Shown piece after piece: positions 1 to 64,000 of a DNA stretch of 64,000 nt. This DNA is from an uncultured Actinomycetes bacterium (GTDB taxonomy: Bacteria > Actinomycetota > Thermoleophilia > Gaiellales > Gaiellaceae). Made by a program: the position numbers and the translations under genes. The stretch is taken from positions 562,550-626,549 of the forward strand of contig CAWDJG010000007.1 of NCBI GenBank assembly GCA_963802685.1. Direction: 5' to 3'. The notes beneath the pieces were generated by a model that saw only the letters and a list, made by a program, of their open reading frames with translations, was not told where the DNA came from and made no database searches. Numbering within the stretch: position 1 is the first letter of the stretch; each line of letters begins with the position of its first letter.

Positions 1-909
1 TACGGCGGCATGCGCGCGCATGTGCTCGCGCTCGAGGTCGTGCTCGCCGACGGGCGGATCATCCGGACGGGAACGCGCGCGGTGAAGACCTCGGCCGGCT
101 ACAACCTCACCGAGCTGTTCATCGGCTCGGAGGGCACGCTCGGCGTCATCACCGAGCTGACGCTGCGGCTCCACGCGATTCCCGAGCACATCGTCGTCGC
201 GCGCGCTGCGTTCCCGTCCATCGAAGCGGCGTGTCGCACGGCCGCTGCGATCATCGGCGCCGGCATCCCCGTCACGCGCTGCGAGCTGCTCGACGCGGCG
301 ACGATCGTCTCGCTGAACGCGTACAAGGGGACGTCGCTCCCCGAGTCGCCGTACCTCTTCTTCGAGCTGGGCGGGACGGAGGCGGGCGTCGTCGGCGATC
401 TCGAGACCGTGCGTGAGCTCGCCGACGACGAGGGTGCGGTCGCATTCGAGTCCGAGCGGGACCCCACCGCCCGCGCGCGGATGTGGGAGGCGCGCCACAA
501 CGCGCTGCTCGCGTCGCTCGCGTTCGCACCCGGGTCGAAGCCGATGACGACCGACGTCGCCGTTCCCGTGTCGGAGCTCGCTGCTGCCATCCATCATGCT
601 CGGCTCGCGATCGACGAGTCGGGCCTGCGCGGCGGGATCGTCGGCCATGTCGGCGACGGCAACTTCCATGTGGCGTTCCTGCTCGATCCGGACGACGCGG
701 AGTCGATCGCGCGCGCCGACGCGCTCAACGGGCGCCTCGTCGACGACGCGCTCGCCCGCGGCGGCACGTGCAGCGGCGAGCACGGGATCGGCTACGGCAA
801 GCTCGGATACCTCGAGCGCGAGCACGGCGACCTCGTTCCGCTCTACCGCGGCATCAAGCAGCTGCTGGATCCCAACGGGATCCTCAACCCGGGGAAGGTC
901 GTCCCCTAG
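1..909 (+). CDS. FAD-linked oxidase, C-terminal part (GlcD / D-lactate dehydrogenase family); 5' end lies outside the window
   Basis: Frame is open from base 1. 'GSEGTLGVITELTLRLH' and the C-terminal 'CSGEHGIGYGK' are typical of FAD-oxidase_C family enzymes. Confidence 0.85.
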   Translation, partial: YGGMRAHVLALEVVLADGRIIRTGTRAVKTSAGYNLTELFIGSEGTLGVITELTLRLHAIPEHIVVARAAFPSIEAACRTAAAIIGAGIPVTRCELLDAATIVSLNAYKGTSLPESPYLFFELGGTEAGVVGDLETVRELADDEGAVAFESERDPTARARMWEARHNALLASLAFAPGSKPMTTDVAVPVSELAAAIHHARLAIDESGLRGGIVGHVGDGNFHVAFLLDPDDAESIARADALNGRLVDDALARGGTCSGEHGIGYGKLGYLEREHGDLVPLYRGIKQLLDPNGILNPGKVVP

Positions 910-1871
910 GACTCGGGGCCGGCGTAGACGACGCTGCCGGCGACGATCTCGTCGATACGTCCGAGCGTCTCCTCGTCGAGCTCGACGCCGCTCGCGGCCG
1001 CGTTGTCCTCGACCTGCTCCGGCTTCGTCGCGCCGATGATCGCGGCCGCGACGTTCGGCTCCCGCAGGATCCACGCGAGCGCGAGCTGGGCCATCGAGAT
1101 GCCGAGCTCGCCGGCGATCGGGCCGAGCTCCTGCACGCGCCGGAGCAGCGCGTCGTCGAGCTGGCGCTTGCCGAAGAAGTAGTTCATGTGCGCGTTCACG
1201 GCGCGGCTGTCGGCGGGCGGCGGGCTGCCCGGCTTGTACTTGCCCGTGAGCACTCCCTGGAACAGCGGCGAGAACACGATCTGCGAGATGCCGTGCTCGG
1301 TGCAGTACGGGATGACGTCACGCTCCGGCCCGCGCCAGAGCAGCGAGTACTGCGGCTGGCTCGAGACGAATCGCTCGACGCCCGGCATCTCCATCGCCTC
1401 GGCGATCTTCTCGACCGGCCACTCGCTGAAGCCGATGTAGCGTGCCTTCCCCTGGCGGACGACCTCGGTGAGCGCGTCCATCGTCTCCTCGAGCGGCGTG
1501 TTCCAGTCGTACCGGTGGCACTGGTACAGGTCGACGTAGTCAGTGCGCAGGCGCGAGAGCGACGCGTCGATCTGCTTGAAGATCTGCTCGCGCGACAGTC
1601 CGCTGTCGCCGTCCGGCATCTGGAAGAAGAGCTTCGTCGCGAGGACGTACGAGTCGCGCGGCCGGTCGGCGAGCACCTGGCCGAGGAACTCCTCCGCGGC
1701 ACCGTCCGAGTAGATGTTGGCGGTGTCGATGAAGTTGATGCCGGCTTCGAACGCCTTCGCGACGCAGGCCTCGGCCCGCTCGCTCGCGACGGCGCCGCCG
1801 TACGTCATCCAGGAGCCGAGGCAGATCTCCGACACCTGCAGGTCGCTGGAGCCGAGCTGCCGGTAGCGCAT
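906..1871 (-). CDS. aldo/keto reductase (Kv-beta-like AKR)
   Basis: ORF 906-1928. The internal ATG at 1871 gives the canonical N-terminus 'MRYRQLGSSDLQVSEICLGSW'. Motifs 'GINFIDTANIY' and 'VDLYQCHRYD' are present. Confidence 0.9.
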   Translation of the reverse strand: MRYRQLGSSDLQVSEICLGSWMTYGGAVASERAEACVAKAFEAGINFIDTANIYSDGAAEEFLGQVLADRPRDSYVLATKLFFQMPDGDSGLSREQIFKQIDASLSRLRTDYVDLYQCHRYDWNTPLEETMDALTEVVRQGKARYIGFSEWPVEKIAEAMEMPGVERFVSSQPQYSLLWRGPERDVIPYCTEHGISQIVFSPLFQGVLTGKYKPGSPPPADSRAVNAHMNYFFGKRQLDDALLRRVQELGPIAGELGISMAQLALAWILREPNVAAAIIGATKPEQVEDNAAASGVELDEETLGRIDEIVAGSVVYAGPES

Positions 1872-1902
1872 GGCATCGACGCTATCCGTTAGCGTCCGAT
1901 CC

Positions 1903-2277
1903 ATGCCGCAGTTCGACGCCATCGGCATCGTCAGCGCCGACCTCGACCGGTCGCGTGCCTTCTACCGGCTGCTCGACGTCGTGATCGCGGAGGGTGACGC
2001 CCACGTCGAGGCGACGCTTGCGAACGGCACCCGCCTGATGTTCGACACGGAAGAGGTCATCCGCAGCTTCCGGCCGGACTGGAAGCGCGAGACGGGGAAC
2101 CAGCTCGCGCTCGCATTCGCGTGCACGAGCCCCGCGGACGTGGACGAGACGTACGCCCGCGTCGTCGCGGCCGGCTTCCACGGCGAGAAGGAGCCGTGGG
2201 ACGCATTCTGGGGCTACCGCTACGCGCAGCTCGTCGATCCCGACGGCGTCCAGGTCGATCTGTTCGCCGCCCTCTGA
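1903..2277 (+). CDS. VOC / glyoxalase-bleomycin resistance family protein
   Basis: ORF 1870-2277. Start at M12 gives 'MPQFDAIGIVSADLDRSRAFY'. The C-terminal 'WGYRYAQLVDPDGVQVDLF' is a typical VOC beta-alpha-beta-beta-beta signature. Confidence 0.8.
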   Translation: MPQFDAIGIVSADLDRSRAFYRLLDVVIAEGDAHVEATLANGTRLMFDTEEVIRSFRPDWKRETGNQLALAFACTSPADVDETYARVVAAGFHGEKEPWDAFWGYRYAQLVDPDGVQVDLFAAL

Positions 2278-2835
2278 TCGAAGAGCGCATCGAGCTCGCC
2301 GGCCGCAGCCTGCTGCTCCGGCGGCCGCCGAGCGCCGACGACCTCATCGACGAGGACGCGTTCGACGAGGAGGAGTTCCTGCCGTACTGGGCCGAGCTCT
2401 GGCCGAGCGGCCTCGATCTCGCGCGCGTCGTCGCGGGGCTCGATCTGCGCGGCTCGCGCGTGCTCGAGCTCGGCGCCGGCCTCGGCCTGCCGTCGCTCGC
2501 CGCCGCGATCGGCGGCGCCGAGGTGCTCGCGACCGACTGGGCCGAGGACGCGGTCGGGCTCCTGCGGGCCAACGCCGAGCGAAACGGCATCGCTCTCCGC
2601 GCCGAGCGGGTCCGTTGGGATGCGCCCGAGCCCGCTCCTGGGCGAGGCGCCGTGGGACCTCGTGCTCGGCGCCGACCTGCTCTACGAGGAGCGCAACGCC
2701 GAGCAGCTGCTCGAGCTGCTGCCGCGGCTCGGCGGCGACGTCCTCCTCGCGGAGCCGGGGCGGCCGTTCGCACCCGCGTTCCTCGAGCACTGGGACGTCG
2801 AGGAGGTCGCGGACCGGGTATACCGGCTGCGGTGA
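2274..2835 (+). pseudogene. class I SAM-dependent methyltransferase (Methyltransf_16-like), one frameshift near 2625-2640; start uncertain
   Basis: The N-terminal two thirds lie in the frame of ORF 2121 ('VLELGAGLGLPSLAAAIGGAEVLATDW', 'LLRANAERNG'). The C-terminal part lies in ORF 2620-2835 ('APWDLVLGADLLYEE...'). No ATG or GTG lies close to the first conserved residues. Confidence 0.6.
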
Positions 2836-3494
2836 TCGCCCTCGTCCTCGCCGCGATCGCACTCGCGGCGCCTCCGAAGCCGCACGTCGTGTGGAAGCCG
2901 ATCCCGTTCGGCGCGACGCGCCGCGCGGAGATGGCGCGCTACGCGAAGAAGCACTACGGCATCGATTCGTGGGTGCTGCACCCGCGCGCGATCGTCGAGC
3001 ACGTGACCGCGACGACGTCGTTCTCGTCCGCGTACAACACGTTTGCCGCGGACGTTCCCGACGCGGAGCTGCACGAGCTGCCCGGCACGTGCGCGCACTT
3101 CGTCGTCGACCGCGACGGCACGATCTACCAGCTCGTCCCGCTGGACGTCATGTGCCGCCACACCGTCGGGCTCAACTGGGCGGCGATCGGGATCGAGCAC
3201 GTCGGGATGTCGGACGCGCAGGTGCTCGGGGACGCCGCGCAGATGCGTTCCTCGCTCGCGCTCACCGTCTGGCTCATGTGGCGGTACCGGATCCCGCTCG
3301 CGAGCGTCATCGGCCACAACGAGAGCCTGTCGAGCCCGCTGCACAGGGAGCTCTACGCGCCGTGGCGCTGTCAGACGCACGCCGACTGGCGGCATGCCGA
3401 CATGGACGTGTACCGCGCGAAGCTCACGGCGCTCGCTCGCCGGTACGGCCTGAAGATCGGCCCGACGTTCCGGCCGCGCCCGACCCACTGCTGA
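2832..3494 (+). CDS. N-acetylmuramoyl-L-alanine amidase (Amidase_2 / PGRP domain) with N-terminal hydrophobic segment
   Basis: The GTG at 2832 overlaps the methyltransferase stop (GTGA). Motifs: 'HFVVDRDGTIYQLVP', 'HTVGLNWAAIGIEHVG', 'VIGHNES'. Confidence 0.8.
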   Translation: MIALVLAAIALAAPPKPHVVWKPIPFGATRRAEMARYAKKHYGIDSWVLHPRAIVEHVTATTSFSSAYNTFAADVPDAELHELPGTCAHFVVDRDGTIYQLVPLDVMCRHTVGLNWAAIGIEHVGMSDAQVLGDAAQMRSSLALTVWLMWRYRIPLASVIGHNESLSSPLHRELYAPWRCQTHADWRHADMDVYRAKLTALARRYGLKIGPTFRPRPTHC

Positions 3495-4065
3495 TTCGCT
3501 CCTCGCCGACGACCTCGACGCGGTCGTGCCCGAGCGCGAACGCGTACTCGTTCGCCACGGCGCTCGGGTGCTCGAGCTCCGCGCCCGGCAGCCCGAGATC
3601 ACGCTCGCGTTTGCGGTCGCGTATCTCGTCACCGGCCGCGCGTACCAGCCGGGTAGCCGCGAGCCGGAGCTCCACCGCTCCGCGGAGGGCGAATGCCCAC
3701 AGCACTGCCGCGAGTGCGGCGAGCAGCGCTGCGATCGCCTTCGCCGCTGCAACGACGACGGGTGCCGCGCGGCGGCCGCCGTCGCCGACCGCGTGCGCGG
3801 CCGGCACGACGTGGCGCTTGCGGCGCGCGAGGAGGAGCTGCCGCGCCGGGACGACTGCGAGCACCTGGCCCGTCTCGATGGCGCGGCGCCGGTGTCGCCG
3901 CTTGCGGACGACGAGCGTCTGCACACGTCCGGCGGCCGCGAAGCCGAGCTGCTCGACGACGCCGAGATTGCGGCTTCCGGCGCGGACGGTGAATCCTTCG
4001 CACCGGCTGAGCCAGTAGTCGCAGACCGGGCTGCCGTTCGGGAACGACCTGTCGATGGCGACCAT
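3424..4065 (-). CDS. hypothetical membrane protein, PRC-barrel-like N-terminus
   Basis: ORF 3424-4125. The ATG at 4065 is preceded by GGGAAGGG. 'GFTVRAGSRNLGVVEQLGF...VQTLVVRK' resembles a PRC barrel. One TM span ('AIAALLAALAAVLWAFAL'). The 3' end overlaps the amidase by ~70 nt, so the end is uncertain. Confidence 0.45.
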   Translation of the reverse strand: MVAIDRSFPNGSPVCDYWLSRCEGFTVRAGSRNLGVVEQLGFAAAGRVQTLVVRKRRHRRRAIETGQVLAVVPARQLLLARRKRHVVPAAHAVGDGGRRAAPVVVAAAKAIAALLAALAAVLWAFALRGAVELRLAATRLVRAAGDEIRDRKRERDLGLPGAELEHPSAVANEYAFALGHDRVEVVGEERISSGSGAAGTSGRSSGRTGERAP

Positions 4066-4123
4066 CGGAAAGCCCTTCCCGGCCTCACCGGCGGGCGAAA
4101 CCACGGCGGCATAGGATCGGCTC

Positions 4124-5410
4124 ATGCTCGCGACGACGGATCTCGCGCTGCGGCTGAGCGAGGCCGAAGCACGCTATGCGGCCGCGAATCCGGAATCGCT
4201 CCGGCTGCACGAGCGGCGTGCGCGCGTCATGCCCGGCGGGAACACGCGCACGACGATCCACCAGCCGCCGTTCCCGCTGACGATCGTGCACGGCGAGGGC
4301 GCGCGCGTCGCGGATGCGGACGGTCACGAGTACGTCGACCTCCTCGGCGAGTACACGGCGGGCCTCTACGGCCATTCGCATCCCGTCATCGTCGAGGCGA
4401 TCCGCGACGCGCTCGCCGACGGAATCGTCCTCGGCGCGCCGAACCGCTACGAGATCACGCTCGCGGAGGCGGTCGTCGCGCGTTTCCCGTCGATCGATCT
4501 CGTCCGCTTCTGCAACTCGGGAACCGAGGCGAACCTCCTCGCGCTGTCGCTCGCGCGTGCCGTCAGCGGGCGCTCCGGCGTCCTCGTCTTCGCCGGCGCG
4601 TACCACGGCGGGATCCTCCTGTTCGCGCACGGCGTCTCGCCGATGAATCCGCCGTTCCGGTGGATCGTCGGCGAGTACAACGACGCCGCCGGCGCGGCGC
4701 GACTCGTCGCCGAGCACGCGGACGAGCTCGCCGCGGTCATCGTCGAGCCGCTCCAGGGGGCGGCGGGAGTCATTCCGGGCGACGTGGAGTTCCTCGCGGC
4801 GCTCCGCGAGGCGACGGCGGAGCACGGCGTCCTGCTCGTCTTCGACGAGGTGATGACGGCGCGGCTCTCGACCGGCGGGATGCAGGAGCTGCTCGGGATC
4901 GACCCGGACCTGACGACGCTCGCGAAGTTCGTGGGCGGCGGGCTCTCGTTCGGCGCCTTCGGCGGCCGTGCCGACCTGATGGGTCGCTTCGACCCGTCGC
5001 GTCCCGACGCGCTCCAGCACGGCGGCACCTTCAACAACGACGTGCTCACGATGGCCGCAGGGTCGGCGGGTCTCACGCGGGTGCTGACGACGGCAGAGAT
5101 CGCGCGGCTCAACGGTCTCGGCGATCGGCTGCGCGACCGGCTCAATGCGTACGCGGGCGAGCACGGCGTCGACTTCTGCGCGACGGGCTACGGCTCGCTC
5201 GTCGGTCTCCACTTCGCGCGCGGGCCGGTGCGGAGCGAGCACGACGTGCCGGAAGCGGCTGAGCTGCGCGGGCTCCTGCACCTGCACATGCTCGAGCGCG
5301 GCTACTCGTACGGCCGCCGCGGCTTCATCGCGCTGTCGCTTCCGCTCGGCGAGCCGGAGATCGACGGGTTCGCCGCCGCGGTCGAGGAGTTCCTGACCGA
5401 AGTGAGGTGA
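4124..5410 (+). CDS. class III (GSA-aminomutase-like) PLP-dependent aminotransferase
   Basis: 'MPGGNTRTT', 'GHEYVDLLGEYTAGLYGHSHP', 'VRFCNSGTEANLLALSLAR', 'LVFDEVMT'. Full length, 428 aa. Confidence 0.9.
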   Translation: MLATTDLALRLSEAEARYAAANPESLRLHERRARVMPGGNTRTTIHQPPFPLTIVHGEGARVADADGHEYVDLLGEYTAGLYGHSHPVIVEAIRDALADGIVLGAPNRYEITLAEAVVARFPSIDLVRFCNSGTEANLLALSLARAVSGRSGVLVFAGAYHGGILLFAHGVSPMNPPFRWIVGEYNDAAGAARLVAEHADELAAVIVEPLQGAAGVIPGDVEFLAALREATAEHGVLLVFDEVMTARLSTGGMQELLGIDPDLTTLAKFVGGGLSFGAFGGRADLMGRFDPSRPDALQHGGTFNNDVLTMAAGSAGLTRVLTTAEIARLNGLGDRLRDRLNAYAGEHGVDFCATGYGSLVGLHFARGPVRSEHDVPEAAELRGLLHLHMLERGYSYGRRGFIALSLPLGEPEIDGFAAAVEEFLTEVR

Positions 5411-5451
5411 GCCGCGGAGGCCCCGTCACCGGGGCCTCCGCCGAGCTCGGA

Positions 5452-6813
5452 TCAGGCGCCGGAGACTTCGGCGACGTCGTCGCTGTGCGGCCCGAGCGTC
5501 CCCTTGAGCGGCCCGTGCTTCGCGATCAACCTCATCGCGTGGTAGACGACGATCGTCGCGACGGCGCCGATCGCGATCCCGTTGAACGAGACGTTCCCGT
5601 GCGTCCACGTGTAGTTGCCTGCGCCGATGGTGATGCCGACCGCCGCCGGGAAGAGGTTGACCGGATTGCGGAAGTCGACGTGGTGCTCGACCCAGATCCG
5701 GCCGCCGAGGACGGCGATCAACCCGTAGAGGAGGATCGTGGCGCCGCCGAGCACGCCGGTCGGGATGCTGACGACGATGGCGCCGAACTTCGGGATGCAG
5801 CCGAGCCCGATCGCGGTCAGCCCGGCGACGATGTACGCCGCCGTCGAGTAGACCCGCGTCGCCGCCATCACGCCGATGTTCTCCGCATACGTCGTCGTGC
5901 CCGCGCCGCCGCCGGCGCCGGAGATCATGCGTGGCGAGCCCGTCGCCCATGTACGCGCGGCCGAGCGAGGCGTCGTAGTTCCGGCCGGTCATCGAGGCGA
6001 CCGCCTTCACGTGGCCCGTGTTCTCGGCGAGGAGGACGAGCACGACCGGGATGACGAGGGTGATCCCGTACAGCGTGAAGCTCGGAGTGTGGAACGGCGG
6101 GAGGCTCGACCCACTTCGCGCTGCTCCAGTTGTGGTGCAGGTCGAGCTGGTGGAACGGCCAGGAGGCGACGTACCCGACGACGACGCCGAGGAGGATGGC
6201 GACCCGCCCGAGGAAGCCGCGGAGCAGGACGGTGGCTCCGAGGATCGCGGCGAGGGTGATGAACGCCGTGTAGCCCTGCTTCGCGACGTCGCCCGTGGCG
6301 ACCGGGGCGAGGTTGAGCCCGATGAGCGCGACGACCGCGCCCGTGACCACCGGCGGCATGAGCGCGTTCACCGGTCGCGCGCCGAAGCGATCGACGAGGA
6401 ACCCGACAGATGAACAGGAGCGCGCCGGCCGCGAAGATGCCGCCGAGCGCGGCGGCCGTTCCGTGGGACTCCGCCGCGATGACCGGCGAGATGAAGGCGA
6501 AGCTCGAGCCGGTGTAGCTGGGGAGCCCGAGCCGCTGCCCGCGTCCGGCGGTCGCCGCGATGAAGACGAGCGTGCCGACGCCGGAGAAGAAGATCGTCGT
6601 CGTCGGCGGCATGTGGGTCAGCACGGGGACGATGAACGTCGCCCCGAACATCGCGACCACGTGCTGCATCCCGATCCCGATCGTGCGAGGCCAGGAGAGG
6701 CGCTCCTCCGGCGCCACGACCTCGGTCGGGCCGAGGGTCTTCCCGTCGCCGTGGACGGTCCACAGGAACGAACCGCGCCCGGTGGCGGGGCGGTCGGGGA
6801 CGTGCGTGCTCAT
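5452..6813 (-). pseudogene. NCS2 family uracil/xanthine permease, three frameshifts (~6410, ~6104, ~5930)
   Basis: The protein is split over ORFs 6007-6813, 5925-6371, 5426-6043 and 5452-5928. Segments: 'IGMQHVVAMFGATFIVPVL', 'MPPVVTGAVVALIGLNLAP', 'LAENTGHVKAV', 'GAGTTTYAENIGVMAATRVYS'. Each junction is explained by a 1-nt indel. Confidence 0.8.
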
Positions 6814-6982
6814 GTCGGCCTCCTCGAGGCGCTGGTGGGAGCCGTTCTGTGTGCGGCTCGGGAGACCGGGCGCGCAGGATCCGCGCCGCTCTCACCTGCT
6901 CGCGTGGAACCCCGGCTACGCTACGCGGCCGGTCGGACGTGAGCGGTTACGACTCACTCCTCCTGGGTAGGGAGGAGACGCC

Positions 6983-7177
6983 GTGTCCACCGGCCCACTG
7001 CCCGCCGGTATCACCCTGGAGCTCGAGGCGCTCAAGCGCCGGCTCTCGTCCATGAGCGCGAGTGAGATGAGCTCGGACGAGACGGAGGCGATGGCGGTCG
7101 AGATCAGCGCCATCCGGCTGCAGCTCCGGCGGATCGCCCTCGATCAGCAGGACCTGCGGCAGCTGCACGCCCGCTGA
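6983..7177 (+). CDS. small hypothetical protein (64 aa, predicted helical/coiled)
   Basis: GTG start preceded by GGGAGGAG at about 6969-6976. No recognisable family. Confidence 0.45.
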   Translation: MSTGPLPAGITLELEALKRRLSSMSASEMSSDETEAMAVEISAIRLQLRRIALDQQDLRQLHAR

Positions 7178-7190
7178 ACGGGCGGGAGCT

Positions 7191-7403
7191 TCAGCTCGCG
7201 CGTTCGAAGAGGTTGTGCACGACGCCGTAGTGGTCCTCGTGCACGATCAGCCCGGGCCGGAGCTGCTCGTACTCCGCGAGCGTCAGCGGCACGGTGCGGT
7301 GGCACGAGCTGTCGCCGCATTCGCAGATGAATGCGATGAGCCGGCTCTCGCTGCCGAAGACTCGTGCCCTGAACGTGTTCGCGTCGCGTCTCTCGATTCC
7401 CAT
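7191..7403 (-). CDS. small hypothetical protein with CxCGxxxC motif
   Basis: ORF 7191-7442. The ATG at 7403 has a GGAGA 5 nt upstream. Contains 'FICECGDSSCHRTVPLTLAEYE'. Confidence 0.5.
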   Translation of the reverse strand: MGIERRDANTFRARVFGSESRLIAFICECGDSSCHRTVPLTLAEYEQLRPGLIVHEDHYGVVHNLFERAS

Positions 7404-7513
7404 CGTGTCTCCAGATTCGCGCCCGCGATCGGGTTCTGCCACCGCGCCTGCCGATCCAAACGTCGAGCGGCGCCGCCTTGCTCAGACGTGCATGTGCCTG
7501 GCAGACTCGGGCG

Positions 7514-7816
7514 ATGTACTTCGTCGTGATCCGAGAACAGGCGCGGGCCTGGAATGCGTCGGCGGGCATGCGCGAGCAGGAGCAGTGGCCCGAGCACGTC
7601 GACTACGTCAACGCTGCTGTTGATGACGGCTTCCTGATCCATGCCGGACCGTACGGCGACGGGAATCCGCATCGAGCGCTGCTGGTCGTCAGCGCCGACG
7701 ACGAGAGCCAGGTTGCATCGCGGCTCGACGACGATCCGTGGACCACCATCGGCGTGCTCGAGACGAAGTCGATCGAACGCTGGGACGTTCTGGTCGGCGA
7801 CATGGCCCCGACGTGA
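7514..7816 (+). CDS. YciI-like / dimeric alpha-beta barrel family protein
   Basis: ORF 7478-7816. M13 gives 'MYFVVIREQ...'. 'HVDYVNAAVDDGFLIHAGPYGD' and 'DDPW' are typical of YCII-related proteins. Confidence 0.55.
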   Translation: MYFVVIREQARAWNASAGMREQEQWPEHVDYVNAAVDDGFLIHAGPYGDGNPHRALLVVSADDESQVASRLDDDPWTTIGVLETKSIERWDVLVGDMAPT

Positions 7817-7900
7817 ACGAGATGGACACGTTCGCGGGCGAGACGCGCGCTCTCGATCGGCAGGACGTGCGGGCGCCGCTGCGCTCGCACTGAGCGTCCC

Positions 7901-8230
7901 TCAGGCGCGAGCGGCGCGGCGTACCGCGTCGGCGGCCGAGCCGGACTCGCCGAGGTGGACGGCGACCCCGAGCTTTCCGAGCATGTTCTCCATCGGAGGA
8001 CCCATGTGCCCGGCGGAAACGGCTTCGACGTTCTGCTCGCGGATGAAGAGCGCGATGCGTGCGTGGTGGGAGCCTTCGGTTCCCTCGTCGTGCAGACGGT
8101 CCCAGCCGACGTCGAGCTCCTGCCAGCTCCGGATCTCGTCTCCGTCGACGTTCGCGACCGCCACGCTCGCCGCCCGCCCCCAGCTGGGGCCGATCAATCC
8201 TCCGTCGGTGATCGGGACGCAGACGATCAT
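7901..8230 (-). CDS. NifB/NifX-family (dinitrogenase FeMo-cofactor-binding domain) protein
   Basis: 'MIVCVPITDGG...WGRAASVAVANVD', 'IREQNVEAVSAGHMGPPMENMLGKLGVAV'. Confidence 0.7.
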   Translation of the reverse strand: MIVCVPITDGGLIGPSWGRAASVAVANVDGDEIRSWQELDVGWDRLHDEGTEGSHHARIALFIREQNVEAVSAGHMGPPMENMLGKLGVAVHLGESGSAADAVRRAARA

Positions 8231-8276
8231 TCGTCCGCCGATCCTACGTGCTGGATCGCGAGAGGCCCCGTGAACG

Positions 8277-8300
8277 AGAGGGGCCCGATCGGGCCCCTCT
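8277..8300 (-). terminator. perfect 24-nt GC-rich palindrome directly after the nrdJ stop (candidate terminator)
   Basis: AGAGGGGCCC-GATC-GGGCCCCTCT: 10-bp stem, 4-nt loop, 27 nt downstream of the nrdJ stop. No U-tract follows. Confidence 0.4.
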
Positions 8301-8326
8301 GATCGATCCTGCCGGTGTGCTCGGCT

Positions 8327-11077
8327 TTAGCTGCAGCCCGTGTTCGTGCCGCAGTCGCGGCACGTGTAGCACGAGCCCGTCCGCACCATGCGGCCGCCGC
8401 AGCGGGCGCACTCGACGGCGTCCTCCCACGAGTTGAAGAGGGCCGTCTGGCCGGGCGAGGGGGTCTCGCTCGGCTCGGCGGACGCGCCGCCTTCGCCGTT
8501 CTCGTAGCGCTGCGCGAGGCGCGCCTTCACCTCGGCGGAGAGGATGCCGGCCTCCTCCTGCTGGTCGGCGGTGAGGAACCGCTTGCCGAACCAGCGGAAG
8601 ATGTAGTCGACGATCGACTTCGCGGCACGGATGTCGGGGTCGTTCGTCATGCCGCTCGGCTCGAAGCGCATGTGCGAGAGCTTCGAGACGTACACCTCGG
8701 GCGGCACGCCGTACTGGAGGCCCATCGAGACCGCGAGGCAGAGCGAGTTCATCAGGCCGGCCATCGTCGTGCCGTCCTTCGCGATGTCGACGAAGATGTC
8801 GCCCGGGCTGCCGTCGTCGTAGAGGCCGACGTGGATGTAGCCCTCGTGGTCGCCGACCTGGAACTTGCGGCCGACCTCGGTGCGGTCGAGCGGGAGCCGC
8901 TTGCGCTCGTGCACGAGCACCGGCGGCGTCGCCGCGGTGGACTCCTTGCCCGAGCTCGAGAGCGGCTGCGCGACCTTGCAGTTGTCGCGGTAGATCGCGA
9001 TCGCCTTCACGCCGAGCTTCCACGCGTCGACGTAGAGGCTCATGACGTCCTCGACCGTCGCCGACTCGGGCAGGTTCACCGTCTTCGAGATCGCGCCGGA
9101 GATGAACGGCTGGACGGCGCCCATCATCTTCACGTGACCGAGATAGTGGATCGCCCGGTCGCCGACGGCGCAGTCGAACACCGGATAGTGGTCGGTCTTG
9201 ACGTACGGCGCGCCGACGACGGTGTTCCGCTCGTCGACGAACGCGACGATCTCGTCCACCTCGCGCGGCGCGTAGCCGAGCTTCTCGAGGCCGGCCTGCA
9301 CCGTCTTGTTCACGATGGTGATCTCGCCGCCGCCGACGAGCCGCTTCGACTTCACGAGCGAGAAGTCGGGCTCCACGCCGGTCGTGTCGCAGTCCATCAT
9401 GAAGCTGATCGTCCCGGTCGGCGCGAGCACGGTCGCCTGCGCGTTCCGGTATCCGCTCACCTCACCGAGGTTCAGCGCGTCGTCCCATGCCTTGCGGCAC
9501 GCCGTGAGCAGGTCGCTCGGGACGACGTCGGTGTTCTCGATGTTCCCGACGGCGGCGCGGTGCTTCGCGATGACGCCGATCATCGGTGCGCGGTTCACCT
9601 GGTAGCCGTCGAACGGCCCCATCCGCGACGCGATCTCGGCCGACTTGCGATACGCGCGCCCGGTCATGAGCGCGGTGATCGCGGCCGCATACGCGCGGCC
9701 CTCGTCGGAGTCGTACGGCAGGCCGCGCGCCATGAGGAGCGCGCCGAGGTTCGCGTAGCCGAGGCCGAGCTGGCGGAAGCGCTTCGCGTTCCGCTCGATC
9801 TCGGGCGTCGGATACGACGAGTAGCCGACGAGGATCTCCTGCGCGAGGAACACGACGTCGCACGCATGCTCGAACGCCTCGACGTCGAGCTCGCCGTCCT
9901 CGCGGCGGAACTTCATGAGGTTGAGCGACGCGAGGTTGCACGCCGAGTCGTCGATCGACATGTACTCCGAGCACGGGTTGGACGCGTTGATGCGGCCCGT
10001 GTTCGGGAGCGTGTGCCAGCTGTTGATCGTCGTGTCGTACTGGACGCCCGGGTCGGCGCATTCCCACGCTGCATGGGCGATCTGACGCAGCAGGTCGCGC
10101 GCCTCCACCGTCGTGAGCACGGCGCCGTCGGTGCGCGCGGTCAGGGTGAACTCGCGACCTTCGGTCGCCGCCTCCATGAACGCGTCGGTGACACGCACCG
10201 AGTTGTTCGCGTTCTGGTACTGGATCGACGCCCAATCGGGCGAGTCGAGCGACATGTCGTAGCCCGCCTGCTCGAGGACGCGCGCCTTGCGCTCCTCCTT
10301 GGCCTTGCACCAGACGAACTCCTCGATGTCGGGATGGTCGACGTCGAGGACGACCATCTTCGCGGCGCGCCGCGTCTTGCCGCCCGACTTGATCGTGCCG
10401 GCGGATGCGTCGGCGCCGCGCATGAACGACACCGGGCCGGACGCGTAGCCGCCCTTCGAGAGCTGCTCCTTCGAGGAGCGGAGCTTCGACAGGTTGACGC
10501 CGGAGCCGGAGCCGCCGCGGAAGATGACGCCCTCGCGGCGGATCCAGTCGAGGATCGACTCCATCGAGTCTTCGATCGAGAGGATGAAGCAGGCCGAGCA
10601 CTGCGGCTTCTCCTCGAAGCCGACGTTGAACCAGACCGGGCTGTTGAACGAGGCGTACTGGTTGACGAGGATCGCCTTCAGCTCGGCCTCGAACGTGTCG
10701 CGCTCCTCGTCGTCGGCGAAGTAGCCGCCCTGCGTGCCCCAGGCGACGGCGGTGTCGACGACGCGGCCGACCATCTGCTTGACGCTCGACTCGCGCTCGG
10801 GCGAGCTGAGCCGGCCGCGGAAGTACTTCTGGGCGACGATGTTCGTCGCCGTCTGCGACCAGAACTTCGGAAACTCGACGCCGCGCTGCTCGAACGCGGG
10901 GCCGTTGCGGCCCGGGATGAGGGCGTCGCGCGTCTCCCAGTCGATCTCGTCGAACGGATCCCGTCCGGGGATCGTGAAGAAGCGGCGTACCCCGAGGCGA
11001 GCTGCCTCGTCGCAGACGGTGTTGACCACCTCGCCGGTCGTCAGATCCGCCGTGTTGTGCTCCTCAACGCTCGCCAT
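8327..11077 (-). CDS. nrdJ: adenosylcobalamin-dependent ribonucleoside-diphosphate/triphosphate reductase (class II)
   Basis: 916 aa, intact. 'FWSQTATNIVAQKYFRG', 'NPCSEYM', and a C-terminal Cys cluster 'CARCGGRMVRTGSCYTCRDCG'. RBS GGAGGGG upstream of the ATG. Confidence 0.95.
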   Translation of the reverse strand: MASVEEHNTADLTTGEVVNTVCDEAARLGVRRFFTIPGRDPFDEIDWETRDALIPGRNGPAFEQRGVEFPKFWSQTATNIVAQKYFRGRLSSPERESSVKQMVGRVVDTAVAWGTQGGYFADDEERDTFEAELKAILVNQYASFNSPVWFNVGFEEKPQCSACFILSIEDSMESILDWIRREGVIFRGGSGSGVNLSKLRSSKEQLSKGGYASGPVSFMRGADASAGTIKSGGKTRRAAKMVVLDVDHPDIEEFVWCKAKEERKARVLEQAGYDMSLDSPDWASIQYQNANNSVRVTDAFMEAATEGREFTLTARTDGAVLTTVEARDLLRQIAHAAWECADPGVQYDTTINSWHTLPNTGRINASNPCSEYMSIDDSACNLASLNLMKFRREDGELDVEAFEHACDVVFLAQEILVGYSSYPTPEIERNAKRFRQLGLGYANLGALLMARGLPYDSDEGRAYAAAITALMTGRAYRKSAEIASRMGPFDGYQVNRAPMIGVIAKHRAAVGNIENTDVVPSDLLTACRKAWDDALNLGEVSGYRNAQATVLAPTGTISFMMDCDTTGVEPDFSLVKSKRLVGGGEITIVNKTVQAGLEKLGYAPREVDEIVAFVDERNTVVGAPYVKTDHYPVFDCAVGDRAIHYLGHVKMMGAVQPFISGAISKTVNLPESATVEDVMSLYVDAWKLGVKAIAIYRDNCKVAQPLSSSGKESTAATPPVLVHERKRLPLDRTEVGRKFQVGDHEGYIHVGLYDDGSPGDIFVDIAKDGTTMAGLMNSLCLAVSMGLQYGVPPEVYVSKLSHMRFEPSGMTNDPDIRAAKSIVDYIFRWFGKRFLTADQQEEAGILSAEVKARLAQRYENGEGGASAEPSETPSPGQTALFNSWEDAVECARCGGRMVRTGSCYTCRDCGTNTGCS

Positions 11078-11132
11078 TCCCGCCCCTCCAACTGTAGTGG
11101 CCGTGGGTGTCTCCGCCGAGCGGCCTGGAGGC

Positions 11133-11777
11133 TCAGCGGGGACCGGAGGTTAGGGCTCGGGTCGGACGGAGCTTCCGGCGCGCGCGGGGGCCGGAGGGCC
11201 GGGCACGCGCCGGGCCTGAAGGCGCCTCGTGACCCCAGGTCGCCGCCGCCGTCAGGAGCAGCAGGAGGCCGAGCCCGCCGAGGACGAGCAGGGGGAGCGG
11301 GATGGACTGCGCGTTCCCCGGACCGAGCTTGTCGGCGATCGACGTGATGATGCCCTTGCTGTGGCCGCCGCCGCTCGAGTTGCCGCCGCCGCCGCCACCG
11401 GTTCCCACGCCGCCGCCGCCGAGGCCGCTCGAGCCGCCGGAGCTGCCGCCGCCTCCGCCGCCGCTCTCCTCGTGCCGTGCGATGAGCAGGGCGCGCTGGA
11501 TGTCGTCGATCGCGCTCGAGTACTGCTTGATGTCCGGGTACGCGTTGAGGCGCTGGATCGCCTGCGTGTAGCAGGGGAGCGCGTAGAGATGCGTGACGGT
11601 GCCGTGCTGGAGCCAGTCGTTGACGACCTGCTCCCAGCACTTCGGCGTTGCCTGCGCGATCGCAGCCGGCGCGGCGGACGCCACCGGCGCACCTGCCGCG
11701 AGGAGCGCGCACGCGGACGCAGCCGCGACGAGCGCGAGCGTCGTCTTTCTTCTGATGATTCCGGTCGACATCCTCAT
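11133..11777 (-). CDS. secreted, C-terminally membrane-anchored protein with Gly-rich linker (hypothetical)
   Basis: Within ORF 11133-12254. The ATG at 11777 gives the signal peptide 'MRMSTGIIRRKTTLALVAAASACALLAAGAPVASA'. This is followed by a ~90-aa Cys-containing domain, a (G/S)n tract and the TM span 'LPLLVLGGLGLLLLL'. Confidence 0.6.
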   Translation of the reverse strand: MRMSTGIIRRKTTLALVAAASACALLAAGAPVASAAPAAIAQATPKCWEQVVNDWLQHGTVTHLYALPCYTQAIQRLNAYPDIKQYSSAIDDIQRALLIARHEESGGGGGGSSGGSSGLGGGGVGTGGGGGGNSSGGGHSKGIITSIADKLGPGNAQSIPLPLLVLGGLGLLLLLTAAATWGHEAPSGPARARPSGPRARRKLRPTRALTSGPR

Positions 11778-11908
11778 ACCCGTGCTCCGATCGCGGACGT
11801 TGCAAACGTCCGTCCGCTCACCCTCCTGGAAGTCTCCCCGACGGCAGTGTTCTCGCGGTAATGCCGTTGTAAACCGTTTGTGAACGGGCCGTCGACGGCG
11901 TTTTCGCA

Positions 11909-13853
11909 ATGCTAGCGTCAGCGCCGGTGCACGCTCACGGCGAACGTCGGGCCACCACCGGGACCGTCGTCGCCTGGGGCTCGGGTGCCCTCGCATTCGC
12001 CGCATTCTTCCTGGCGCAGGGGACGTCCCTCGGGCCGCTCGTCTGGATCGGCGGCTTCGCCGTCGCCCTTGCGGCCCTCGCCGGCGCCGCTGCGCTCGCC
12101 GGCCTCGTCCCCGTGCCGCGCCTCGACGGGCCTGCTGCGGCCTTCGTCGGCGCGCTCTTCGCGCTTGCCGTGTGGGTCGGGCTGACGACGATCTGGTCGG
12201 TGTCGCCGGAGAGCTCCTGGCAGTACACGAACCGGACGCTCGTCTATGCCGCATTTGCGCTGCTCGGCGTGCTCGCCGCCTCGTCGGTCACGCGTCCGTT
12301 CGAGCGGATCGCCGACGGCACCGCCGCGCTCCTCGCCGCGCTGTTCGTGTGGGCGCTCGTCGCGAAGTGCGTGCCGTCGATCTACTCCGACTACGGCCGG
12401 CTCGCGCGGCTGCGCGCGCCGCTCGACTACTGGAACGAGCTCGCGCTCCTCGCGGCCGTCGGCGTGCCCGTCGCGCTCCGGCTCGCCGCGCGCCGGTACG
12501 CCCTCGGCGCACTCCTTCTCTATCTGGCCGGGCTCACCGTGCTCCTCACGTACTCGCGCTTCGCGATCGTGCTCGCGTGTCTCGCCGCGGTCGCGTGGAT
12601 CGTGTTCGCCGGCGAGCGCGTCGAGAGCCTCGCCGCCGTCGCGCTCGCGGGCGCTGCTGCAGCCGGCGTCTTCGGCGTCGCGCTCGCGCTGCACGGGATC
12701 ACGAAGGACGGGCAGCCGCGCTCCGTGCGCGCCCACGACGGCTGGATCTTCGCGCTCGCCGTCGTCGCGGGCGCCGCCGTGGTGGCCGGTGCCGCCGTGC
12801 TCCTCGCGCGGCGGTGGCCGGTAACGGACGCAGTCCGCCGGCGCGTCGAGCGGGCGGCGGCGCTCGCCGGTGCCGTGGCCGGGCTCGGCGTCGCCGTCGC
12901 GGTCGTCGTCTTCGCCGGCCGGATCTGGCACGCGCTCGCGAATCCGGTCTCGAGCCAGATCGGCTCGGGCAGCGGTCACATCGCGAGCCTCAACTCGAGC
13001 AACCGCTGGCGCTGGTGGCAGGAGGCGTGGCACGCGTTCGTCCACCATCCGGGAGGCGGCACCGGCGGCGGCACGTTCCAGATCACCGACGCGCTGCTGC
13101 ACCGGAGCCCGCTGCGGACGACGGAGCCGCACAACGTCCCGCTCCAGTTCCTCAGTGAGACGGGCATCGTCGGGTTGCTCCTCCTCGTCGCCGCGGGGGT
13201 CGCGGCTGCGATCGGCATCACGCGCGCACGCGCGCGCGCGGGCGGGGCGGAGCGCGCCGCCGTCACGGCGCTTGCGCTCGGCGTCGCCGTCTTCGCCGTT
13301 CATCTCGTCGGCGACATGGACTGGGACTACGTCGGCACGTGCGGGCCGTTGCTCTTCGTCGCGGGCGCGCTCGTCGCTCGCGGTCGTCCGCCTGCGGACG
13401 CTGCGCCGGCACGGCGACGCCTCCTCGCGGTCGCGGCCGTTCTGTTCGCGTGCGGCGGGATCTACTCGCTCGCTGCGCCGTACGTCGCGCAGCGGCAGCT
13501 CCTGAACCCGACGCTCGCGTCGGCGAAGAGCGCGCACGGCGTCGATCCGCTGTCGACCGATGCGCTCCTCGACTGGGCCGTCGTTCGAGAAGCCGGTGCG
13601 CGCGGAGCAGCTGTATCTCGACGCCGCCGCGCTCGAGCCCGAGAACGCGAGCGTCTGGATGGACGTCGGCGACTTCTACTGGTACGTCGAGCGCAGCTGG
13701 ACGAAGGCGTACCTCGCGTACAGCGAGGCGTGGCAGCACGACAAGTACGGGCCTGCCGGAACGCCGTGCGGCCAGCTCGACCAGGCGCGGCACAAGGTGC
13801 TGGGTGTGTGGCCGCCTAGCTGCCCAGGAGGACGACCAGCCGCGACCCACTGA
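11909..13853 (+). pseudogene. Wzy_C / O-antigen-ligase-like polytopic membrane protein with C-terminal TPR-like tail, one frameshift (~13582)
   Basis: ORF 11909-13819 carries 'LLTYSRFAIVLACLAAVAW' and 'EPHNVPLQFLSETGIVG'. The conserved-looking tail 'AEQLYLDAAALEPENASVWMDVGDFYWY...' is in ORF 13560-13853. Confidence 0.7.
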
Positions 13854-14361
13854 GCGCGGCAGGCGTGAGCCCGTCGACGGGCGCGACGAGCCGGATGTGC
13901 GAATCGCGCGCGAGCCGGCGCGCTTCCTTCAGGTAGCCGGGCACGTACATCACCATCGACTGCGCGTAGTGATGGCTCGGCGCGTTCGCCGCGCCGCCGA
14001 CCGGATAGCCGGCAGCCTGCAGCCGCGCCGCTTCCGCGTGCGCCGCTCCCTGCACGCCGTTCGCGTTGAGGACGAGGACGCGCACCTTCGAGCGCGCCCG
14101 CAGCGCGTGCGACGGGAGCGGGGCGAACATGTCCTTCGCCGGGACCGGCACGGCGTGGCGCGCCGGCGCCGTCTTCGTGTGGTGCACGACGGGCGCCGCT
14201 GCGGTGGTCGTCGTCTTCGCGGTGTGGTGGCGGAACGGATGCGCGAGCACGAACGCGCCGACTGCGACCAGCCCGACGAGCTCGACCGTCGCGACGGCGG
14301 TGGCGACGAGCGTCGCCGTCCGCCACGGGAAGGATTGGGAGAGATGCTCCGCACGGTCCAC
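13816..14361 (-). CDS. LytR_C-domain membrane protein
   Basis: C-terminal part of ORF 13816-14988. GTG at 14361. One TM span, then 'VRVLVLNANGVQGAAHAEAARLQAAGY...VMYVPGY'. Confidence 0.65.
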   Translation of the reverse strand: MDRAEHLSQSFPWRTATLVATAVATVELVGLVAVGAFVLAHPFRHHTAKTTTTAAAPVVHHTKTAPARHAVPVPAKDMFAPLPSHALRARSKVRVLVLNANGVQGAAHAEAARLQAAGYPVGGAANAPSHHYAQSMVMYVPGYLKEARRLARDSHIRLVAPVDGLTPAALSGSRLVVLLGS

Positions 14362-14398
14362 GGCTCGATCCGTTTCGCCGGTGCGGCGGCCGATCCTC

Positions 14399-15298
14399 CT
14401 AGGAAGTGATCCACTCCCACGTCGCCGAGAGTCCCTCGGCGAGCGAGTGCTCCGGCCGCCAGCCGAGCTCCGACGCGGCGAGGGACGGGTCGAGGACGCT
14501 CCGCTGGAGCTCGCCGAGACGCGCCGGCGCGAACGCGGCGTCGCGCTCGACGCCGCTCGCGGCGCGGATCGCCGCGAACAGACCGACGACCGACGTCTCG
14601 ACCCCGGTGCCGACGTTGTAGACGCCGCCGCGTCGCTCGAGAGCGAGCAGCATCGCGCGCGCGACGTCGACGACGAAGACGTAGTCGCGCGTCTGCGTTC
14701 CGTCGCCGAAGATCGTCGGCGTCCCGCCGCCGTGCAGCAGGCCCATGAAGATGGCGACGACGCCGGCCTCGCCGTGGGGCATCTGCCGCGGTCCGTAGAC
14801 GTTGCCGAGCCGGAGCGACACGTGACGCGTGCCGTACAGGCGGTTCCACGTCGCGAGGTACTCCTCGCCGCAGACCTTCGACGCCCCGTACGGCGCGAGT
14901 GGCCGCAGCGGCGCGGACTCGGGCGCCGGCCCGTCGCACTCGCCGTAGCCGGCCCCGCCCGACGACGCGAAGACGACCTGCGCGTCATGCCGGCGCGCCG
15001 CCTCGAGGATGCGGATCGTCCCGAGCACGTTCACGTCCGCATCCGTGTCCGGGTGCTCCACCGACACGCGGACGTCGGCCTGCGCGGCGAGATGGAACAC
15101 CGCGTCGGGCCGGACGGCGTCGAAGACCTCGTCGGGCTGCCGGATGTCGGCCACGTGCAGCTCGGCGGGCGCGGGCACGTTCTCGCGCCGTCCCTTCGAC
15201 AGATCGTCGAGGGCGTGCACCTCGTCGCCACGGGCGAGCAGCGCCTCGACGACGTGCGAGCCGATGAAGCCCGCGCCTCCGGTCACGATCGCCCGCAC
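14399..15298 (-). CDS. NAD-dependent epimerase/dehydratase (UDP-glucose 4-epimerase-like)
   Basis: 'MRAIVTGGAGFIGSH', 'YGASK' catalytic dyad context. 299 aa, intact. Confidence 0.9.
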   Translation of the reverse strand: MRAIVTGGAGFIGSHVVEALLARGDEVHALDDLSKGRRENVPAPAELHVADIRQPDEVFDAVRPDAVFHLAAQADVRVSVEHPDTDADVNVLGTIRILEAARRHDAQVVFASSGGAGYGECDGPAPESAPLRPLAPYGASKVCGEEYLATWNRLYGTRHVSLRLGNVYGPRQMPHGEAGVVAIFMGLLHGGGTPTIFGDGTQTRDYVFVVDVARAMLLALERRGGVYNVGTGVETSVVGLFAAIRAASGVERDAAFAPARLGELQRSVLDPSLAASELGWRPEHSLAEGLSATWEWITS

Positions 15299-15318
15299 TC
15301 GCCTATCGTAGGCGGCGC

Positions 15319-15912
15319 ATGTTCGTGACCTTTGAAGGAGTCGACGGCTCCGGCAAGTCGACGCAGGCGGAGCTGCTCCGCGACGCGCTCGTCGCCGAGG
15401 GTCGCGAGGCGATCCTCACGCGCGAGCCGGGCGGGACCGAGCTCGGCGAGCGTGCGCGCGAGCTCGTCCTCAACGGGCCGACGATGACGCCGTGGGCGGA
15501 GGCCGCGCTCTTCGCGGCGGCGCGCGCGGAGCTCGTCGCGCGGATCATCCTGCCGGCGCTCGAGCGCGGCGCCGACGTCATCTCCGACCGCTACGTCGAC
15601 TCGTCGCTCGCGTACCAGGGCATCGCCCGCGGCATCGGCATCGAGCACGTGTTCGAGCTCAACTTCCACGTCGTGCAGGGGCTCATGCCGGACCTCACCG
15701 TCCTCCTGCTCCTCGATCCGGACGAGGCGGCGCGGCGCTCCGGCGCGACCGACCGGCTCGAGCGCGAGGGGGAGGAGTTCCGCACCCGCGTCGACGAGGC
15801 GTACCGCGAGCTCGCCGTGCTCTTCCCCGAGCGCATCGTCGCCTTCGACGGCTCGCTCCCGCCCACCGAGCTCTCCGCTCTCGTCCGTGAAGCGCTTCGA
15901 AGCCGTATCTGA
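15319..15912 (+). CDS. tmk: dTMP kinase
   Basis: 'MFVTFEGVDGSGKSTQ', 'REPGGT', 'DRYVDSSLAYQG'. Confidence 0.95.
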   Translation: MFVTFEGVDGSGKSTQAELLRDALVAEGREAILTREPGGTELGERARELVLNGPTMTPWAEAALFAAARAELVARIILPALERGADVISDRYVDSSLAYQGIARGIGIEHVFELNFHVVQGLMPDLTVLLLLDPDEAARRSGATDRLEREGEEFRTRVDEAYRELAVLFPERIVAFDGSLPPTELSALVREALRSRI

Positions 15913-17038
15913 GCAGGTGGAGGCGAAGCGCCTCCTCGCCGCCGCGCTCGTCCAAGCCGCCGACTCGTCGGCGGCGCTCGAAGGCGTCGCGGGCTCCGCC
16001 CGCGGCGCCGCTTCTGCTTCGCCGGCGCATGCGTACCTCATGCACGGGCCGTCGGGCGTGGGCAAGCGCGACCTCGCGCTGCTCTTCGCTGCGGAGCTGC
16101 TCGGCGACCACGCTCGTGTCGAGCGGCGGTCGCACCCCGACCTCTACGTCCTCGAGCCGCTCGGCGACCAGATCCGCATCGACGACATCCGCGAGCTGCG
16201 GCACGACCTGCACATGCGCCCGTTCGAGGCGTCCCGCCGCGTGTATCTCATCTTCGGGGCGGACACGATGAACGAGGATGCCGCCGACGCGCTGCTCAAG
16301 GATCTCGAGGAGCCGCCGTCGTACGCGGTCATCGTCCTCGTCGCCGACGACCTCGGCCCGCTGCCGGAGACGATCCTCTCCCGCTGCCAGCTCGTGCCGC
16401 TGCGCCGCCTCTCCGAGGCTGCGGTGCGCGACGCGGTGCGCGCGCGGGCTCCCGACCTGCCCGACGAGGAGGTCACGACCGTCGCGCGCGTCGCGGGCGG
16501 ACGGCTCGACCGCGCCGAGCGCCTCCTCGATCCTGCCGCGCAGCACCGCCGCGAGGACCTCCTCGGCATCGCGCGCGCGCTCTACCTCGATCCGGAGTTC
16601 GACACCGCGACCGGAGCGGAGACGATCCTCGCGGGCATCGACGAGCGCGGCGCCGAGGCGCGCGCGAAAGCAGAGGAGACGGTCGCCGTGCTCGAGCTCA
16701 CCGGCCGCGAGGCCGAGCAGCGCCTCCGCCGCGCACAGCGCGGAGCGGAGCGGGACGAGCTGCTTGCCGTGCTCGAGGAGCTCGAATGGTGGTACCGGGA
16801 TCTCGTCGTCGCCGCCGCCGGCGCCGAGTCGGCCGTCGTCCACGTCGACCGGCTCGCCGAGCTCGGCGCCGACGCGACCCGCGAGCGGATGGCGGCCGCG
16901 GAGCGCGCGTGCGAGATCGTCCGCGAGGCCTGGCGCCAGGCCGAGGAGCTCCAGGTCTCGATGCCGCTCGCGGTCGAGGCCGTGCTCATCCGCCTCCGGC
17001 GGGAGTTCGCCGGTCTCGGCGCCCGCGCGGCTTTCTGA
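15887..17038 (+). CDS. holB: DNA polymerase III delta-prime subunit
   Basis: Overlaps the tmk end. 'HAYLMHGPSGVGK', 'SRCQLVPLRRL'. Confidence 0.85.
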   Translation: MKRFEAVSEQVEAKRLLAAALVQAADSSAALEGVAGSARGAASASPAHAYLMHGPSGVGKRDLALLFAAELLGDHARVERRSHPDLYVLEPLGDQIRIDDIRELRHDLHMRPFEASRRVYLIFGADTMNEDAADALLKDLEEPPSYAVIVLVADDLGPLPETILSRCQLVPLRRLSEAAVRDAVRARAPDLPDEEVTTVARVAGGRLDRAERLLDPAAQHRREDLLGIARALYLDPEFDTATGAETILAGIDERGAEARAKAEETVAVLELTGREAEQRLRRAQRGAERDELLAVLEELEWWYRDLVVAAAGAESAVVHVDRLAELGADATRERMAAAERACEIVREAWRQAEELQVSMPLAVEAVLIRLRREFAGLGARAAF

Positions 17039-17140
17039 AGAATCACTCTTTCGGGGTTGCCTTAACCCCCATTCGAGGGGAAAATCCGACCTCCGGCGGG
17101 CTCGGGCGGGGCCGCCGACGTTGTCCCGTAGGGGGTAAGG

Positions 17141-19347
17141 GTGGCCGCAGTCCCGTCCATAGGTCGTGCCGACCGCGCTTCGCGCCCCGCGGCGCCTGAA
17201 GCGGATCTGACGCGCGCGCTCTACGAGAAGTACGCGAACCAGATCTTCCGCTACTGCGTGCACCAGCTCGGCTCGCGTGAGGAGGCCGAGGACGCAGTCC
17301 AGAGCACGTTCCTCAACGCGTTCCGCGGCATCAAGCGCGGCGTCGTCCCCGAGCTCGAGTCCGCGTGGCTCTTCAAGATCGCGGAGAACGTCTGCCTCTC
17401 GCGGCGGCGCTCCTCGTGGCGGCGGGATCGCGTCGAGTCGCCGGCCGACTTCGACGTCGTCGAGGAGGTGACGCCGGCGCCGGGTCGCCTCGCGGACGAG
17501 CTCATCGGCCTGCAGGACGTCCTCGAGCAGATGCCGGAGAGCCAGCGCCGCGCGATCCTCCTCCGCGAATGGCAGGGGCTCTCGTACCGCGAGATCGCCG
17601 ACGAGCTCGAGCTGTCGCAGTCCGCCGTCGAGACGCTCATCTTCCGCGCGCGCCGGTCGCTCGCGCAGGGCCTCGAGCAGCCGCCGGAGCCGGCGGCCAA
17701 GCGGCGGCTCGTGCGCGGCGCCGACTGGGGCAATGTCCTCGCCGGGCTCAAGTCGATGCTCCTCGGCGGTGGCGCCGCGGCAAAGGTCGCCGCCGCGGTG
17801 GCGGTCGTCAGCGCGTCCACCGTCGTCGCGACGGCGCCGGTGCAGCATCACGCGCGGTCGCACCATCCGGCCCCGGCTGCTCCCGCGTCGACGTCGACGA
17901 CGCATGCGGGTGCGGCTCCGGCCGCCGCCACCGGCGGCGGGCACGCGGCGTCGACGCCGGGCGGCACGCATCTCGCGCCGGCGATACACGGGCCGGCGAC
18001 CGCTGTCGTGCCGGGGACCACGCCGGTGGCGACGTTCGATCCGTCACTGCCGGCGGGCGGCTCGCCGGTGTCGTCGCCGGCGGTTGCGCCCGATCAGGCG
18101 ACGACCGACGCGGTCGGAGTGGCTCCGACGATCACGAACGCGCCGGAGACGTCGTCGACTCCCCCCGCCGGCGGCGCGCCGACGGGCGGCAAGTCGCCGG
18201 GCGGCGGCTCGACGTCGGCGCCGCCGGGCGGCTCGACCGGCGGTTCCGGGTCGACGGGGCAGGGCCAGGGCACCGGGCAGGGCAAGGGCACCGGCACCGG
18301 CACCGGCACGGGGCAGGGCACCGGGCAGAGCCAGGGCACGGGTCAAGGGCAGGGCACCGGCACCGGGCAGGGCGCGGGCACGGGGCAGAGCCAGGGCACC
18401 GGGCAGGGGCCAGGGCACGGGCGGGGCAGGGCACCGGGCAGGGCAAGGGCAAGGGGAAGAGCCGCGGGGGCGACCAGGGCCAGGGGCAGGGCAATGGCGG
18501 TGGCAAGGGCCAGAGCGGTCAGGGTCAGGGCGGCGGCGGCAAGGGTCAGAGCGGCGGCAAGGGTCAGACCGGCGGTCAGGGTCAGGGCGGCGGCCAGAGT
18601 CAGAGCGGCGGCCAGGGTCAGACGCAGAGCCAGACGCAGAGTCAGACCCAGACCCAGAATCAGACCCAGACGCAGGGGGAGAGTCAGGGCCAGGGCCAGG
18701 GCCAAGGCCAGGGCCAGGGGCAAGGCCAGTCTCAGGGGCAAGGCCAGGGCCAGGGCGGCCAGGGCAAGGGGAAGGGCGACGGCCACGGCGGCGACCAGGG
18801 CCAGGGCGGCGGCAATCAGGGGCAGGGTGGCGGCAGGGGCCAGTCCGGTGGCCAGGGTCAGGGGCAGGGCAGCAGCTCATCCGGCCAAGGCGATAACGGC
18901 GGTCGGTCCGGTGGCGGCAGCGGCAGCGGGAACGGCGGCGGCCAGCAGGGCCAGGGCGGCTCGGCTCCGCCCGCGCCGCCGGCGCAGCCCGATCCGCCCG
19001 CCGGCTCCGGTGGCAGCTCGGGCTCAGGCAGCCAGGGCGGCTCGGGTGGCCAGACCACCGGCGGCGGTCAGGGCGGAAGCGGCACGCAGGGCGGCGGCGC
19101 CCAGGGCGGCGGCGGCCAGGGTGGGAGCTGGGGTGGCGGCGGAGGCCAGGGCGGCCAGGGCGGCGGTACCCAGGGCAGCGGCGGTCAGGGTGGCAGCGGC
19201 GGCGGCCAGGGTGGCGGTGGCGGCCAGGGTGGCGGTGGCGGCGACCGCGGCGCAGGCGGCCAGGGTGGCGGCGGCCAGGGTGGCGGCGGCGGCGGTCGCG
19301 GCGGTGACCATGGCGGCGGAGGAGCCGGCCATGGCCACGGCCACTAG
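17141..19347 (+). CDS. ECF sigma-70 fused to one membrane span, a P/A/T-rich linker and a ~375-aa Gly/Gln-rich tail; the frame of the G/Q tail changes near 18405-18425
   Basis: Sigma region 2 'EDAVQSTFLNAFRG'. Region 4 'LREWQGLSYREIADELELSQSAVETLIFRARRSL'. TM span 'AAAKVAAAVAVVSASTVVA'. The G/Q tail begins in the frame of ORF 17141 and continues in the frame of ORF 17365, ending 'GHGHGH*' at 19347. Confidence 0.7.
18230..19340 (+). repeat. ~1.1-kb low-complexity triplet-repeat tract (GGC/CAG/ACC/AGC units)
   Basis: Encodes runs such as 'GQGTGQGKGTGTGTGTGQ', 'QTQSQTQSQTQTQNQTQTQ', 'GQGQGQGQGQGQGQSQGQGQGQ'. Long stop-free ORFs occur on both strands. Confidence 0.85.
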
Positions 19348-19365
19348 TTCGGGTAGCGCCGGAGG

Positions 19366-20388
19366 CTAGGCGGCGCTGGCGAGCTCGTCGCCGAGCTCGA
19401 GCTGGAGACGCGAGAGAGCTTCGGTCTCGAGCTGGCGGACCCGCTCGCGGGTCAGACCGAGCTCCTTGCCGATCGTCTCGAGGGAAGCGGACTCGCCGCC
19501 GAAGCCGAAGCGGAGCTCGATGATGCGCCGCTGGCGCTCGGGCAGCTCGGCCACTGCGCGCTGGACGCGCTGGCGGCGGAGCGCCTCCGCGGCCTCTTCG
19601 GCCGGGTCGGCGGACGTCTCGTCGGCGAACAGGTCGCCGAGCTCAGAGTCGCTGTCGGAGCCGAGGCCCTGGTTCAGCGAGACGGAGTCGACGGCGTCGA
19701 GCGCCTCCTCGACGTGCTCCTTCTTGAGGCGCGTGGCCTCGGCGAGCTCGTCGATCGTCGCCTCGCGTCCGAGCTTTGCCTGGAGCTCGGCCGACGCGCG
19801 GTTGAGCTTGATCCGCCGCTCCTGGACGTGGACCGGGATGCGGATCGTCTTCGACTGGTTCGCGACCGCGCGCTGGCAGGCCTGGCGGATCCACCAGGTC
19901 GCGTACGTCGAGAACTTGTAGCCCTTGCGCCAGTCGAACTTCTCCGCGGCGCGGTTCAGGCCGATGACGCCCTCCTGGATCAGGTCGAGCAGCGGGACGT
20001 CGTGGCCCTGGTAGCGCTTCGCGATCGAGACGACGAGGCGGAGGTTCGAGTTGATCATCCGCTCCTTCGCGGCAGGGTCTCCGCGCTCGATCCGCTTCGC
20101 GAGCATGACCTCGTCGGCGGCGGTGAGCAGCTTGTGGCGGCCGGCCGCATCCATGAAGAGCTGGAGCGGGTCGAGCGTGCCCGACGGCGCAGGCGCAGCC
20201 TCGGTCGCCGTAATGGCGGCCCGGACGACGACGTCGCGCTCGTCGAGCGCAGCCTGGAGGGCCGCGATCTCGTCGTCGGCGAGCTCGTGCTCGTCGGCGA
20301 ACGCCTCGAGCTCGCGCTCTTCGACGAAGCCGCGCTCGGCAGCCTCCTCGACGAGGCGCTCGGCAGGCGTCAAATCGTGCAGGTGCAT
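19366..20388 (-). CDS. RpoD-family (group 1/2) sigma-70 factor
   Basis: '[17 protein letters not shown]', '[20 protein letters not shown]', '[14 protein letters not shown]', 'TIRIPVHV', '[18 protein letters not shown]'. 340 aa, with a ~300-nt lower-GC leader. Confidence 0.9.
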
Positions 20389-20680
20389 CGTGTCAGTCGT
20401 CAGTGGAGTTCCTCTCCTGGTGGTTCTAGGGGACCGCGCCCTTCGCGGGCCCGGAGGCCCCGGCGCGCGGGGCGATCCCGCGATCAGCCGGTCGGCCCCT
20501 CTAGTTACTTATAGAACGGGTTAGCGCCCCTGTCCATTCCCAAACATCGCATTCTTGCGATTCCCTTACAACGAGGGCGACTTTCAAGTCGTATTCTGGC
20601 CTCCTTTTCTCCGGGGATCATCCGCCCTCCCGATGAGCAAAGGATGAGATCTCCGCTAAATCTCCGTGAAGGCTGCGGGG

Positions 20681-20686
20681 TACAAT
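20681..20686 (+). promoter_or_regulatory. candidate -10 box (TACAAT) for tRNA-Thr
   Basis: TACAAT lies 12 nt upstream of the tRNA 5' end. No convincing -35 element. Confidence 0.3.
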
Positions 20687-20697
20687 CGCTCCCCCAG

Positions 20698-20770
20698 GCC
20701 GACGTAGCTCAGCTGGTAGAGCACATCACTCGTAATGATGGGGTCCACGGTTCGAATCCGCGCGTCGGCT
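20698..20770 (+). tRNA. tRNA-Thr (anticodon CGT)
   Basis: Hand-folded cloverleaf. Acceptor GCCGACG/CGTCGGC, D arm GCTC-AGCTGGTA-GAGC, anticodon arm CATCA-CTCGTAA-TGATG, T loop TTCGAAT. No encoded CCA. One A:C mismatch in the T stem. Confidence 0.9.
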
Positions 20771-20811
20771 TCTCCGATGAACCGATCCGGCCGCCGGGAC
20801 GAACACCGGGC

Positions 20812-21366
20812 GTGAGCCGGCCTCTGGCCCATCTGTCCGACGAGGCGCTCGTCCTCCTCGCCGCGCGCTCCGAGCAGTCGGCGCTCGCGGAGCTGTACGA
20901 CCGCTACGGCCGCACGGCGTACGGGCTCGCGCTGCGCGTCCTCCGCGACGAGGCGCTCGCCGAGGACGCCGTCCAGGAAGGCTTCCTCGCCGTCTGGCGG
21001 ACGGCAGCGCGGTTCGTGCCCGAGCGCGGCAAGGCGAGCACGTGGATCCTCACGCTCGTGCACCGCCGCGCCGTCGACACCGTGCGGCGCGAGCAGCGCC
21101 GCCGCGCCGATACGCTCGAGGGCGCGCCCGAGCCGGCGGTCGGCAGGCCGCGGACGAGCACGCCTGGCTCCGGCTGCAGCGCGAGCGCGTGCAGGACGCG
21201 CTGCGCACGCTGCCCGACGCGCAGCGCGAGGCGCTCGAGCTCGCGTACTACGGCGGCTTCAGCCAGTCGGAGCTCGCCGAGAGGCTCGGCCAGCCGCTCG
21301 GTACGATCAAGAGCCAGGATGTTCGCCGGCCTCGCGCGGATGCGCGAGCTGCTCGGCGAGCCCGGA
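20812..21366 (+). pseudogene. SigK-like ECF sigma factor, two frameshifts (~21135, ~21315), no stop before the anti-sigma gene
   Basis: Region 2 is in ORF 20644 ('[38 protein letters not shown]'). Region 4 is in ORF 21042 ('[35 protein letters not shown]'). The frame then returns to the first one. Confidence 0.75.
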
Positions 21367-22014
21367 ATGGAGATGTCATGGAGCGTGGACCTCCACGAGC
21401 TGACCGCGGCGTACGCGCTCGACGCGCTCGACGCCGACGAGGCGGAGGCGTACGAGGCGCACCTCGCGCAGTGCGAGCGCTGCCGCACGGAGCTCGCCGC
21501 GCTGAGCGAGACGGCGACCGCGCTCGCGTTCGGCGTCGACGCGCCGCCGCCGCCGCGCGCGTCTGCGCGCCGCGATCCTCGACGCCGCCGCCGCCGAGCG
21601 CGCGAACGTCGTCCCGCTGCCGCGGCGGCCGTGGGCGTTCCGCGTCGCCGCGGCCGCGGCGGCAGTCGCAGCATGCGCGGCGCGTCGGCCTCGGCGTCTG
21701 GGGCGCGAATCGCAGCCGGAGCACGCACGCAGGCGCTGAGCGCGGTCGTCGTCGTCGGCGCCGACAGGCACGCGACGCTGACCGTCTCCGGGCTCGCCGC
21801 CGCGCCGCACGGAAAGACGTACGAGGCGTGGATCATCCCGCCCGGCGGTCATGCGCGGCCGGCCGGGCTCTTCGCCGGCGGCGACGGCACGACGGTCGTC
21901 CGTCTGCGTCGGCACGGTGCCGCGCGGCGCCGATCGTCGCCGCGACGGTCGAGCGTGCCGGCGGCGCGAGCGCGCCGACGACGCCGCCGTTCTCTCAGCG
22001 CGAACGACTTGTAA
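21367..22014 (+). pseudogene. RskA-like anti-sigma-K factor, at least four frameshifts
   Basis: '[39 protein letters not shown]' (zf-HC2). The TM span and the C-terminal '[13 protein letters not shown]...[17 protein letters not shown]' are spread over all three forward frames. Confidence 0.7.
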
Positions 22015-22084
22015 GAACTGTCCTCCGAACCGGTCCGGGCGCTCGGGCGAATCAGCGCCGACCCCCGTCCACCAGGAGGAGCAC

Positions 22085-23414
22085 GTGAAGAAGAAGCTCA
22101 TCTTCGCCTTGCTCGCCGCCGCCGCTGTCACGGCCATCGGGTCTCGCCGCCGCCCGCGGCGGCGGCACCGGCGCCGCGACGGCGTCGAGCCACCGCGAGG
22201 CACCGCTGATCTCGCAGGACCCGACGGCGGACAACACGGACCTGTACGCGTTCGTGTCGCCCGACAAGCCGTCGACCGCGACGATCATCTCGAACTGGAT
22301 CCCGGGTGAGGATCCCGCCGCCGGGCCGAACTACTACACGTTCAGCCCGACCGCGCGGTACGACATCTACGCCGACACGAACGGCGACGGCAAGCCGGAC
22401 GTCACCTGGCAGTTCCGGTTCACGAACCAGCCGAGCCAGTTCTTCCTCGGCAACACGCAGCAGAAGTACACGTCACGAAGATCGCCGGCGGCAAGTCGAC
22501 CGTCGTCGGCTCGGGTCTGCTCACGCCGCCCGACAACATCGGGCCGCGGTCGACGCCGAACTACGACGCGCTCGCCGCGAAGGGCATCCACACGCTCGAG
22601 CGACGGCAGCACGGTCTTCGCCGGCCAGCGTGACGATCCGTTCTTCGCCGACGTCGGCGCGATCTTCGACCTCGTCGCGATCCGCGACGGCACGGGTGCG
22701 ACCGGAGGCGGCAAGGACTTCCTCGCCGGCTACGGCGTGCACTCGATCGCCCTGCAGGTGCCGAAGTCGATGCTCGACAACGGCGGCAACCACGTCGTCG
22801 GCATCTGGGCCGCGACCGACCGCCAGAAGGTCACGGTCGCGCACGGCAAGGCGCAGACGAAGTGGGTGCAGGTCAGCCGCCTCGGCAACCCGCTGATCAA
22901 CGAGGTCGATCATCCCGACGAACAAGAAGGACTACTGGAACAGCACGTCGCCCGCGAACGACAAGCAGTTCGCGACAGTACTACACGAGCCCGATCCTCG
23001 CGGCCGTGCTCGCAGAAGCTGTATCCGAAGTTCGGTCCCTTCCAAGCAGATCGGGCCGCAGCGACCTCACGCAGGTCCTGCTCACCGGCATCCCGAAGCT
23101 CAACTAGACCGGCACGACGCTCGCCGACGAGCTCCGGCTCAACCTGTCGATCGCGCCGACCGCGGCCGACAAGGTCAACCGGCTCGGCGTCATCGGCGGC
23201 GACAACGCCGGCTATCCGAACGGCCGCCGGCTCGGTGACGACGTCATCGACATCGACGAGCGCGTCGTCGCCGGCGAGCTGATCGGTCACGCGCTGCCGC
23301 TCGGCGACGGCGTCGACGCGAACGACGTGCCGTACCTCGCGTCGTTCCCGTACGTCGCTCCGCCGTTCAGCGGCTTCGACGACACGCACGGCCAGCTCAC
23401 AAGAAGACGGGTTC
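22085..23414 (+). pseudogene. DUF4331 family secreted protein, at least seven frame changes plus an in-frame TAG (23105-23107)
   Basis: GTG at 22085 after AGGAGGAG. Segments: 'SSHREAPLISQDPTADNTDLYAFVSPD', 'AGQRDDPFFADVGAIFDL', 'LGNPLINEV', 'NRLGVIGGDNAGYPNGRRLGDDVIDI', 'DANDVPYLASFPYVAPP'. These segments lie in alternating frames. The 3' end is undefined. Confidence 0.8.
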
Positions 23415-24743
23415 GTGCAAGGCTCGTCTCTTCGTCGCAGGGACGGCGGCGGCATTTGCCGCCGCCGTCCTCGCCCTCGGCGGGCGTCCTCCGGCACGCA
23501 CCGGCGGCTGCCGCGACCGACGCGCTGCCGACCGCGATCGCGGCCGAGCTGCAGAAGGGCTTCGCAGCCGGCGACACGCAGGCGGAGATCGCCGGGCTCC
23601 AGGCCGAGCTGCGCGCTCGACCGCACGCAACGTGAAGGCGCTCGACACGCTCGGGCTCGCCTACCTCCAGCGCGTGCGCGAGACCGGCGACCCGACGTAC
23701 TACGGCAAGGCCGACGGCATCCTGCACGAGGCGCTCCGCTCCACTCCGAACGATCTCGATCGCGACCGCGCGGGCTCGGCCAGCTCGCGCTCTCGCGCCA
23801 CCGCTTCCGCACTCGCGCTCGCACTCGGCGCTGCGCGCGAAGCGGATCTCGCCGACGACCGCCGGCGTCTACGGCGTCGTCGGCGACGCGGAGCTCGAGC
23901 TCGGCCGCTACCCGCAGGCGTTCGCCGCCTTCGACCGCATGAACGCGATCAAGCCCGACGTCGCGTCGTACGCGCGCGTGTCGTATGCGCGCGAGCTGCA
24001 TCGGCCACACCGCCGACGCCGAGCGCGCGATGGCGCTCGCGGCGTCCGCCGCGGTCGGCGAGCACGAGGCGTCGTCGTGGACGCGCGTGCAGCTCGGCCT
24101 CCTCGAGCTCAACTCCGGCCATGCGCGCGCCGCGCTCGTGCAGATGCGGCACGCGCTCCAGCTCTTCCCGGACTACTACTTCGCGCTCGACGGCATGGCC
24201 CAGGTGCAGGCCGGCCTCGGCCACCTGCGCACGGCGCGCATCTACGAGCAGGCTGCCGTCGACCGCGTGCCGCTGCCGCAGTACGTCGGCTTCCTCGGCG
24301 ACCTCGACCGCGTCGCTCGGCGCCCCGCGCGCGGCGAAGCGCGAGTACGCGCTCATCGGCGTCATCCAGAAGCTGCTCGCGGCGAACGGCGTACGGAACG
24401 ACCTCGACATCGCGCTGTTCGACGTCGACCACGGCGTCGACCTGCCGCACGCGCTCGTGCTCGCGCGCAAGGGATACGCCGAGCGGCCGAGCATCGTCGG
24501 CGACGACGTCCTCGGCTGGGCGCTCGCCCGCAACGGCGAGTGCCGCGAGGCGCTGCGCTACTCGGAGCGCTCGCTCCGTCTCGGCACGCAGGACCCGGTG
24601 AAGCTCTTCCACCGCGGCTGGATCGCCGCCTGTCTCGGAGACCGCGCAACGGCTCGGGGCTTCTACCGCCGCGCGCTCGCACTCAACCCGCAACTTCTCG
24701 CGTCCTGTGGGCGCCCGCCGCCCGGAAGGGAGCCGGCTCGTGA
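23415..24743 (+). pseudogene. TPR-repeat protein with N-terminal TM/signal segment, about seven frame changes
   Basis: Segments 'ARLFVAGTAAAFAAAVLALGG', 'ALDTLGLAYLQRVRETGDPTYYGKADGILHEAL', 'GVVGDAELELGRYPQAFAAFDRM', 'DYYFALDGMAQVQAGLG', 'DDVLGWALARNGECREAL' lie in different frames. The end '...LWAPAARKGAGS*' overlaps the next GTG. Confidence 0.65.
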
Positions 24744-26060
24744 AACGTCTCGCTCGTCCTGCTCGCACTCGCGTTCGCGCTCGCTCGCGCCGGTCGCCGC
24801 GCAGGCGCACCCGCTCGGCAACTTCACGATCAACCGCTTCGCGCGCGTCGAGGTCGCCGGCCACCGGCTGTACGTGCGCTACGTCCTCGACATGGCGGAG
24901 ATCCCGACGTACCAGGCGCGCCAGCAGGGCGTCGACGCCGAACGCGTACGCGCGGCGCCTCGCCGCACGGGCTGCACGTGACGCTCGCCGGCCGCACCGT
25001 GCGGCTCGTCCCGGTCGCGCACGCGCTCGCGTTCCCGATCGGCGTCGGCGGGCTGCACACGATGCGGCTCGAGCTCGATCCTCCGCGGCCCCGCGGTGTC
25101 GGGCACCGAGCGGCTCACCGTGTCCGACACGAACTACGCGGACCGCATCGGGTGGAAGGAGATCGTCGTCGGCGCCGCCACGCACAGCACCTCCGACGAG
25201 CTGCGCGCGTATCCGAAGAGCCTGCTCCAGAGCCCGCTCGACGTCACGACGGCGTCGGCGACCGTCGCGCCGACGCAGCGACGCCGTGCCGGTGCTCCTG
25301 CGCGGCACCGCGCTGCAGGCGCCGGACCGCGTCGCCGACTCGGGCTTCACGCGGCTCATCGCGCGCGGGCACCTCAGCGCGCTCGTCATCCTCGCGTCGC
25401 TCGCGGCCGCGCTCTTCTGGGGCGCCGCGCACGCGCTCTCGCCCGGCCACGGCAAGACGATCGTCGCCGCGTACCTCGTCGGCAAGCAGCGGCACGCGCG
25501 CGCGACGCCGCCGCGCTCGGTGCGATCGTGACGGTGACGCACACGATCGGCGTGTTCGCGCTCGGCGCTCGTGACGCTCGCGCTCTCGCAGTGGATCGTC
25601 CCCGACACGCTCTATCCGTGGATCAACCTCACGGCCGGGCTCCTCGTCGTCTCGATCGGGATCACCGTGCTCCGCGCGCGCTACCGGCACGCGCACCACC
25701 ACCACCATCACCACGATCACGATCACGACCACCATCACCACCACGAACCGTCGCGGCGCAGCCTGCTCGCGGTCGGCGTCTCCGGCGGGCTCCTGCCGTG
25801 CCCGTCCGCGCTCGTCGTCCTGCTCGCGGCGATCTCGCTCCACCGCGTCGCGTTCGGGCTCGCTCCTCATCGTCGCGTTCTCGGTCGGGCTCGCGCTCTC
25901 GATCACCGGGCTCGGCCTCGCCGCCGTGCTCGCGAAGCGCGCGTTCGCGCACCGCAGCTTCGACGGTCTCCTCGTCCGCGCGCTTCCCGCCGTCTCCGCC
26001 GCCGTCATCCTCGCCGCCGGCGTCGCGATGACGGTGCGCGCGATCCCGAGGGTGCACTGA
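24740..26060 (+). pseudogene. NicO/RcnA-like nickel/cobalt transporter with N-terminal extracytoplasmic domain and His-rich loop, about nine frame changes
   Basis: GTG after GGAAGGGAG. Segments: 'AHPLGNFTINRFARVEV', 'AHALSPGHGKTIVAAYLVG', 'HAHHHHHHHDHDHDHHHHH', 'GGLLPCPSALVVLLAA'. The pieces are scattered over ORFs 23632, 24707, 24978, 25096 and 25571. Confidence 0.75.
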
Positions 26061-27047
26061 TGGACTGGCGCCGGCTCTCGTGCTTCGGCGGCGCGGTCGC
26101 GCTCCTCCACGTCGCCGGCTGGGGGCTGCTCCTCGTACTACGCGAGCAGCAGCCCGGCGCTGATCGGCCTCGGGACGCTCGCGTACACGTTCGGCCTGCG
26201 GCACGCGTTCGACGCCGACCACATCGCCGCGATCGACAACACGACGCGGAAGTTCCTCCAGGACGGCAAGCGCCCGCTCGGCGTCGGCTTCTTCTTCTCG
26301 CTCGGACACTCGAGCGTCGTGCTCGGGCTCGCAGCCGGGCATCGGCGTCGCCGCGACGACCGTGAAGGACCGGCTCCCGTCGTTCGAGCACTGGGGCGGC
26401 CCGGTCGGCACTCGGCGTCTCCGGCGCGTTCCTGCTCGCCATCGGCGTCCTCAACCTGCTCGTGCTCGTCGACGTCGTCCGGATCTTCCGCGACATGCGC
26501 GGCGGCTCGCTCGACGAGGAGCGGCTCGAAGCGAGGCTCCTCGACCGCGGCCTCATGAGCCGCGGCGTCCTCAAGCGGCTCGGCGACCGGATCCACTCGA
26601 GCTGGCAGATGTACCCGCTCGGCGTCCTCTTCGGCCTCGGCTTCGATACGGCCACCGAAGTCGGCCTGCTCGCCCTCTCCGCCGGCGCCGCCGGCCGGCA
26701 CATGCCGTTCGCGGCCGTGCTCTCGCTGCCGCTCCTCTTCGCCGCCGGGATGTCCCTGCTCGACACGGCGGACGGGGCATTCATGAGCCACGCCTACAGC
26801 TGGGCGTTCTCGAGCCCGGTGCGGAAGGTCTACTACAACATCACCGTCACGGCCCTCTCGGTGACGGTCGCGCTCGGCATCGGCGGCGCTCGAGCTCCTC
26901 CAGCTCGTCGTCCGGGCCGCCTGGCTCGACGTGGGCACGCTCGGGTACGGAATCGCCGGGCTCTTCCTCCTCACGTGGGCCGTCTCCGCGGTCGTCTGGA
27001 GGACGAGTCGCATCGAGGAGCGCTGGGCCGTCCGCGTGCGCGGCTGA
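26060..27047 (+). pseudogene. HoxN/HupN/NixA family Ni/Co transporter, four frame changes
   Basis: The ATG overlaps the previous stop (TGATG). '[17 protein letters not shown]', '[11 protein letters not shown]', 'LGFDTATEV', 'LLDTADG'. The pieces lie in ORFs 25571, 26319, 26362, 26462 and a fifth frame ending in TGA at 27047. Confidence 0.8.
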
Positions 27048-27053
27048 TCCGCG

Positions 27054-27830
27054 TCAGAACAGGTGCGGGCCGACGCCGCCGACGAGATAGCCGACCCCGG
27101 CGGAGAGGGCACCGACGACGAGCACCTGGAGGCCGCTCCGCACGAGGGCGAGCCGGGCGACCCGGCCCTTCAGCACCCCGAGCCCGAAGAGCGCGCAGCC
27201 GGTCGCGGCGAGCGAGAGCACGAGCGCGAGGTGCATGCTGAAGAAGAAGTACGGCCACAGCGGGACGAGGGCGGCGGCCGCGTAGGAGGCGCCGACGACG
27301 TACCCGTCGACCTTCGCCGTCTCGGTGTCGTGGAACGGCAGGCCGAGCTCCTTCTCGATCTTCGTCTTCACGAGCGACTCCACCGAGCGTCCGATCGCGA
27401 GGCTGGCGGTCTGGGCGTCGGCGGCCGACAGCCCCTCCTCCTCCAGGAGAACCTGGAGCTCGAGCCGCTCGAGGTCGGGGTGGTCGAGCGCCTCGGCGCG
27501 CTGGTCTGCGATCTCGCTTGCGATCAGTGCGTTCTCGGCGTGGCTCGACAGGTACGCGCCCGTCCCCATCGCGAGTGCGCCCGCGGCCGCCTCCGCCACC
27601 CCGCCGACGATGACCGCCGTCGCGCCGACGGTCGCGCCGGCCAGCCCGGTGACCACGCCGAGCGGCACGAGCAGCCCGTCCTGGAAGCCGAGCACGAGCT
27701 CGCGGATGCGCATCGACCGCGACAGCCGCGCCCGCTCGGAGAGCGTGTGATCGCGCAGCGCCGACTCGTCCCGCGGATGCCCGGCGGCATCGCGTCCAGC
27801 CGGAAGCAGGGCGGCACTCCGTCCACGCAC
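27054..27830 (-). CDS. VIT1/CCC1 family iron/manganese transporter
   Basis: 'IRELVLGFQDGLLVPLGVVTG', 'ALAMGTGAYLSS', C-terminal TM bundle. Intact, GTG start. Confidence 0.85.
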   Translation of the reverse strand: MRGRSAALLPAGRDAAGHPRDESALRDHTLSERARLSRSMRIRELVLGFQDGLLVPLGVVTGLAGATVGATAVIVGGVAEAAAGALAMGTGAYLSSHAENALIASEIADQRAEALDHPDLERLELQVLLEEEGLSAADAQTASLAIGRSVESLVKTKIEKELGLPFHDTETAKVDGYVVGASYAAAALVPLWPYFFFSMHLALVLSLAATGCALFGLGVLKGRVARLALVRSGLQVLVVGALSAGVGYLVGGVGPHLF

Positions 27831-27968
27831 CCCCCGAGCATTCTCGCCCGGCGGCAGAGGGGCATCAGCGGCCCGACCGATCCCGGATCAGGACAAAGCC
27901 ACACGATCGAGATTCTTTGGTTCTTCTCAGCATCGGCGCATCCGAATAGGAGAGAATCGCGGAGAACG

Positions 27969-29552
27969 ATGTTCCGGCGGCCCTGCGTACTCCTCCTCTC
28001 GATCCTCGTGCTCGTCGCGCTCGTCGTCGCGGTCCCGGCCGGGGCGAAGACGGTGCCCGGGTCGCCGCCGTTCCGCGTCGTCATCCTCGACCACATCACG
28101 GGTTGGCAGCTGCGCGACTTCGCGCGGCACGGCGCCGTCGGTCTGCTCGTCCCCGGCGCCGGCCCGTCGACGAACCGCCGCCAGGCGCTCGCACAGCTCG
28201 TGCGCGGACGGCAGATGAACGCGCACCTGGGCGGCGTACCGGAAGGCCCGCGGCTGCTGTCGACGACCGCGGCGACGGGAACGCCGAGTCGCGCGCGGAC
28301 GATCGTCGTCACGCTCCCGCCGAAGGGCGCGCCGATCGCGAACGACCACCGCTACTACGTCGCCGTCCTCGGCGGCGGCTTCCACGGGCTGCTCGTCTCG
28401 AAGACGACGAAGATCCCCGGGCTCGTCTCGGTCGTCGACATCGCACCGACGGCGCTCGGTCACCTACGTGGTTCGCTCACGTCGACGCCGTCGGCGCACG
28501 CGATCGGGACATTGCGCAACCTCAACGCGCAGATCCACGCGAACAACCGGCTGAAGCTCGCCGCACTCATCGTCATCGCGTGCTTCGCGCTCTTCCTCGC
28601 GGTCGTGCGTCCGCGCTCGGCGTTGACGATCGTTCCGGCCGCGCTGTTCACGAACGTCGTGCTCGGCGTGACCCACGTGACGAACGAGGTCACGATCATG
28701 GCGGCGATCGTCGTCGGGTCGGTCGCCGGCGGTCTCCTCCTCGAACGGCTGTGCCGGTCGGACTGGCATCTGCTCGGCCTCTTCCTCGTCGTCCTGTTCG
28801 GGCACGCGTATCTGCTCGTGCGTCATCCCGACTGGCTCGCGGTGACGCCGCTCGGGCCGACGCAGAACTCGCGCTTCTGGGGCATCGGCAACCAGCTCGA
28901 GACGCTGTTGCTCGCGCCGATCCTCGCCGGCGCCGCGATCGCCGCGCGCCGTCTCGGCGTGCTCGGGTTCACGCTGTTCGGCGTGCTCGGTCTCGTGCTC
29001 ATGACCGACAACCGGCTCGGCTCCGACGGCGGAGGCGCGATCGTGCTCGGCGTCGCGCTCGCATATCTCGGTGCGCGCACGTTCCGCTTCGGCGCGCGGG
29101 GCTTCGCGATCCTGCTCGCCGCGTCCGCTGCGCTCGTGCTCAAGATCGTGTCCTCGAACCTCGCCTCTGCGGGGCCGAACCATCTGCGCAGCGCATTCGG
29201 GCACGGACTGTGGGGCATCTGGGCTGTCATGCGCAACCGCGTGCCACTGTCGTACGTCCCCGCGCTCGAGAACTGGACCGTCGTCATGCCGCTCGCGGTC
29301 TGGTTCGTCGTGTCGTTCGCGGTCGCGATCTACGTCGCGCGGCGGCGACCGGCGCGCGACCTCGTCCTCACGCTCGGCGTCGCGACCGTCACGTCGCTCC
29401 TCGTCAACGACTCCGCGATGTACGTCCTCACCGGCGGAGTCGCGGTGGTCGGCTCGATCTTCCGCTTCGCGCCGGCGCCCGCGGTGCCGTTCTCGCTCCG
29501 CTCGCTCGTGGGGGTGCGGACGCCGGTCCCGGTTCGCAGCGAAGCCGAGTAG
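27969..29552 (+). CDS. hypothetical polytopic membrane protein (527 aa) with N-terminal extracytoplasmic domain
   Basis: The ATG at 27969 lies after GGAGAGAATCGCGGAG, within ORF 27063-29552. Signal-like 'MFRRPCVLLLSILVLVALVVAVPAGA', a ~170-aa soluble part, then about 10 hydrophobic spans. No family recognised. Confidence 0.65.
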   Translation: MFRRPCVLLLSILVLVALVVAVPAGAKTVPGSPPFRVVILDHITGWQLRDFARHGAVGLLVPGAGPSTNRRQALAQLVRGRQMNAHLGGVPEGPRLLSTTAATGTPSRARTIVVTLPPKGAPIANDHRYYVAVLGGGFHGLLVSKTTKIPGLVSVVDIAPTALGHLRGSLTSTPSAHAIGTLRNLNAQIHANNRLKLAALIVIACFALFLAVVRPRSALTIVPAALFTNVVLGVTHVTNEVTIMAAIVVGSVAGGLLLERLCRSDWHLLGLFLVVLFGHAYLLVRHPDWLAVTPLGPTQNSRFWGIGNQLETLLLAPILAGAAIAARRLGVLGFTLFGVLGLVLMTDNRLGSDGGGAIVLGVALAYLGARTFRFGARGFAILLAASAALVLKIVSSNLASAGPNHLRSAFGHGLWGIWAVMRNRVPLSYVPALENWTVVMPLAVWFVVSFAVAIYVARRRPARDLVLTLGVATVTSLLVNDSAMYVLTGGVAVVGSIFRFAPAPAVPFSLRSLVGVRTPVPVRSEAE

Positions 29553-29553
29553 C

Positions 29554-30108
29554 TCAGCTCGCGCGCTGTGCGCGCCGCTGCGCGAGCTCGCCGTTCGCCG
29601 TCGCCGCCTCGGCGGTGAGCGCCGCGTCGAGGTCGGCTGCGACCGGCAGCACCGTCGTCACCGGCGTCGCGCAAAACGGGCATGCCTGCCAGAGCGGGTC
29701 GAGCGGCGCTTCGCAGCGCTGGCACGGCTCGCGGAGGCGCGTCGTGCAGACCGGGCATACGAGATAGCCGGCCTCCACGTCGCTCATGCACACCGGGCAG
29801 TGCGGCTCCGGGCGGCCCAGCCGGTCGCGAAGCGCGCGTACCTCGATCTCCCGCGCACGCGCATCCGCGAGCGTCTCCGGCGGCCGGAAGAGCATGTAGA
29901 CGACCGGGCCGACGTACGGAAGGCCGAAGCCGAGCGCGCCCGAGAGGCCGACGAGCAGGCCGTCGTCGATCCGCCGGCGGGCGTCGCGGAGCACCCGGAA
30001 CCCGAGCCCGAGCCAGAGTACGGCTGCGAAGAGCGCAAGGACGGTGCCGGTGGCCGCGAAGGCGGAGGAGTGGAGCGCGCTGTGGATCGAGCCGAACGCG
30101 GATGCCAT
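29554..30108 (-). CDS. membrane protein with C-terminal double zinc-ribbon
   Basis: Two N-terminal TM spans, then 'HCPVCMSDVEAGYLVCPVCTTRLREPCQRCEAPLDPLWQACPFC'. Confidence 0.7.
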   Translation of the reverse strand: MASAFGSIHSALHSSAFAATGTVLALFAAVLWLGLGFRVLRDARRRIDDGLLVGLSGALGFGLPYVGPVVYMLFRPPETLADARAREIEVRALRDRLGRPEPHCPVCMSDVEAGYLVCPVCTTRLREPCQRCEAPLDPLWQACPFCATPVTTVLPVAADLDAALTAEAATANGELAQRRAQRAS

Positions 30109-30144
30109 GCGCGCACGGTCTTGCCCGAACCGGCGGCGCGGAAA

Positions 30145-30314
30145 CTAGAGGGTTGATGTGAAAGTCGGCCGCCGTCGGGGGCGCTCCAGGCCAAGCGGGG
30201 CAGTGCGGGCGGTCGCGGCGCGTAGCAGAGCTACGCGTCGTGGCCGAACGTGCTGATCCCGCGCAGCGCCTGGGGCGTCATCCGGCCCGGCCGAGTTTCA
30301 CATCAAGCCTCTAG
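30145..30314. mobile_element. 170-bp fold-back element with 19-bp terminal inverted repeats (MITE-like or structured intergenic repeat)
   Basis: CTAGAGGGTTGATGTGAAA (30145-30163) against TTTCACATCAAGCCTCTAG (30296-30314) matches 18/19. There is an imperfect internal palindrome and a central stem CGCGTAGC-aga-GCTACGCG. The ends are AT-rich relative to the surroundings, and CTAG lies at both tips. Confidence 0.4.
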
Positions 30315-30667
30315 CCGGGGGCGATCTGCTGGAGCCGCTCGGCGAGCTCGCGCACGGCGCCGGGGCGCTCGACGCCGGCGATCCGGAGCTTGCGGCCGTC
30401 GTGCAGCTCGACCACGAGGGTCGTGCGGTCGCCGATCCGCATGGCGGCCGTGCGGCCGATGTACGCGCTCGCGATCTCGGTCAGGTCGAACAGGCGGTCG
30501 TAGGCCGCGTCGCGGGAGCCGCCGCTGAGGTGGAGGGACGACGCCGACAGGTCGAGCCGGCCCGGCCGCGCCGCGTCGTCCTGCTCCGACCACATGACCG
30601 GCAGTGAGAGGTCCCAGCCCATCGGGCCAGTGTTCTGGCCGGTCCCGGGCGATCTAACCGCAAACAC
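30311..30667 (-). CDS. hypothetical protein (118 aa)
   Basis: ORF with coding-like composition. The start is uncertain (GTG 30667 or ATG 30622). No family recognised. Confidence 0.45.
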   Translation of the reverse strand: MFAVRSPGTGQNTGPMGWDLSLPVMWSEQDDAARPGRLDLSASSLHLSGGSRDAAYDRLFDLTEIASAYIGRTAAMRIGDRTTLVVELHDGRKLRIAGVERPGAVRELAERLQQIAPG

Positions 30668-30697
30668 CCCTACGCCAAGTGCGGGAAACTACGGGTA

Positions 30698-31156
30698 GTG
30701 GAAGCCGCGCTCCGTGTCCTGCACGTTCTCGCCGCGGCCGTCTGGGTCGGCGGGACGGTCGCGCTCGTCTTCGTCGCCGTGCCGCCGGTGCAGCGGCTCG
30801 AGGGCGAGATCCGCGCGCGCCTCCTCCGCGACTTCGGCCGGCGGTGGCGGCCGATCGGCTGGAGCGCCCTCGGCGTCGCCGCCCTCACCGGCCTCGGGCT
30901 CGCCGCGTACGACCACGCCTTCGACACGGCACCCGCGTCGTTCGACTGGGTGCTCGCCGTGAAGGGCGTGCTCGTCGGCCTGCTCGCCGCCGGCGCCTAC
31001 GTCCACGACTACGTGCTCGGCCCGGGTCTCGCGCGGCAGATCCGCGAGGGCCGGCCGCAGTCGCTCAGGCCGCTGCTGACGCACATCGGCCGCGCGAATC
31101 TCGCGATCACGTGCGCGCTCCCGGTGCTGGGCGTCGTTCTCTCCGAGCTCGGGTAG
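30698..31156 (+). CDS. CopD-like / DUF4149-like four-TM membrane protein
   Basis: 'LRVLHVLAAAVWVGGTVALVFVAVP'. Four hydrophobic spans, 152 aa. Confidence 0.55.
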   Translation: MEAALRVLHVLAAAVWVGGTVALVFVAVPPVQRLEGEIRARLLRDFGRRWRPIGWSALGVAALTGLGLAAYDHAFDTAPASFDWVLAVKGVLVGLLAAGAYVHDYVLGPGLARQIREGRPQSLRPLLTHIGRANLAITCALPVLGVVLSELG

Positions 31157-31193
31157 CCGTTTCGCGCGCACGCGCGCGCGCAAGAACGAGTTC

Positions 31194-33224
31194 GTGCCGA
31201 ACCGGAGCCGTGTCGAGCAGGACCTCGCGGTGCTGCTCCTCGTCCGCCGGTCGCGGCTGCGCCGCGCGCGCCGCCGGCCCATCGCCGTCGGGCTCGTGGC
31301 GGCCGCGCTCGTCGTCGTCGCGCTCGTCGCCGGTGCCGCCGTCGGCGGGCGCTCCCTGCTCGTCGGATCGTGCACCCTGAACGCCCTGCAGCCGGTCGCG
31401 CTCGGGCAGAACTCCTTCCTGTACGCGAAGAACGGCACGCTTCTCGGCGTCGTGCCGTCGAGCGCGCACCGGCAGCCGCTGCGGCTCGACCAGATGTCGT
31501 CGTACCTGCCGCAGGCGACGGTTGCGATCGAAGACCGCCGGTTCTGGCAGCACGGCGCGCTCGACTACCAAGGCATCGTGCGTGCGCTCTACTCGGACGT
31601 GACCGCGGGCAAGATCGTCGAGGGCGGCTCGACGATCACGCAGGAGCTCGCCCGCAACCTCTATCTCGGCGACTCGCAGCGCACGCTCTCGCGCAAGGTG
31701 AAGGAGGCCTGCCTCGCGCTCAAGCTCGCGCAGAGCTGGCCGAAGAAGCGCATCCTCACGGCGTACCTCAACGAGGTGTTCTACGGCCGGGCGGCGCACG
31801 GCGCGCAGGCCGGCGCGGAGACGTTCTTCTCGCGTCGCGCTCGCGACCTCACGCTCGCGCAGGCGGCGCTCCTCGCGGGGCTGCCGCAGGCGCCGACCGT
31901 CTACGACCCGTTCCTCCATCCCGCGATCGCGCTTCGCCGGCGCGACGACGTGCTGCGCGCGATGCTCGCGAATCGCGTGATCACGACGCAGGAGTACGCG
32001 AGCGCACTGTCGGCGCCGCTAGGCCTGAAGCCGGGGACGCTCTACACCGCGCACCGACAGCCGAACTTCTCCGGCTGGGCCGAGCAGCAGCTCGTCGCGC
32101 GCTTCGGCGCGCGTCGTGTCGCCGCGGGCGGGCTCGCGGTGCGGACGACGCTCGACCCGGGGATGGAGGGCCAGGCGAGGGCCGCGGTGCAGAGCGTGCT
32201 GCAGCGTCCATCCGATCCGGCGGCGGCTCTCGTCGCCATCGACCCGCGCACGGGCGCGGTCCGCGCGATGGTCAGCTACCTGCCCGACGGGCGCAAGCTG
32301 ACGTTCAACCTCGCGACGCAGAGCACGCGCACGGCCGGAAGCTCGTTCAAGCCGTTCGTCCTCGCGACCGCGATCCTGCACGGCATCTCGCTCTACTCGA
32401 GCTTCTCGGGCCCGCCGTCGCTCGTCATCCCCGACCACCGCTGCGACGGTCCGCAAGGCCCGTGGGACGTGCACAACTACGCGGACGAGAACGGCGGCTA
32501 CATGAACCTGCTGAATGCGACCGCGAACTCGGTGAACACGATCTTCGCGCAGCTCGTCGCGCGCGTCGGCCCGGCGAGCGTCGTGCCGGTCGCGCACCGC
32601 ATGGGCATCACGACGAAGCTGCAGCCGGTCTGCTCGATCACGCTCGGCACGCAGCCCGTCAACCCGCTCGAGATGACCGACGCGTACGCGACGCTCGCCG
32701 CGCACGGGTTGCACCACGATCCGCAGCCGTTCGAGCTCGTCCGCGCGCCGAGCGGGCAGGTGCTCGGCCGGCTGGGCGCGTCCGGCGACCAGGCGCTCCC
32801 GCGCGGCGTCGCCGACCAGGTCACGTACGCGCTCGAGGGCGTCGTGCAGCACGGCACGGGCGTCGCTGCGAACTTCGGCCGGCCCGCCGCGGGGAAGACG
32901 GGCACGGCCGAGTCATTCCAGGACGCGTGGTTCTGCGGGTACGTGCCGCAGCTCGCGACGTGTGTGTGGGTCGGCTACCCGAAGGCGGAGATCCCGCTCT
33001 ACGGCGTCGAAGGCGTCGGCGCCGTCGCGGGCGGCACGCTGCCGGCGGAGATCTGGCACCGCTTCATGGCCGCGGCGACGGCGAGCATGCCTGTCCTCTC
33101 GTTCCCCACACCGACGATCACCGGCTCGACCGTCTACGGCTCCGGGTACTACACCCCGACGACGACACCGTCGGTCATCGACGTGTCCCCGACTCCGGTC
33201 CGGCCGGCGCCCGGCGGGCATTGA
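31194..33224 (+). CDS. class A penicillin-binding protein (glycosyltransferase + transpeptidase)
   Basis: 'AIEDRRFWQHGALDYQGI', 'GGSTITQELARN', 'RKVKEA', 'SSFKPF', 'KTGT'. N-terminal TM span. Confidence 0.9.
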   Translation: MPNRSRVEQDLAVLLLVRRSRLRRARRRPIAVGLVAAALVVVALVAGAAVGGRSLLVGSCTLNALQPVALGQNSFLYAKNGTLLGVVPSSAHRQPLRLDQMSSYLPQATVAIEDRRFWQHGALDYQGIVRALYSDVTAGKIVEGGSTITQELARNLYLGDSQRTLSRKVKEACLALKLAQSWPKKRILTAYLNEVFYGRAAHGAQAGAETFFSRRARDLTLAQAALLAGLPQAPTVYDPFLHPAIALRRRDDVLRAMLANRVITTQEYASALSAPLGLKPGTLYTAHRQPNFSGWAEQQLVARFGARRVAAGGLAVRTTLDPGMEGQARAAVQSVLQRPSDPAAALVAIDPRTGAVRAMVSYLPDGRKLTFNLATQSTRTAGSSFKPFVLATAILHGISLYSSFSGPPSLVIPDHRCDGPQGPWDVHNYADENGGYMNLLNATANSVNTIFAQLVARVGPASVVPVAHRMGITTKLQPVCSITLGTQPVNPLEMTDAYATLAAHGLHHDPQPFELVRAPSGQVLGRLGASGDQALPRGVADQVTYALEGVVQHGTGVAANFGRPAAGKTGTAESFQDAWFCGYVPQLATCVWVGYPKAEIPLYGVEGVGAVAGGTLPAEIWHRFMAAATASMPVLSFPTPTITGSTVYGSGYYTPTTTPSVIDVSPTPVRPAPGGH

Positions 33225-34670
33225 CGCCGAGGGCTCTCGGACACGTAGACGACCGGCTCGGCGACGCGATCGAACGGGTCGTGCGCAATCACCATCGCCG
33301 GCGTCTGGCGCGCATCGGGCAGGAGTGCGCCTTCTCACGCGAGCCGGGTGGCTGGGCGGACAGCGGCGCGTTCCGGCCCCGCGAGGGCGTTGCCGTGGAG
33401 CTGCTCGTCGACGGCGCGGAAGCGCTGCCGCGCATCGCGTCGGAGATCGAGTCGGCGCGCTCGCACGTGCACATCGCCGGCTGGACGTTCACGCCGGGTC
33501 TGCAGCTCGGCGACGGCGGCCGGATTCTCGGCGAGCTGCTCGCCGACAGCCGCCGGGCGCGTGCCGGTCCGCGTGCTCGCGTGGGCCGGTGCGCCCATCG
33601 CGCTCTTCCATCCCGACCGCGGCGAGGTGCGCCGGATGCGCGCCGAGCTCGTCGCCGGCTCCCGCATCGAGGCTCGGCTCGACGCGAAGGAGCGGCCGAT
33701 GCACTGCCACCACGAGAAGCTCGTGATCGTCGACGACCGCGTCGCCTTCGTCGGCGGCATCGACCTCACGTCGTTCGCCGGCCAGCGACTCGACCACAGC
33801 CATCACCGCCCGCGCGGGAGCATGGGCTGGCATGACGCCTGCGTGCGGCTCGAGGGCCCGATCGTCTCCGATGTCGCCGAGCACTTCCGGCTGCGCTGGC
33901 GCGAGACGGGCGGCGCGGCGGACGGCACGCCGCACGGTGGCGCGTCCCGTGGCTCCGGCGTCGAGGCGCAGCTCGTGCGCACCGTGCCCGAGCACATCTA
34001 CGACGGCTTGCCGAAGGGCGAGTTCACGATCCTCGAGAGCTATCTGCGCGCGCTGCGCGAGGCGGAGCGGCTCGTGTACCTCGAAAGCCAGTTCCTCTGG
34101 TCGAGCGAGGTCGTGTCGATCCTCGCGGAGAAGCTTCGCCGGCCCCCGACGGACGCGTTCCGTCTCGTCGTCCTCCTGCCGGTGCGCCCGAACAACGGCG
34201 CCGACGACACGCGGGGCCAGCTCGGCGTGCTCGTCGAGGCGGACAAGGAGAGCGGCGACCCGACGTCGCGCTTCCTCGCGTGCACGCTCTACCAACCCGG
34301 CCGCGGCGGCCTGCCCGTGTACGTCCACGCGAAGATCGGCATCGTCGACGACCGCTGGCTCACGATCGGGTCGGCGAACCTCAACGAGCACTCGTTCTTC
34401 AACGACACCGAGGTGAACGTCGTCGTGCGCGACGAGAAGCTCGCGCGCGCGGCGCGGCTACGGCTCTGGTCGGAGCACCTCGAGCGCGACGACGTCGGCG
34501 GAGATCCGACGCAGCTCGTCGACGAGGTGTGGCGGCCGCTCGCGGAGGAGCAGCTCGAGCGAAGACGGAAGGACAAGTGGGCGCCGCACCGGTTAACGCT
34601 GCTCCCCAACGTGTCGCGTCGCTCGAAAGCAATTTGGGGGCCGTTGAACGGTTTGGTCGTAGATGGCTAG
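33221..34670 (+). pseudogene. phospholipase D / cardiolipin-synthase-like protein (two HKD motifs), one frameshift (~33549)
   Basis: The N-terminus is in the frame of ORF 31370 ('VELLVDGAEALPRIASEIESARSHVHIAGWTF'). The rest is in ORF 33348 ('HCHHEKLVIVDDRVAFVGGIDL', 'VHAKIGIVDDRWLTIGSANLN'). A possible TTG start overlaps the PBP stop. Confidence 0.75.
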
Positions 34671-34693
34671 AAGACAACGACGACCCGGGCCGA

Positions 34694-34872
34694 CGCTAAC
34701 GCGAAGCGTTAGTGGCGGCCGCACGAGCGCGCGGGGATGGCGGTAGCCACCACCGCGCGCGCAGAACTAGACCCGCGCCGACACCCATAAGAGGTCGGCG
34801 GCTTGGCCGCCGACCGCTCCGCGAAGCGGTAACTCAACTCATTTCAGATGGCCCAAAGGCCATCTGAAATGA
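34694..34872. repeat. cluster of five stem-loops between convergent genes (candidate bidirectional terminators or REP-like elements)
   Basis: CTAACGC-gaa-GCGTTAG (34696-34712). GCGCGCGG...CCGCGCGC (34727-34760). GGTCGGCGGC-ttg-GCCGCCGACC (34793-34815). ACCGCT...AGCGGT (34813-34830). TCATTTCAGATGGCC-caaa-GGCCATCTGAAATGA (34839-34872). Confidence 0.5.
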
Positions 34873-36090
34873 CAGGGATGCGCTTGCCCTTCGCGTTCAC
34901 GCCGGTCGCTTCGAAGTCCGGGCTGCCGATCATGACGTCGAGGTGCACCGGTGACTGGTTGAGGCCGCGCGCGGGCTTGATCGTGCGCGTGCCGCCGAAG
35001 CCGGAGCCGAACGCGATGTGCGCGGCGGCGTTCTCGTCGAGGAGCGTGTCGTAAGTACATGCGGCCGCTCTGCCCGATGCGCGACGTCGAGTCGACGAGC
35101 GCCACTTCGCCGAGCCGGCGCCCGTTCCCCTTCGGGTCGCTGTCGATGTACCCGGCGACGAAGTCGCGGTCGGATTTCGTCTTCGCATCGAGGCGCACGA
35201 GCTTCCCGCCGCGGAACTCGCCTTTCAGCCCCTCGACGAGCCGTCCCTGGAACGATGAGCGGGAACGTGCACGTGAACGTGCCCTCGGTGCCGGTCGCGT
35301 CCGGGCTCGTGAACGTCTCCTCGGTCGGCATGTTCGCGGCGATGAGCGAGCCGTGGAGCGTCTTCTCGCTTCCGCCGAGCCACGCGGTCCCCGGGACGAG
35401 CTTCACGTCGAGCGCGGTGCCCGGCCCGCGCAGCTCGACACGGGTGAGCCCGAGGGTCGTGAGCTTCTTCGCGCGCCGTGCGAGCGCGGTGCCGTGCGCG
35501 AGCCAGCCGCTCACGCCCGGCCCGTCCTCGTCGGTGAGGCGCGAGAACCACATCAGATCCTGCGCGAGCTTGCGCTTCGCCTTCAGGATCGACATCCGCG
35601 GGTAGACCTGGCCGGCCCAGTAGTCGGTCGGCCAGCCGGCGATCGTCCAGCGCACGCGCATGTCGAGGCTCGCACGCCGGAACGCGCGCAGCTGCCGTCC
35701 CGCCCGCGCGTACTCGGTCATGATCCGCTTCTGCGGGATGCCGTCGAGGAAGCCCGGTTCGCTCTCGCCGCTGATGAAGATCTCCGCCGCGTCCGGCTTC
35801 ATGAGCTCGCGGTAGCGCCGCTGCGTCCATGGCGTGATGACGCCGAGCGCGTCATCGCGCCCATGCCGGAGCCGCGCGCGCATGACCAGCGGGTCGATCG
35901 TGACGACGTCCACCGCGTGCGCGCCGCCGCGGTACGCGGACTCGGCGACGGCGACCATGACCTCGCGGTGCGCGTGCGCGCCGCGGACGACGATCGTGTC
36001 GCCGCGCTTCAGCGCGATCGACTTCGTGATCGCGTCGGCGTACCGCTCGAGCTGGGCCGGCTCGAGAATCGCGTCCTTCGCCACGCTCAC
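34844..36090 (-). pseudogene. M29 family aminopeptidase (AmpS/PepS-like), two frameshifts (~35253, ~35054)
   Basis: The GTG at 36090 overlaps the STAS stop (GTGA). 'AILEPAQLERYADAITK' is in ORF 34930-36312. 'FQGRLVEGLKGEFRGGKLVRLDAK...' is in ORF 34839-35198. 'YDTLLDENAAAHIAFG...VHLDVMIG' is in ORF 34844-35188. Confidence 0.8.
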
Positions 36091-36458
36091 GAGGCTAGCG
36101 CTTCGTCGACGGACGCGTGGATGTTGAAGTGGCGGTCGAGGCCGGAGATCTCGAGCGCTCGCCGCGTCTCGGGCCCGGGCGCGGCGAGGAGGAAGCTCTG
36201 CCGGTCGGCGAGGCGGCTGCGCGCCTCGATGAAGACGCCGAGCGCGGTCGAGTCGACGAAGCCGACGTCCGTGAGGTCGACGACGAGCCGCGGCGGCTCC
36301 TCGGCGCAGCACGCGAGCAGCGTCTCGCGCACGACGTGCGCGTTGTAGAGGTCCAGCTCTCCCGTGAGGTGCACGACGACCGCGCCGTCGCTGCGGTCGA
36401 CGGCCCTGACCGGCGGCTCACGCCCTTCTCCGACCCCCTCGGACACGCCGAGATTCAA
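36087..36458 (-). CDS. STAS-domain anti-sigma-factor antagonist
   Basis: 'VVHLTGELDLYNAHVVRETL', 'LVVDLTDVGFVDSTALGVF'. The start (TTG 36458 or a downstream GTG) is uncertain. Confidence 0.85.
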   Translation of the reverse strand: MNLGVSEGVGEGREPPVRAVDRSDGAVVVHLTGELDLYNAHVVRETLLACCAEEPPRLVVDLTDVGFVDSTALGVFIEARSRLADRQSFLLAAPGPETRRALEISGLDRHFNIHASVDEALAS

Positions 36459-36475
36459 CCATCAACGCGATTCGT

Positions 36476-37294
36476 ATGCTTGTCCGCATGGAGGTCGCCG
36501 AGGTCGCCGCCCGGGCGGCGGGGGAGAACTTCCCCGTCGGCTCGATCCTCTTCCCGCGCCGGCTGCGCGGCCACGTCCGCGCGCTCTACTGCTACGCCCG
36601 GCTCGTCGACGAGCTCGGGGACGCCTACGACGGCGACCGTCTGGAGGCGCTCGACGAGCTCGAGCACGAGGTCGAGCTCACGTTCACGGGCGAGCCGACG
36701 TGGCCGGTCATGCGCAACGTCCAGCCGACCGTCCACGAGTTCGGCCTCACGCGGGAGCCGTTCCTGCGGCTCATCGAGGCGAATCGGATGGACCAGCGGG
36801 TGTCCGAGTACGAGACGTGGGACGACCTGAAGTGGTACTGCGTCCACTCGGCCGACCCCTGCGGGCGGCTCGTGCTCGGCGTCCTGCGCCGGCTCGACGA
36901 CCCGGAGATCGTCGCTGCGAGCGACTCGGTCTGCACCGGCCTCCAGCTCGTCAACTTCCTCCAGGACGTTCCGCGCGACCTCGAGCTCGGGCGCGTGTAT
37001 CTGCCGGCGGAGGACCGGCGCCGCTTCGGAGACCCGCCCCTCGACCGGCCGAACGACGCGCTCCGCGACCTCCTGCGCTTCGAGGCGGAGCGGGCCGCGT
37101 CGCTGCTCGCCGCCGCCGAGGTCCTGCGCGTCCGGATCGGCGGCAGGCTCGGCCGTGCGGTGGCGCTGTTCGGGCGCGGCGGCCTCGCGGCGCTCGACTC
37201 GCTCGAGTCCGCGGGCTGGGATCTGTTCACGCAACGGCCGCGCCCGTCGCGCGCGCGGCTCGCGCGGGAGGCGGCGCTCACCCTCATCCGATGA
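36476..37294 (+). CDS. hpnC: squalene synthase HpnC (hydroxysqualene synthase)
   Basis: 'GENFPVGSILFP', 'YARLVDELGD', 'QLVNFLQDVPRD'. Position first in the hpn cluster. Confidence 0.85.
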   Translation: MLVRMEVAEVAARAAGENFPVGSILFPRRLRGHVRALYCYARLVDELGDAYDGDRLEALDELEHEVELTFTGEPTWPVMRNVQPTVHEFGLTREPFLRLIEANRMDQRVSEYETWDDLKWYCVHSADPCGRLVLGVLRRLDDPEIVAASDSVCTGLQLVNFLQDVPRDLELGRVYLPAEDRRRFGDPPLDRPNDALRDLLRFEAERAASLLAAAEVLRVRIGGRLGRAVALFGRGGLAALDSLESAGWDLFTQRPRPSRARLAREAALTLIR

Positions 37295-38100
37295 GCACCG
37301 CGGTCGAGCAGGCGTACGCCGAGGTTCAGCGAGTCACTCGCGCGCGCGCGAAGAACTTCGCGTACGGGATCATGGTCCTCCCGCGCGACAAGCGACGCGC
37401 GATCGCGGCGATCTATGCGTACGCGCGCGAGGTGGACGACATCGCCGACGGAGACGCGGGAGTCGACGACAAACGCGGCGCGCTCGACGCGCTGCGCGCG
37501 GCTCTCGACGATCCGCCGGCGACGCCGATGCACGTCGCGCTCGCGGACGCGCGTGCGCGCTTCGGCATTCCCCACGACGCACTGTCGGCGCTCGTCGACG
37601 GCGGCCTGCAGGACCTCGTCAAGGCGCGGTACGCGACCTTCGACGAGCTGCGCGGCTATTGCGAGAAGGTGGCGGGCGCCGTCGGCGTCGCGTGCGTCGC
37701 CGTCTACGGCTCCGACGACGTCGAGCGCGCGCAGACGCTCGGTGTCGCGCTGCAGCTGATCAACATCATGCGCGACGTCGACGAGGATCGCGGCCTCGGC
37801 CGCGTGTACCTCCCGCAGGACGAGCTCGAGCGCTTCGGCGTGACGGAGCTCGCCGTGAGCCCCGAGTGGCGTGAGCTGATGGCGTTCCAGGCCGCGCGGG
37901 CGCGCGCGCACCTCGACGAGGGGCTGCGCCTGCTCGACTCGCTCGACCGCCGCAGTGCGCTCTGCGTCTCGACGTTCGCCGGCCTGTACCGCGGCCAGCT
38001 CGACCGCATGGAGACGAACGGCTTCGACGTGTTCGACTCCTCGTGCCGGCTCTCGACACCGGCAAAGCTCGCCGTCGTCGCGCGCGGGATGTGGCGATGA
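37291..38100 (+). CDS. hpnD: presqualene diphosphate synthase HpnD
   Basis: The ATG overlaps the hpnC stop (ATGA). 'KNFAYGIMVLP', 'YAYAREVDDIADG', 'LQLINIMRDVDED'. Confidence 0.85.
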   Translation: MSTAVEQAYAEVQRVTRARAKNFAYGIMVLPRDKRRAIAAIYAYAREVDDIADGDAGVDDKRGALDALRAALDDPPATPMHVALADARARFGIPHDALSALVDGGLQDLVKARYATFDELRGYCEKVAGAVGVACVAVYGSDDVERAQTLGVALQLINIMRDVDEDRGLGRVYLPQDELERFGVTELAVSPEWRELMAFQAARARAHLDEGLRLLDSLDRRSALCVSTFAGLYRGQLDRMETNGFDVFDSSCRLSTPAKLAVVARGMWR

Positions 38101-39323
38101 AGGCGGCGGTGGTCGGCGGCGGGCTCGCCGGTCTCGCCGCCGCGCTCGAGCTCGTCGACGGCGGTGCGGACGTCACGCTGTACGAGGCGCGGCCGACGCT
38201 CGGCGGCGCCGTGCAGACGCTGCCGGAGCGCGAGGGGGACCCGACGCCGCCGCCGGACAACGGCCAGCACATCGCGCTCGGCTGCTTCACGGAGTACATC
38301 CGCTTCCTCGACCGCATCGGAGAGAGCGGTTCGATCCTGCGCAAGCGACTCGCGCTTCCTGTGCTCGACGAAGCGTCGCACCGCTTCGACATCGCTCCGA
38401 GCCCGGCGGCATTGCTGCGCTACGGGCATCTGTCGCGTCGAGAGCGGTTGCGTCTTCCGCTGACGCTCGTGCGACTGCGCTCGGCGCGGTCGCGTCCGGG
38501 TGAAACCTTCGGAGACGTGCTCAGGCGACTCGGCGAGACCGACACGTCGATCGACCGTTTCTGGGACGTCTTCATCCGGCCGGCGCTCAACCTGCGCACC
38601 GACGAGGTCGATCCCGATGCGGGCCTGTTCACCGTGCGGACCGCGCTGCTCGGGCCGCGCGCGAACTCGGATCTCGTCCTTCCGCTCAAGCCGCTCGGCT
38701 GGATGCACGGCGACGCCGCCGGGCGCGCGCTCGGCGACCGCATCCGGCTCGACGAGCGCGTCGAATCGCTCGACGACGTCGACGCCGATGCGATCGTCGT
38801 CGCGGTCCCGCCGGCCGAGTCGGCGCGCCTGCTCGGCGAGCCCGACCCCGGCCTCGAGAGCTCCCCGATCGTCTCCGTCCATCTCCTCTTCGACCGGCCC
38901 ATACTCAAAGTTCCGCTGGCCGCTTTGCTGGAGTCAGACGCACATTGGGTGTTCGACCGAGGCGCTCTCACCAGCCACCATCCGCAAGATGGTGGCCAGT
39001 ACCTCACCGTCGTCTCGAGCGGCGTCCCGGAGCTGATGGAGATCCGCGGCCGCGATCTCGTCGACCGCATCGCCGGCCAGCTCACCGAGCGCCTCGGTGC
39101 CGCGGAGCTCGTGTGGTCGCGCGTGAGCCGCGAGCCGTACGCGACGATCGCGCTGCGGCCCGGCGTCCGGCGTCCCGGTGTCGAGACCGGCCGCCCAGGC
39201 GTTGCGCGCGCGGGAACCTGGACCGACACGGGCTGGCCGGCGACGATGGAGAGCGCCGTGCGCAGCGGTCGCGCGGCGGCTCAGCACCTCTTGAGCAACG
39301 TTGCTGCAAGAGTCTCGGCATGA
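38097..39323 (+). CDS. hpnE: hydroxysqualene dehydroxylase HpnE (FAD amine-oxidase fold)
   Basis: ATGA overlap with hpnD. 'MKAAVVGGGLAGLAAALEL...YEARPTLGG'. Confidence 0.85.
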   Translation: MKAAVVGGGLAGLAAALELVDGGADVTLYEARPTLGGAVQTLPEREGDPTPPPDNGQHIALGCFTEYIRFLDRIGESGSILRKRLALPVLDEASHRFDIAPSPAALLRYGHLSRRERLRLPLTLVRLRSARSRPGETFGDVLRRLGETDTSIDRFWDVFIRPALNLRTDEVDPDAGLFTVRTALLGPRANSDLVLPLKPLGWMHGDAAGRALGDRIRLDERVESLDDVDADAIVVAVPPAESARLLGEPDPGLESSPIVSVHLLFDRPILKVPLAALLESDAHWVFDRGALTSHHPQDGGQYLTVVSSGVPELMEIRGRDLVDRIAGQLTERLGAAELVWSRVSREPYATIALRPGVRRPGVETGRPGVARAGTWTDTGWPATMESAVRSGRAAAQHLLSNVAARVSA

Positions 39324-41110
39324 GCGCGACCGAAGAGCTCACCGCGATCGACGCCGCGATCGAGCGCGGCACGCGGCGACTGCTCGAGCTGCAGCGCCCC
39401 GACGGAATCTGGGTGGGGGAGCTGGAGTCGAACGTGACGATGACGGCACAGCACCTCTTCTGGAACCACTACCTCGGGCTGCGCACGCCCGAGCTCGATC
39501 GCCGCATCGCGAACGAGCTCATGGCGCGCATGCGCGACGACGGCACGTGGTCGATCTGGTTCGAGGGGCCGGCGGACCTCTCGACGTCGCTCGAGGCCTA
39601 CGTTGCGCTGCGCATGTGCGGCGTCGACCCGGGGCCGAAGGCGCTCGCGTATATCCAGCGGGAGGGCGGCGTCCCCAAGAGCCGCCTGTTCACGAAGTGC
39701 TTCCTCGCGCTGCTCGGCCAGTGGCCGTGGCAGCGGATGGTGCCGATCCCGCCGGAGCTCATCCTCCTGCCGCCGTCGTCGCCGTTCTCCGTCTACAACT
39801 TCGCCTGCTGGGCGCGCCAGACATTCGTCGCGCTGTCGCTCGCGCAGTCGCTGCGGCCCGTGAAGCCGATCGACGTCGACTTACGGATGCTCGGCGCGCG
39901 GCCGGCACGCACCCGGTCCCCGCTCCGGCGCGATCCGCTTCGCCGCACCGCACAGGCGCGCGCAGAGCAGTGGATTCGCGCGCGGCAGGAGGCGGACGGT
40001 TCGTGGGGCGGCATCCAGCCGCCGTGGGTGTGGGGGATCATCGCCCTGCACGCGCTCGGCCACGGCCTCGAGGACGAGACGCTCCGCGCGGCGGTCGACG
40101 GCTGGCAGGGCTTCATGGTCGAGGACGGCGAGCGGCTCCGTCCCGAGGCGTGCCAGTCGCCGGTCTGGGACACGTCGCTCGCGCTGCTCGCGCTGCGCGC
40201 GTGCGGGGTCGCGGACGATCACCCGCAGCTCCGCAAGGCGGGCGAGTACCTCCTCGGGCAGGAGGTGACCGTGACGGGCGACTGGGCGATCCGGCGTCCC
40301 GGCGCCGCACCGGGCGGATGGGCGTTCGAGTACGAGAACGATCTCTACCCGGACGTCGACGACGCCGCCGTCGTGCCGCTCTCGCTGCGCGGTCTCGGCA
40401 TCGGCGAGGAGGACGCGGTGGGCCGGAGCTTCGAGTGGCTGCGGACGATGCAGTCCCGCGGTGGCGGCTGGGGCGCGTTCGACGTCGACAACGACTCGAT
40501 GTGGCTCTACAAGATCCCGTTCTGCGACTTCGGCAAGGTGACCGACGAGCCGAGCGCCGACGTGACCGCGCACGTGCTCGAGGCGATCGGCCGGGAGCCC
40601 GGATACGAGGACGTCGTTCGACGCGGTCTCGACTGGCTGCTCGCGGAGCAGGAGGACGACGGCTCGTGGTTCGGGCGCTGGGGCGTCAATCACCTGTACG
40701 GGACAGGCGCGGCCCTGCCGGCGCTCGAGGCGTGCGGCCTTCCCGCCGACCATCCGGCGATGCGGCGGGCCGTGGCCTGGCTCGACTCCGTGCAGCGGGA
40801 GGACGGCGGGTTCGGCGAGGACGTCGGCTCGTACCACGACCGCTCGCTGCGCGGCCGTGCGTCCTACGCGACGCCGTCGCAGACCGCCTGGGCGCTCCTC
40901 GGATACGTGGCCGCAGGAAACGCTGAGGATGAAGGCGCGCGAAGAGCGGGAGATTATCTTTGCGACGTCCAGCGCCCCGACGGCGACTGGGACGAGCAGC
41001 ACTTCACCGGCACCGGGTTTCCGACAGATTTCATGATCCGCTACCACCTGTACCGCATCACGTTCCCGCTGCTCGCCCTCGGCCGCATGAGAGAGAGGCT
41101 TTCCGCATGA
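39320..41110 (+). CDS. shc: squalene-hopene cyclase
   Basis: ATGA overlap with hpnE. QW-type repeats ('RPDGIWVGE', 'QEADGSWGG', 'QEDDGSWFGRWG', 'QREDGGFGE') and 'DVDDAAVV' (DxDD). Confidence 0.95.
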   Translation: MSATEELTAIDAAIERGTRRLLELQRPDGIWVGELESNVTMTAQHLFWNHYLGLRTPELDRRIANELMARMRDDGTWSIWFEGPADLSTSLEAYVALRMCGVDPGPKALAYIQREGGVPKSRLFTKCFLALLGQWPWQRMVPIPPELILLPPSSPFSVYNFACWARQTFVALSLAQSLRPVKPIDVDLRMLGARPARTRSPLRRDPLRRTAQARAEQWIRARQEADGSWGGIQPPWVWGIIALHALGHGLEDETLRAAVDGWQGFMVEDGERLRPEACQSPVWDTSLALLALRACGVADDHPQLRKAGEYLLGQEVTVTGDWAIRRPGAAPGGWAFEYENDLYPDVDDAAVVPLSLRGLGIGEEDAVGRSFEWLRTMQSRGGGWGAFDVDNDSMWLYKIPFCDFGKVTDEPSADVTAHVLEAIGREPGYEDVVRRGLDWLLAEQEDDGSWFGRWGVNHLYGTGAALPALEACGLPADHPAMRRAVAWLDSVQREDGGFGEDVGSYHDRSLRGRASYATPSQTAWALLGYVAAGNAEDEGARRAGDYLCDVQRPDGDWDEQHFTGTGFPTDFMIRYHLYRITFPLLALGRMRERLSA

Positions 41111-42111
41111 AGTTCCCGCTCCAGTCCACCGTCTCGATCGGCAAGTACGTCGCGGCCCAGCAGCGCAAGGGCGAGCGCTATCCGCTCGTCCTCATGCTCG
41201 AGCCCACGCTCGCGTGCAACATCGCGTGCATCGGCTGCGGGAAGATCCGGGAGTACGAGTCGAACCGCGCGCGGCTGACGGTGGAGGAGTGCGTCGACTC
41301 GGCGGTGCAGTGCCCGGCGCCGGTCGTCTCGATCTGCGGCGGCGAGCCGCTCGTCTACAAGGGCATCGAAGAGGTCGTCGCGCAGGTGCAGCAGCTCGGC
41401 AAGACGATCGAGCTGTGCACGAACGCGCTCCGGCTCGAGCAGTGCCTCGACTGGTTCGAGCCGTCGCCGAAGCTGAGCTTCGTCGTGCACCTCGACGGCA
41501 TGCAGGAGATCCACGACTACGTCTGCGACTATCCCGGCCTCTGGGAGATCGCGGTGGACGCGATCAAGACGGCGCGCGCCCGCGGCTTCCGCGTCACGAC
41601 GAACACGACGATCTTCAAGGAGACCGAGCCCTCCGACGTGATCGAGATGATGCGCTACCTCACCGACGAGGTCGGCATCGACGGGATGCTCGTCGCGCCG
41701 GGCTACCAGTACTCGCAGATCGATCCCGCGCTGACGATGACGCGGGAGGAGCACGAGGTGAAGTTCAAGGCGATCCGCGCGGCCGTCCGCGAGCACGGCT
41801 ACCGGTGGATTGCCACTCCGATCTACCAGGACTTCCTCACCGGCGAGCGCGAGCTCTCGTGCGCGCCGTGGGGGTCGATCACGCGGAACCCGTACGGCTG
41901 GAAGGGTCCGTGCTACCTCCTCACCGACGGCATCTTCCCGACGTACGAGGCGTTGCTCGAGGGGATGGAGTGGGAGGCGTACGGCCCCGGCAACGATCCG
42001 CGCTGCGAGCACTGCGGCATCCACTGCGGCTTCGAGCCCTCGGCTGCGTACGAGGCGTCGAAGAGCCTGAAGGAGACCGTTCGGAGCCTCGCATGGACGC
42101 TGACGGGTTGA
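41107..42111 (+). CDS. hpnH: adenosyl-hopene transferase HpnH (radical SAM)
   Basis: ATGA overlap with shc. 'EPTLACNIACIGCGK' (CxxxCxxC). Confidence 0.9.
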   Translation: MKFPLQSTVSIGKYVAAQQRKGERYPLVLMLEPTLACNIACIGCGKIREYESNRARLTVEECVDSAVQCPAPVVSICGGEPLVYKGIEEVVAQVQQLGKTIELCTNALRLEQCLDWFEPSPKLSFVVHLDGMQEIHDYVCDYPGLWEIAVDAIKTARARGFRVTTNTTIFKETEPSDVIEMMRYLTDEVGIDGMLVAPGYQYSQIDPALTMTREEHEVKFKAIRAAVREHGYRWIATPIYQDFLTGERELSCAPWGSITRNPYGWKGPCYLLTDGIFPTYEALLEGMEWEAYGPGNDPRCEHCGIHCGFEPSAAYEASKSLKETVRSLAWTLTG

Positions 42112-42668
42112 CCTTTGCCGTCGCGACGACGGCGGAAGAACGCATTGCACGACGCATCGGCTTGTCGACCGTCCGCATCGGCGTGCGCGGCGCCGCCGGC
42201 CTTCCGGACGGGCGGCTCGTGTCGTTCGGGCTCGCAGGTGCGCTGCACGACGGGCTCCGCGTCGGCGACGTCCTCGACGCGACGCGTGTCGTCGATCTCG
42301 CCGGCACGACGCTGTGGGAAGGCACCGGGCTCGGTGTCCGCGGCGCCCGCGGCGGCACGGTGCTCGCTTCCGACGTGCTCGTGCACGACGCCGCCGAGCG
42401 GCGCCGGCTGCACGAGGCGAGCGGCGCGGACGCCGTCGACATGGAAAGCGGCATGCTCGCGCGCAGCGGCCGGCTCGCCGGCGTCGTGCGCGCGATCTCG
42501 GACGGCGTCGACAGCGACATCGAGGGCGTCGACTCGACGGTGCATCCCGACGGGCGCACCGACGTCGCCGGCCTGCTCCGCTGGCTCGTGACGAAGCGCG
42601 GTCGCGCGGTCTCGTCCGCGCGCGACGCGATGCGTGCGCTCACGGCGCTCGAGAAGGCGGTCGCCTGA
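42093..42668 (+). CDS. hpnG: hopanoid-associated phosphorylase HpnG (PNP/UDP family)
   Basis: The ATG at 42093 lies in the frame of ORF 41214-42668. 'SFGLAGAL', 'ADAVDMESG'. 192 aa. Confidence 0.75.
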   Translation: MDADGLTFAVATTAEERIARRIGLSTVRIGVRGAAGLPDGRLVSFGLAGALHDGLRVGDVLDATRVVDLAGTTLWEGTGLGVRGARGGTVLASDVLVHDAAERRRLHEASGADAVDMESGMLARSGRLAGVVRAISDGVDSDIEGVDSTVHPDGRTDVAGLLRWLVTKRGRAVSSARDAMRALTALEKAVA

Positions 42669-43597
42669 TGGGTCGCGTCCTCCTCGCCGCGCCGCGCTCG
42701 TTCTGCGCCGGCGTCGACCGGGCGATCGAGATCGTCGAGCGGCTGCTCGAGCAGCACGGCGCTCCCGTGTACGTCCGCCACCAGATCGTCCACAACGAGC
42801 ACGTCGTGCGCCGGCTCGAGAGCCTCGGCGCCGTCTTCGTCGAGCACGAGTCCGAGATCCCCGAAGGCGAGATCTGCGTGCTGTCCGCGCACGGCGTCGC
42901 GCCGTCGGTGAAGGAGAACGCGGAGCGCCGCGGCCTCCACATCGTCGACGCCACGTGCCCACTCGTGAACAAGGTGCATGCGGAGGCGCGCACGTACGCC
43001 GACAGCGGCCATCTCGTCGCGCTCGTCGGCCACGCGAACCACGTCGAGGTGATCGGCACGCTCGGCGAGCGGCCGGAGGCGACCGTCGTCGTCGAGACGC
43101 CCGAGCAGGCGCGCGCGCTCCCGACCGACAAGCCCGTCGCGGTGATCACGCAGACGACGCTGTCGCTCGACGACGTTGCGCCGATCGTCGACGCGCTCGC
43201 CGAGCACGTCGGCGGCTCGCTGCGCCGGCCGCACGCGGACGACATCTGCTACGCGACCCAGAACCGGCAGGACGCCGTCAAGGCGATGGTGCAGGAGGGC
43301 GCGTCGCTCATCTTCGTCATCGGATCCGAGAACAGCTCGAACGCGCAGCGTCTCGTGGAGGTCGCGGAGGCGGCGGGCGCGGAGGCGAAGCTCATCGACG
43401 GCGAGAGCGCCCTCGACGTCGAGCTGCTCGACGGCCACGAGACGGTCGGCCTCACCGCCGGCGCCTCGACGCCGGAAGAGCTCGTGCGTGCGACGGCCGC
43501 CCGGCTCGCGGAGCAGGGCTACGACCTGCCGGAAGAGATCACGGTCGCCCGCGAGGACGTCCACTTCCGCCTCCCGAAGGAGGTGGCACGCGCATGA
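42668..43597 (+). CDS. ispH: 4-hydroxy-3-methylbut-2-enyl diphosphate reductase
   Basis: TGATG overlap with hpnG. 'PRSFCAGVDRAIEIV', 'VRHQIVHN', 'DATCPLV', 'ICYATQNRQ', 'GSENSSN'. Confidence 0.95.
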   Translation: MGRVLLAAPRSFCAGVDRAIEIVERLLEQHGAPVYVRHQIVHNEHVVRRLESLGAVFVEHESEIPEGEICVLSAHGVAPSVKENAERRGLHIVDATCPLVNKVHAEARTYADSGHLVALVGHANHVEVIGTLGERPEATVVVETPEQARALPTDKPVAVITQTTLSLDDVAPIVDALAEHVGGSLRRPHADDICYATQNRQDAVKAMVQEGASLIFVIGSENSSNAQRLVEVAEAAGAEAKLIDGESALDVELLDGHETVGLTAGASTPEELVRATAARLAEQGYDLPEEITVAREDVHFRLPKEVARA

Positions 43598-43980
43598 CCT
43601 CGGTCGAAGTCCCGTATTCGATAGCCGCCGCGCTGCCGACGCTGTCGGTCATGGACATCACGAACGACGTGTCGCAGTCGGTCGCGCGCTCGGGCCGCAC
43701 CGACGGGATCGCGTTCGTCCACCCGCTGCACTCGCTGTCGGTCGTCCGTGTCCAGGAGCGCGAGACGGGGTTCTTCGAGGATCTCGAGGTGCTGCTCGAG
43801 CGGATCGTCCCGAGCAGCCACCGCTCCCGCGAGCGGCTCGTGGCGGCGCTTCTCTCCCCCCGGAGCGAGCAGGTTCCGTTCGCCGGCGGCGTCCTCTGCC
43901 TGGGAACGTTCCAGCGGATCATGCTCTTCTCGCTCGATGCCGAGCATCGAAGCGACTGGTCATTGACCTTGCTGGGCTAG
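43594..43980 (+). CDS. YjbQ/UPF0047-like protein (divergent)
   Basis: ATGA overlap with ispH. 'MDITNDVSQSVARSGRTDGIAFVHP' and 'LCLGTFQRIMLFSLD' follow the YjbQ pattern. The usual 'HTTA' and 'NAxAH' positions are replaced. Confidence 0.6.
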   Translation: MTSVEVPYSIAAALPTLSVMDITNDVSQSVARSGRTDGIAFVHPLHSLSVVRVQERETGFFEDLEVLLERIVPSSHRSRERLVAALLSPRSEQVPFAGGVLCLGTFQRIMLFSLDAEHRSDWSLTLLG

Positions 43981-43997
43981 TGCCGTAGAAGTACCCC

Positions 43998-45557
43998 GTG
44001 CCGGGGCACGAAGAGGCGTGGGCGGATGCTCTCTCGACCGAGCACCTCCATCAGCGTGAGCTGCTCGCGACACTCCGCGACGAGCTCGGCACGTTCGCCC
44101 GCGAATGCGCCTCGGCGCTGACGGCGCTCGACGCGTTCGCCGGGCTCGCCGGCGTCAACGAGGTTCTCTCCACGGCGCAGGCGGGCGCCAAGCACGCGAA
44201 GCTCGCACTCGACGTCGGGCGCCGGCTGCGCGGCGGCGAGGATCCGGAGCTCGTCGACCTGTACTCGAAGGTGGCCGGCGGCGACGACGTGCCGCCGGCG
44301 CTCGTCCGGCACGCGAGCGAGGTGCTCCGCGCGGGGCCGACGCGAACGGATCGGGAGCTGCTCGAGGCCGTGGTCACGGCGTCCGGCGCTGCGGCGGGGA
44401 TCGAGCAGCTCCTCGGGCCGGCTCCGTGGGCCGCGCTCGCGGCGATGAAGCCGCTCGTCAAGTGGGTTCGAGCAGACGACCGCAGGGAGCTGCGCCACTC
44501 GGCGGGAAACGATCTCGCGCAGGTGCTCGCCGCCACAGCGGCGCTCGGTGCGGGAGCGGAGACCGCGGCCGCCGGCGACGCCGCCGCGATCGGGCAGTCG
44601 CTTCGCGACTCGATCGAGCACGTCGAGAACGCGGCGAAGGCGGTGCGCGACGGGAAGCTCGAGGAAGTGCTGCGCGAGGCCCGGGAGAAGCTCCAGCAGG
44701 ACCTCGACGCGCTTCGCGGCATCCACGAGGGCGCGGACGACGCGCCGGAGGAGTGGCGCGCGGCGCGGCGGACCGAGCACGCAGCGCTGACCGAGGAGGT
44801 GCGCGTGAAGCTCGAGAAGATCGAGCGGATCCGCGGCCTCCTCCTCCGGATCCTGCCGAACCTCCAGGCGATCACGCGAGCCCTCAGCGTCGTCCAGAAG
44901 GTGCATGCGCTCGAAGGACGGCTCGATCCGGCGCCCGCGGCCGGCATGGCGGCTGCACAGGCGGCGCTCGCGCTCCACGCGGGCGACGTGTGGGCCGAGA
45001 GCCTGCCGGGCGCCCCGCCCGCACCGCGCGTCCGGCGCGTGTCCACGCGGACGAAGTTGATCGCGGCGGTGACGGCGATCGCCATCGGGGTGGTCGTCGG
45101 GATCGCGCTCGCCGGCGGCTCGAGCCCCAAGCCGAAGCCGATCGTGACCGAGACGAACGCCGCGGCTCCTCCTGCGCCCACGACGACGGCGGCTGCGACG
45201 CCGGCCGTGGCGGCGAAGCCGACGCTCCTGCCGGTCAACGCGGTCTTCGACCCGAATCAGCGGGCGACCTTCTACACCGTGAGCGTCGAGCAGGGCGGCG
45301 AGGCGGTGAGCACGTATCGCTGGTCCCTGACGACGCCGCCCGGGAACCCGACGTGCAACAAGTTCGGGCCACTTCCCGGCAAGCCGAACGAGGCCGTCTG
45401 GCACCACGCGGACACGGACGGCTGCACCCACAACGGCATCCAGCACGACGGCACCGTGCACGTCACCGTCCTCAGCGCCCACTGGTCGTGCTCGGAGTCG
45501 TTCTTCGGGACGCTCACGAAGACCGGCGCGAAGAACGAGCACTGCATACGCAGGTAG
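43998..45557 (+). CDS. hypothetical bitopic protein (519 aa): ~345-aa helical cytoplasmic part, one TM span, ~130-aa Cys/His-containing outer domain
   Basis: GTG start 18 nt after the yjbQ-like stop. TM span 'LIAAVTAIAIGVVVGIALAG'. The C-terminal domain has 4 Cys ('NPTCNKF', 'DGCTHNG', 'WSCSESF', 'EHCIR'). No family recognised. Confidence 0.6.
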   Translation: MPGHEEAWADALSTEHLHQRELLATLRDELGTFARECASALTALDAFAGLAGVNEVLSTAQAGAKHAKLALDVGRRLRGGEDPELVDLYSKVAGGDDVPPALVRHASEVLRAGPTRTDRELLEAVVTASGAAAGIEQLLGPAPWAALAAMKPLVKWVRADDRRELRHSAGNDLAQVLAATAALGAGAETAAAGDAAAIGQSLRDSIEHVENAAKAVRDGKLEEVLREAREKLQQDLDALRGIHEGADDAPEEWRAARRTEHAALTEEVRVKLEKIERIRGLLLRILPNLQAITRALSVVQKVHALEGRLDPAPAAGMAAAQAALALHAGDVWAESLPGAPPAPRVRRVSTRTKLIAAVTAIAIGVVVGIALAGGSSPKPKPIVTETNAAAPPAPTTTAAATPAVAAKPTLLPVNAVFDPNQRATFYTVSVEQGGEAVSTYRWSLTTPPGNPTCNKFGPLPGKPNEAVWHHADTDGCTHNGIQHDGTVHVTVLSAHWSCSESFFGTLTKTGAKNEHCIRR

Positions 45558-45577
45558 CGGGCTGGCAGACTTCGGGA

Positions 45578-46195
45578 ATGGTGTGGGAGCGTCGGCAGCG
45601 TTGGCTTGCGCGGATCGCGCTCGCGCTCCTCGCACTCGTCGCGGAGCTCGGCGGCCGTAGCCTCGCGCACCGGCTCGACGTCGGCCGCCATGTCGGCCGC
45701 GTCTCGTACGCGCACGCCGACTACTACCCGTTCCTCCTCGCCGTCGTGAAGGTCGGCCTCGCGCTCATGCTGGCGCGGCTCGTATGGCGTTTCGCCAAGG
45801 CGCGTCGCGTCGCATCGCTCGTCGGCGGGTCGCCGCGCGTTCGCGTCGAGCTGTCGGCGCGACTGTGGCTCGTGTCGTTCGCGGCGACTTCCGTCATCTA
45901 TCTCGTCCAGATGGACGCCGAGCGCGCCGGCTCCGGCCGCTGGCCGCTCTTCGCGCCGTGGCTCCACTCGTCGGCACTGCCCGTGTTCGCGGTGCTGTCC
46001 GTCCTCGTCGCGCTCCTCTACCGCAGCGTCGAGCTGTGGCTCCGCGACTACGAGGACCTCGCGGCACATGCCGCTGCCTGCCTGCGCCGGCTCCGGCCCG
46101 AGCGCGTCGTGATCGTCGCTCTCCACCTCGTTGCCGCGCCGCGGCAGCGCTTCGGCCTCGCGTTCGAGTCGCGGCCGCCTCCGCTCGCCGCCTGA
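45578..46195 (+). CDS. hypothetical four-TM membrane protein
   Basis: ATG at 45578 in the frame of ORF 44105-46195. Hydrophobic spans 'IALALLALVAEL', 'FLLAVVKVGLALMLA', 'LWLVSFAATSVIYLV', 'LPVFAVLSVLVALL'. Confidence 0.55.
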   Translation: MVWERRQRWLARIALALLALVAELGGRSLAHRLDVGRHVGRVSYAHADYYPFLLAVVKVGLALMLARLVWRFAKARRVASLVGGSPRVRVELSARLWLVSFAATSVIYLVQMDAERAGSGRWPLFAPWLHSSALPVFAVLSVLVALLYRSVELWLRDYEDLAAHAAACLRRLRPERVVIVALHLVAAPRQRFGLAFESRPPPLAA

Positions 46196-46225
46196 CGGCG
46201 CCGTTTTCGAGCGAAGGAGGGAAGG

Positions 46226-46510
46226 ATGAGCGCGGACTATGCGCGCGGGCTGGAGGCCCCAAGGGCCGACGAGACGACGAGGCAGACGGCGCGTGTGCGC
46301 GCCGTGCTCGCCATCGGACCGCTGACGGCGGCGGCCGGGGTCGCGTGGGCGATCGTGCAGCCGTGGCGGCTGACGCTGCTGCACCCGCACGCCCAGGGCT
46401 TCTGGTGGCTCGTCGCCGAGCCGCCGCTGTACGTCGTCGCCGTCGGGCTGCTCTTCCGCTTCGTCGTCGCGCGGGGGCTCGTCGAGGACATGGAGAAGGA
46501 CGAGGAATGA
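46226..46510 (+). CDS. small two-TM membrane protein (94 aa)
   Basis: Strong RBS GAAGGAGGGAAGG directly upstream of the ATG. Confidence 0.6.
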   Translation: MSADYARGLEAPRADETTRQTARVRAVLAIGPLTAAAGVAWAIVQPWRLTLLHPHAQGFWWLVAEPPLYVVAVGLLFRFVVARGLVEDMEKDEE

Positions 46511-47106
46511 TCGTCGCGGGGATCGAGCCGAGGGCGGAGTTCGTCCACTGGTGGTTCGCCACCGGCTTCCTCGTGCTCGGGCTCGCGCTGTACGCGGAAG
46601 TCATCGTCGGCCCCGCGGTCTGGGCACGGCGGCCGTGGCGGCGCTACCTGTGGCCCGGCACGTGCTTCCTCATGGGCCTGCTCATGTGGCCGGTGATGGC
46701 CTTCTACACGAACTCGATGATCCACATGGTCGCGCACGGCTCGTGGGCGCAGGTGCTCATGCTGGCAGGCGCCGCCGAGCTCGGTGTCGTCCGCGGCAAG
46801 CTCCACTCGCCGTACTGGCGGCTCCTGACGGCATTCGGGCTCGTCGTCTCCGGGACGGCGCTCCTCGTCCACGAACAGAACGGCTGGTTCTTCGCGCGGG
46901 CGGCGTTCCTCCACCACACGCTCGGGTGGTTCGTCCTCGGCGCAGCGGCGTTCCCGCTCGTGCAAGCCTTCCGGCCACGCTCGATCGTCGCTGCGTCGGG
47001 CTTCGCGACGACGTTCCTCGTCATCGCCGTGCTCCTCTACTGCGACCGCGACCTCGCACCGATCTTCGGTCACCTGTCGACGTTCGCGGGAGCGCCGCAT
47101 CGATGA
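46507..47106 (+). CDS. polytopic membrane protein with conserved-looking intramembrane His motifs (possible CtaG/copper-handling type)
   Basis: ATGA overlap with the previous gene. 'MIHMVAHGSW', 'LLVHEQNGW', 'FLHHTLGW'. The family assignment is tentative. Confidence 0.55.
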   Translation: MIVAGIEPRAEFVHWWFATGFLVLGLALYAEVIVGPAVWARRPWRRYLWPGTCFLMGLLMWPVMAFYTNSMIHMVAHGSWAQVLMLAGAAELGVVRGKLHSPYWRLLTAFGLVVSGTALLVHEQNGWFFARAAFLHHTLGWFVLGAAAFPLVQAFRPRSIVAASGFATTFLVIAVLLYCDRDLAPIFGHLSTFAGAPHR

Positions 47107-48410
47107 AGCGTGCGGTCGTCGTCGCCGCACTCGCCGCGCTCGTGCTCCCGGCATCCGCGTTCGCGCATGCGTCGCTGCGAAGCGAGTCGCCGGGATTTCG
47201 ACAGCGGGTCGCTGTCTCGCCGCGTCAGGTCGTCCTGCAGTTCGACGAGACGGTCGATGCGCTGCCGAAGGCGATCGTCGTCCTGACGCCGAACGGGACG
47301 AACGTCGCCGGGAAGCCGCATGCGATTCCGTCGCAGCGCGAGATCGTCGTGTCGCTGCCGAAGCTGCGGAAGGGCCCGTACACGATCCGCTGGCAGGCGC
47401 TCTCGAACGACGGCCACATCGTCTCCGGCGTGTACACGTTCGGTGTCGGCGTTCCCGCGCCGCCGGTGACGGAGGCGGTCGGCGCGCAAGGCCCGACGCG
47501 GACGGAGGACGTCGTCCGCTGGCTCTACTTCCTCGGCCTCGCGCTCGGTGTCGGCGGCATCGGCTTCAGGCTGCTCGTCATCCGGGGGCCGCTGGCGCCG
47601 CGCGCGCGGCGCCGCTTCTTCTGGGTCGTCGGCGCCGGCATCGCCGGCGTGCTCGAGACCGGTATCGCGGCGTTCCTGCTCCGAGGAGAGGACTCCCTCC
47701 AGCTTCCGTTCGGCCGCTTCCTGTACGGCGACCTCTCGCCGCTCGCGAACGGGACGCGGTTCGGGCAGACGTTCGTCGTCATGGAGCTCGGGTTCGCGCT
47801 CGTCGTCGCGCTCGTCTACCTCGCGTGGTTGACCGAGCGGGACGCGTTCCTCTGGGGAGCGTTCGCGCTCGGGCTCGTTTTCGTCTCGGGGCTCTCGCTC
47901 TCGGGGCACTCGGCGGCCGGGCCGGGCGACTCGAAGTGGTCGGAGCTCGCCGACTACGTCCACCTCTCCGCCGCCGTGCTCTGGGTCGGCGGACTCGTGC
48001 AGCTCGCCGTCGTCGTGTGGCCCGGGCAGCCGGAGCTCCGTGGGACGGCGTTCCTCCGCTTCTCACGGCTCGCGACCGTGCTCGTCGCGCTGCTCGTCGG
48101 GGCGGGGACGTATCTCAGCATCCTGCGGCTACCGCGGCTGCACGACCTCTGGACGAGCGGCTACGGGCACGTGCTGCTGCTCAAGCTCGGGCTCGTGTCG
48201 CTCGCACTCGGCTGGGGTGCCGTGCATCACTTCCTCGCCGTGCCGCGCATCGACCGCGACGGCGTCCGCCGCACGCTCGCACGGAGCATCGTGGGCGAGA
48301 GCGCGGTCGCGGTGGCGGTGCTGCTCGCCGCGGCGATCCTCACCGACTCGCGGCCGGCGCCGCAGCCGGCGCCCGCGAAGGCTCCGACCGCAGCCGTCGC
48401 GCCTCGCTAG
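47103..48410 (+). CDS. CopC-CopD fusion copper resistance/uptake protein (YcnJ-like)
   Basis: ATGA overlap. Signal peptide then 'AHASLRSESP...YTIRWQALSNDGHIVSG' (CopC), followed by an eight-TM CopD domain. Confidence 0.85.
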   Translation: MKRAVVVAALAALVLPASAFAHASLRSESPGFRQRVAVSPRQVVLQFDETVDALPKAIVVLTPNGTNVAGKPHAIPSQREIVVSLPKLRKGPYTIRWQALSNDGHIVSGVYTFGVGVPAPPVTEAVGAQGPTRTEDVVRWLYFLGLALGVGGIGFRLLVIRGPLAPRARRRFFWVVGAGIAGVLETGIAAFLLRGEDSLQLPFGRFLYGDLSPLANGTRFGQTFVVMELGFALVVALVYLAWLTERDAFLWGAFALGLVFVSGLSLSGHSAAGPGDSKWSELADYVHLSAAVLWVGGLVQLAVVVWPGQPELRGTAFLRFSRLATVLVALLVGAGTYLSILRLPRLHDLWTSGYGHVLLLKLGLVSLALGWGAVHHFLAVPRIDRDGVRRTLARSIVGESAVAVAVLLAAAILTDSRPAPQPAPAKAPTAAVAPR

Positions 48411-48420
48411 GCTCTTTCCG

Positions 48421-49234
48421 GTGGGCAGGCTGAAGCTCCACGCGGCGGCGGTCGCGCGCGTGCTTCCCCGTGGCGGAGGGACCGAACGGCTCGGCCGCGA
48501 GGAGCGCCTCGTGTTCGTCATGGGCTCGCCGCGCTCGGGTACGACGTTCCTCGCCGGCGCGATCGGTGGGCTGCCGGGCTTCGTCGACCTAGGCGAGGTG
48601 CTGCCGCTGAAGTCCGCCGTGCCGGAGCTCATCGCGCGGCCCGAGGAGGAGGCGGCCGTCCGCATCCGGCGGACGCTCGAGCGCGTCCGGATGCTCGCAC
48701 TCGTCCGCGGCCTGCGCGGCGTCGAGCAGACGCCGGAGACGGCGTTCCTCGCCGGTGCCGTTGCGCGTGCGTACCCGCATGCACGCCGCGTCCACCTCGT
48801 CCGCGACGGCCGCGACGTCGTGTGCTCCCTTCTCGAGCGCGGCTGGCTGAACGCGAACCGCGACCGGCAGGCCGACGACGTCGGAGGCACGTACGGCGCG
48901 CGCGCACGCTTCTGGGTCGAGCCCGACCGTGTGCGCGAGTTCGAGGACGCGAGCGACGCGACGCGCGCGGCGTGGGCGTGGCGGCGGTACGTGAGCTCGG
49001 CGCGCTCGGGCGACGTCTTCGAGCTGCGCTACGAGGATCTTGCGGCCGACCCCGCAGGCATGGCGGAGACCTTGGGCGAGCATCTCGGCGTCGACGCGGT
49101 CGCCGTCGTCGACCAGCTGGCGCGTCGTTCACGCCCGCTCGGTCGGGCGGTTCCGCAGCGACCTTACGGCCGATCAGCTGCGCGACGTGGAACGAGAGGC
49201 TGGTCCGCTGCTCGCCGACCTCGGGTACGAATGA
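48421..49234 (+). pseudogene. PAPS-type sulfotransferase, one frameshift (~49123)
   Basis: 'FVMGSPRSGTTFL' (5'-PSB loop) and 'VHLVRDGRDVVCS' are in ORF 48040-49350. The natural-looking end 'HARSVGRFRSDLTADQLRDVEREAGPLLADLGYE*' is in ORF 49040-49234. Confidence 0.7.
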
Positions 49235-49346
49235 CGGAACGCCACCGCCCGCCCGCGGGCGGATCGGCAAACTCGAGGTCGACGGGCTGCCAGCCGAGCC
49301 GCCGCGCCTGGATGCGTAGCCACCACATGGGCTGCACGCTACGACG

Positions 49347-50702
49347 GTGAATGTTCACGCCACGTTAAGCCGGGCGGACTTCCTCGCCCAGAGCGCGGGC
49401 GCGGTCTTGGCCGCGTCCGGGTGGAAGGTCGCCGAGCGCGGCGTGCAGCACTTTCGTTCGCGTCCCGATCTATCGCCGCCCGTCGTCACGGTGCTGCACG
49501 CACCGCAGCAGACGGCACCGGGTCTGCTCTTCCTCGCACCGTCCTCAGGCCCGGGGCAGCGCGGCGTCCTCATCCTCGACCGCGCGGGCGACGTCGTCTG
49601 GTTCCATCCGACGGCGCCGCGCACGGCGATGAACTTCCGTGCCGCGTCGTTCCACGGCGCGCCCGTGCTGACGTGGTGGGAGGCGCTGCCGGGCGGCGGG
49701 CTCGGCCGCGGCGAGCACGTGATCGTCGATGCGTCGTATCGCGAGATCGCCCGCTTCCCCGCCGGACACGGGATGAAGTCCGACCTGCACGAGCTCCTGC
49801 TCACCGCGCGCGGGACGGCGCTCGTGACGAGCTTCGAGGTGCGCCGGCGCGGCGCGAGCGGCCTCACGATGGGCGGCATCGTGCAGGAGCTCGAGGTGCC
49901 GAGCGCACGCGTCTTGTTCGAGTGGCGGAGCCTCGACCACGTCGCCGTGGAGGAGTCGTACGTTCCGGTCGGCTATCCGTGGGACTACTTCCACGTGAAC
50001 TCGATCGACGTCGACGCCGACGACAACCTGCTCGTCTCCGCGCGCAACACGTGGGCGGTCTACAAGGTGCACAGGCGGACCGGGAGGGTGCTGTGGCGGC
50101 TGGGCGGCAAGCGCAGCGACTTCGCACTCGGCGCGGGCGCGCGCTTCGCGTACCAGCACGACGCGCGCAGCCACGAGGGCGGACGCGACGTCTCCGTCTT
50201 CGACAACGGCGAGACGCATTCGCGCGGCGCCGTCCTCTCGCTCGACGTGAAGCGCATGCGTGCGTCGCTCCGGCGCGAATACGTGCACCATCCGCCGCTG
50301 CACGGGTACAAGCTCGGGAGCGTGCAGCTGCTCGCGAACGGCGACGCCCTCGTCGGCTGGGGGACCGATCCGCACTTCACCGAGTACTCGGCCGCCGGCG
50401 CCGTGCGCCTCGATGCGACGCTGCCGCACGGCGGCGAGAACTACCGGACGCTGCGCTTCCCATGGGCGGCGCGGCCGCGGGACGTGCCGGTCGCCGTCGT
50501 GCGCGGGACGACGATCTACGCGAGCTGGAACGGAGCCACGGGCGTCGCGTCATGGCGGGTCGATCCGGGCGGTGCGCCCGTCCCCCGCCGCGGGTTCGAG
50601 ACCGCGATTCCCGCTCCCGCCGGGGGACGGTCGGTTCGGGTGGTCGCACTCGGCGCGGACGGGAAGCCACTGGGCAGCTCCGCACCGTTAACGTTGCGCT
50701 GA
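49347..50702 (+). CDS. arylsulfotransferase (ASST) family beta-propeller protein
   Basis: 'WDYFHVNSIDVDADDNLLVSARNTWAVYKV', 'FAYQHDAR'. The N-terminal 'SRADFLAQSAGAVLAASG' looks like a Tat signal with only one Arg. Confidence 0.8.
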   Translation: MNVHATLSRADFLAQSAGAVLAASGWKVAERGVQHFRSRPDLSPPVVTVLHAPQQTAPGLLFLAPSSGPGQRGVLILDRAGDVVWFHPTAPRTAMNFRAASFHGAPVLTWWEALPGGGLGRGEHVIVDASYREIARFPAGHGMKSDLHELLLTARGTALVTSFEVRRRGASGLTMGGIVQELEVPSARVLFEWRSLDHVAVEESYVPVGYPWDYFHVNSIDVDADDNLLVSARNTWAVYKVHRRTGRVLWRLGGKRSDFALGAGARFAYQHDARSHEGGRDVSVFDNGETHSRGAVLSLDVKRMRASLRREYVHHPPLHGYKLGSVQLLANGDALVGWGTDPHFTEYSAAGAVRLDATLPHGGENYRTLRFPWAARPRDVPVAVVRGTTIYASWNGATGVASWRVDPGGAPVPRRGFETAIPAPAGGRSVRVVALGADGKPLGSSAPLTLR

Positions 50703-51604
50703 TGCTCGTGCTCACTCGTGCGGAGGTGGAGGAGCTGCTCGACCTCGACGCGCTCATCGAGGCGCTTGCCGGCGCGCACGCCGAGCTGTCGGCCGGAGCT
50801 GCGTCGCTGCCGCCGCGCGTGGCCGCGTTCACGACGGCGGGGCTGCTCGGCGCGATGCCGGGCTTCGTCCCGAGCGCGGGCCTCGGCGCGAAGCTCGTGT
50901 CGCTCTTCCCCGCGAACAAGCCGCCACTCCCGACCCATCAGGCGGCGATCGTCCTCTTCGACGCGAACACGGGGCTCGTGACAGCCCTCATGGACGGGGC
51001 GTACATCACCGCGATGCGCACGGCCGCCGCCGCCGCGCTCGCTGCACGCCTGCTGGCGCGTACCGACGCCCGCGTGCTCGCGATCCTCGGCACCGGCACG
51101 CAGTCGCGCGCCGCGCGGGAGATGTTCCCGCGTGTCCGGGACTTCGCCGAGATCCGGGTCGCGGGCCGTGGCGAATACGAGGACGCGGTGCGCGGTGCCG
51201 ACGTCGTCCACGGAACGACCCACTCGCCGGACCCGGTGGTCCTCGCCGGCTGGCTGTCGCCCGGTGCGCACGTGTCGTCGGTCGGGTACAACGCGCCCGG
51301 CTCCGAGCTCGACCCCGCGATCGTCGCGAACGCAGACGTCGTGTGCGTCGAGTCGCGCGACTCCGCCTTCGCGCCGCTCCCCGCCGGCGCGCCGGAGCTC
51401 GCGGGCTTCGACCCGCAGCGCACCGTCGAGCTCGGCGAGCTCGTCGCGGGCACGCGTGTCGGCCGCACGTCGCCGGGGCAGATGACCTTGTACAAGTCCG
51501 TCGGTGTCGCGATCCAGGACCTCGCCGCTGCGGCCCTCGTGCTGGCGGCGGCCAAGGAGCGCGGCGTCGGCCTCGAGATCGAGCTGGAGGAGGTTCACCG
51601 ATGA
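50702..51604 (+). CDS. ornithine cyclodeaminase / mu-crystallin family protein
   Basis: TGATG overlap with the ASST gene. 'DGAYITAMRTAAAAALAA', 'LAILGTGTQSR', 'LYKSVGVAIQD'. Confidence 0.85.
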   Translation: MLVLTRAEVEELLDLDALIEALAGAHAELSAGAASLPPRVAAFTTAGLLGAMPGFVPSAGLGAKLVSLFPANKPPLPTHQAAIVLFDANTGLVTALMDGAYITAMRTAAAAALAARLLARTDARVLAILGTGTQSRAAREMFPRVRDFAEIRVAGRGEYEDAVRGADVVHGTTHSPDPVVLAGWLSPGAHVSSVGYNAPGSELDPAIVANADVVCVESRDSAFAPLPAGAPELAGFDPQRTVELGELVAGTRVGRTSPGQMTLYKSVGVAIQDLAAAALVLAAAKERGVGLEIELEEVHR

Positions 51605-52671
51605 ACGACTTCTCGCCCGGCCTTGCCGGCGTCGTCGCGGTCGAGACGGAGATCGCCGAGCCGGACCGCGAGGGTGGATCGCTCCGCTACCGCGGCATCG
51701 ACATCGAGGAGCTCGTCGGCAGCGTCCCGTTCGAGAAGGTGTGGGGGCTGCTCGTCGACGGGGCGCTCGAGCCGGGACTCCCGGCCGCGTCGTGCGAGCT
51801 CGACGTGCGGACCGGCGGCCACATGGCCGACCTCCAGGCGATGCTTGCCATCCTCAGCGGCCGGTGGAAGCTCGGCCAGCTCATCGACATCGACGACGAG
51901 CGGGCGAAGGAGGATCTGCGGCGGCTGTCGGCCGCGGCACTCTCGATCGTCGCTCAGTCCGGGCGCGGGCCGGACCTTCCGCCCGTACCCGAGGAGACGG
52001 TGCTCGCCGGCCGCACCGCCGCGGAACGCTTCCTGCTCGCATGGCGCGGCGAGGTCGACGAGCGGCATGCGAAGGCGATCGACACGTACTGGATCTGCAC
52101 GGCGGAGCACGGCATGAACGCGTCGACGTTCACAGCGCGGACGGTCGCGTCGACCGGCGCGGATTGCGGCGCGGCGCTGTCGGCCGCGGTCGGCGCGCTC
52201 TCCGGGCCGCTGCACGGCGGCGCGCCCGCGCGCGTGCTGCCGATGCTCGACGCGGTCGCGGAGATGGGCGACGCGGAGAAGTGGGTGACCGAGGCGCTCG
52301 CACGCCACGAGCGGATCATGGGGTTCGGGCATCGCGTGTACCGCGCCGAGGATCCGCGCTCGCGCCTGTTGAAGCGGACCGCGAAAGAGCTCGGGTCGCC
52401 GCGCGTCGCGATCGCGGAGGAGCTCGAACAGGTTGCGCACGAGGCGATCGCGAAGAAGCATCCGGACCACTCGTGGCCGAACGTCGAGTTCTGGTCGGCG
52501 ATCGTCCTCGACGTCGCCGAGGTGCCGCCGAACCTCGCCCCCGCGATGTTCGCGTGCTCGCGCACCGCGGGCTGGTCGGCGCACGTGCTCGAGCAGAAGC
52601 GGCTCGGCGTGCTCATCCGGCCGAGCGCGAGGTATATAGGCCCCGCTCCGCGCAGCCTGCAGCAGGTCTAG
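51601..52671 (+). CDS. citrate synthase (short, 2-methylcitrate-synthase-like type)
   Basis: ATGA overlap with the OCD gene. 'GALSGPLHGGA', 'IMGFGHRVYRAEDPR', 'PNVEFWSA'. Confidence 0.9.
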   Translation: MNDFSPGLAGVVAVETEIAEPDREGGSLRYRGIDIEELVGSVPFEKVWGLLVDGALEPGLPAASCELDVRTGGHMADLQAMLAILSGRWKLGQLIDIDDERAKEDLRRLSAAALSIVAQSGRGPDLPPVPEETVLAGRTAAERFLLAWRGEVDERHAKAIDTYWICTAEHGMNASTFTARTVASTGADCGAALSAAVGALSGPLHGGAPARVLPMLDAVAEMGDAEKWVTEALARHERIMGFGHRVYRAEDPRSRLLKRTAKELGSPRVAIAEELEQVAHEAIAKKHPDHSWPNVEFWSAIVLDVAEVPPNLAPAMFACSRTAGWSAHVLEQKRLGVLIRPSARYIGPAPRSLQQV

Positions 52672-52672
52672 G

Positions 52673-53401
52673 TCAGGGGCGAAGCGGCGACATGCTCGTC
52701 GCAATCGCGAGGAGCTCGTGCTGGCTGAGGCCATGTGTCATGAACGTGACCTCCATGCCACGCTCGACCCAGTCGAGCGCCCACTCGCCGGTGATGCGCG
52801 CGCAGCCGACCGGCGCGCAGTCCTCGAAGAGGTGTGCTGCATGGCCGTCGATGTTCCAGACTGCGACGCGGGCCGGGGCTCCGAGCTGGCCGCACGTGTA
52901 CGGGCGTCCCTCCGCAACCTGCAGGGTGGCGCCGTCCGGGCGGCGATACATGGCTATGACCCACGGCCGGTGCGGCATGCCGCCGCAGCGCATCGCTCCG
53001 ACGGCGCTCTCGAGCTTGAGCCCGAGCGTCGTGGCAGGCACCCCGACGACCATGTGCGAGTACGTCGCCGCGTCCGACCACGTCCCGGCGTGCGCGACGG
53101 GGCCGTAGGCCCGGACCACGGAGCTCGTGCGGCTGCACGAGATCGCCCACGATTGGCGGTCCTGCCCGACGACGCACACCCAGCCCGCCGCGCTTCCGTC
53201 GTTCGCAGCCCTGTAGAGAGTGCGCATCGCATCCGTACATGACACCGCGCCGCGTTCGACCTGCACCGAGTATGTGTACCGCGTCCACATCGGGAGGACG
53301 GAGAACGTCCCGCACGCGCGGGCGGCCCGGGCGGCGCCGGCTGACGTTCCGCTGGCGAGGGAGGCGCCCACGACGGCGACGAGCACGAGACGGCGAGCCA
53401 C
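52673..53401 (-). CDS. secreted hypothetical protein (242 aa, Cys-rich)
   Basis: Signal peptide 'MARRLVLVAVVGASLASGTSAGAARA'. No family recognised. Confidence 0.6.
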   Translation of the reverse strand: MARRLVLVAVVGASLASGTSAGAARAARACGTFSVLPMWTRYTYSVQVERGAVSCTDAMRTLYRAANDGSAAGWVCVVGQDRQSWAISCSRTSSVVRAYGPVAHAGTWSDAATYSHMVVGVPATTLGLKLESAVGAMRCGGMPHRPWVIAMYRRPDGATLQVAEGRPYTCGQLGAPARVAVWNIDGHAAHLFEDCAPVGCARITGEWALDWVERGMEVTFMTHGLSQHELLAIATSMSPLRP

Positions 53402-53449
53402 GGCGCGAGCGTACGACCGCCGCGACGGACTTACCTCCGCGAAAACCCG

Positions 53450-53867
53450 TCAGTCGTAGTACTCGACGGCGTCGCCGGGGCGGAACAGCTTCCAGTCGTC
53501 GCCGTCGACGACGCACGCCGACCTTGCCGACGTCCGGATACTCCGAGACGTCGGGCGCGACGTTCGTCGACACGATGACGACGCGCGCGACCTCGTCGGT
53601 GTCGTTGCGGATCTCCTTCGCTCCTTCGGGCCCGCGCGGGAACGTCACCACGTCGCCCTCCGCCAGCACACGCTCGCCCTCGGGGGTTCGCAGTGTCGGC
53701 CGTCCGCGCAAGACGATGACGAGCTCCTCGCTCCCGTGGTGGAAGTGATTCCAGTTCACGCCGCCGGGCTGGAGCTCCCACACCGACGCGCCGAGCGTCG
53801 TTCGCCGGTCGAGCCGGAGTGCCCCGACACCGCCCCAGTCGGGGACGTCGTCCCAGACGTTGCTCAT
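53450..53867 (-). pseudogene. cupin-domain protein, one frameshift (~53517)
   Basis: 'WELQPGGVNWNHFHHGSEELVIVLRGRPTL...GDVVTFPRGPEGA' is in ORF 52668-53867. A 1-nt shift restores the natural end '...GKVGACVVDGDDWKLFRPGDAVEYYD*'. Confidence 0.7.
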
Positions 53868-55044
53868 GTCGAGGGGTAGTCTCCCACGCGTGATCGACCC
53901 GCGCGACTACCGGGACCGCTTCCCGATCCTCGCGGACTGCATCTACCTCATCAACCACTCGCTCGCCGCGATGCCGGCGGCGGCGGAGGAGCGGCTGCTC
54001 GAGTACGCGCGCATGTGGCGGGAGCGCGGCATCCGCTCGTGGGGCGAGGGCTGGTGGAACATGCCGTTCACCGTCGGCGACCAGATCGCTCGGATCATCG
54101 GCGGGGCTCCTGGCACGGTGGTGATGCACCAGAACGTCACCGTCGCCGAGATGGTGATCATCTCGTGCTTCCGGAATTCGGGCGCGCGCAACCGCGTCGT
54201 GTACGAGGAGGCGAACTTCCCGTCGGTGCGCTACCTCTACCAGGCGCAGCCCGACCTCGAAGTCGTCGCCGTCGAGGACGACCGCGCGATCGTCGACGCG
54301 ATCGACGAGCGGACGCTGCTCGTGCCGATCAGCCACGTGCTGTTCAAGAACGCCGAGATCCAGGACGTCGAGCCGATCGTCCGCCGCGCACACGAGGTCG
54401 GCGCGCACGTCGTCCTCGACTGCTACCAGTCCGCGGGCGTCGTCCCGCTCGACGTGGCGGCACTCGACGTCGACTTCGCCGTCGGCGGCAGCGTGAAGTG
54501 GCTGTGCGGCGGGCCCGGTGCGGGATGGCTGTACGTCCGGCCCGACCTCGTCGAGCGGCTCGAGCCGACGTTCGTCGGCTGGCAGGGCCACGCGCGCCCG
54601 TTTGCGTTCGAGCCCGAGCTCGAGTACGCGGACGGCGTCGGGCGCTTCCTCACCGGCACGCCGAACGTCCCCGCGCTGTATGCGGCGACGGCGGGCTATG
54701 ACGTCATCGAGGAGGTCGGCGTCGAGCGCATCCGTGAGCGTTCGCTCGCGCTCACGTCGCTCCTCATCGAGCTGCTCGACGAGGCGGGTCTCGAAGTCGC
54801 GAGCCCGCGTGCGCCGGAGCGGCGTGGCGGCACCGTGCTCGTCGGAACGCCCGACCACGCCGCCGTCCACCGCGAGCTCGGCGAGCGCGGCATCATCTGC
54901 GACTTCCGCCCGGATGCGGGCATTCGCCTCGGCCCGCACTTCTACAACACGGAGGACGAGCTCCGGCGCACGGTCGCCGAGCTCGCGGACATCGTCGAGA
55001 GCGGCGCATACGCGCAGCATGTGGGAGCTTCCGCCAGGTTCTGA
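53866..55044 (+). CDS. kynureninase-like class V PLP-dependent enzyme
   Basis: ORF 53860-55044. 'DRFPIL', 'GGSVKWLCGGPGAGWLY'. The ATG at 53866 shares 2 nt with the divergent cupin start codon. A GTG at 53890 is also possible. Confidence 0.8.
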   Translation: MSRGSLPRVIDPRDYRDRFPILADCIYLINHSLAAMPAAAEERLLEYARMWRERGIRSWGEGWWNMPFTVGDQIARIIGGAPGTVVMHQNVTVAEMVIISCFRNSGARNRVVYEEANFPSVRYLYQAQPDLEVVAVEDDRAIVDAIDERTLLVPISHVLFKNAEIQDVEPIVRRAHEVGAHVVLDCYQSAGVVPLDVAALDVDFAVGGSVKWLCGGPGAGWLYVRPDLVERLEPTFVGWQGHARPFAFEPELEYADGVGRFLTGTPNVPALYAATAGYDVIEEVGVERIRERSLALTSLLIELLDEAGLEVASPRAPERRGGTVLVGTPDHAAVHRELGERGIICDFRPDAGIRLGPHFYNTEDELRRTVAELADIVESGAYAQHVGASARF

Positions 55045-55088
55045 GCGTGAGATTTACGTTGCTCTGACACTCATCCCCTTTTGAAGGG

Positions 55089-56081
55089 ATGGGAGTACGT
55101 CTTTCACATGGTGATAAAGGACTCGTGGGGCGGGTCGTGGGGGTCTTTGCCGTCGCCGTGGCTGTGCTGGCGTTCGCCGGCGCGGCCTCGGCGGCGCAGC
55201 TCATCGATCGCGACGCCTCCGGGCTCCAGCTCTCGGTGAACGCGAAGGGCGAAGCCCTTCTCACGTACACCAAGGGCGGCGCGATCAAGCACGTGCTCCT
55301 CTGGGGCGCGATCAACGCGCTCCCACCCGCGCCGGGAACGCAGCAGGTGAAGTTCCACGTCGACTATGCGGGCGGCTGGGGCAAGTACCGGACGCTGTAC
55401 TGGCAGCACTTCTCCGGCGGGTGCGGCCACTACGACGGCCCGGCGCTGCCGAACGTCGTCGCCGCCTGCAAGGCGCCGGACGGCACCTACTGGGCGGCGC
55501 AGCAGTGGCCGCAGCCGCTGCCTGACCTCGGCTTCACGCCGTGGCTCACGACGCAGCGCCAGCAGTGGCTCGAGGTCTCGCACTGGATCGGCCCCGTTGC
55601 ACAGATCGAGACCGGCATGCACTGGGTCTACGACGGCCGCTTCCAGAGCATCTTCGGCCGGCTCACGTACAACGGCCAGCCGGTGCACGGTTTCGGCACG
55701 ACCCGCGTCGGCGCGCCGACCGACGGCTTCGGGCGCCTCGTCTACCTCGACACGTTCAACTCGATGTACGGCACAGGCTGGTATCGCGAGAACTCGTTCG
55801 TCGCGCACAACCCGTCGGGTGTCTTCTGTTACGGCTTCTACCCGTTCGATCCGACGAAGGGCGGCTACCACTATCCGCCGGGCCAGACCGCGAAGCGCGG
55901 GCCGGGCGTCGGCGAGCAGTACCGCCTCTTCGCCGAGGGGCCGGGCGTGACCCCGGACGTCGCCGCCGTCGTCCCCGGGCTCCATCCGTTCGACCGCTCG
56001 AATCCGGCCGACGTCGAGCTCGAGGCGCAGCAGGCCGCGGTCATCCGCGGCTGGGGCGACAAGAGCTGCCGGACTAGCTGA
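55089..56081 (+). CDS. secreted hypothetical protein (330 aa)
   Basis: Signal/TM 'VVGVFAVAVAVLAFAGAASA'. Aromatic-rich mature part. No family recognised. Confidence 0.6.
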   Translation: MGVRLSHGDKGLVGRVVGVFAVAVAVLAFAGAASAAQLIDRDASGLQLSVNAKGEALLTYTKGGAIKHVLLWGAINALPPAPGTQQVKFHVDYAGGWGKYRTLYWQHFSGGCGHYDGPALPNVVAACKAPDGTYWAAQQWPQPLPDLGFTPWLTTQRQQWLEVSHWIGPVAQIETGMHWVYDGRFQSIFGRLTYNGQPVHGFGTTRVGAPTDGFGRLVYLDTFNSMYGTGWYRENSFVAHNPSGVFCYGFYPFDPTKGGYHYPPGQTAKRGPGVGEQYRLFAEGPGVTPDVAAVVPGLHPFDRSNPADVELEAQQAAVIRGWGDKSCRTS

Positions 56082-56712
56082 GCATCTCGACGAGCTGTTG
56101 CGCGTACGCCGGCGCCGTCGGCTCGTCCTCGTGCCGGAAGTAGACGTAGACGGGCTCGGCGGCCGTGCGGATGCGCTCGGCGAAGGCTTCGTCCGGCGCC
56201 TCGCGCCGGCGGAGGTAGCGGAACGGCGCCGGATGCTCGAGGTCGTTCACGCGCACCGCGCCCGCCTCTGCGAGCCGCGGCTCGATGCCGTCCCACGACG
56301 CGTGCTCGAGATCGAATGCGACGCGGAGGCCCGGCGAGAGCGAGCCGAGCAGCAGCTCGAGCGCGCCTTCGTCCCGTGCGCTCTTGAGCGAGACGCGCAC
56401 CGGCCCCAGGCGGTCGCCGAGCGCGCGGACGCCGGCGTCGAAGGCGTCGAGCGCGCGCGGCCGGTGGCCGGGGAGCTTCGGCGCGAACTCGAACCCGTCC
56501 GGCGCCTGCTCGGCCCAGCGGCGGAACTGCTCCGCGCCCGGCATCCGGTACCCGGTGGTGTTGAGCTCCACCGTCCGGAAGCGCTCCGCGTAGAACGCGA
56601 GGAAGGCGGACGGGTCGAGCCCGGCGGGGTAGAAGCCGGGCCGCCAGGACGGGTAGGACCAGCCCGATGTTCCGACCGAGACCCGCGGTAGCGTGTTCCC
56701 TCCCGTGACCAC
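56074..56712 (-). CDS. DUF72 family protein
   Basis: 'VGTSGWSYPSWRPGFYP', 'YAERFRTVELNTTGY', 'VYVYFRHED'. The nearest in-frame start is the GTG at 56712, because the Val codons next to the conserved N-terminus are GTC. Confidence 0.8.
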   Translation of the reverse strand: MVTGGNTLPRVSVGTSGWSYPSWRPGFYPAGLDPSAFLAFYAERFRTVELNTTGYRMPGAEQFRRWAEQAPDGFEFAPKLPGHRPRALDAFDAGVRALGDRLGPVRVSLKSARDEGALELLLGSLSPGLRVAFDLEHASWDGIEPRLAEAGAVRVNDLEHPAPFRYLRRREAPDEAFAERIRTAAEPVYVYFRHEDEPTAPAYAQQLVEMLS

Positions 56713-58294
56713 CGTGCACAGCCTGCCACTCCCGGTCGAGTCGTTCACGGACGAGGAGCGCGAGCGTCTCGCGCCGCACTTCACGAACCTCGACCGGCCG
56801 GTGTTCGGGCTCGTCAACCTGCCGGAGACGGTGAAGGGCGCCCTCTTCGCGCGCTACTCGCGCTATCCCGGCACGCTGCGGCGGCTCTTCCTCGACGAGT
56901 TCGCGGACTCGGTGCCGGAGGTCCCGCTCATCGAGGGCGCGGAGGGGCAGCGCGCGGCCGATCTGTACGAGCGCATCTTCGTCGGCTACGGCGACGACTC
57001 CGTCGCGCAGCTCGGCGGCGCGCACATCGCGTGCGAGTGGACGTCGAACCTCCTGACGAAGATCCTCCAGCGCCCGCGGCTCGCCGCGTATCTCGAGCAG
57101 TCGACGCGCTACATCGCCTACGACGCGCAGATCGAGGGGTACGGCTACCGCTACCACCGCGATGCGCGCTTCGGCGAGGCGTACGAGCACGCGCTGGACG
57201 ATCTGTTCGCGACGTACGCGCGTCTGCTCGAGGACACGTCGTCGTGGGTCGCGGATCGCTTCCCGGCCGGCGAGGGCGAGTCGCCCGCGGCGCACCGGCG
57301 CGCCGTGCGCGCGAAGGCGCTCGACCTCGTGCGCGGGCTTCTCCCCGCCGCGTCGCTGTCGCACGTCGGCATGTACGCGAGCGGCCAGACGTACGAGCAG
57401 CTCGTGCTCCACCTGCTCGCGCATCCGCTCGCCGAGGCGCGCGCGTACGGGACGATGCTCCTCGAGGAGCTGCAGCACATCATTCCGAGCTTCGTCTCCC
57501 GCGTCCCGCGCGAGGACCGCGGCGGACGGTGGATCGAGTTCCTGCGCGAGCGGCGCACGGCGGCCGACGCGGTTGCCGCACGGCTCGGCCTCGAGTCGCG
57601 CGCGGCGGAGGTGGGCCCGTCGGTGCGGCTCGTGCGCGCGCACGGGACGGAGGAGGAGCTGCTCGCCGCACTCGTGTACGAGTCGTCGGCGCTCTCGGAG
57701 GAGGATGCGCTGCACGCGGTCGCGCGACTCGGCGCCGACGAGCGCGTCGCGCTGCTCCGCGAGCTCGTCGGCACGCGGGAGAACCGGCGCCACCGGCCGG
57801 GTCGCGGCTTCGAGACGCTCCGGTACCGCTTCGAGATCGTCTCCGACTACGGCGCGTTCCGCGACCTCCAGCGCCACCGCCTGCTCACGTGCCAGTGGCA
57901 GCGGCTCACCCCTGACCTCGGCGCGGACGTCCCGCACGAGCTCGTGGCCGCCGGGCTCGGCGGCGAGTTCGAGCGCGCGCTCGACGTCTCGCGCGGCGAG
58001 TACGAGCGCCTACGCGCCGACGGCCTCGCCGAGGAGGCGCCGTACGCGCTCTGCCTCGCGTTCCGGATCCGCTACGTGCTCGAGCTCGACGCGCGCGAGG
58101 CGCTCCACCTCATCGAGCTCCGGTCGGGACGCGAGGGCCATCCGTCGTACCGCGCAGTCGCGCACGAGATGCGGCGCGTGATCGCGGACGTCCATCCGAC
58201 CGTCGCCGCGGCGATGTCGTTCGTCGACGACTCGACGGAGGAGCGGCTGGAACGCCTTCTCTCCGAGATGCGGAACGAGGCTAAGTCGGTCTGA
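56693..58294 (+). CDS. double-length ThyX-like FAD-dependent thymidylate synthase family protein
   Basis: 533 aa. 'VKGALFARYSRYPG' and 'YGAFRDLQRHRLLTCQWQR' (ThyX motif region). Several alternative GTG starts lie between 56693 and 56714. Confidence 0.8.
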   Translation: MFPPVTTVHSLPLPVESFTDEERERLAPHFTNLDRPVFGLVNLPETVKGALFARYSRYPGTLRRLFLDEFADSVPEVPLIEGAEGQRAADLYERIFVGYGDDSVAQLGGAHIACEWTSNLLTKILQRPRLAAYLEQSTRYIAYDAQIEGYGYRYHRDARFGEAYEHALDDLFATYARLLEDTSSWVADRFPAGEGESPAAHRRAVRAKALDLVRGLLPAASLSHVGMYASGQTYEQLVLHLLAHPLAEARAYGTMLLEELQHIIPSFVSRVPREDRGGRWIEFLRERRTAADAVAARLGLESRAAEVGPSVRLVRAHGTEEELLAALVYESSALSEEDALHAVARLGADERVALLRELVGTRENRRHRPGRGFETLRYRFEIVSDYGAFRDLQRHRLLTCQWQRLTPDLGADVPHELVAAGLGGEFERALDVSRGEYERLRADGLAEEAPYALCLAFRIRYVLELDAREALHLIELRSGREGHPSYRAVAHEMRRVIADVHPTVAAAMSFVDDSTEERLERLLSEMRNEAKSV

Positions 58295-58896
58295 GGACGA
58301 TCTGGCCGGGCTCGTTGTCCGTGAAGCCTTGGTGCCGCGTGATCACCCAGCTGTCGCCGGTCTGCAGCTTGTAGGGCGCGGTGAGCTGCACCGTCGTCCC
58401 TTGCGTGCCGTGGGCGACGAGGAAGCTTCCGCATGACGCCCACGGCTTGCCGTCGCGGACGAGGTAGACCTCGTAGTACGACCGCGCGGGCAGTGCCGGC
58501 AGGCCCTCGACCGAGAGCTTCATCGGCCAGTTGCCGGCGGCGTCCTTCGGCTCGAGCTGGAGCGACGCGAGCGCGTGCGGTGCGGCCGGCGTGCCGCTGA
58601 GCTGCAGCGTGCGCACCGCGTTCGTCGCCGCCGGTGTTGCCGGTGAGATAGCCGCCGAGGAAGGCGAGGGCCAGGACGGCGACCGCGGCCGCGAGCAGCA
58701 TCACCTGGCGGCGGACCTTGACCCTCCGCTGCCTGCCGCCGATCGTGATCGCCAATGACGGCCCGGCTTCGAGCGCGGGCGTCATCTCCGGCGGCGGCCC
58801 GGCCTCGACGAGGAGGTCGTGCACGCGGCGGAGCCGCTCACGCTCGGCGCCGTCGACCTCCGGGCCGACGAGCTCGTCGAAGTTCAAGGGGTTCAT
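58281..58896 (-). pseudogene. anti-sigma factor (single TM span), one frameshift (~58620)
   Basis: The ATG overlaps the sigma stop (ATGA), with RBS GGAAGGAG. The N-terminal part and TM span 'VMLLAAAVAVLALAFLGGYL' are in the frame of ORF 58072-59214. The outer domain is in ORF 58281-58616. Confidence 0.65.
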
Positions 58897-59528
58897 GCCA
58901 GCTCTCCTTCCAAGATCTCTGCCAGGCGCGCCAGCGCACTGCGCGTCCGGGTCTTCACGGTGCCGAGGGGGATGTCGAGGAAGCTCGCCACCTCGCTCTG
59001 CGAGAGCCCGCTCCAGTACGCGAGCTCGAGGACGTCGCGCTCTTTGGCCGGGAGCGACTCGAGGGCGCGGTGGACGCGCCAGGACACATACGACGATTCG
59101 GCCTGCTCCGCCGGACCCGGCTCGACCGAGACGACGTCGGGCGGGTCGCCGGCGAGGTCGGCGCGCACGCGCAGACGGTCGACGACCGCGTTGCGCGCGA
59201 CGGCGTAGAGCCACGGCGCCGCCGGACCGCGCTCCGGCCGGTAGCTGCCGGCCGAGCGCCAGACGGCGGCGAACATCTCCTGCACGGCGTCCTCGGCGCG
59301 CTGGCGGTCGCGGAGGCGCCGCATCGCCAGGCCGAAGATCGAGCGGACGTAGCGGTGGTAGAGGATCTCGAACGCTTCGCGGTCCCGGGCTGCGACCCGG
59401 ACGAGCAGCTCCGAGTCCGTCGCCTCTCCGGCGTCGGCCTGAGCAGCCCTCTCGGCGCCGCCGGGAATGGCATGCAGGTGCGCACGGGTGTCCAACGCGA
59501 GCTCCATCTCTCCATCGTCTTTACGCAT
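58893..59528 (-). CDS. ECF sigma-70 factor
   Basis: 'DREAFEILYHRYVRSIFGLAMRRLRDRQRAEDAVQEMF', 'ERDVLELAYWSGLSQSEVASFLDIPLGTVKTRTRSAL'. Confidence 0.9.
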   Translation of the reverse strand: MRKDDGEMELALDTRAHLHAIPGGAERAAQADAGEATDSELLVRVAARDREAFEILYHRYVRSIFGLAMRRLRDRQRAEDAVQEMFAAVWRSAGSYRPERGPAAPWLYAVARNAVVDRLRVRADLAGDPPDVVSVEPGPAEQAESSYVSWRVHRALESLPAKERDVLELAYWSGLSQSEVASFLDIPLGTVKTRTRSALARLAEILEGELA

Positions 59529-59675
59529 CGCGCGCCCCTTCGGTTTCGGAAGTCATAGCCGCACCGGTGTGCGAGGTGCAAGAAACCCGTTCGGAAACGG
59601 TGAAAACGCGTGCCTCGGAGCGTGGGAACCGACCCGCCGGGGAGGACCAAAGCGCACTCGAGCAGGAGGTTGCGG

Positions 59676-60365
59676 ATGAAGCGGCTTCTCCTGCTCGCGA
59701 TCGCAGCGTTCACGGCCGCCACGGTGGCCGTGGCAGCGGCCGCGGGCACGCAGACGGTTCAGATCGGGAAGGACGGCTTCACCCCACGCGGCGCGACGAT
59801 CGCCGTCGGCGACACCGTCACGTGGCACAACGCCGACTCGGTGTCCCTCTCGGCGTCCCTGCCGACCGTCGTCTACGGGAACGACACCGCCCTGACCGGC
59901 AGCGTCTCGAACCAGCTCGCGAGCGAGCCGGTGACGCTCACGGCGCAGGCGTTCGACAAGAGCGTCCAGTCCGTCGACGCCACGCAGACGACGTCGAACG
60001 GCGCATTCCGGTTCGCCGTCTCGCCGACGATCAGGACGACGTACCAGTCGCACTGGCTCGTCGCCGACAGCCGGCCGGTGACGGTCGACGTCGCTCCCCG
60101 TGTCGGCTTCGGCCGCAGCGGCCGGACCTTCGTCGCGAAGGTGACGTCCGACTTGACGTACTCCGGCCGCTTCGTGTGGGTCCAGCGGCACTTCGGCTTC
60201 GGCTGGAAGAGCATGAAGCGCGTGTTCCTCGGAGCGAACTCGCGCGCGGTCTTCAGCATGAAGACCGCGCACGGACGCACGATGCTGCGCCTCGTCCTGC
60301 CCGCCGGCCAGGCGGGCGCGGGGTATATCGCCGGGCTCAGCCGGACGATCGTCGTCCATCGCTAG
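59676..60365 (+). CDS. secreted hypothetical protein with short cupredoxin-like N-terminal segment
   Basis: The ATG at 59676 lies after GCAGGAGG, within ORF 59610-60365. Signal 'MKRLLLLAIAAFTAATVAVAAAAG', then 'TVQIGKDGFTPRGATIAVGDTVTWHNAD'. Confidence 0.6.
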   Translation: MKRLLLLAIAAFTAATVAVAAAAGTQTVQIGKDGFTPRGATIAVGDTVTWHNADSVSLSASLPTVVYGNDTALTGSVSNQLASEPVTLTAQAFDKSVQSVDATQTTSNGAFRFAVSPTIRTTYQSHWLVADSRPVTVDVAPRVGFGRSGRTFVAKVTSDLTYSGRFVWVQRHFGFGWKSMKRVFLGANSRAVFSMKTAHGRTMLRLVLPAGQAGAGYIAGLSRTIVVHR

Positions 60366-60391
60366 GCGACAGACGTGTGAGGCGCGCGGGG

Positions 60392-61000
60392 CTACCCGCG
60401 CGCCTCACCGAACCGCCGGCTCACCTCGTCCCAGTTGACGACGTTCCACCACGCCTCGAGGTACGCAGGGCGCTTGTTCTGGTACTTGAGGTAGTACGCG
60501 TGCTCCCAGACGTCGATGCCGAGCAGCGGCACGTGGCTCTGCATGTACGGCGAGTCCTGATTCGGCGTCGAGTACGCGGAAAGTCCGGTCCCGTCCCAGA
60601 CGAGCCACGTCCAGCCGCTGCCGAAGCGCTTGACGCCGCCGTCCGTGATCGCGGCCTTGAAGTCGGCAAAGGATCCGAACGAGTCGCCGATCGCCTTCCC
60701 GAGATCTCCTCCCGGCTCGCCGCCGCCGTCCGGCGACATGATCGTCCAGAAGAGCGAGTGGTTGGCGTGGCCGCCGGCGTTGTTCCGCACCGGCGTGCGC
60801 TTGTCCTCGGGGAGGATGTCGAGGTCGGCGAGGATCTGGTCGACGGGCCGGTTCTCCCATTCGGTACCGGCGAGCGCGGCGTTCGCGTTGTCGACGTACG
60901 CCTTGTGGTGGAGGTCGTGGTGGATGCGCATCGTCTCCGCGTCGATGTGCGGCTCGAGTGCGTCGTACGCGTACGGCAGGGCGGGCAGTTCGAAGGCCAT
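60392..61000 (-). CDS. sodA: Fe/Mn superoxide dismutase
   Basis: The ATG at 61000 lies after AAAGGAG. '[16 protein letters not shown]', '[11 protein letters not shown]', '[10 protein letters not shown]', 'DVWEHAYY'. Metal specificity cannot be decided from the sequence. Confidence 0.95.
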
Positions 61001-61058
61001 TCCCGGGGCTCCTTTCAACCGTCTTGTCGTCTCGTCGAGGAGGATATGCTCCCTCGCC

Positions 61059-61679
61059 ATGGCCACGCTTGCCTTCAACTTCCAGGAGATCGCTCCCCGG
61101 GAGCTTCGCCCCGAGCTGTACGAGCTCGCCGGCATCTCCCGCGCCTCGGTCGAGGCCCACTACAAGCTCTACGTCGGCTACGTGAACAAGCGGAACGAGA
61201 TCCTCGGCCGGCTCGCCGACGTCGATCTCGCGACCGCCAACCAGGTCTACTCCGACCTGCGCGCGCTCAAGGTCGACCTCACCTTCGCGATCGGCGGCAT
61301 CAAGAACCACGAGCTCTACTTCGCCCATCTCGGCGGCGGCGGAGGAGACCCGACGGGGCGTGTCGGAGCGCTCGTGAAGCGGGACTTCGGCTCGGTCGCC
61401 GCGTGGCGCGCCGACCTCCGCGCGACCGGCCTCGCCGCGCGCGGCTGGGCGTGGACGGCGTACGACTGGGACGAGGGCCGCCTCTTCAACTACATCGGCG
61501 ACGCCCAGAACACCTTCCCCGTCTGGAACGCGACGCCGCTCGTCGCGCTCGACGTCTACGAGCACGCGTACTTCGCGGACTACCAGACCGACCGCGCCGG
61601 ATACATCGACGCGTTCTTCGACAATCTCGACTGGGACGTCGTGAACGGGCTCGTCGAGCAGTACGCGATTCCCGCCTGA
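61059..61679 (+). CDS. divergent Fe/Mn-SOD family paralogue
   Basis: ATG at 61059 within ORF 60630-61679. '[14 protein letters not shown]', '[10 protein letters not shown]', 'DVYEHAYF'. The four metal-ligand positions appear retained, but the 'HH' gateway pair is replaced. Confidence 0.8.
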
Positions 61680-61683
61680 CGCC

Positions 61684-62316
61684 ATGTCGACCGTCGGCCT
61701 CGTCGTGGCCGGGTACCTCGCAGGCTCGATGCCCTGGGGCTACTGGCTCGTGCGCATGTTCCGGCACGAGGACATCCGCACGAAGGGGAGCGGGAACATC
61801 GGCGGGAGCAACGTCTGGCGCGTCTACGGGCGCTATCTCGGGCTGCCGACGGTCTTCCTCGACACGGCCAAGGGATTCGTCCCGGCGCTCGTGGCGACGC
61901 TCCTCGTCGGGCATCTCGCGGGCGTGCTCGCCGGCGCCGCGGCGATGGCCGGCCACTGGCGGCCGCTGTTCATGAAGTTCAAGCGGGGCGGGAAGATCGT
62001 CGCCACCACCGGCGGCGCGTTCCTCGGTGTCGCGCCGCTCGTCGGCGCCGTCGGGCTCGGCGTGTGGATCCTCGTCTTCTTCACGCTCCGCTATCCGTCG
62101 CTCGCGTCGATGGTCTCGGCCGTGTCGCTCATCGCGTGGTCGTTGCTGCTCGGCTATCCGTGGCCGGTGACGGTGTTCGCCGCGTGCGCGGCGGCCGGCG
62201 TCGTCCTGCTTCACAAGGCGAATCTCCGCCGGCTCGTGCGCGGCGAGGAGAACCGTTCGACGTTGTGGCGGCGGTGGTGGCGGAAGGACGACGCTAGCGC
62301 CGCAGCCAGTCCCTGA
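61684..62316 (+). CDS. plsY: glycerol-3-phosphate acyltransferase PlsY
   Basis: 'GSGNIGGSNVWR', 'LDTAKG', 'GHWRPLF..FKGGK'-type motifs. Confidence 0.9.
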   Translation: MSTVGLVVAGYLAGSMPWGYWLVRMFRHEDIRTKGSGNIGGSNVWRVYGRYLGLPTVFLDTAKGFVPALVATLLVGHLAGVLAGAAAMAGHWRPLFMKFKRGGKIVATTGGAFLGVAPLVGAVGLGVWILVFFTLRYPSLASMVSAVSLIAWSLLLGYPWPVTVFAACAAAGVVLLHKANLRRLVRGEENRSTLWRRWWRKDDASAAASP

Positions 62317-63217
62317 GCTCGGTGTGGCGGAGCGGGCCGTGCCCGCCGCCGTCGAGCTCCGCGCGCAGCTCCCCGACCGTGCCGAAGCGCTCCGCGACGA
62401 CCTCGTGCGCGTGGATCGTCTCGAAGTTCAACTGCCGCGAGAGGACGAAGTCGCCGTCGTCGAGCTGCGGCAGGTCGTCGAGGACGCTCTTCAGCGCGAC
62501 GCGCACGGAGTCCTCGACGAACCGCGGCTGGAGGTGCGCGTGCTCGACGACGAAGAGCTCGTCTGGGCGCTTCAGCAGCTCGTAGATCGGCGAGCTCATC
62601 GACCCCTCCACGATCTCGAGGAGGCGCTCCGCGTTCACGCGCGCCTGCGTCCCGATGAAGAGCGTCCCCTGGCCGCGCTGGTTGTGCGTCGCGATCGGGA
62701 CGAGCTCGAGGATCCGCTCGACGTCGTCGCTGTCGAAGCCGGCGTCGATGAGCCGCTCCGACGCACGGCCGCGCACGAGCCCCTGCGCGCACGGGCACGC
62801 GTTGATGCCGATCGCCTCGACGCCGATGACGCGGCGTACGCCGGTGCGCGAGGCGGCGGCGATGCCGATGAGCGAGACCATCTCCTGCGTCGAGAGCTGC
62901 GTCACCGGCGTGCGCCGCTCGTACGGGTAGCGCGCGTGGATCTTCACCTCGGCGACGAGCGCGTGCTGCCGCTCGACGATGCGCCGGGCGACGTGCTCGG
63001 CGAGATCCTCGACGAGGAACGCCTCGTCCTCGACGACCCCCTCGACCGCCTCCTCGAAGAGCTCGGGGAAGCGGGACATGTGGACGCCCTTCTGCGACGG
63101 GTCGAGGTCGACCGTGCAGTCGATCGTCGCGGAGATGAGCTTCTCCTTGCGGCCGCGGCCGATGCGCACGGCTTTCTGGACGCCGGTGACGCCGACCCGC
63201 GACAGCCCGAGCCGCAC
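62294..63217 (-). CDS. folE2: GTP cyclohydrolase I type 2 (FolE2/MptA family)
   Basis: 'LSRVGVTGVQK', 'QKGVHMSRF', 'INACPCAQG', 'ATHNQRG'. The annotated GTG start may truncate a conserved N-terminal segment (see findings). Confidence 0.85.
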   Translation of the reverse strand: MRLGLSRVGVTGVQKAVRIGRGRKEKLISATIDCTVDLDPSQKGVHMSRFPELFEEAVEGVVEDEAFLVEDLAEHVARRIVERQHALVAEVKIHARYPYERRTPVTQLSTQEMVSLIGIAAASRTGVRRVIGVEAIGINACPCAQGLVRGRASERLIDAGFDSDDVERILELVPIATHNQRGQGTLFIGTQARVNAERLLEIVEGSMSSPIYELLKRPDELFVVEHAHLQPRFVEDSVRVALKSVLDDLPQLDDGDFVLSRQLNFETIHAHEVVAERFGTVGELRAELDGGGHGPLRHTELRDWLRR

Positions 63218-63291
63218 CTCCGGCGTCGAGGCCTGGAGATCGTCGAGCGGGCTGTGCGTCGGCTTGGCGATACCGCTAGGTTAGTCCCCGC

Positions 63292-63873
63292 GTGCAGACC
63301 GACACGTCCTTCGCCCGGCTCGTCTCGCTCGCATGTCACGACGTCAGGACTCCTCTGGCGACCGTGCACGGTTTCGCTGCGACCCTTTCGAAGACGATGG
63401 AGCTCGCTCCACCGGCCGACCGGTACGTCGAGATGATCGAGGCGGCGTCGAAGCAGATCGCCGAGCTCCTCGACGAGCTCTCGGTCGCCGCCCGGATCGA
63501 GGGCGGCCGCTACGACCCGGTCGCGCGCGAGACGGACACGCTCACGCTCGCGCAGGCGGCGGCGGAACGGCTCGGTGCCGACCGCGTCCACGTCTCGGGG
63601 ACGGGCGCCGTCGTGGAGACCGACGTCGAGTCGGTCGACCGCGGCGTCTCCGCGCTCGTGCAGGCGACGCTCCGGCACGGCGGCCTCGACGAGGTCGACG
63701 TCGTCGTGGACGGGAAGGAGATCCGGGTCTCGCCGGTGACCGAGTCGTCGGCGAAGGTCGTCCTCGGGCAGGACCTCCGCGATCTCGGCGCAGCGGTTGC
63801 GGTGCGCGTGCTCGCGACGCTCGGCGGGTCGGTGTCGGTCAGCGGGCAGACGCTGACGATGCAGCTGGCATAG
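63292..63873 (+). CDS. HisKA-domain protein with degenerate ATPase domain (stand-alone, no sensor or TM region)
   Basis: H-box '[16 protein letters not shown]'. The C-terminal half aligns loosely to HATPase_c, but I cannot find N-box Asn or DxGxG motifs. Confidence 0.6.
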
Positions 63874-64000
63874 CCGCCGCATCGGCAAGCTGATGGCAGC
63901 TGCGGCAGCGCGCCTCGTACTGCTCGAGCGCGCCGACGACGATCGTCTCGCCGTCCGCCGGCGCCGGCATGCCGTCGACGAGCCGCTGCGTCATCGTCGC

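Follow-up and report, generated by a model that had tools for sequence, protein, structure and literature searches.

The question raised by this locus is whether an ECF sigma factor, a hydrophobic span and a long low-complexity tail are encoded as one protein, and which of the two reading frames open across the tail belongs to it. In the window, meaning the whole stretch of 64,000 nucleotides that was analysed, positions 17141-19369 of the forward strand form a complete ORF of 742 aa as sequenced, in which no stop codon separates the sigma domain from the hydrophobic span. A single gene at 17141-19347, obtained by repairing a single-base indel at about 18423-18426 and encoding a 735-aa product, is well supported. 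The joint explanation proposed here, to which we assign a probability of roughly 0.72, combines this repaired gene with a second tail frame that would be artefactual and a sigma factor that would be held at the membrane and freed by proteolysis. Exact-protein look-ups for the 742-aa ORF, the adjoining sigma-70 protein and Tmk returned no record; the best relatives are 78-87% identical. From the N- to the C-terminus, the order is N-terminal peptide, sigma2, sigma4, basic juxtamembrane helix, hydrophobic span, linker and repeat tail, and the parts preceding the tail are as follows.

17141-17218, + strand: GTG start and N-terminal peptide MAAVPSIGRA..., preceding sigma region 2
17219-17425, + strand: sigma-70 region 2, aa 27-95 (Pfam PF04542, Sigma70_r2, E = 2.4e-11)
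17510-17662, + strand: sigma-70 region 4, aa 124-174 (Pfam PF08281, Sigma70_r4_2, E = 3e-17)
17702-17761, + strand: predicted basic juxtamembrane helix, aa 188-207, RRLVRGADWGNVLAGLKSML (AlphaFold2 helix, pLDDT ~60; conserved segment)
17762-17842, + strand: Ala/Val-rich hydrophobic span, aa 208-234 (hydropathy, conservation)
17843-18256, + strand: Pro/Ala/Thr/Ser/Gly-rich, non-repetitive linker (composition; end of homologue conservation)

The protein is a member of the ECF group (group 4) of the sigma-70 family, as regions 2 and 4 are present and regions 1.1 and 3 are absent. Pfam also matched Sigma70_ECF in ORF 17141-19369 and found neither region r1 nor region r3 of sigma-70 in the protein. 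The general NCBIfam model TIGR02937 (sigma70-ECF) was matched with 70.3 bits (cutoff 42.9), and every specific NCBIfam ECF model scored under its own cutoff. AlphaFold2 predicted helices at residues 19-95 and 115-179 with a pLDDT of about 90, which fit the sigma2/sigma4 layout, and the nearest solved structures are SigL and SigE of Mycobacterium tuberculosis. Residues 2-10 of the N-terminal peptide are conserved at 90% or more in 61 sequences; orthologues begin with GTG, TTG or ATG, and the codons that follow show synonymous third-position changes. The sequence-only reading of this DNA had described an ECF sigma factor running without a stop into a hydrophobic span, a linker and repeats, and the ORF, Pfam, NCBIfam, hydropathy and tandem-repeat results confirm this description.

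The fusion is also found far beyond this contig. The homologue search gave thousands of matches. Those listed come mostly from Gaiellaceae MAGs and range in length from 231 to 578 aa, most of them between 300 and 580 aa; the sigma domains are present in all of them and a long tail in most. Sigma domain, span and low-complexity tail form one ORF in over 100 independent Gaiellaceae assemblies, so that the fusion with a disordered tail, as claimed earlier, is real. The family is common to many uncultured soil Gaiellaceae and occurs throughout this lineage. Its synteny is conserved: tmk-holB lies on one side of the gene and a convergent sigma-70-type gene on the other. No anti-sigma gene was found beside the family loci. 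In the window, an ECF sigma/anti-sigma pair of the SigK-RskA kind adjoins at 20644-22014.

The hydrophobic span is probably a single transmembrane helix, as judged from hydropathy and conservation. Its best Kyte-Doolittle 19-residue mean is 1.97, with an average of 1.95 over the 61 homologues, and the transmembrane segment of the adjoining RskA-type anti-sigma factor reaches an equal value of 1.94. Against this, AlphaFold2 predicted no helix over the span (pLDDT < 50), and the span gives a positive value when summed roughly on the Hessa insertion scale, so that membrane insertion is probable rather than proven. Positive charge is higher ahead of the span than after it, in favour of a cytoplasmic sigma domain, but the asymmetry is modest: the 27 residues ahead of the span carry a mean net charge of +3.9 in the 61 homologues, compared with +2.0 plus about 3 His on the other side. 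In the 61-sequence alignment, G209, K215, A217, A218, A221, V222 and P233 are invariant within the span, and conservation reaches residue P233, after which the consensus dissolves. The linker that follows (aa 235-365) consists of 21% A, 17% P, 15% G, 14% T and 11% S, and leads into the repeat tail, which is read in two parts.

18257-18426, + strand: G/Q/T repeat tail, initial part, in frame with the sigma domain (Tandem Repeats Finder, translation)
18424-19347, + strand: G/Q/S/T tail, remaining part, in frame with ORF 17365 (codon-position GC; ending)

Tandem arrays of CAGGGC-type units start at about 18257, and Tandem Repeats Finder reports periods of 6, 12 and 18, every one of them a multiple of three. 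Both QTQSQTQSQTQTQNQTQTQ and the ending GHGHGH followed by a stop occur in the frame of ORF 17365-19347; the G/Q tail ends in GGAGHGHGH, with the stop codon at 19345-19347. The repeat part comprises about 370 residues with 50% Gly and 21% Gln and has a Gly-His tip, while the whole tail after the span comprises about 500 residues with 41% G and 16% Q. The G/Q-rich tail had been singled out as unusual, and rightly so, as it is an outlier in length and composition even within its own family. Neither Pfam nor NCBIfam found a domain in the tail in either frame. Across the family, tails end in a Gly-His/Lys/Asn tip, with a 3-4.5-fold enrichment of G, H, K and N over the last 10 residues; the ending seen most often is GHGH (15 of 108 tails), which the closest homologues share. 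In-frame expansion of CAGGGC-type repeats would explain why the tail is so exceptionally long and rich in G/Q.

Two elements were recognised upstream of the start codon.

17057-17085, + strand: candidate sigma-70-like promoter (-35 TTGCCT at 17057-17062, 17-nt spacer, -10 GAAAAT at 17080-17085)
17094-17117, + strand: putative 5'-UTR hairpin, stem CGGCGG/CCGCCG, loop motif TCGGGCGG (conservation)

The element at 17057-17085 appears to be a housekeeping-type promoter of the sigma gene, and the orthologue upstream regions show GGGTTGC and NANNNT blocks at equal spacing. An autoregulated ECF-type promoter (AAC...CGT type) was considered and rejected, since the conserved upstream blocks resemble TTGC-17-NANNNT. 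The hairpin loop is near-invariant in 18 loci, with compensatory changes in five of the seven stem pairs, and the hairpin has no match in Rfam. With a housekeeping-type promoter, control of this sigma factor would be post-translational.

The most likely mechanism, by analogy with known systems, is that the sigma factor is held at the membrane and freed by proteolysis. The cytoplasmic sigma domain would be held there by its own C-terminal anchor, with the disordered tail reaching beyond the membrane into the cell envelope. An envelope signal might expose the tail or trigger its cleavage, after which a site-2-type intramembrane protease could cut the Gly/Ser/Thr/Pro-containing span and set the active sigma factor free. 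As the protein has no anti-sigma domain, we propose that tethering itself is the inhibitory principle. A more far-reaching reading, which we put forward tentatively and consider doubtful as a whole, is that of a Gaiellaceae core-gene sigma factor ruled purely by covalent tethering, with the hypervariable outer tail sensing, for instance, hydration or the integrity of the envelope. In such a scheme, the tail would probably be glycosylated, its Gly-His/Lys/Asn tip might touch the wall or bind metal, and in-frame repeat expansion would tune tail length and chemistry between lineages, the 500-residue G/Q version being an extreme.

Granting that the fusion is real, the sigma factor could also work while tethered, by bringing RNA polymerase to membrane-proximal promoters, or the span might not cross the membrane at all and the tail might be cytoplasmic. 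This would agree with sigma4 being followed by the span without an intervening anti-sigma domain, with the lack of a confident AlphaFold2 helix and with the modest charge asymmetry. We nevertheless regard it as unlikely, because the span is as hydrophobic as the anti-sigma transmembrane segment next door. Hypervariable regions rich in Pro/Ala/Ser/Thr that follow a single span are, moreover, typical extracytoplasmic linkers in Actinobacteria, which counts against a cytoplasmic tail. It also speaks against this alternative that Thermoleophilia relatives join such a span and tail to a zinc-finger anti-sigma motif, and that release by proteolysis has been proposed for that zinc-finger architecture (PMC8999054).

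The remaining alternatives to a membrane-held sigma factor encoded by one repaired gene concern the tail frame.

18405-18426, + strand: frame break (simplest repair: one G missing from the G4 run 18423-18426)
18427-19369, + strand: Arg/Ala-rich continuation of the original frame, judged non-coding

Between 18405 and 18426, the G/Q reading passes to the frame of ORF 17365-19347. This change of frame had been placed near 18405-18425 before, and both translation and homologue alignment bear it out. In a frameshift-aware alignment against seven intact homologues, the break was scored as a 1-nt deletion by six of them, at 18390-18453 and mostly at 18405-18423, while the seventh, P0058, gave a 1-nt insertion at 18353; the alignment with P0002 contained two additional compensating events. 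Adding one G at the G4 run 18423-18426 gives a single ORF of 735 aa that ends in GHGHGH and the stop codon, and an alternative repair with two extra bases, at 18410 and 18423, likewise gives a single ORF, the two repairs yielding 735 or 734 aa. After 18424, GC by codon position fits the frame of ORF 17365: it peaks at position 3 and has its minimum at position 2. As had been stated, the original frame runs on without a stop up to 19369, and its translation is Arg/Ala-rich. However, its openness is forced by codon content: the +1 frame remained open in 2000 of 2000 codon-order shuffles of the G/Q-frame codon set (GGC, CAG, GGT, AGC etc.), so that the open Arg/Ala frame carries no information. 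An assembly error by repeat collapse had also been suggested; a sequence error does explain the break best, but as a single-base indel and not a collapse, because the loss of 6-, 12- or 18-nt units would preserve the frame. The second tail frame is thus almost certainly an artefact of error-prone assembly combined with DNA of about 80% GC, in which out-of-frame stops cannot arise.

Frame breaks were counted by frameshift-aware protein-to-DNA alignment with controls, which replaced a frame-plot segmentation of the window and a GC3 ORF filter that were too noisy for this purpose. The window contains 16 further frame-disrupting events in neighbouring genes (2561 orthologous codons), whereas four short-read MAG loci show essentially none within genes. 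In two Nanopore loci, 9 (L001) and 6 (L002) raw events were counted; the density of breaks is similar to that of the window, and housekeeping genes such as holB are affected. Arg-rich out-of-frame tails occur at 8 of 18 loci from the Microflora Danica MAGs, which are Nanopore assemblies (PMC12313526), compared with 2 of 41 others (Fisher p = 6e-4). The other indels of the window cluster at 21.1-23.1 kb, where an in-frame stop is also found; none lies in a homopolymer, and only the tail break adjoins a G4 run. An association of the indels with GATC (5 of 17 events against a background of 15%, p = 0.09) was not significant. Methylation-linked Nanopore error would have predicted indels in homopolymers or close to GATC. 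Poor local consensus or real gene decay could underlie the indels at 21.1-23.1 kb.

Such decay would suit a real mutation in the tail, which would have left either a pseudogene or a protein with about 60 G/Q residues followed by a strongly basic Arg/Ala tail of about 315 residues. The sequence as given reads in this way, and the breaks outside homopolymers and the in-frame stop at 21.1-23.1 kb are compatible with it. It is nonetheless improbable, as Arg-rich tails are strongly tied to Nanopore MAGs, the L001 and L002 loci show a similar density of breaks in housekeeping genes, and the break adjoins a G4 run within a G-rich repeat; intact downstream codon-position GC and the GHGH ending would also be unexpected after long disuse. 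That two tail chemistries are made deliberately, whether through programmed slippage of the ribosome or of transcription or through phase variation in the repeat, would fit two open frames and a shift inside a repeat tract, and the sequence-only reading had envisaged a toggle by repeat slippage. It is hardly credible, because 18404-18426 contains no X XXY YYZ slippery heptamer, its longest homopolymer and sole candidate tract is the 4-nt G run, slippage by repeat units that are all multiples of 3 nt preserves the frame, homologues from short-read assemblies stay in a single frame, and the Arg/Ala frame is open by necessity.

The two open tail frames therefore call for caution. At a GC content of 75-80%, ORFs in the wrong frame remain open automatically, and in long-read MAGs indels fuse, split or re-frame genes; about 11 kb of the window contains at least 17 such events. 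An ECF sigma factor tethered to the membrane with no anti-sigma domain would, in turn, be the simplest possible one-component sigma/anti-sigma signalling and a natural test of whether tethering alone regulates a sigma factor, in a lineage, the Gaiellaceae, known almost solely from environmental assemblies. The tail would be an example of in-frame repeat expansion adding a Gly/Gln domain of 370 residues to a signalling protein and, if it senses, would be relevant to the biology of disordered regions in bacteria.

As far as could be found, a family of tethered ECF sigma factors without an anti-sigma domain is undescribed. A literature search on membrane-tethered sigma factors gave nothing relevant, and ECF48, ECF52, ECF53 and ECF123 are not described in the main text of the ECF reclassification paper (PMC7826278). 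ECF52 (SCO4117 of Streptomyces coelicolor), ECF48 and ECF53 occur in Actinobacteria only and have no separate anti-sigma gene (PMC5826349; PMC8999054), and proteolytic release has been proposed for ECF48/52/53 and SCO4117 (PMC8999054; PMC5826349). The present protein shares with them the general architecture, i.e. an ECF sigma factor with C-terminal membrane span(s), here a probable single one, and a long Pro-rich extension, here presumably extracytoplasmic, and to this extent the earlier comparison with ECF52 stands. However, it lacks the defining domains of ECF52, the zinc finger and the carbohydrate-binding module. No zf-HC2/ZAS zinc finger lies between sigma4 and the span, a distance of only about 25 residues, and the search gave no zf-HC2 match, no Cys past residue 85 and no H-x3-C-x2-C; in place of a carbohydrate-binding module, there is a linker with 17% Pro and a purely low-complexity, G/Q-rich tail.

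Closer relatives are the other Thermoleophilia fusions from Thermoleophilaceae, Solirubrobacteraceae and Conexibacter (loci L069-L080), whose sigma domains are 36-42% identical and which likewise have a Gly/Ala-rich hydrophobic span after an L-K motif and then a low-complexity tail. A segment of some 55-80 residues with the pattern C-x24-H-x3-C-x2-C, lacking in the Gaiellaceae family, sets them apart. This ZAS motif is read from the residue pattern, since none of the three relatives scanned matched Pfam zf-HC2 at E <= 0.01. IutY of Pseudomonas putida (FecI/FecR type, ECF243) has an N-terminal ECF sigma factor, a single transmembrane segment and an extracytoplasmic C-terminal part in one polypeptide, the order proposed for the present protein, and its activation through sequential proteolysis by Prc and RseP has been shown experimentally (PMC8999054; PMC5411451). 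Unlike IutY, the protein described here has no FecR-type anti-sigma domain and no folded periplasmic domain signalling to a TonB-dependent receptor; Pfam and NCBIfam found no FecR or other domain beyond the sigma regions, and the host is a Gram-positive-type actinobacterium. Compared with the SigK-RskA system, the tether is covalent and no anti-sigma domain masks sigma2 and sigma4, but in both cases a single Ala/Val-rich span, continued by a variable outer part, would hold the sigma factor at the membrane.

The sigma-span-tail protein of the window is a real, somewhat unusual fused sigma factor, and the two tail frames, the most striking feature claimed for its gene, are an artefact; we put the probability that the identity of the gene and the artefact status of the frame change both hold at roughly 85-90%. 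The gene and the elements beside it are the following:

17057-17085: promoter-like blocks (TTGC-17 nt-NANNNT), conserved upstream of the ECF sigma gene
17094-17117: 5'-UTR hairpin of the ECF sigma gene, with covariation in its stem
17141-19369, + strand: ECF sigma ORF of 742 aa, as described in the sequence-only reading
19366-20388, - strand: sigma-70-type factor of 340 aa with regions 1.2, 2, 3 and 4, lacking a long region 1.1

In the window protein, Pfam matched Sigma70_r2 (residues 27-95), Sigma70_r4_2 (residues 124-174) and Sigma70_ECF, with no match for sigma region 3. The generic ECF model TIGR02937 of NCBIfam was passed with 70.3 bits against a cutoff of 42.9, and the specific NCBIfam ECF models all remained well under their own cutoffs. 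No stop codon separates the sigma domains, a basic stretch and a hydrophobic stretch rich in Ala and Val (about residues 208-234), for which the top Kyte-Doolittle 19-residue mean is 1.97. The linker of residues 235-365 (A 21%, P 17%, G 15%, T 14%, S 11%) follows, CAGGGC-like tandem arrays start at about 18257, and the protein contains no Cys beyond residue 85. An ECF sigma factor running without a stop into a hydrophobic span, a linker and a repeat tail, as had been read from the sequence, is therefore confirmed at the coordinates given. The tail strings quoted earlier and the ending GHGHGH* were found in the frame of ORF 17365-19347 (second frame), the G/Q reading does switch frame inside 18405-18426, and the frame of ORF 17141 (first frame) is indeed open to 19369 and Arg/Ala-rich.

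For the frame change, the sequence-only reading had offered repeat slippage or a repeat-collapse assembly error, and five lines of evidence favour an error in the sequence. Past 18424, the first, second and third codon positions of the second frame have GC contents of 0.77-0.85, 0.50-0.65 and about 0.85, respectively, the pattern that coding sequence shows in this genome; the first frame does not match it. Insertion of one G in the G4 run at 18423-18426 gives a single 735-residue ORF, reading ...GTGQGPGHGRGQGTGQGKGK... and ending in GHGHGH*, and an alternative repair, the deletion of single bases at 18410 and 18423, likewise restores one ORF (...GQGQGTGGQGTGQGK...). Seven intact homologues were aligned using a protein-to-DNA aligner written for the purpose, in which frame changes are penalised, and all seven alignments require one frame change close to the break: six place a missing base at 18390-18453, mostly at 18405-18423, and P0058 an extra base at 18353, while the alignment of P0002 contains two more events, which compensate, at a later point of the tail. 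Shuffling of the true-frame codons left the +1 frame open in 2000/2000 cases; the openness of the first frame is uninformative because GGC, CAG, GGT and AGC-type codons cannot form a stop in that register. Finally, the tandem-repeat periods (6, 9, 12, 15, 18, 21, 27, 36, 54, 69) are all multiples of three, and therefore slippage of repeat units alters the length and not the frame. A tail toggled between frames by slippage is very unlikely; the break site contains no slippery heptamer, and its homopolymers reach four bases at most.

Frame breaks were surveyed with the orthologous proteins of L049, a homologous locus from a short-read Gaiellaceae MAG, as queries, which revealed 16 frame disruptions over 2561 aligned codons of the window. 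The genes affected besides the ECF sigma gene are:

11909-13850, + strand: Wzy_C-type (O-antigen-ligase-like) membrane protein gene with one frame break at about 13580-13595
20644-22014, + strand: SigK-like ECF sigma and RskA-like anti-sigma (zf-HC2, RskA_N, RskA_C) in one 456-aa ORF
21385-23413, + strand: RskA-like gene and DUF4331 gene with 6 frame changes in each, the latter also with an in-frame stop at 23105

The Wzy_C gene shifts about 85 codons ahead of its end relative to four orthologues, and the listed ORF stops at 13819 in the wrong frame. The SigK-like gene has two breaks, at 21149 and 21315, which mask sigma region 4 from Pfam; in the window copy the stop codon of the sigma gene, due at about 21390, is missing, whereas in L049 the two proteins are encoded by overlapping ORFs in different frames, so the 456-aa ORF is probably another artefactual fusion. 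The in-frame stop of DUF4331 reads KLN*TG as opposed to KLNETG in L049. Identity to the L049 orthologues rises from 65-69% to 85-92% once shifts are allowed, and the events are therefore real disruptions relative to the orthologues. With identical queries, four short-read MAG loci showed no events within genes, their sole events falling in divergent N-termini or in spurious alignments to paralogues. Among the Microflora Danica loci, which come from Nanopore assemblies (PMC12313526), L001 and L002 gave 9 and 6 raw events, some in holB, and Arg-rich out-of-frame tails occur in 8/18 of these loci versus 2/41 of the others (Fisher p = 6e-4). The window therefore behaves as an error-prone long-read assembly. 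Where the DNA is GC-rich and of low complexity, protein calls from Microflora Danica MAGs cannot be relied on, the Arg-rich tails of P0017, P0041 and P0056 being examples. Frequent frame breaks in the sigma tail and in housekeeping neighbours (holB, epimerase gene) were also observed in the public Microflora Danica loci L001, L002, L014, L017, L034, L040, L062 and L067. The RskA-like and DUF4331 events are grouped within about 2 kb; none of the other indels of the window lies in a homopolymer, and a link to GATC was not significant. The indels at 21.1-23.1 kb could be real gene decay or a locally poor consensus.

With residues 1-330 as query, the protein database search returned thousands of proteins; the 120 matches listed are 63-90% identical, all have sigma domains and comprise 231-578 residues, most of them 300-580. 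The species-representative genomes contained 366 matching stretches, and almost all of the best 67 loci stem from MAGs of Gaiellaceae or Gaiellales; in these loci sigma, hydrophobic span and low-complexity tail form one continuous ORF. The closest relatives make up a subgroup richer in G/Q that ends in GHGH. In an alignment of 61 sequences, conservation is very high up to P233 and absent beyond, the conserved elements including MAAVPSIGRA, the juxtamembrane segment, G209, K215, A217, A218, A221, V222 and P233. The peptide MAAVPSIGRA (17141-17170) lies ahead of sigma region 2, with residues 2-10 at least 90% conserved and synonymous codon changes between loci, and might act as a degron or make a regulatory contact. 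The median length of the family tails is 242 residues, and most are rich in Ala, Pro, Ser and Thr (median G 10%, Q 4%), with the repaired window tail as the extreme (500 residues, G 41%, Q 16%). In the last ten residues, G (3.3-fold), H (3.3-fold), K (2.7-fold) and N (4.5-fold) are enriched and A, P, T and V depleted, with the recurring endings GHGH, GKGK, GSNH and GNDK (window tip 19318-19344; proteins P0001-P0120). Speculatively, metal or anionic polymers of the wall may be ligands of this conserved Gly-His/Lys/Asn tip. Some family members carry long His/Asp/Gly runs with a metal-binding look.

The gene order epimerase, tmk, holB, ECF sigma gene and convergent sigma-70-type gene is kept, and the convergent arrangement of the two sigma genes recurs in all close loci; the 340-aa factor is 95% identical to its L049 orthologue. 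No anti-sigma gene adjoins the ECF sigma gene. Two paralogues are present in several MAGs. Judged by their sequence, the upstream blocks look like a housekeeping-type rather than an ECF-type promoter. The hairpin has a nearly invariant loop, YTCGGGCGGR, in 18 Gaiellaceae loci, compensatory changes in 5/7 stem pairs and no match in Rfam.

AlphaFold2, supplied with the 61-sequence alignment, gave confident helices for sigma2 (residues 19-95) and sigma4 (115-179) and a lower-confidence helix at 188-207. From 211 on it gave no confident structure and called no helix for the hydrophobic span, and a segment that does not lie in the membrane is one alternative. The mean hydrophobicity of the span over 61 homologues, 1.95, is the same as the 1.94 of the transmembrane segment in the RskA-type anti-sigma specified by a neighbouring gene of the orthologous locus, and the net charge is +3.9 in the 27 residues ahead of the span versus +2.0 plus about three His behind it. 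The span is probably one transmembrane helix, with the sigma domain on the cytoplasmic side. Gly, Ser, Thr and Pro in the span are of the helix-destabilising kind favoured by site-2 proteases. Gene structure, conservation, the lack of an anti-sigma domain or neighbouring anti-sigma gene and the conserved upstream region are established for the family, and proteolytic release is a tentative mechanism, rated as a whole at somewhat less than even odds. Synthesis of the sigma factor would be constitutive, and its own anchor would retain it at the membrane; the disordered tail, exposed outside, would be trimmed in response to a signal acting on it, an intramembrane protease would then cleave the span, and the freed sigma would direct transcription. 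Alternatively, the sigma factor acts while tethered.

Among known fused systems, the sigma/anti-sigma protein IutY of Pseudomonas putida is freed by Prc and RseP (PMC8999054). The actinobacterial groups ECF48, ECF52 and ECF53 are described as having a zinc-finger anti-sigma domain, at least one transmembrane helix and extensions that can reach 400 residues, and SCO4117 (ECF52) has in addition a carbohydrate-binding module and a region rich in proline (PMC8999054; PMC5826349). The ECF52-like comparison made earlier holds for the general layout, in which the Gaiellaceae family is alike in outline to ECF52/53-type fusions, but not for their defining zinc finger and carbohydrate module, which are absent. 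More distant relatives from Thermoleophilaceae, Solirubrobacteraceae and Conexibacter (L069-L080), with sigma domains 36-42% identical to the window protein, do have an ECF48/52/53-like layout: a C-x24-H-x3-C-x2-C segment separates sigma4 from a Gly/Ala-rich span, and a low-complexity tail follows. On either side of that segment they can be aligned with the Gaiellaceae proteins, which are without the 55-80 residues bearing the zinc motif and contain no Cys past residue 85. The family looks like a derivative that lost the anti-sigma segment.

Follow-up and report, generated by a model that had tools for sequence, protein, structure and literature searches.

Frame breaks in a six-gene ECF sigma-nickel/cobalt permease operon of a Gaiellaceae assembly: a probable consensus artefact of two merged templates

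Consensus frameshifts in long-read (Nanopore or PacBio) data, the object of IDEEL-type truncated-gene tests, split intact conserved genes by single-base indels (PMC9262707). The window analysed here, a stretch of 64,000 nt from contig CAWDJG010000007.1 of an uncultured Gaiellaceae bacterium, shares this feature, and it also lies on a very long MAG contig with isolated scattered events. However, the classical errors fall in homopolymers and include deletions, whereas in the window 3 of 33 single-base insertions are at homopolymers, insertions exceed deletions by ~14 to 1 and the density of events is roughly 40-fold higher in one block of 6.2 kb; homopolymer-type long-read consensus error was rejected as a class for these breaks on the first two of these figures. 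A second described situation is the collapsed consensus of strains or repeats, the problem addressed by Strainberry and Strainy. The likeness is that the block holds a well-conserved operon common to co-occurring Gaiellaceae, and that its inserted bases and a TAG codon mix the alleles of relatives; the difference is that the second template and the writing of alleles in series would here be deduced from sequence rather than documented by an assembler. Pseudogene clusters of decaying genomes, such as that of Mycobacterium leprae, also show adjacent disrupted genes in retained order, but the window has no deletion bias, no excess of substitutions or truncations and a single nonsense codon. As for gene content, the locus recalls the SigK/RskA pair of actinobacteria (Sigma70_r2/r4 best matching SigK, although below the NCBIfam cut-off, together with zf-HC2 and RskA_C) and the HoxN/NixA (NiCoT) permeases and RcnA/NicO transporters (TIGR00802 above cut-off in the last gene; a His-rich loop in the fifth, whose RcnA match is below the NCBIfam cut-off), and the module's metal specificity is putative.

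Six co-directional genes located between 20.8 and 27.05 kb on the plus strand, in the order ECF sigma, RskA-type anti-sigma, DUF4331, TPR, RcnA/NicO-like and HoxN/NixA, switch reading frame repeatedly, with recognisable protein blocks hopping between the forward frames in a three-frame translation. The block and its neighbours comprise:

19366..20388, minus strand: rpoD-family (group 1/2) sigma factor, intact, left neighbour (ORF list; Pfam Sigma70_r1_2, r2, r3 and r4)
20697..20772, plus strand: tRNA-Thr (CGT), detected by ARAGORN, bounding the error-dense block on the left
20812..21400 (end approximate), plus strand: ECF sigma factor, SigK-like, interrupted by insertions near 21147 (+2) and at 21314 (+1)
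21377..22014, plus strand: RskA-type anti-sigma factor (zf-HC2 and RskA_C)
22085..23420 (end approximate), plus strand: secreted DUF4331 protein
23420..24743, plus strand: TPR protein, anchored in the membrane at its N-terminus (TPR families, TPR_2 among them)
24740..26060, plus strand: NicO/RcnA-like membrane protein carrying an HPLGNF domain at its N-terminus as well as a His-rich loop
26060..27047, plus strand: HoxN/HupN/NixA-family Ni/Co permease, its ATG overlapping the preceding stop (TGATG, 26058-26062)
27056..27830, minus strand: VIT1-family gene, intact (Pfam VIT1, 163 bits), bounding the error-dense block on the right

That the six genes are frame-broken at 20812-27047, as proposed in the initial annotation, was confirmed by a GC3 frame plot, a 7-state frame HMM, three-frame translation and the alignments of relatives. 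The GC3 plot and HMM resolved positions 20833-27055 into ~25 frame segments on the same strand, each short (40-630 nt), whereas segments outside the block are mostly ~1 kb. In a three-way alignment with two relatives, L001 and L002, 41 window-specific non-3n insertions were counted against 3 such deletions. In a 14-sequence panel, 37 insertions and 2 deletions between 20686 and 27060 were strictly private non-3n events, each of the 13 close relatives having 0-3; single-base events make up 33 of the private insertions. The strictly private insertions are distributed among sigma (2), anti-sigma (5), DUF4331 (5), TPR (10), NicO-like (10) and HoxN (4), with one intergenic. When the events seen only in the three-way alignment are added, the genes carry in operon order roughly 2, 6-7, 8, 11-12, 10 and 4, so the frame-change counts given at first (2, 4-5, 7, 7, 9 and 4) were slightly low. 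The error-dense block has sharp edges, and a private 6-nt insertion lies directly after the tRNA-Thr. No truncation or large deletion occurs across it, and junctions and RBSs are retained despite the frame breaks; the gene order and the two overlapping junctions, GTGA (24740-24743) and TGATG, had been read correctly.

Breaks are also found elsewhere in the window, where ~10 further frame changes, all +1, interrupt other genes. A Xan_ur_permease gene is spread over four frames (model positions 3-103, 103-219, 224-280 and 281-387), a Peptidase_M29 gene over three and a Methyltransf_16 gene over two. The others hit by these +1 changes are a gene near 13581 and genes for a cupin, a PLD-like protein and a second anti-sigma factor. 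The flanks had been described as intact, which holds for the rpoD-family, tRNA and VIT1 neighbours but not for the genes farther away.

The identities proposed for the six genes were borne out by Pfam and NCBIfam searches with the frame-corrected proteins. The corrected sigma factor matched Sigma70_r2 and Sigma70_r4_2; its best-scoring family was the SigK model NF007228 (179 bits, below the 226-bit cut-off), while the generic ECF model TIGR02937 scored 97.6 bits against a cut-off of 42.9. From these matches the protein is classed as SigK-like, not as a demonstrated SigK. The anti-sigma gene carries private insertions of +7 at 21379, in the sigma/anti-sigma junction, +4 at 21717 and an in-frame +3 at 21882, besides +1 insertions at 21556, 21682, 21909, 21933 and 21994. 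Its corrected product belongs to the RskA-type anti-sigma factors, with NF052375 at 131.8 bits (cut-off 100), RskA_C at 49.2 bits (threshold 29.4) and zf-HC2 at 26.2 bits (threshold 22.2). In the DUF4331 gene there are private +1 insertions at 22142, ~22600, 22907, ~22976 and 23013, a +2 at ~23045, -1 deletions at 22471 and 23401 and a TAG nonsense codon at 23105-23107. The corrected protein is a member of PF14224, aligned over model positions 1-421 of 421 with 435.5 bits (threshold 27); no mention of DUF4331 was found in the literature searched.

The TPR gene, with ~11-12 private insertions (23419, 23482, 23617/23623, 23757, 23770, 23813, 23830, 23998, 24313 and 24692/24701), ends in a TGA overlapping the GTG of the NicO-like gene in the GTGA junction; the best 120 of its 3,981 homologues are 424-441 aa long, except one of 514 aa. 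The NicO-like gene contains 10 private +1 insertions (24753, 24784, 24937, 24967, 25076, 25278, 25488, 25498, 25566 and 25863), its corrected protein matching Pfam NicO (31 bits), DsbD_2 (42 bits) and, below the cut-off of 195 bits, the nickel/cobalt efflux transporter model NF007454 (101 bits). Four private +1 insertions (26135, ~26340, 26412 and 26889) interrupt the HoxN gene, whose corrected product is a member of TIGR00802 (340.7 bits, cut-off 333.05, model positions 2-251 of 281) and scores 294 bits with Pfam NicO.

The inserted bases themselves are not random. Of the 33 single-base insertions, 30 add a base that occurs as an alternative allele in relatives at the adjacent column, against 9.7 +/- 2.6 of 33 (~30%) under a null with fixed alignment and 6-11 of 22-31 in seven fully realigned simulations. 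Homopolymer extension accounts for just 3 of the 33, where the nulls give 18 +/- 2.9 (~50%) and, after realignment, 6-19. Moreover, the TAG codon at 23105-23107 is a chimera of exactly the two alleles found in relatives, TAC and GAG. We therefore consider it probable (about 0.85, as judged from the assembled sequence) that the frame breaks are a consensus or polishing artefact from two merged, diverged templates. A point against this reading is that no relative alone has every 'second' allele.

Ordinary random read noise, left uncorrected in a block of very low coverage (for instance one long read, or a bridge that fills a gap), would agree with the indel density of the block (~0.7%, similar in magnitude to that of one modern long read), with its sharp edges and with the isolated +1 errors elsewhere on the contig. 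Such noise, however, should extend homopolymers in about half of the cases and produce deletions as well, against the 3 of 33 and the 41 to 3 observed, and should match the neighbouring allele in ~30% of cases rather than 91%; in the literature, Nanopore consensus indels are described as homopolymer-associated (PMC9262707). We regard this explanation as improbable. A further reading is recoding, in which genuine extra bases would be bypassed through programmed +1 ribosomal frameshifting or RNA editing and the genes would be expressed. Every frame change in one direction (+1) would fit such recoding, but a search for a shared motif at the 33 insertion sites found none (1.22 bits over 13 positions; null mean 0.89, 95th percentile 1.28), and the sites are conserved in none of the 13 close relatives nor in the wider set of loci. 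We know of no bacterial recoding system of this density, and recoding appears extremely improbable.

The locus had been interpreted either as a heavily decayed metal island or as a low-quality, indel-rich stretch of assembly, and the test for relaxed selection and the comparison with related genomes suggested at that time were both run. Deleting the private insertions restored all six proteins to full length, with one internal stop and 70-93% aa identity to L002 (93% for sigma). After this removal, dN/dS between the window and relatives was 0.08-0.36, with one value of 0.62, compared with 0.07-0.44 between L001 and L002. Of 2023 codons that are otherwise invariant, 14 carry a private non-synonymous change in the window (0.69%), within the range of 0.07-2.4% of intact relatives. 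Substitutions follow the pattern of genes kept by purifying selection, with no relaxed selection, and the indels are private to the window.

Genuine recent pseudogenisation, in which this lineage lost the function of the metal module and the module then gathered ~40 real small insertions, would account for breaks that the deposited sequence contains and that cluster in one functional unit, and for the nonsense codon; the VIT1 gene beside the operon, absent in relatives, means that a local genome change has occurred. Nevertheless, ~41 insertions against 3 deletions is the reverse of the established deletion bias of bacterial pseudogenes, large deletions and truncations are lacking and the junctions and RBSs persist. 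Around 40 indels are normally accompanied by hundreds of neutral substitutions, yet neither dN/dS nor private changes at invariant sites exceed those of intact relatives. Real +1 mutations usually arise by slippage, but just 3 of the 33 insertions extend a homopolymer and 30 carry the alternative allele of the neighbouring site; the same +1-only breaks affect unrelated genes across the window. Pseudogenisation is thus quite improbable, and the decayed island is contradicted by dN/dS values like those of intact relatives, by lesions that are almost all insertions and by the merged-template signature. The alternative of a low-quality assembly stretch is supported by the two-allele signature and by the purifying-selection pattern.

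Real extra bases could also stem from an insertion-biased process that wrote both parental alleles into its product, a candidate being recombination between two diverged copies of the operon followed by misprocessing of the heteroduplex DNA. If true, a burst of real insertions would have killed a whole metal-uptake operon at once, by a new bacterial mutational mechanism; we hold this to be very improbable.

Under the preferred reading, two diverged templates would have contributed reads or graph paths that were merged over the ~6.2 kb block during long-read metagenome assembly, and where the templates differ the consensus would have written both alleles in series, thus adding one base per site and shifting the frame by +1. 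The second template may have come from a related population that co-occurs and has this well-conserved operon too, or from a paralogous copy of the operon; two copies do occur in some genomes, as in the loci L070 and L071 of one MAG. An error mode of exactly this kind, with both alleles in series, has to our knowledge not been described in print, and its tie to consensus algorithms is putative.

Comparison with the relatives bears on where such merging may have taken place. In the flanks the window is the outgroup (identity of 0.78 to L001 and L002, which share 0.84), while in the operon the three are equidistant at ~0.85, and locally the window and L001 are closer than L002 and L001. The error-dense block stops where the structures diverge, at the VIT1 gene, which is missing at this position in the syntenic L001 and L002 (blastn synteny break at 27027-27950). 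The operon block is where cross-recruitment from a putative co-assembled template would be most plausible. No same-species sequence was found in the collections searched, the best aa identities being 91-92% (DUF4331) and 87% (TPR), and exact look-ups of the fragment ORFs gave no match.

Proteins identical to those of the window lie on one contig of 702,815 bp in NCBI and ENA, a size typical of long-read soil MAGs, so its source is probably a long-read MAG; the sequencing platform is deduced from this length and from the data source. Many related MFD Thermoleophilia MAGs were obtained by Nanopore-only metaFlye assembly with one Medaka round, a route that may apply here too. The same operon looks intact at other MFD long-read loci, and the artefact is therefore not universal for such data.

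In the loci of relatives the operon genes are open in 86/88, 28/28, 148/158, 96/96, 78/79 and 19/19 cases and, as far as sequence can tell, the six genes probably form an intact, conserved operon of soil Gaiellaceae. Breaks that are private, insertion-only and outside homopolymers, and that carry the alternative allele of a neighbouring site, point to mixed-template consensus error rather than decay; this test needs no reads and may aid pseudogene screening of long-read MAGs. The module of ECF sigma, RskA, DUF4331, TPR, RcnA-like and HoxN genes is widespread and conserved in Gaiellales and is not new here. It should be annotated in this genome as six intact genes and not as pseudogenes, since labelling it a decayed island would misrepresent the metal physiology of this Gaiellaceae lineage.

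Since the G+C content of the window (about 72%) leaves long open frames in all frames and makes them uninformative, third-position G+C was tracked instead. By the resulting frame plot and a 7-state frame HMM, the plus strand from 20833 to 27055 was resolved into about 25 short segments (40–630 nt) alternating among the three forward frames, the remainder of the window being made up mostly of gene-sized frame segments. The left edge of this dense block directly follows a tRNA-Thr and its right edge coincides with the end of the HoxN gene. In the three-frame translation, the six proteins recognised by the initial annotation could indeed be followed across the switching frames, including the HPLGNF motif and the His-rich loop of the NicO-like protein, and the overlapping junctions it had described as preserved are both present (GTGA at 24740–24743 and TGATG at 26058–26062). 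The deposited sequence does contain the frame breaks.

Features of the dense block and its left edge, with matches of the frame-corrected proteins
20697–20772, tRNA-Thr
Protein 1, ECF sigma factor: Sigma70_r2 and r4; best NCBIfam match SigK, 179 bits, below the 226-bit cut-off
Protein 2, RskA-type anti-sigma factor: zf-HC2 and RskA_C; anti-sigma equivalog NF052375, 131.8 bits, exceeding the cut-off of 100
Protein 3, DUF4331 protein: DUF4331, 435 bits over the full model
Protein 4, TPR protein: several TPR families
Protein 5, NicO/RcnA-like protein: NicO and DsbD_2; RcnA-like nickel/cobalt efflux match below cut-off
Protein 6, HoxN/NixA protein: HoxN/HupN/NixA (TIGR00802), 340.7 bits, above the 333 cut-off

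Relatives were gathered by using the pieced-together DUF4331 protein against species-representative genomes, which gave 80 loci, all from Gaiellaceae or Thermoleophilia MAGs (best amino-acid identity 90%), and then against metagenomes, which gave 80 more (best 91–92%). Among all fetched loci with a near-full-length match, the genes were open, from sigma to HoxN in gene order, in 86/88, 28/28, 148/158, 96/96, 78/79 and 19/19 loci, and the few stops fall at match ends. In L002, which together with L001 served as syntenic reference and whose synteny with the window spans 11.3–35.0 kb, all six genes lie in single open frames. Deleting the private insertions from the window gave six proteins end to end with one internal stop left, sharing 93, 83, 86, 70, 84 and 85% amino-acid identity with those of L002 in the same order. 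The corrected TPR protein retrieved 3,981 homologues (E <= 1e-50) from 5.8 billion proteins, the best 120 of which measure 424–441 aa, except one of 514 aa, with a top match 87% identical. No sequence from the same species was found in the species-representative genomes, the metagenome contigs or the 5.8-billion-protein search. Exact look-ups of eight ORF fragments predicted in the broken block yielded no entry, perhaps owing to incorrectly assumed starts.

The three-way alignment with L001 and L002 revealed in the block 41 window-specific insertions of a length not multiple of three against 3 such deletions, an excess of about 14 to 1; 33–35 of the insertions are single bases and the others measure 2, 2, 4, 5, 5 and 7 nt. 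When a 14-sequence panel was aligned, 37 insertions and 2 deletions of this kind were strictly private to the window, and each of the 13 relatives carried 0–3 private events. Counts of tblastn HSPs were dropped as a frameshift counter because HSPs cross short out-of-frame stretches in high-GC DNA. The 7-nt insertion, TGGAGCG (within 21377–21392), nearly repeats the TGGACCT that comes after it; it is private and falls exactly at the sigma/anti-sigma overlap, where it aligns the reading frame of the anti-sigma gene with that of the sigma gene. The right flank, used as a 6.7-kb control, holds a single comparable insertion in coding region (at 33547), as does the left flank (at 13581), the remaining flank differences being intergenic or located in a low-complexity repeat protein. 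A low-complexity, Gly/Gln-rich repetitive coding region (17900–19350), strongly skewed towards G and A, greatly exceeds its counterpart in the relatives in length and contains many of the large apparent insertions with respect to L002.

For 30 of the 33 private insertions of one base, the extra base matches an allele found in relatives at the immediately adjacent column, against 9.7 ± 2.6 expected for random placement on the fixed alignment, and 30/33 adjoin a polymorphic column (null 21.9). Because gap placement could bias the allele match, 33 random bases were put into the corrected sequence and the whole panel was realigned in seven runs; the simulated match was 6–11 of 22–31 recovered insertions and the homopolymer class numbered 6–19, so that neither null comes near the observed pattern. 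The sole nonsense codon is a TAG at 23105–23107; relatives carry exactly two alleles at this site, TAC and GAG, and TAG corresponds to the first two bases of one plus the last base of the other. Of the adjacent polymorphic sites, 15 are third, 13 first and 1 second codon positions. This agrees with insertion between codons, but gaps can be placed in more than one way and no weight was put on these counts. No single relative among those compared at the insertion sites consistently carries the second alleles.

A recoding of the genes, through programmed frameshifting or editing, appears extremely improbable, as no common motif surrounds the insertion sites (1.22 bits over 13 positions; null mean 0.89, 95th percentile 1.28); a CTCG/GATC context perceived at first failed this formal test. 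Homopolymer slippage dominates real +1 mutations as well as ordinary long-read errors, yet the neighbouring base is repeated in only 3/33 single-base insertions (null 18 ± 2.9). This speaks at once against genuine mutation and against plain low-coverage read noise, which we consider an unlikely source of the breaks. Nanopore consensus indels have likewise been described as homopolymer-associated (PMC9262707).

The initial annotation had left the choice between a decayed island and a poor stretch of assembly. A real pseudogenisation of the six genes is quite improbable, since about 40 indels should come with a heavy burden of neutral substitutions, with deletions and with several nonsense codons, a pattern that the block does not show. 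Bacterial pseudogenes have an established deletion bias, and the insertion excess is the reverse of it. Relaxed selection was not borne out either: dN/dS between the window and relatives ranges from 0.08 to 0.36, with one TPR comparison at 0.62, overlapping the range between L001 and L002 (0.07–0.44), and private amino-acid changes at otherwise invariant positions amount to 14/2023 codons (0.69%), within the 0.07–2.4% of intact relatives. The absence of a substitution load and the normal dN/dS weigh against decay, and the almost insertion-only, two-allele pattern favours the assembly side.

About ten more frame changes, every one +1, split genes outside the block in three-frame translations.

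Genes split by +1 shifts outside the block
~2633, plus strand, methyltransferase: one shift
5468–6849, minus strand, xanthine/uracil permease: three shifts (~6408, 6095, 5927)
13581, plus strand, membrane/TPR protein: one shift
33547, plus strand, PLD-like protein: one shift
34876–36096, minus strand, M29 aminopeptidase: two shifts (~35251, 35052)
~53513, minus strand, cupin: one shift
~58620, minus strand, second RskA-like anti-sigma factor of the window: one shift

Pfam models run on across the frame pieces of the permease (Xan_ur_permease 3–103, 103–219, 224–280, 281–387), the aminopeptidase (Peptidase_M29 4–269, 271–330, 332–406) and the methyltransferase (Methyltransf_16 44–100, 118–146). 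The contig therefore has a +1 background and is not clean outside the block, at a density of about 1 per 6 kb versus about 1 per 150 bp inside it. The split anti-sigma gene belongs to a second ECF sigma/RskA_C-like anti-sigma pair (58281–59552, minus strand), whose sigma factor shares 45% identity with the orthologue, in L002, of the sigma factor in the operon. A 92-nt tRNA-Val (CAC) called by ARAGORN within the PLD-like coding region (33299–33390) is probably a false positive.

The block also differs from its surroundings in relatedness, its identity to relatives being 0.85–0.86 versus 0.78 in the flank. Across 27950–34700 the window is the outgroup (0.78 to L001 and L002, versus 0.84 between them), whereas across the operon (20686–27060) the three are equidistant at about 0.85, the window being nearer to L001 at 23.1–24.7 kb than L002 is. 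Hence the operon is either conserved to an unusual degree or passed between members of the Gaiellaceae; the contrast agrees with such exchange or with a mixed consensus. To the right of HoxN follow about 900 bp (27027–27950) with an intact VIT1-family gene on the minus strand, without counterpart there in L001 and L002; about 600 bp at 30103–30690 also lack one at that position. One MAG, SMAG_U9998, holds two separate operon copies on different contigs (L070, L071). Tandem DUF4331 genes are common among relatives (L015, L017, L021, L022, L109 and about 20 other loci), the second adjoining the first downstream and, at about 40–68% identity to the query, being a paralogue. No second operon copy was found within the window.

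Taken together, the breaks are best explained as an artefact of a consensus built from mixed templates in a long-read MAG, an explanation to which we assign a probability of roughly 0.85. Two diverged templates mixed in the consensus would cause both alleles of a variable site to be written in series; the operon block would be where reads of a related population or of a paralogous copy were drawn in or collapsed while the contig was assembled and polished, and the flanks, being more diverged, would not have recruited such reads. Three proteins of the window have exact matches in the public collection, each on one contig of 702,815 bp present at NCBI and ENA; for a soil actinobacterium, this length probably reflects long-read sequencing. 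Many of the related loci derive from Microflora Danica Nanopore MAGs, for which metaFlye assembly was followed by a single Medaka round without short reads; the authors note high microdiversity in soils (PMC12313526).

The frame breaks are therefore most likely absent in the organism. As no mention of DUF4331 was found in the literature searched, the function of the module is inferred from the neighbouring transporters, and the operon may reasonably be read as an ECF-sigma-controlled envelope module for nickel/cobalt or a related metal.
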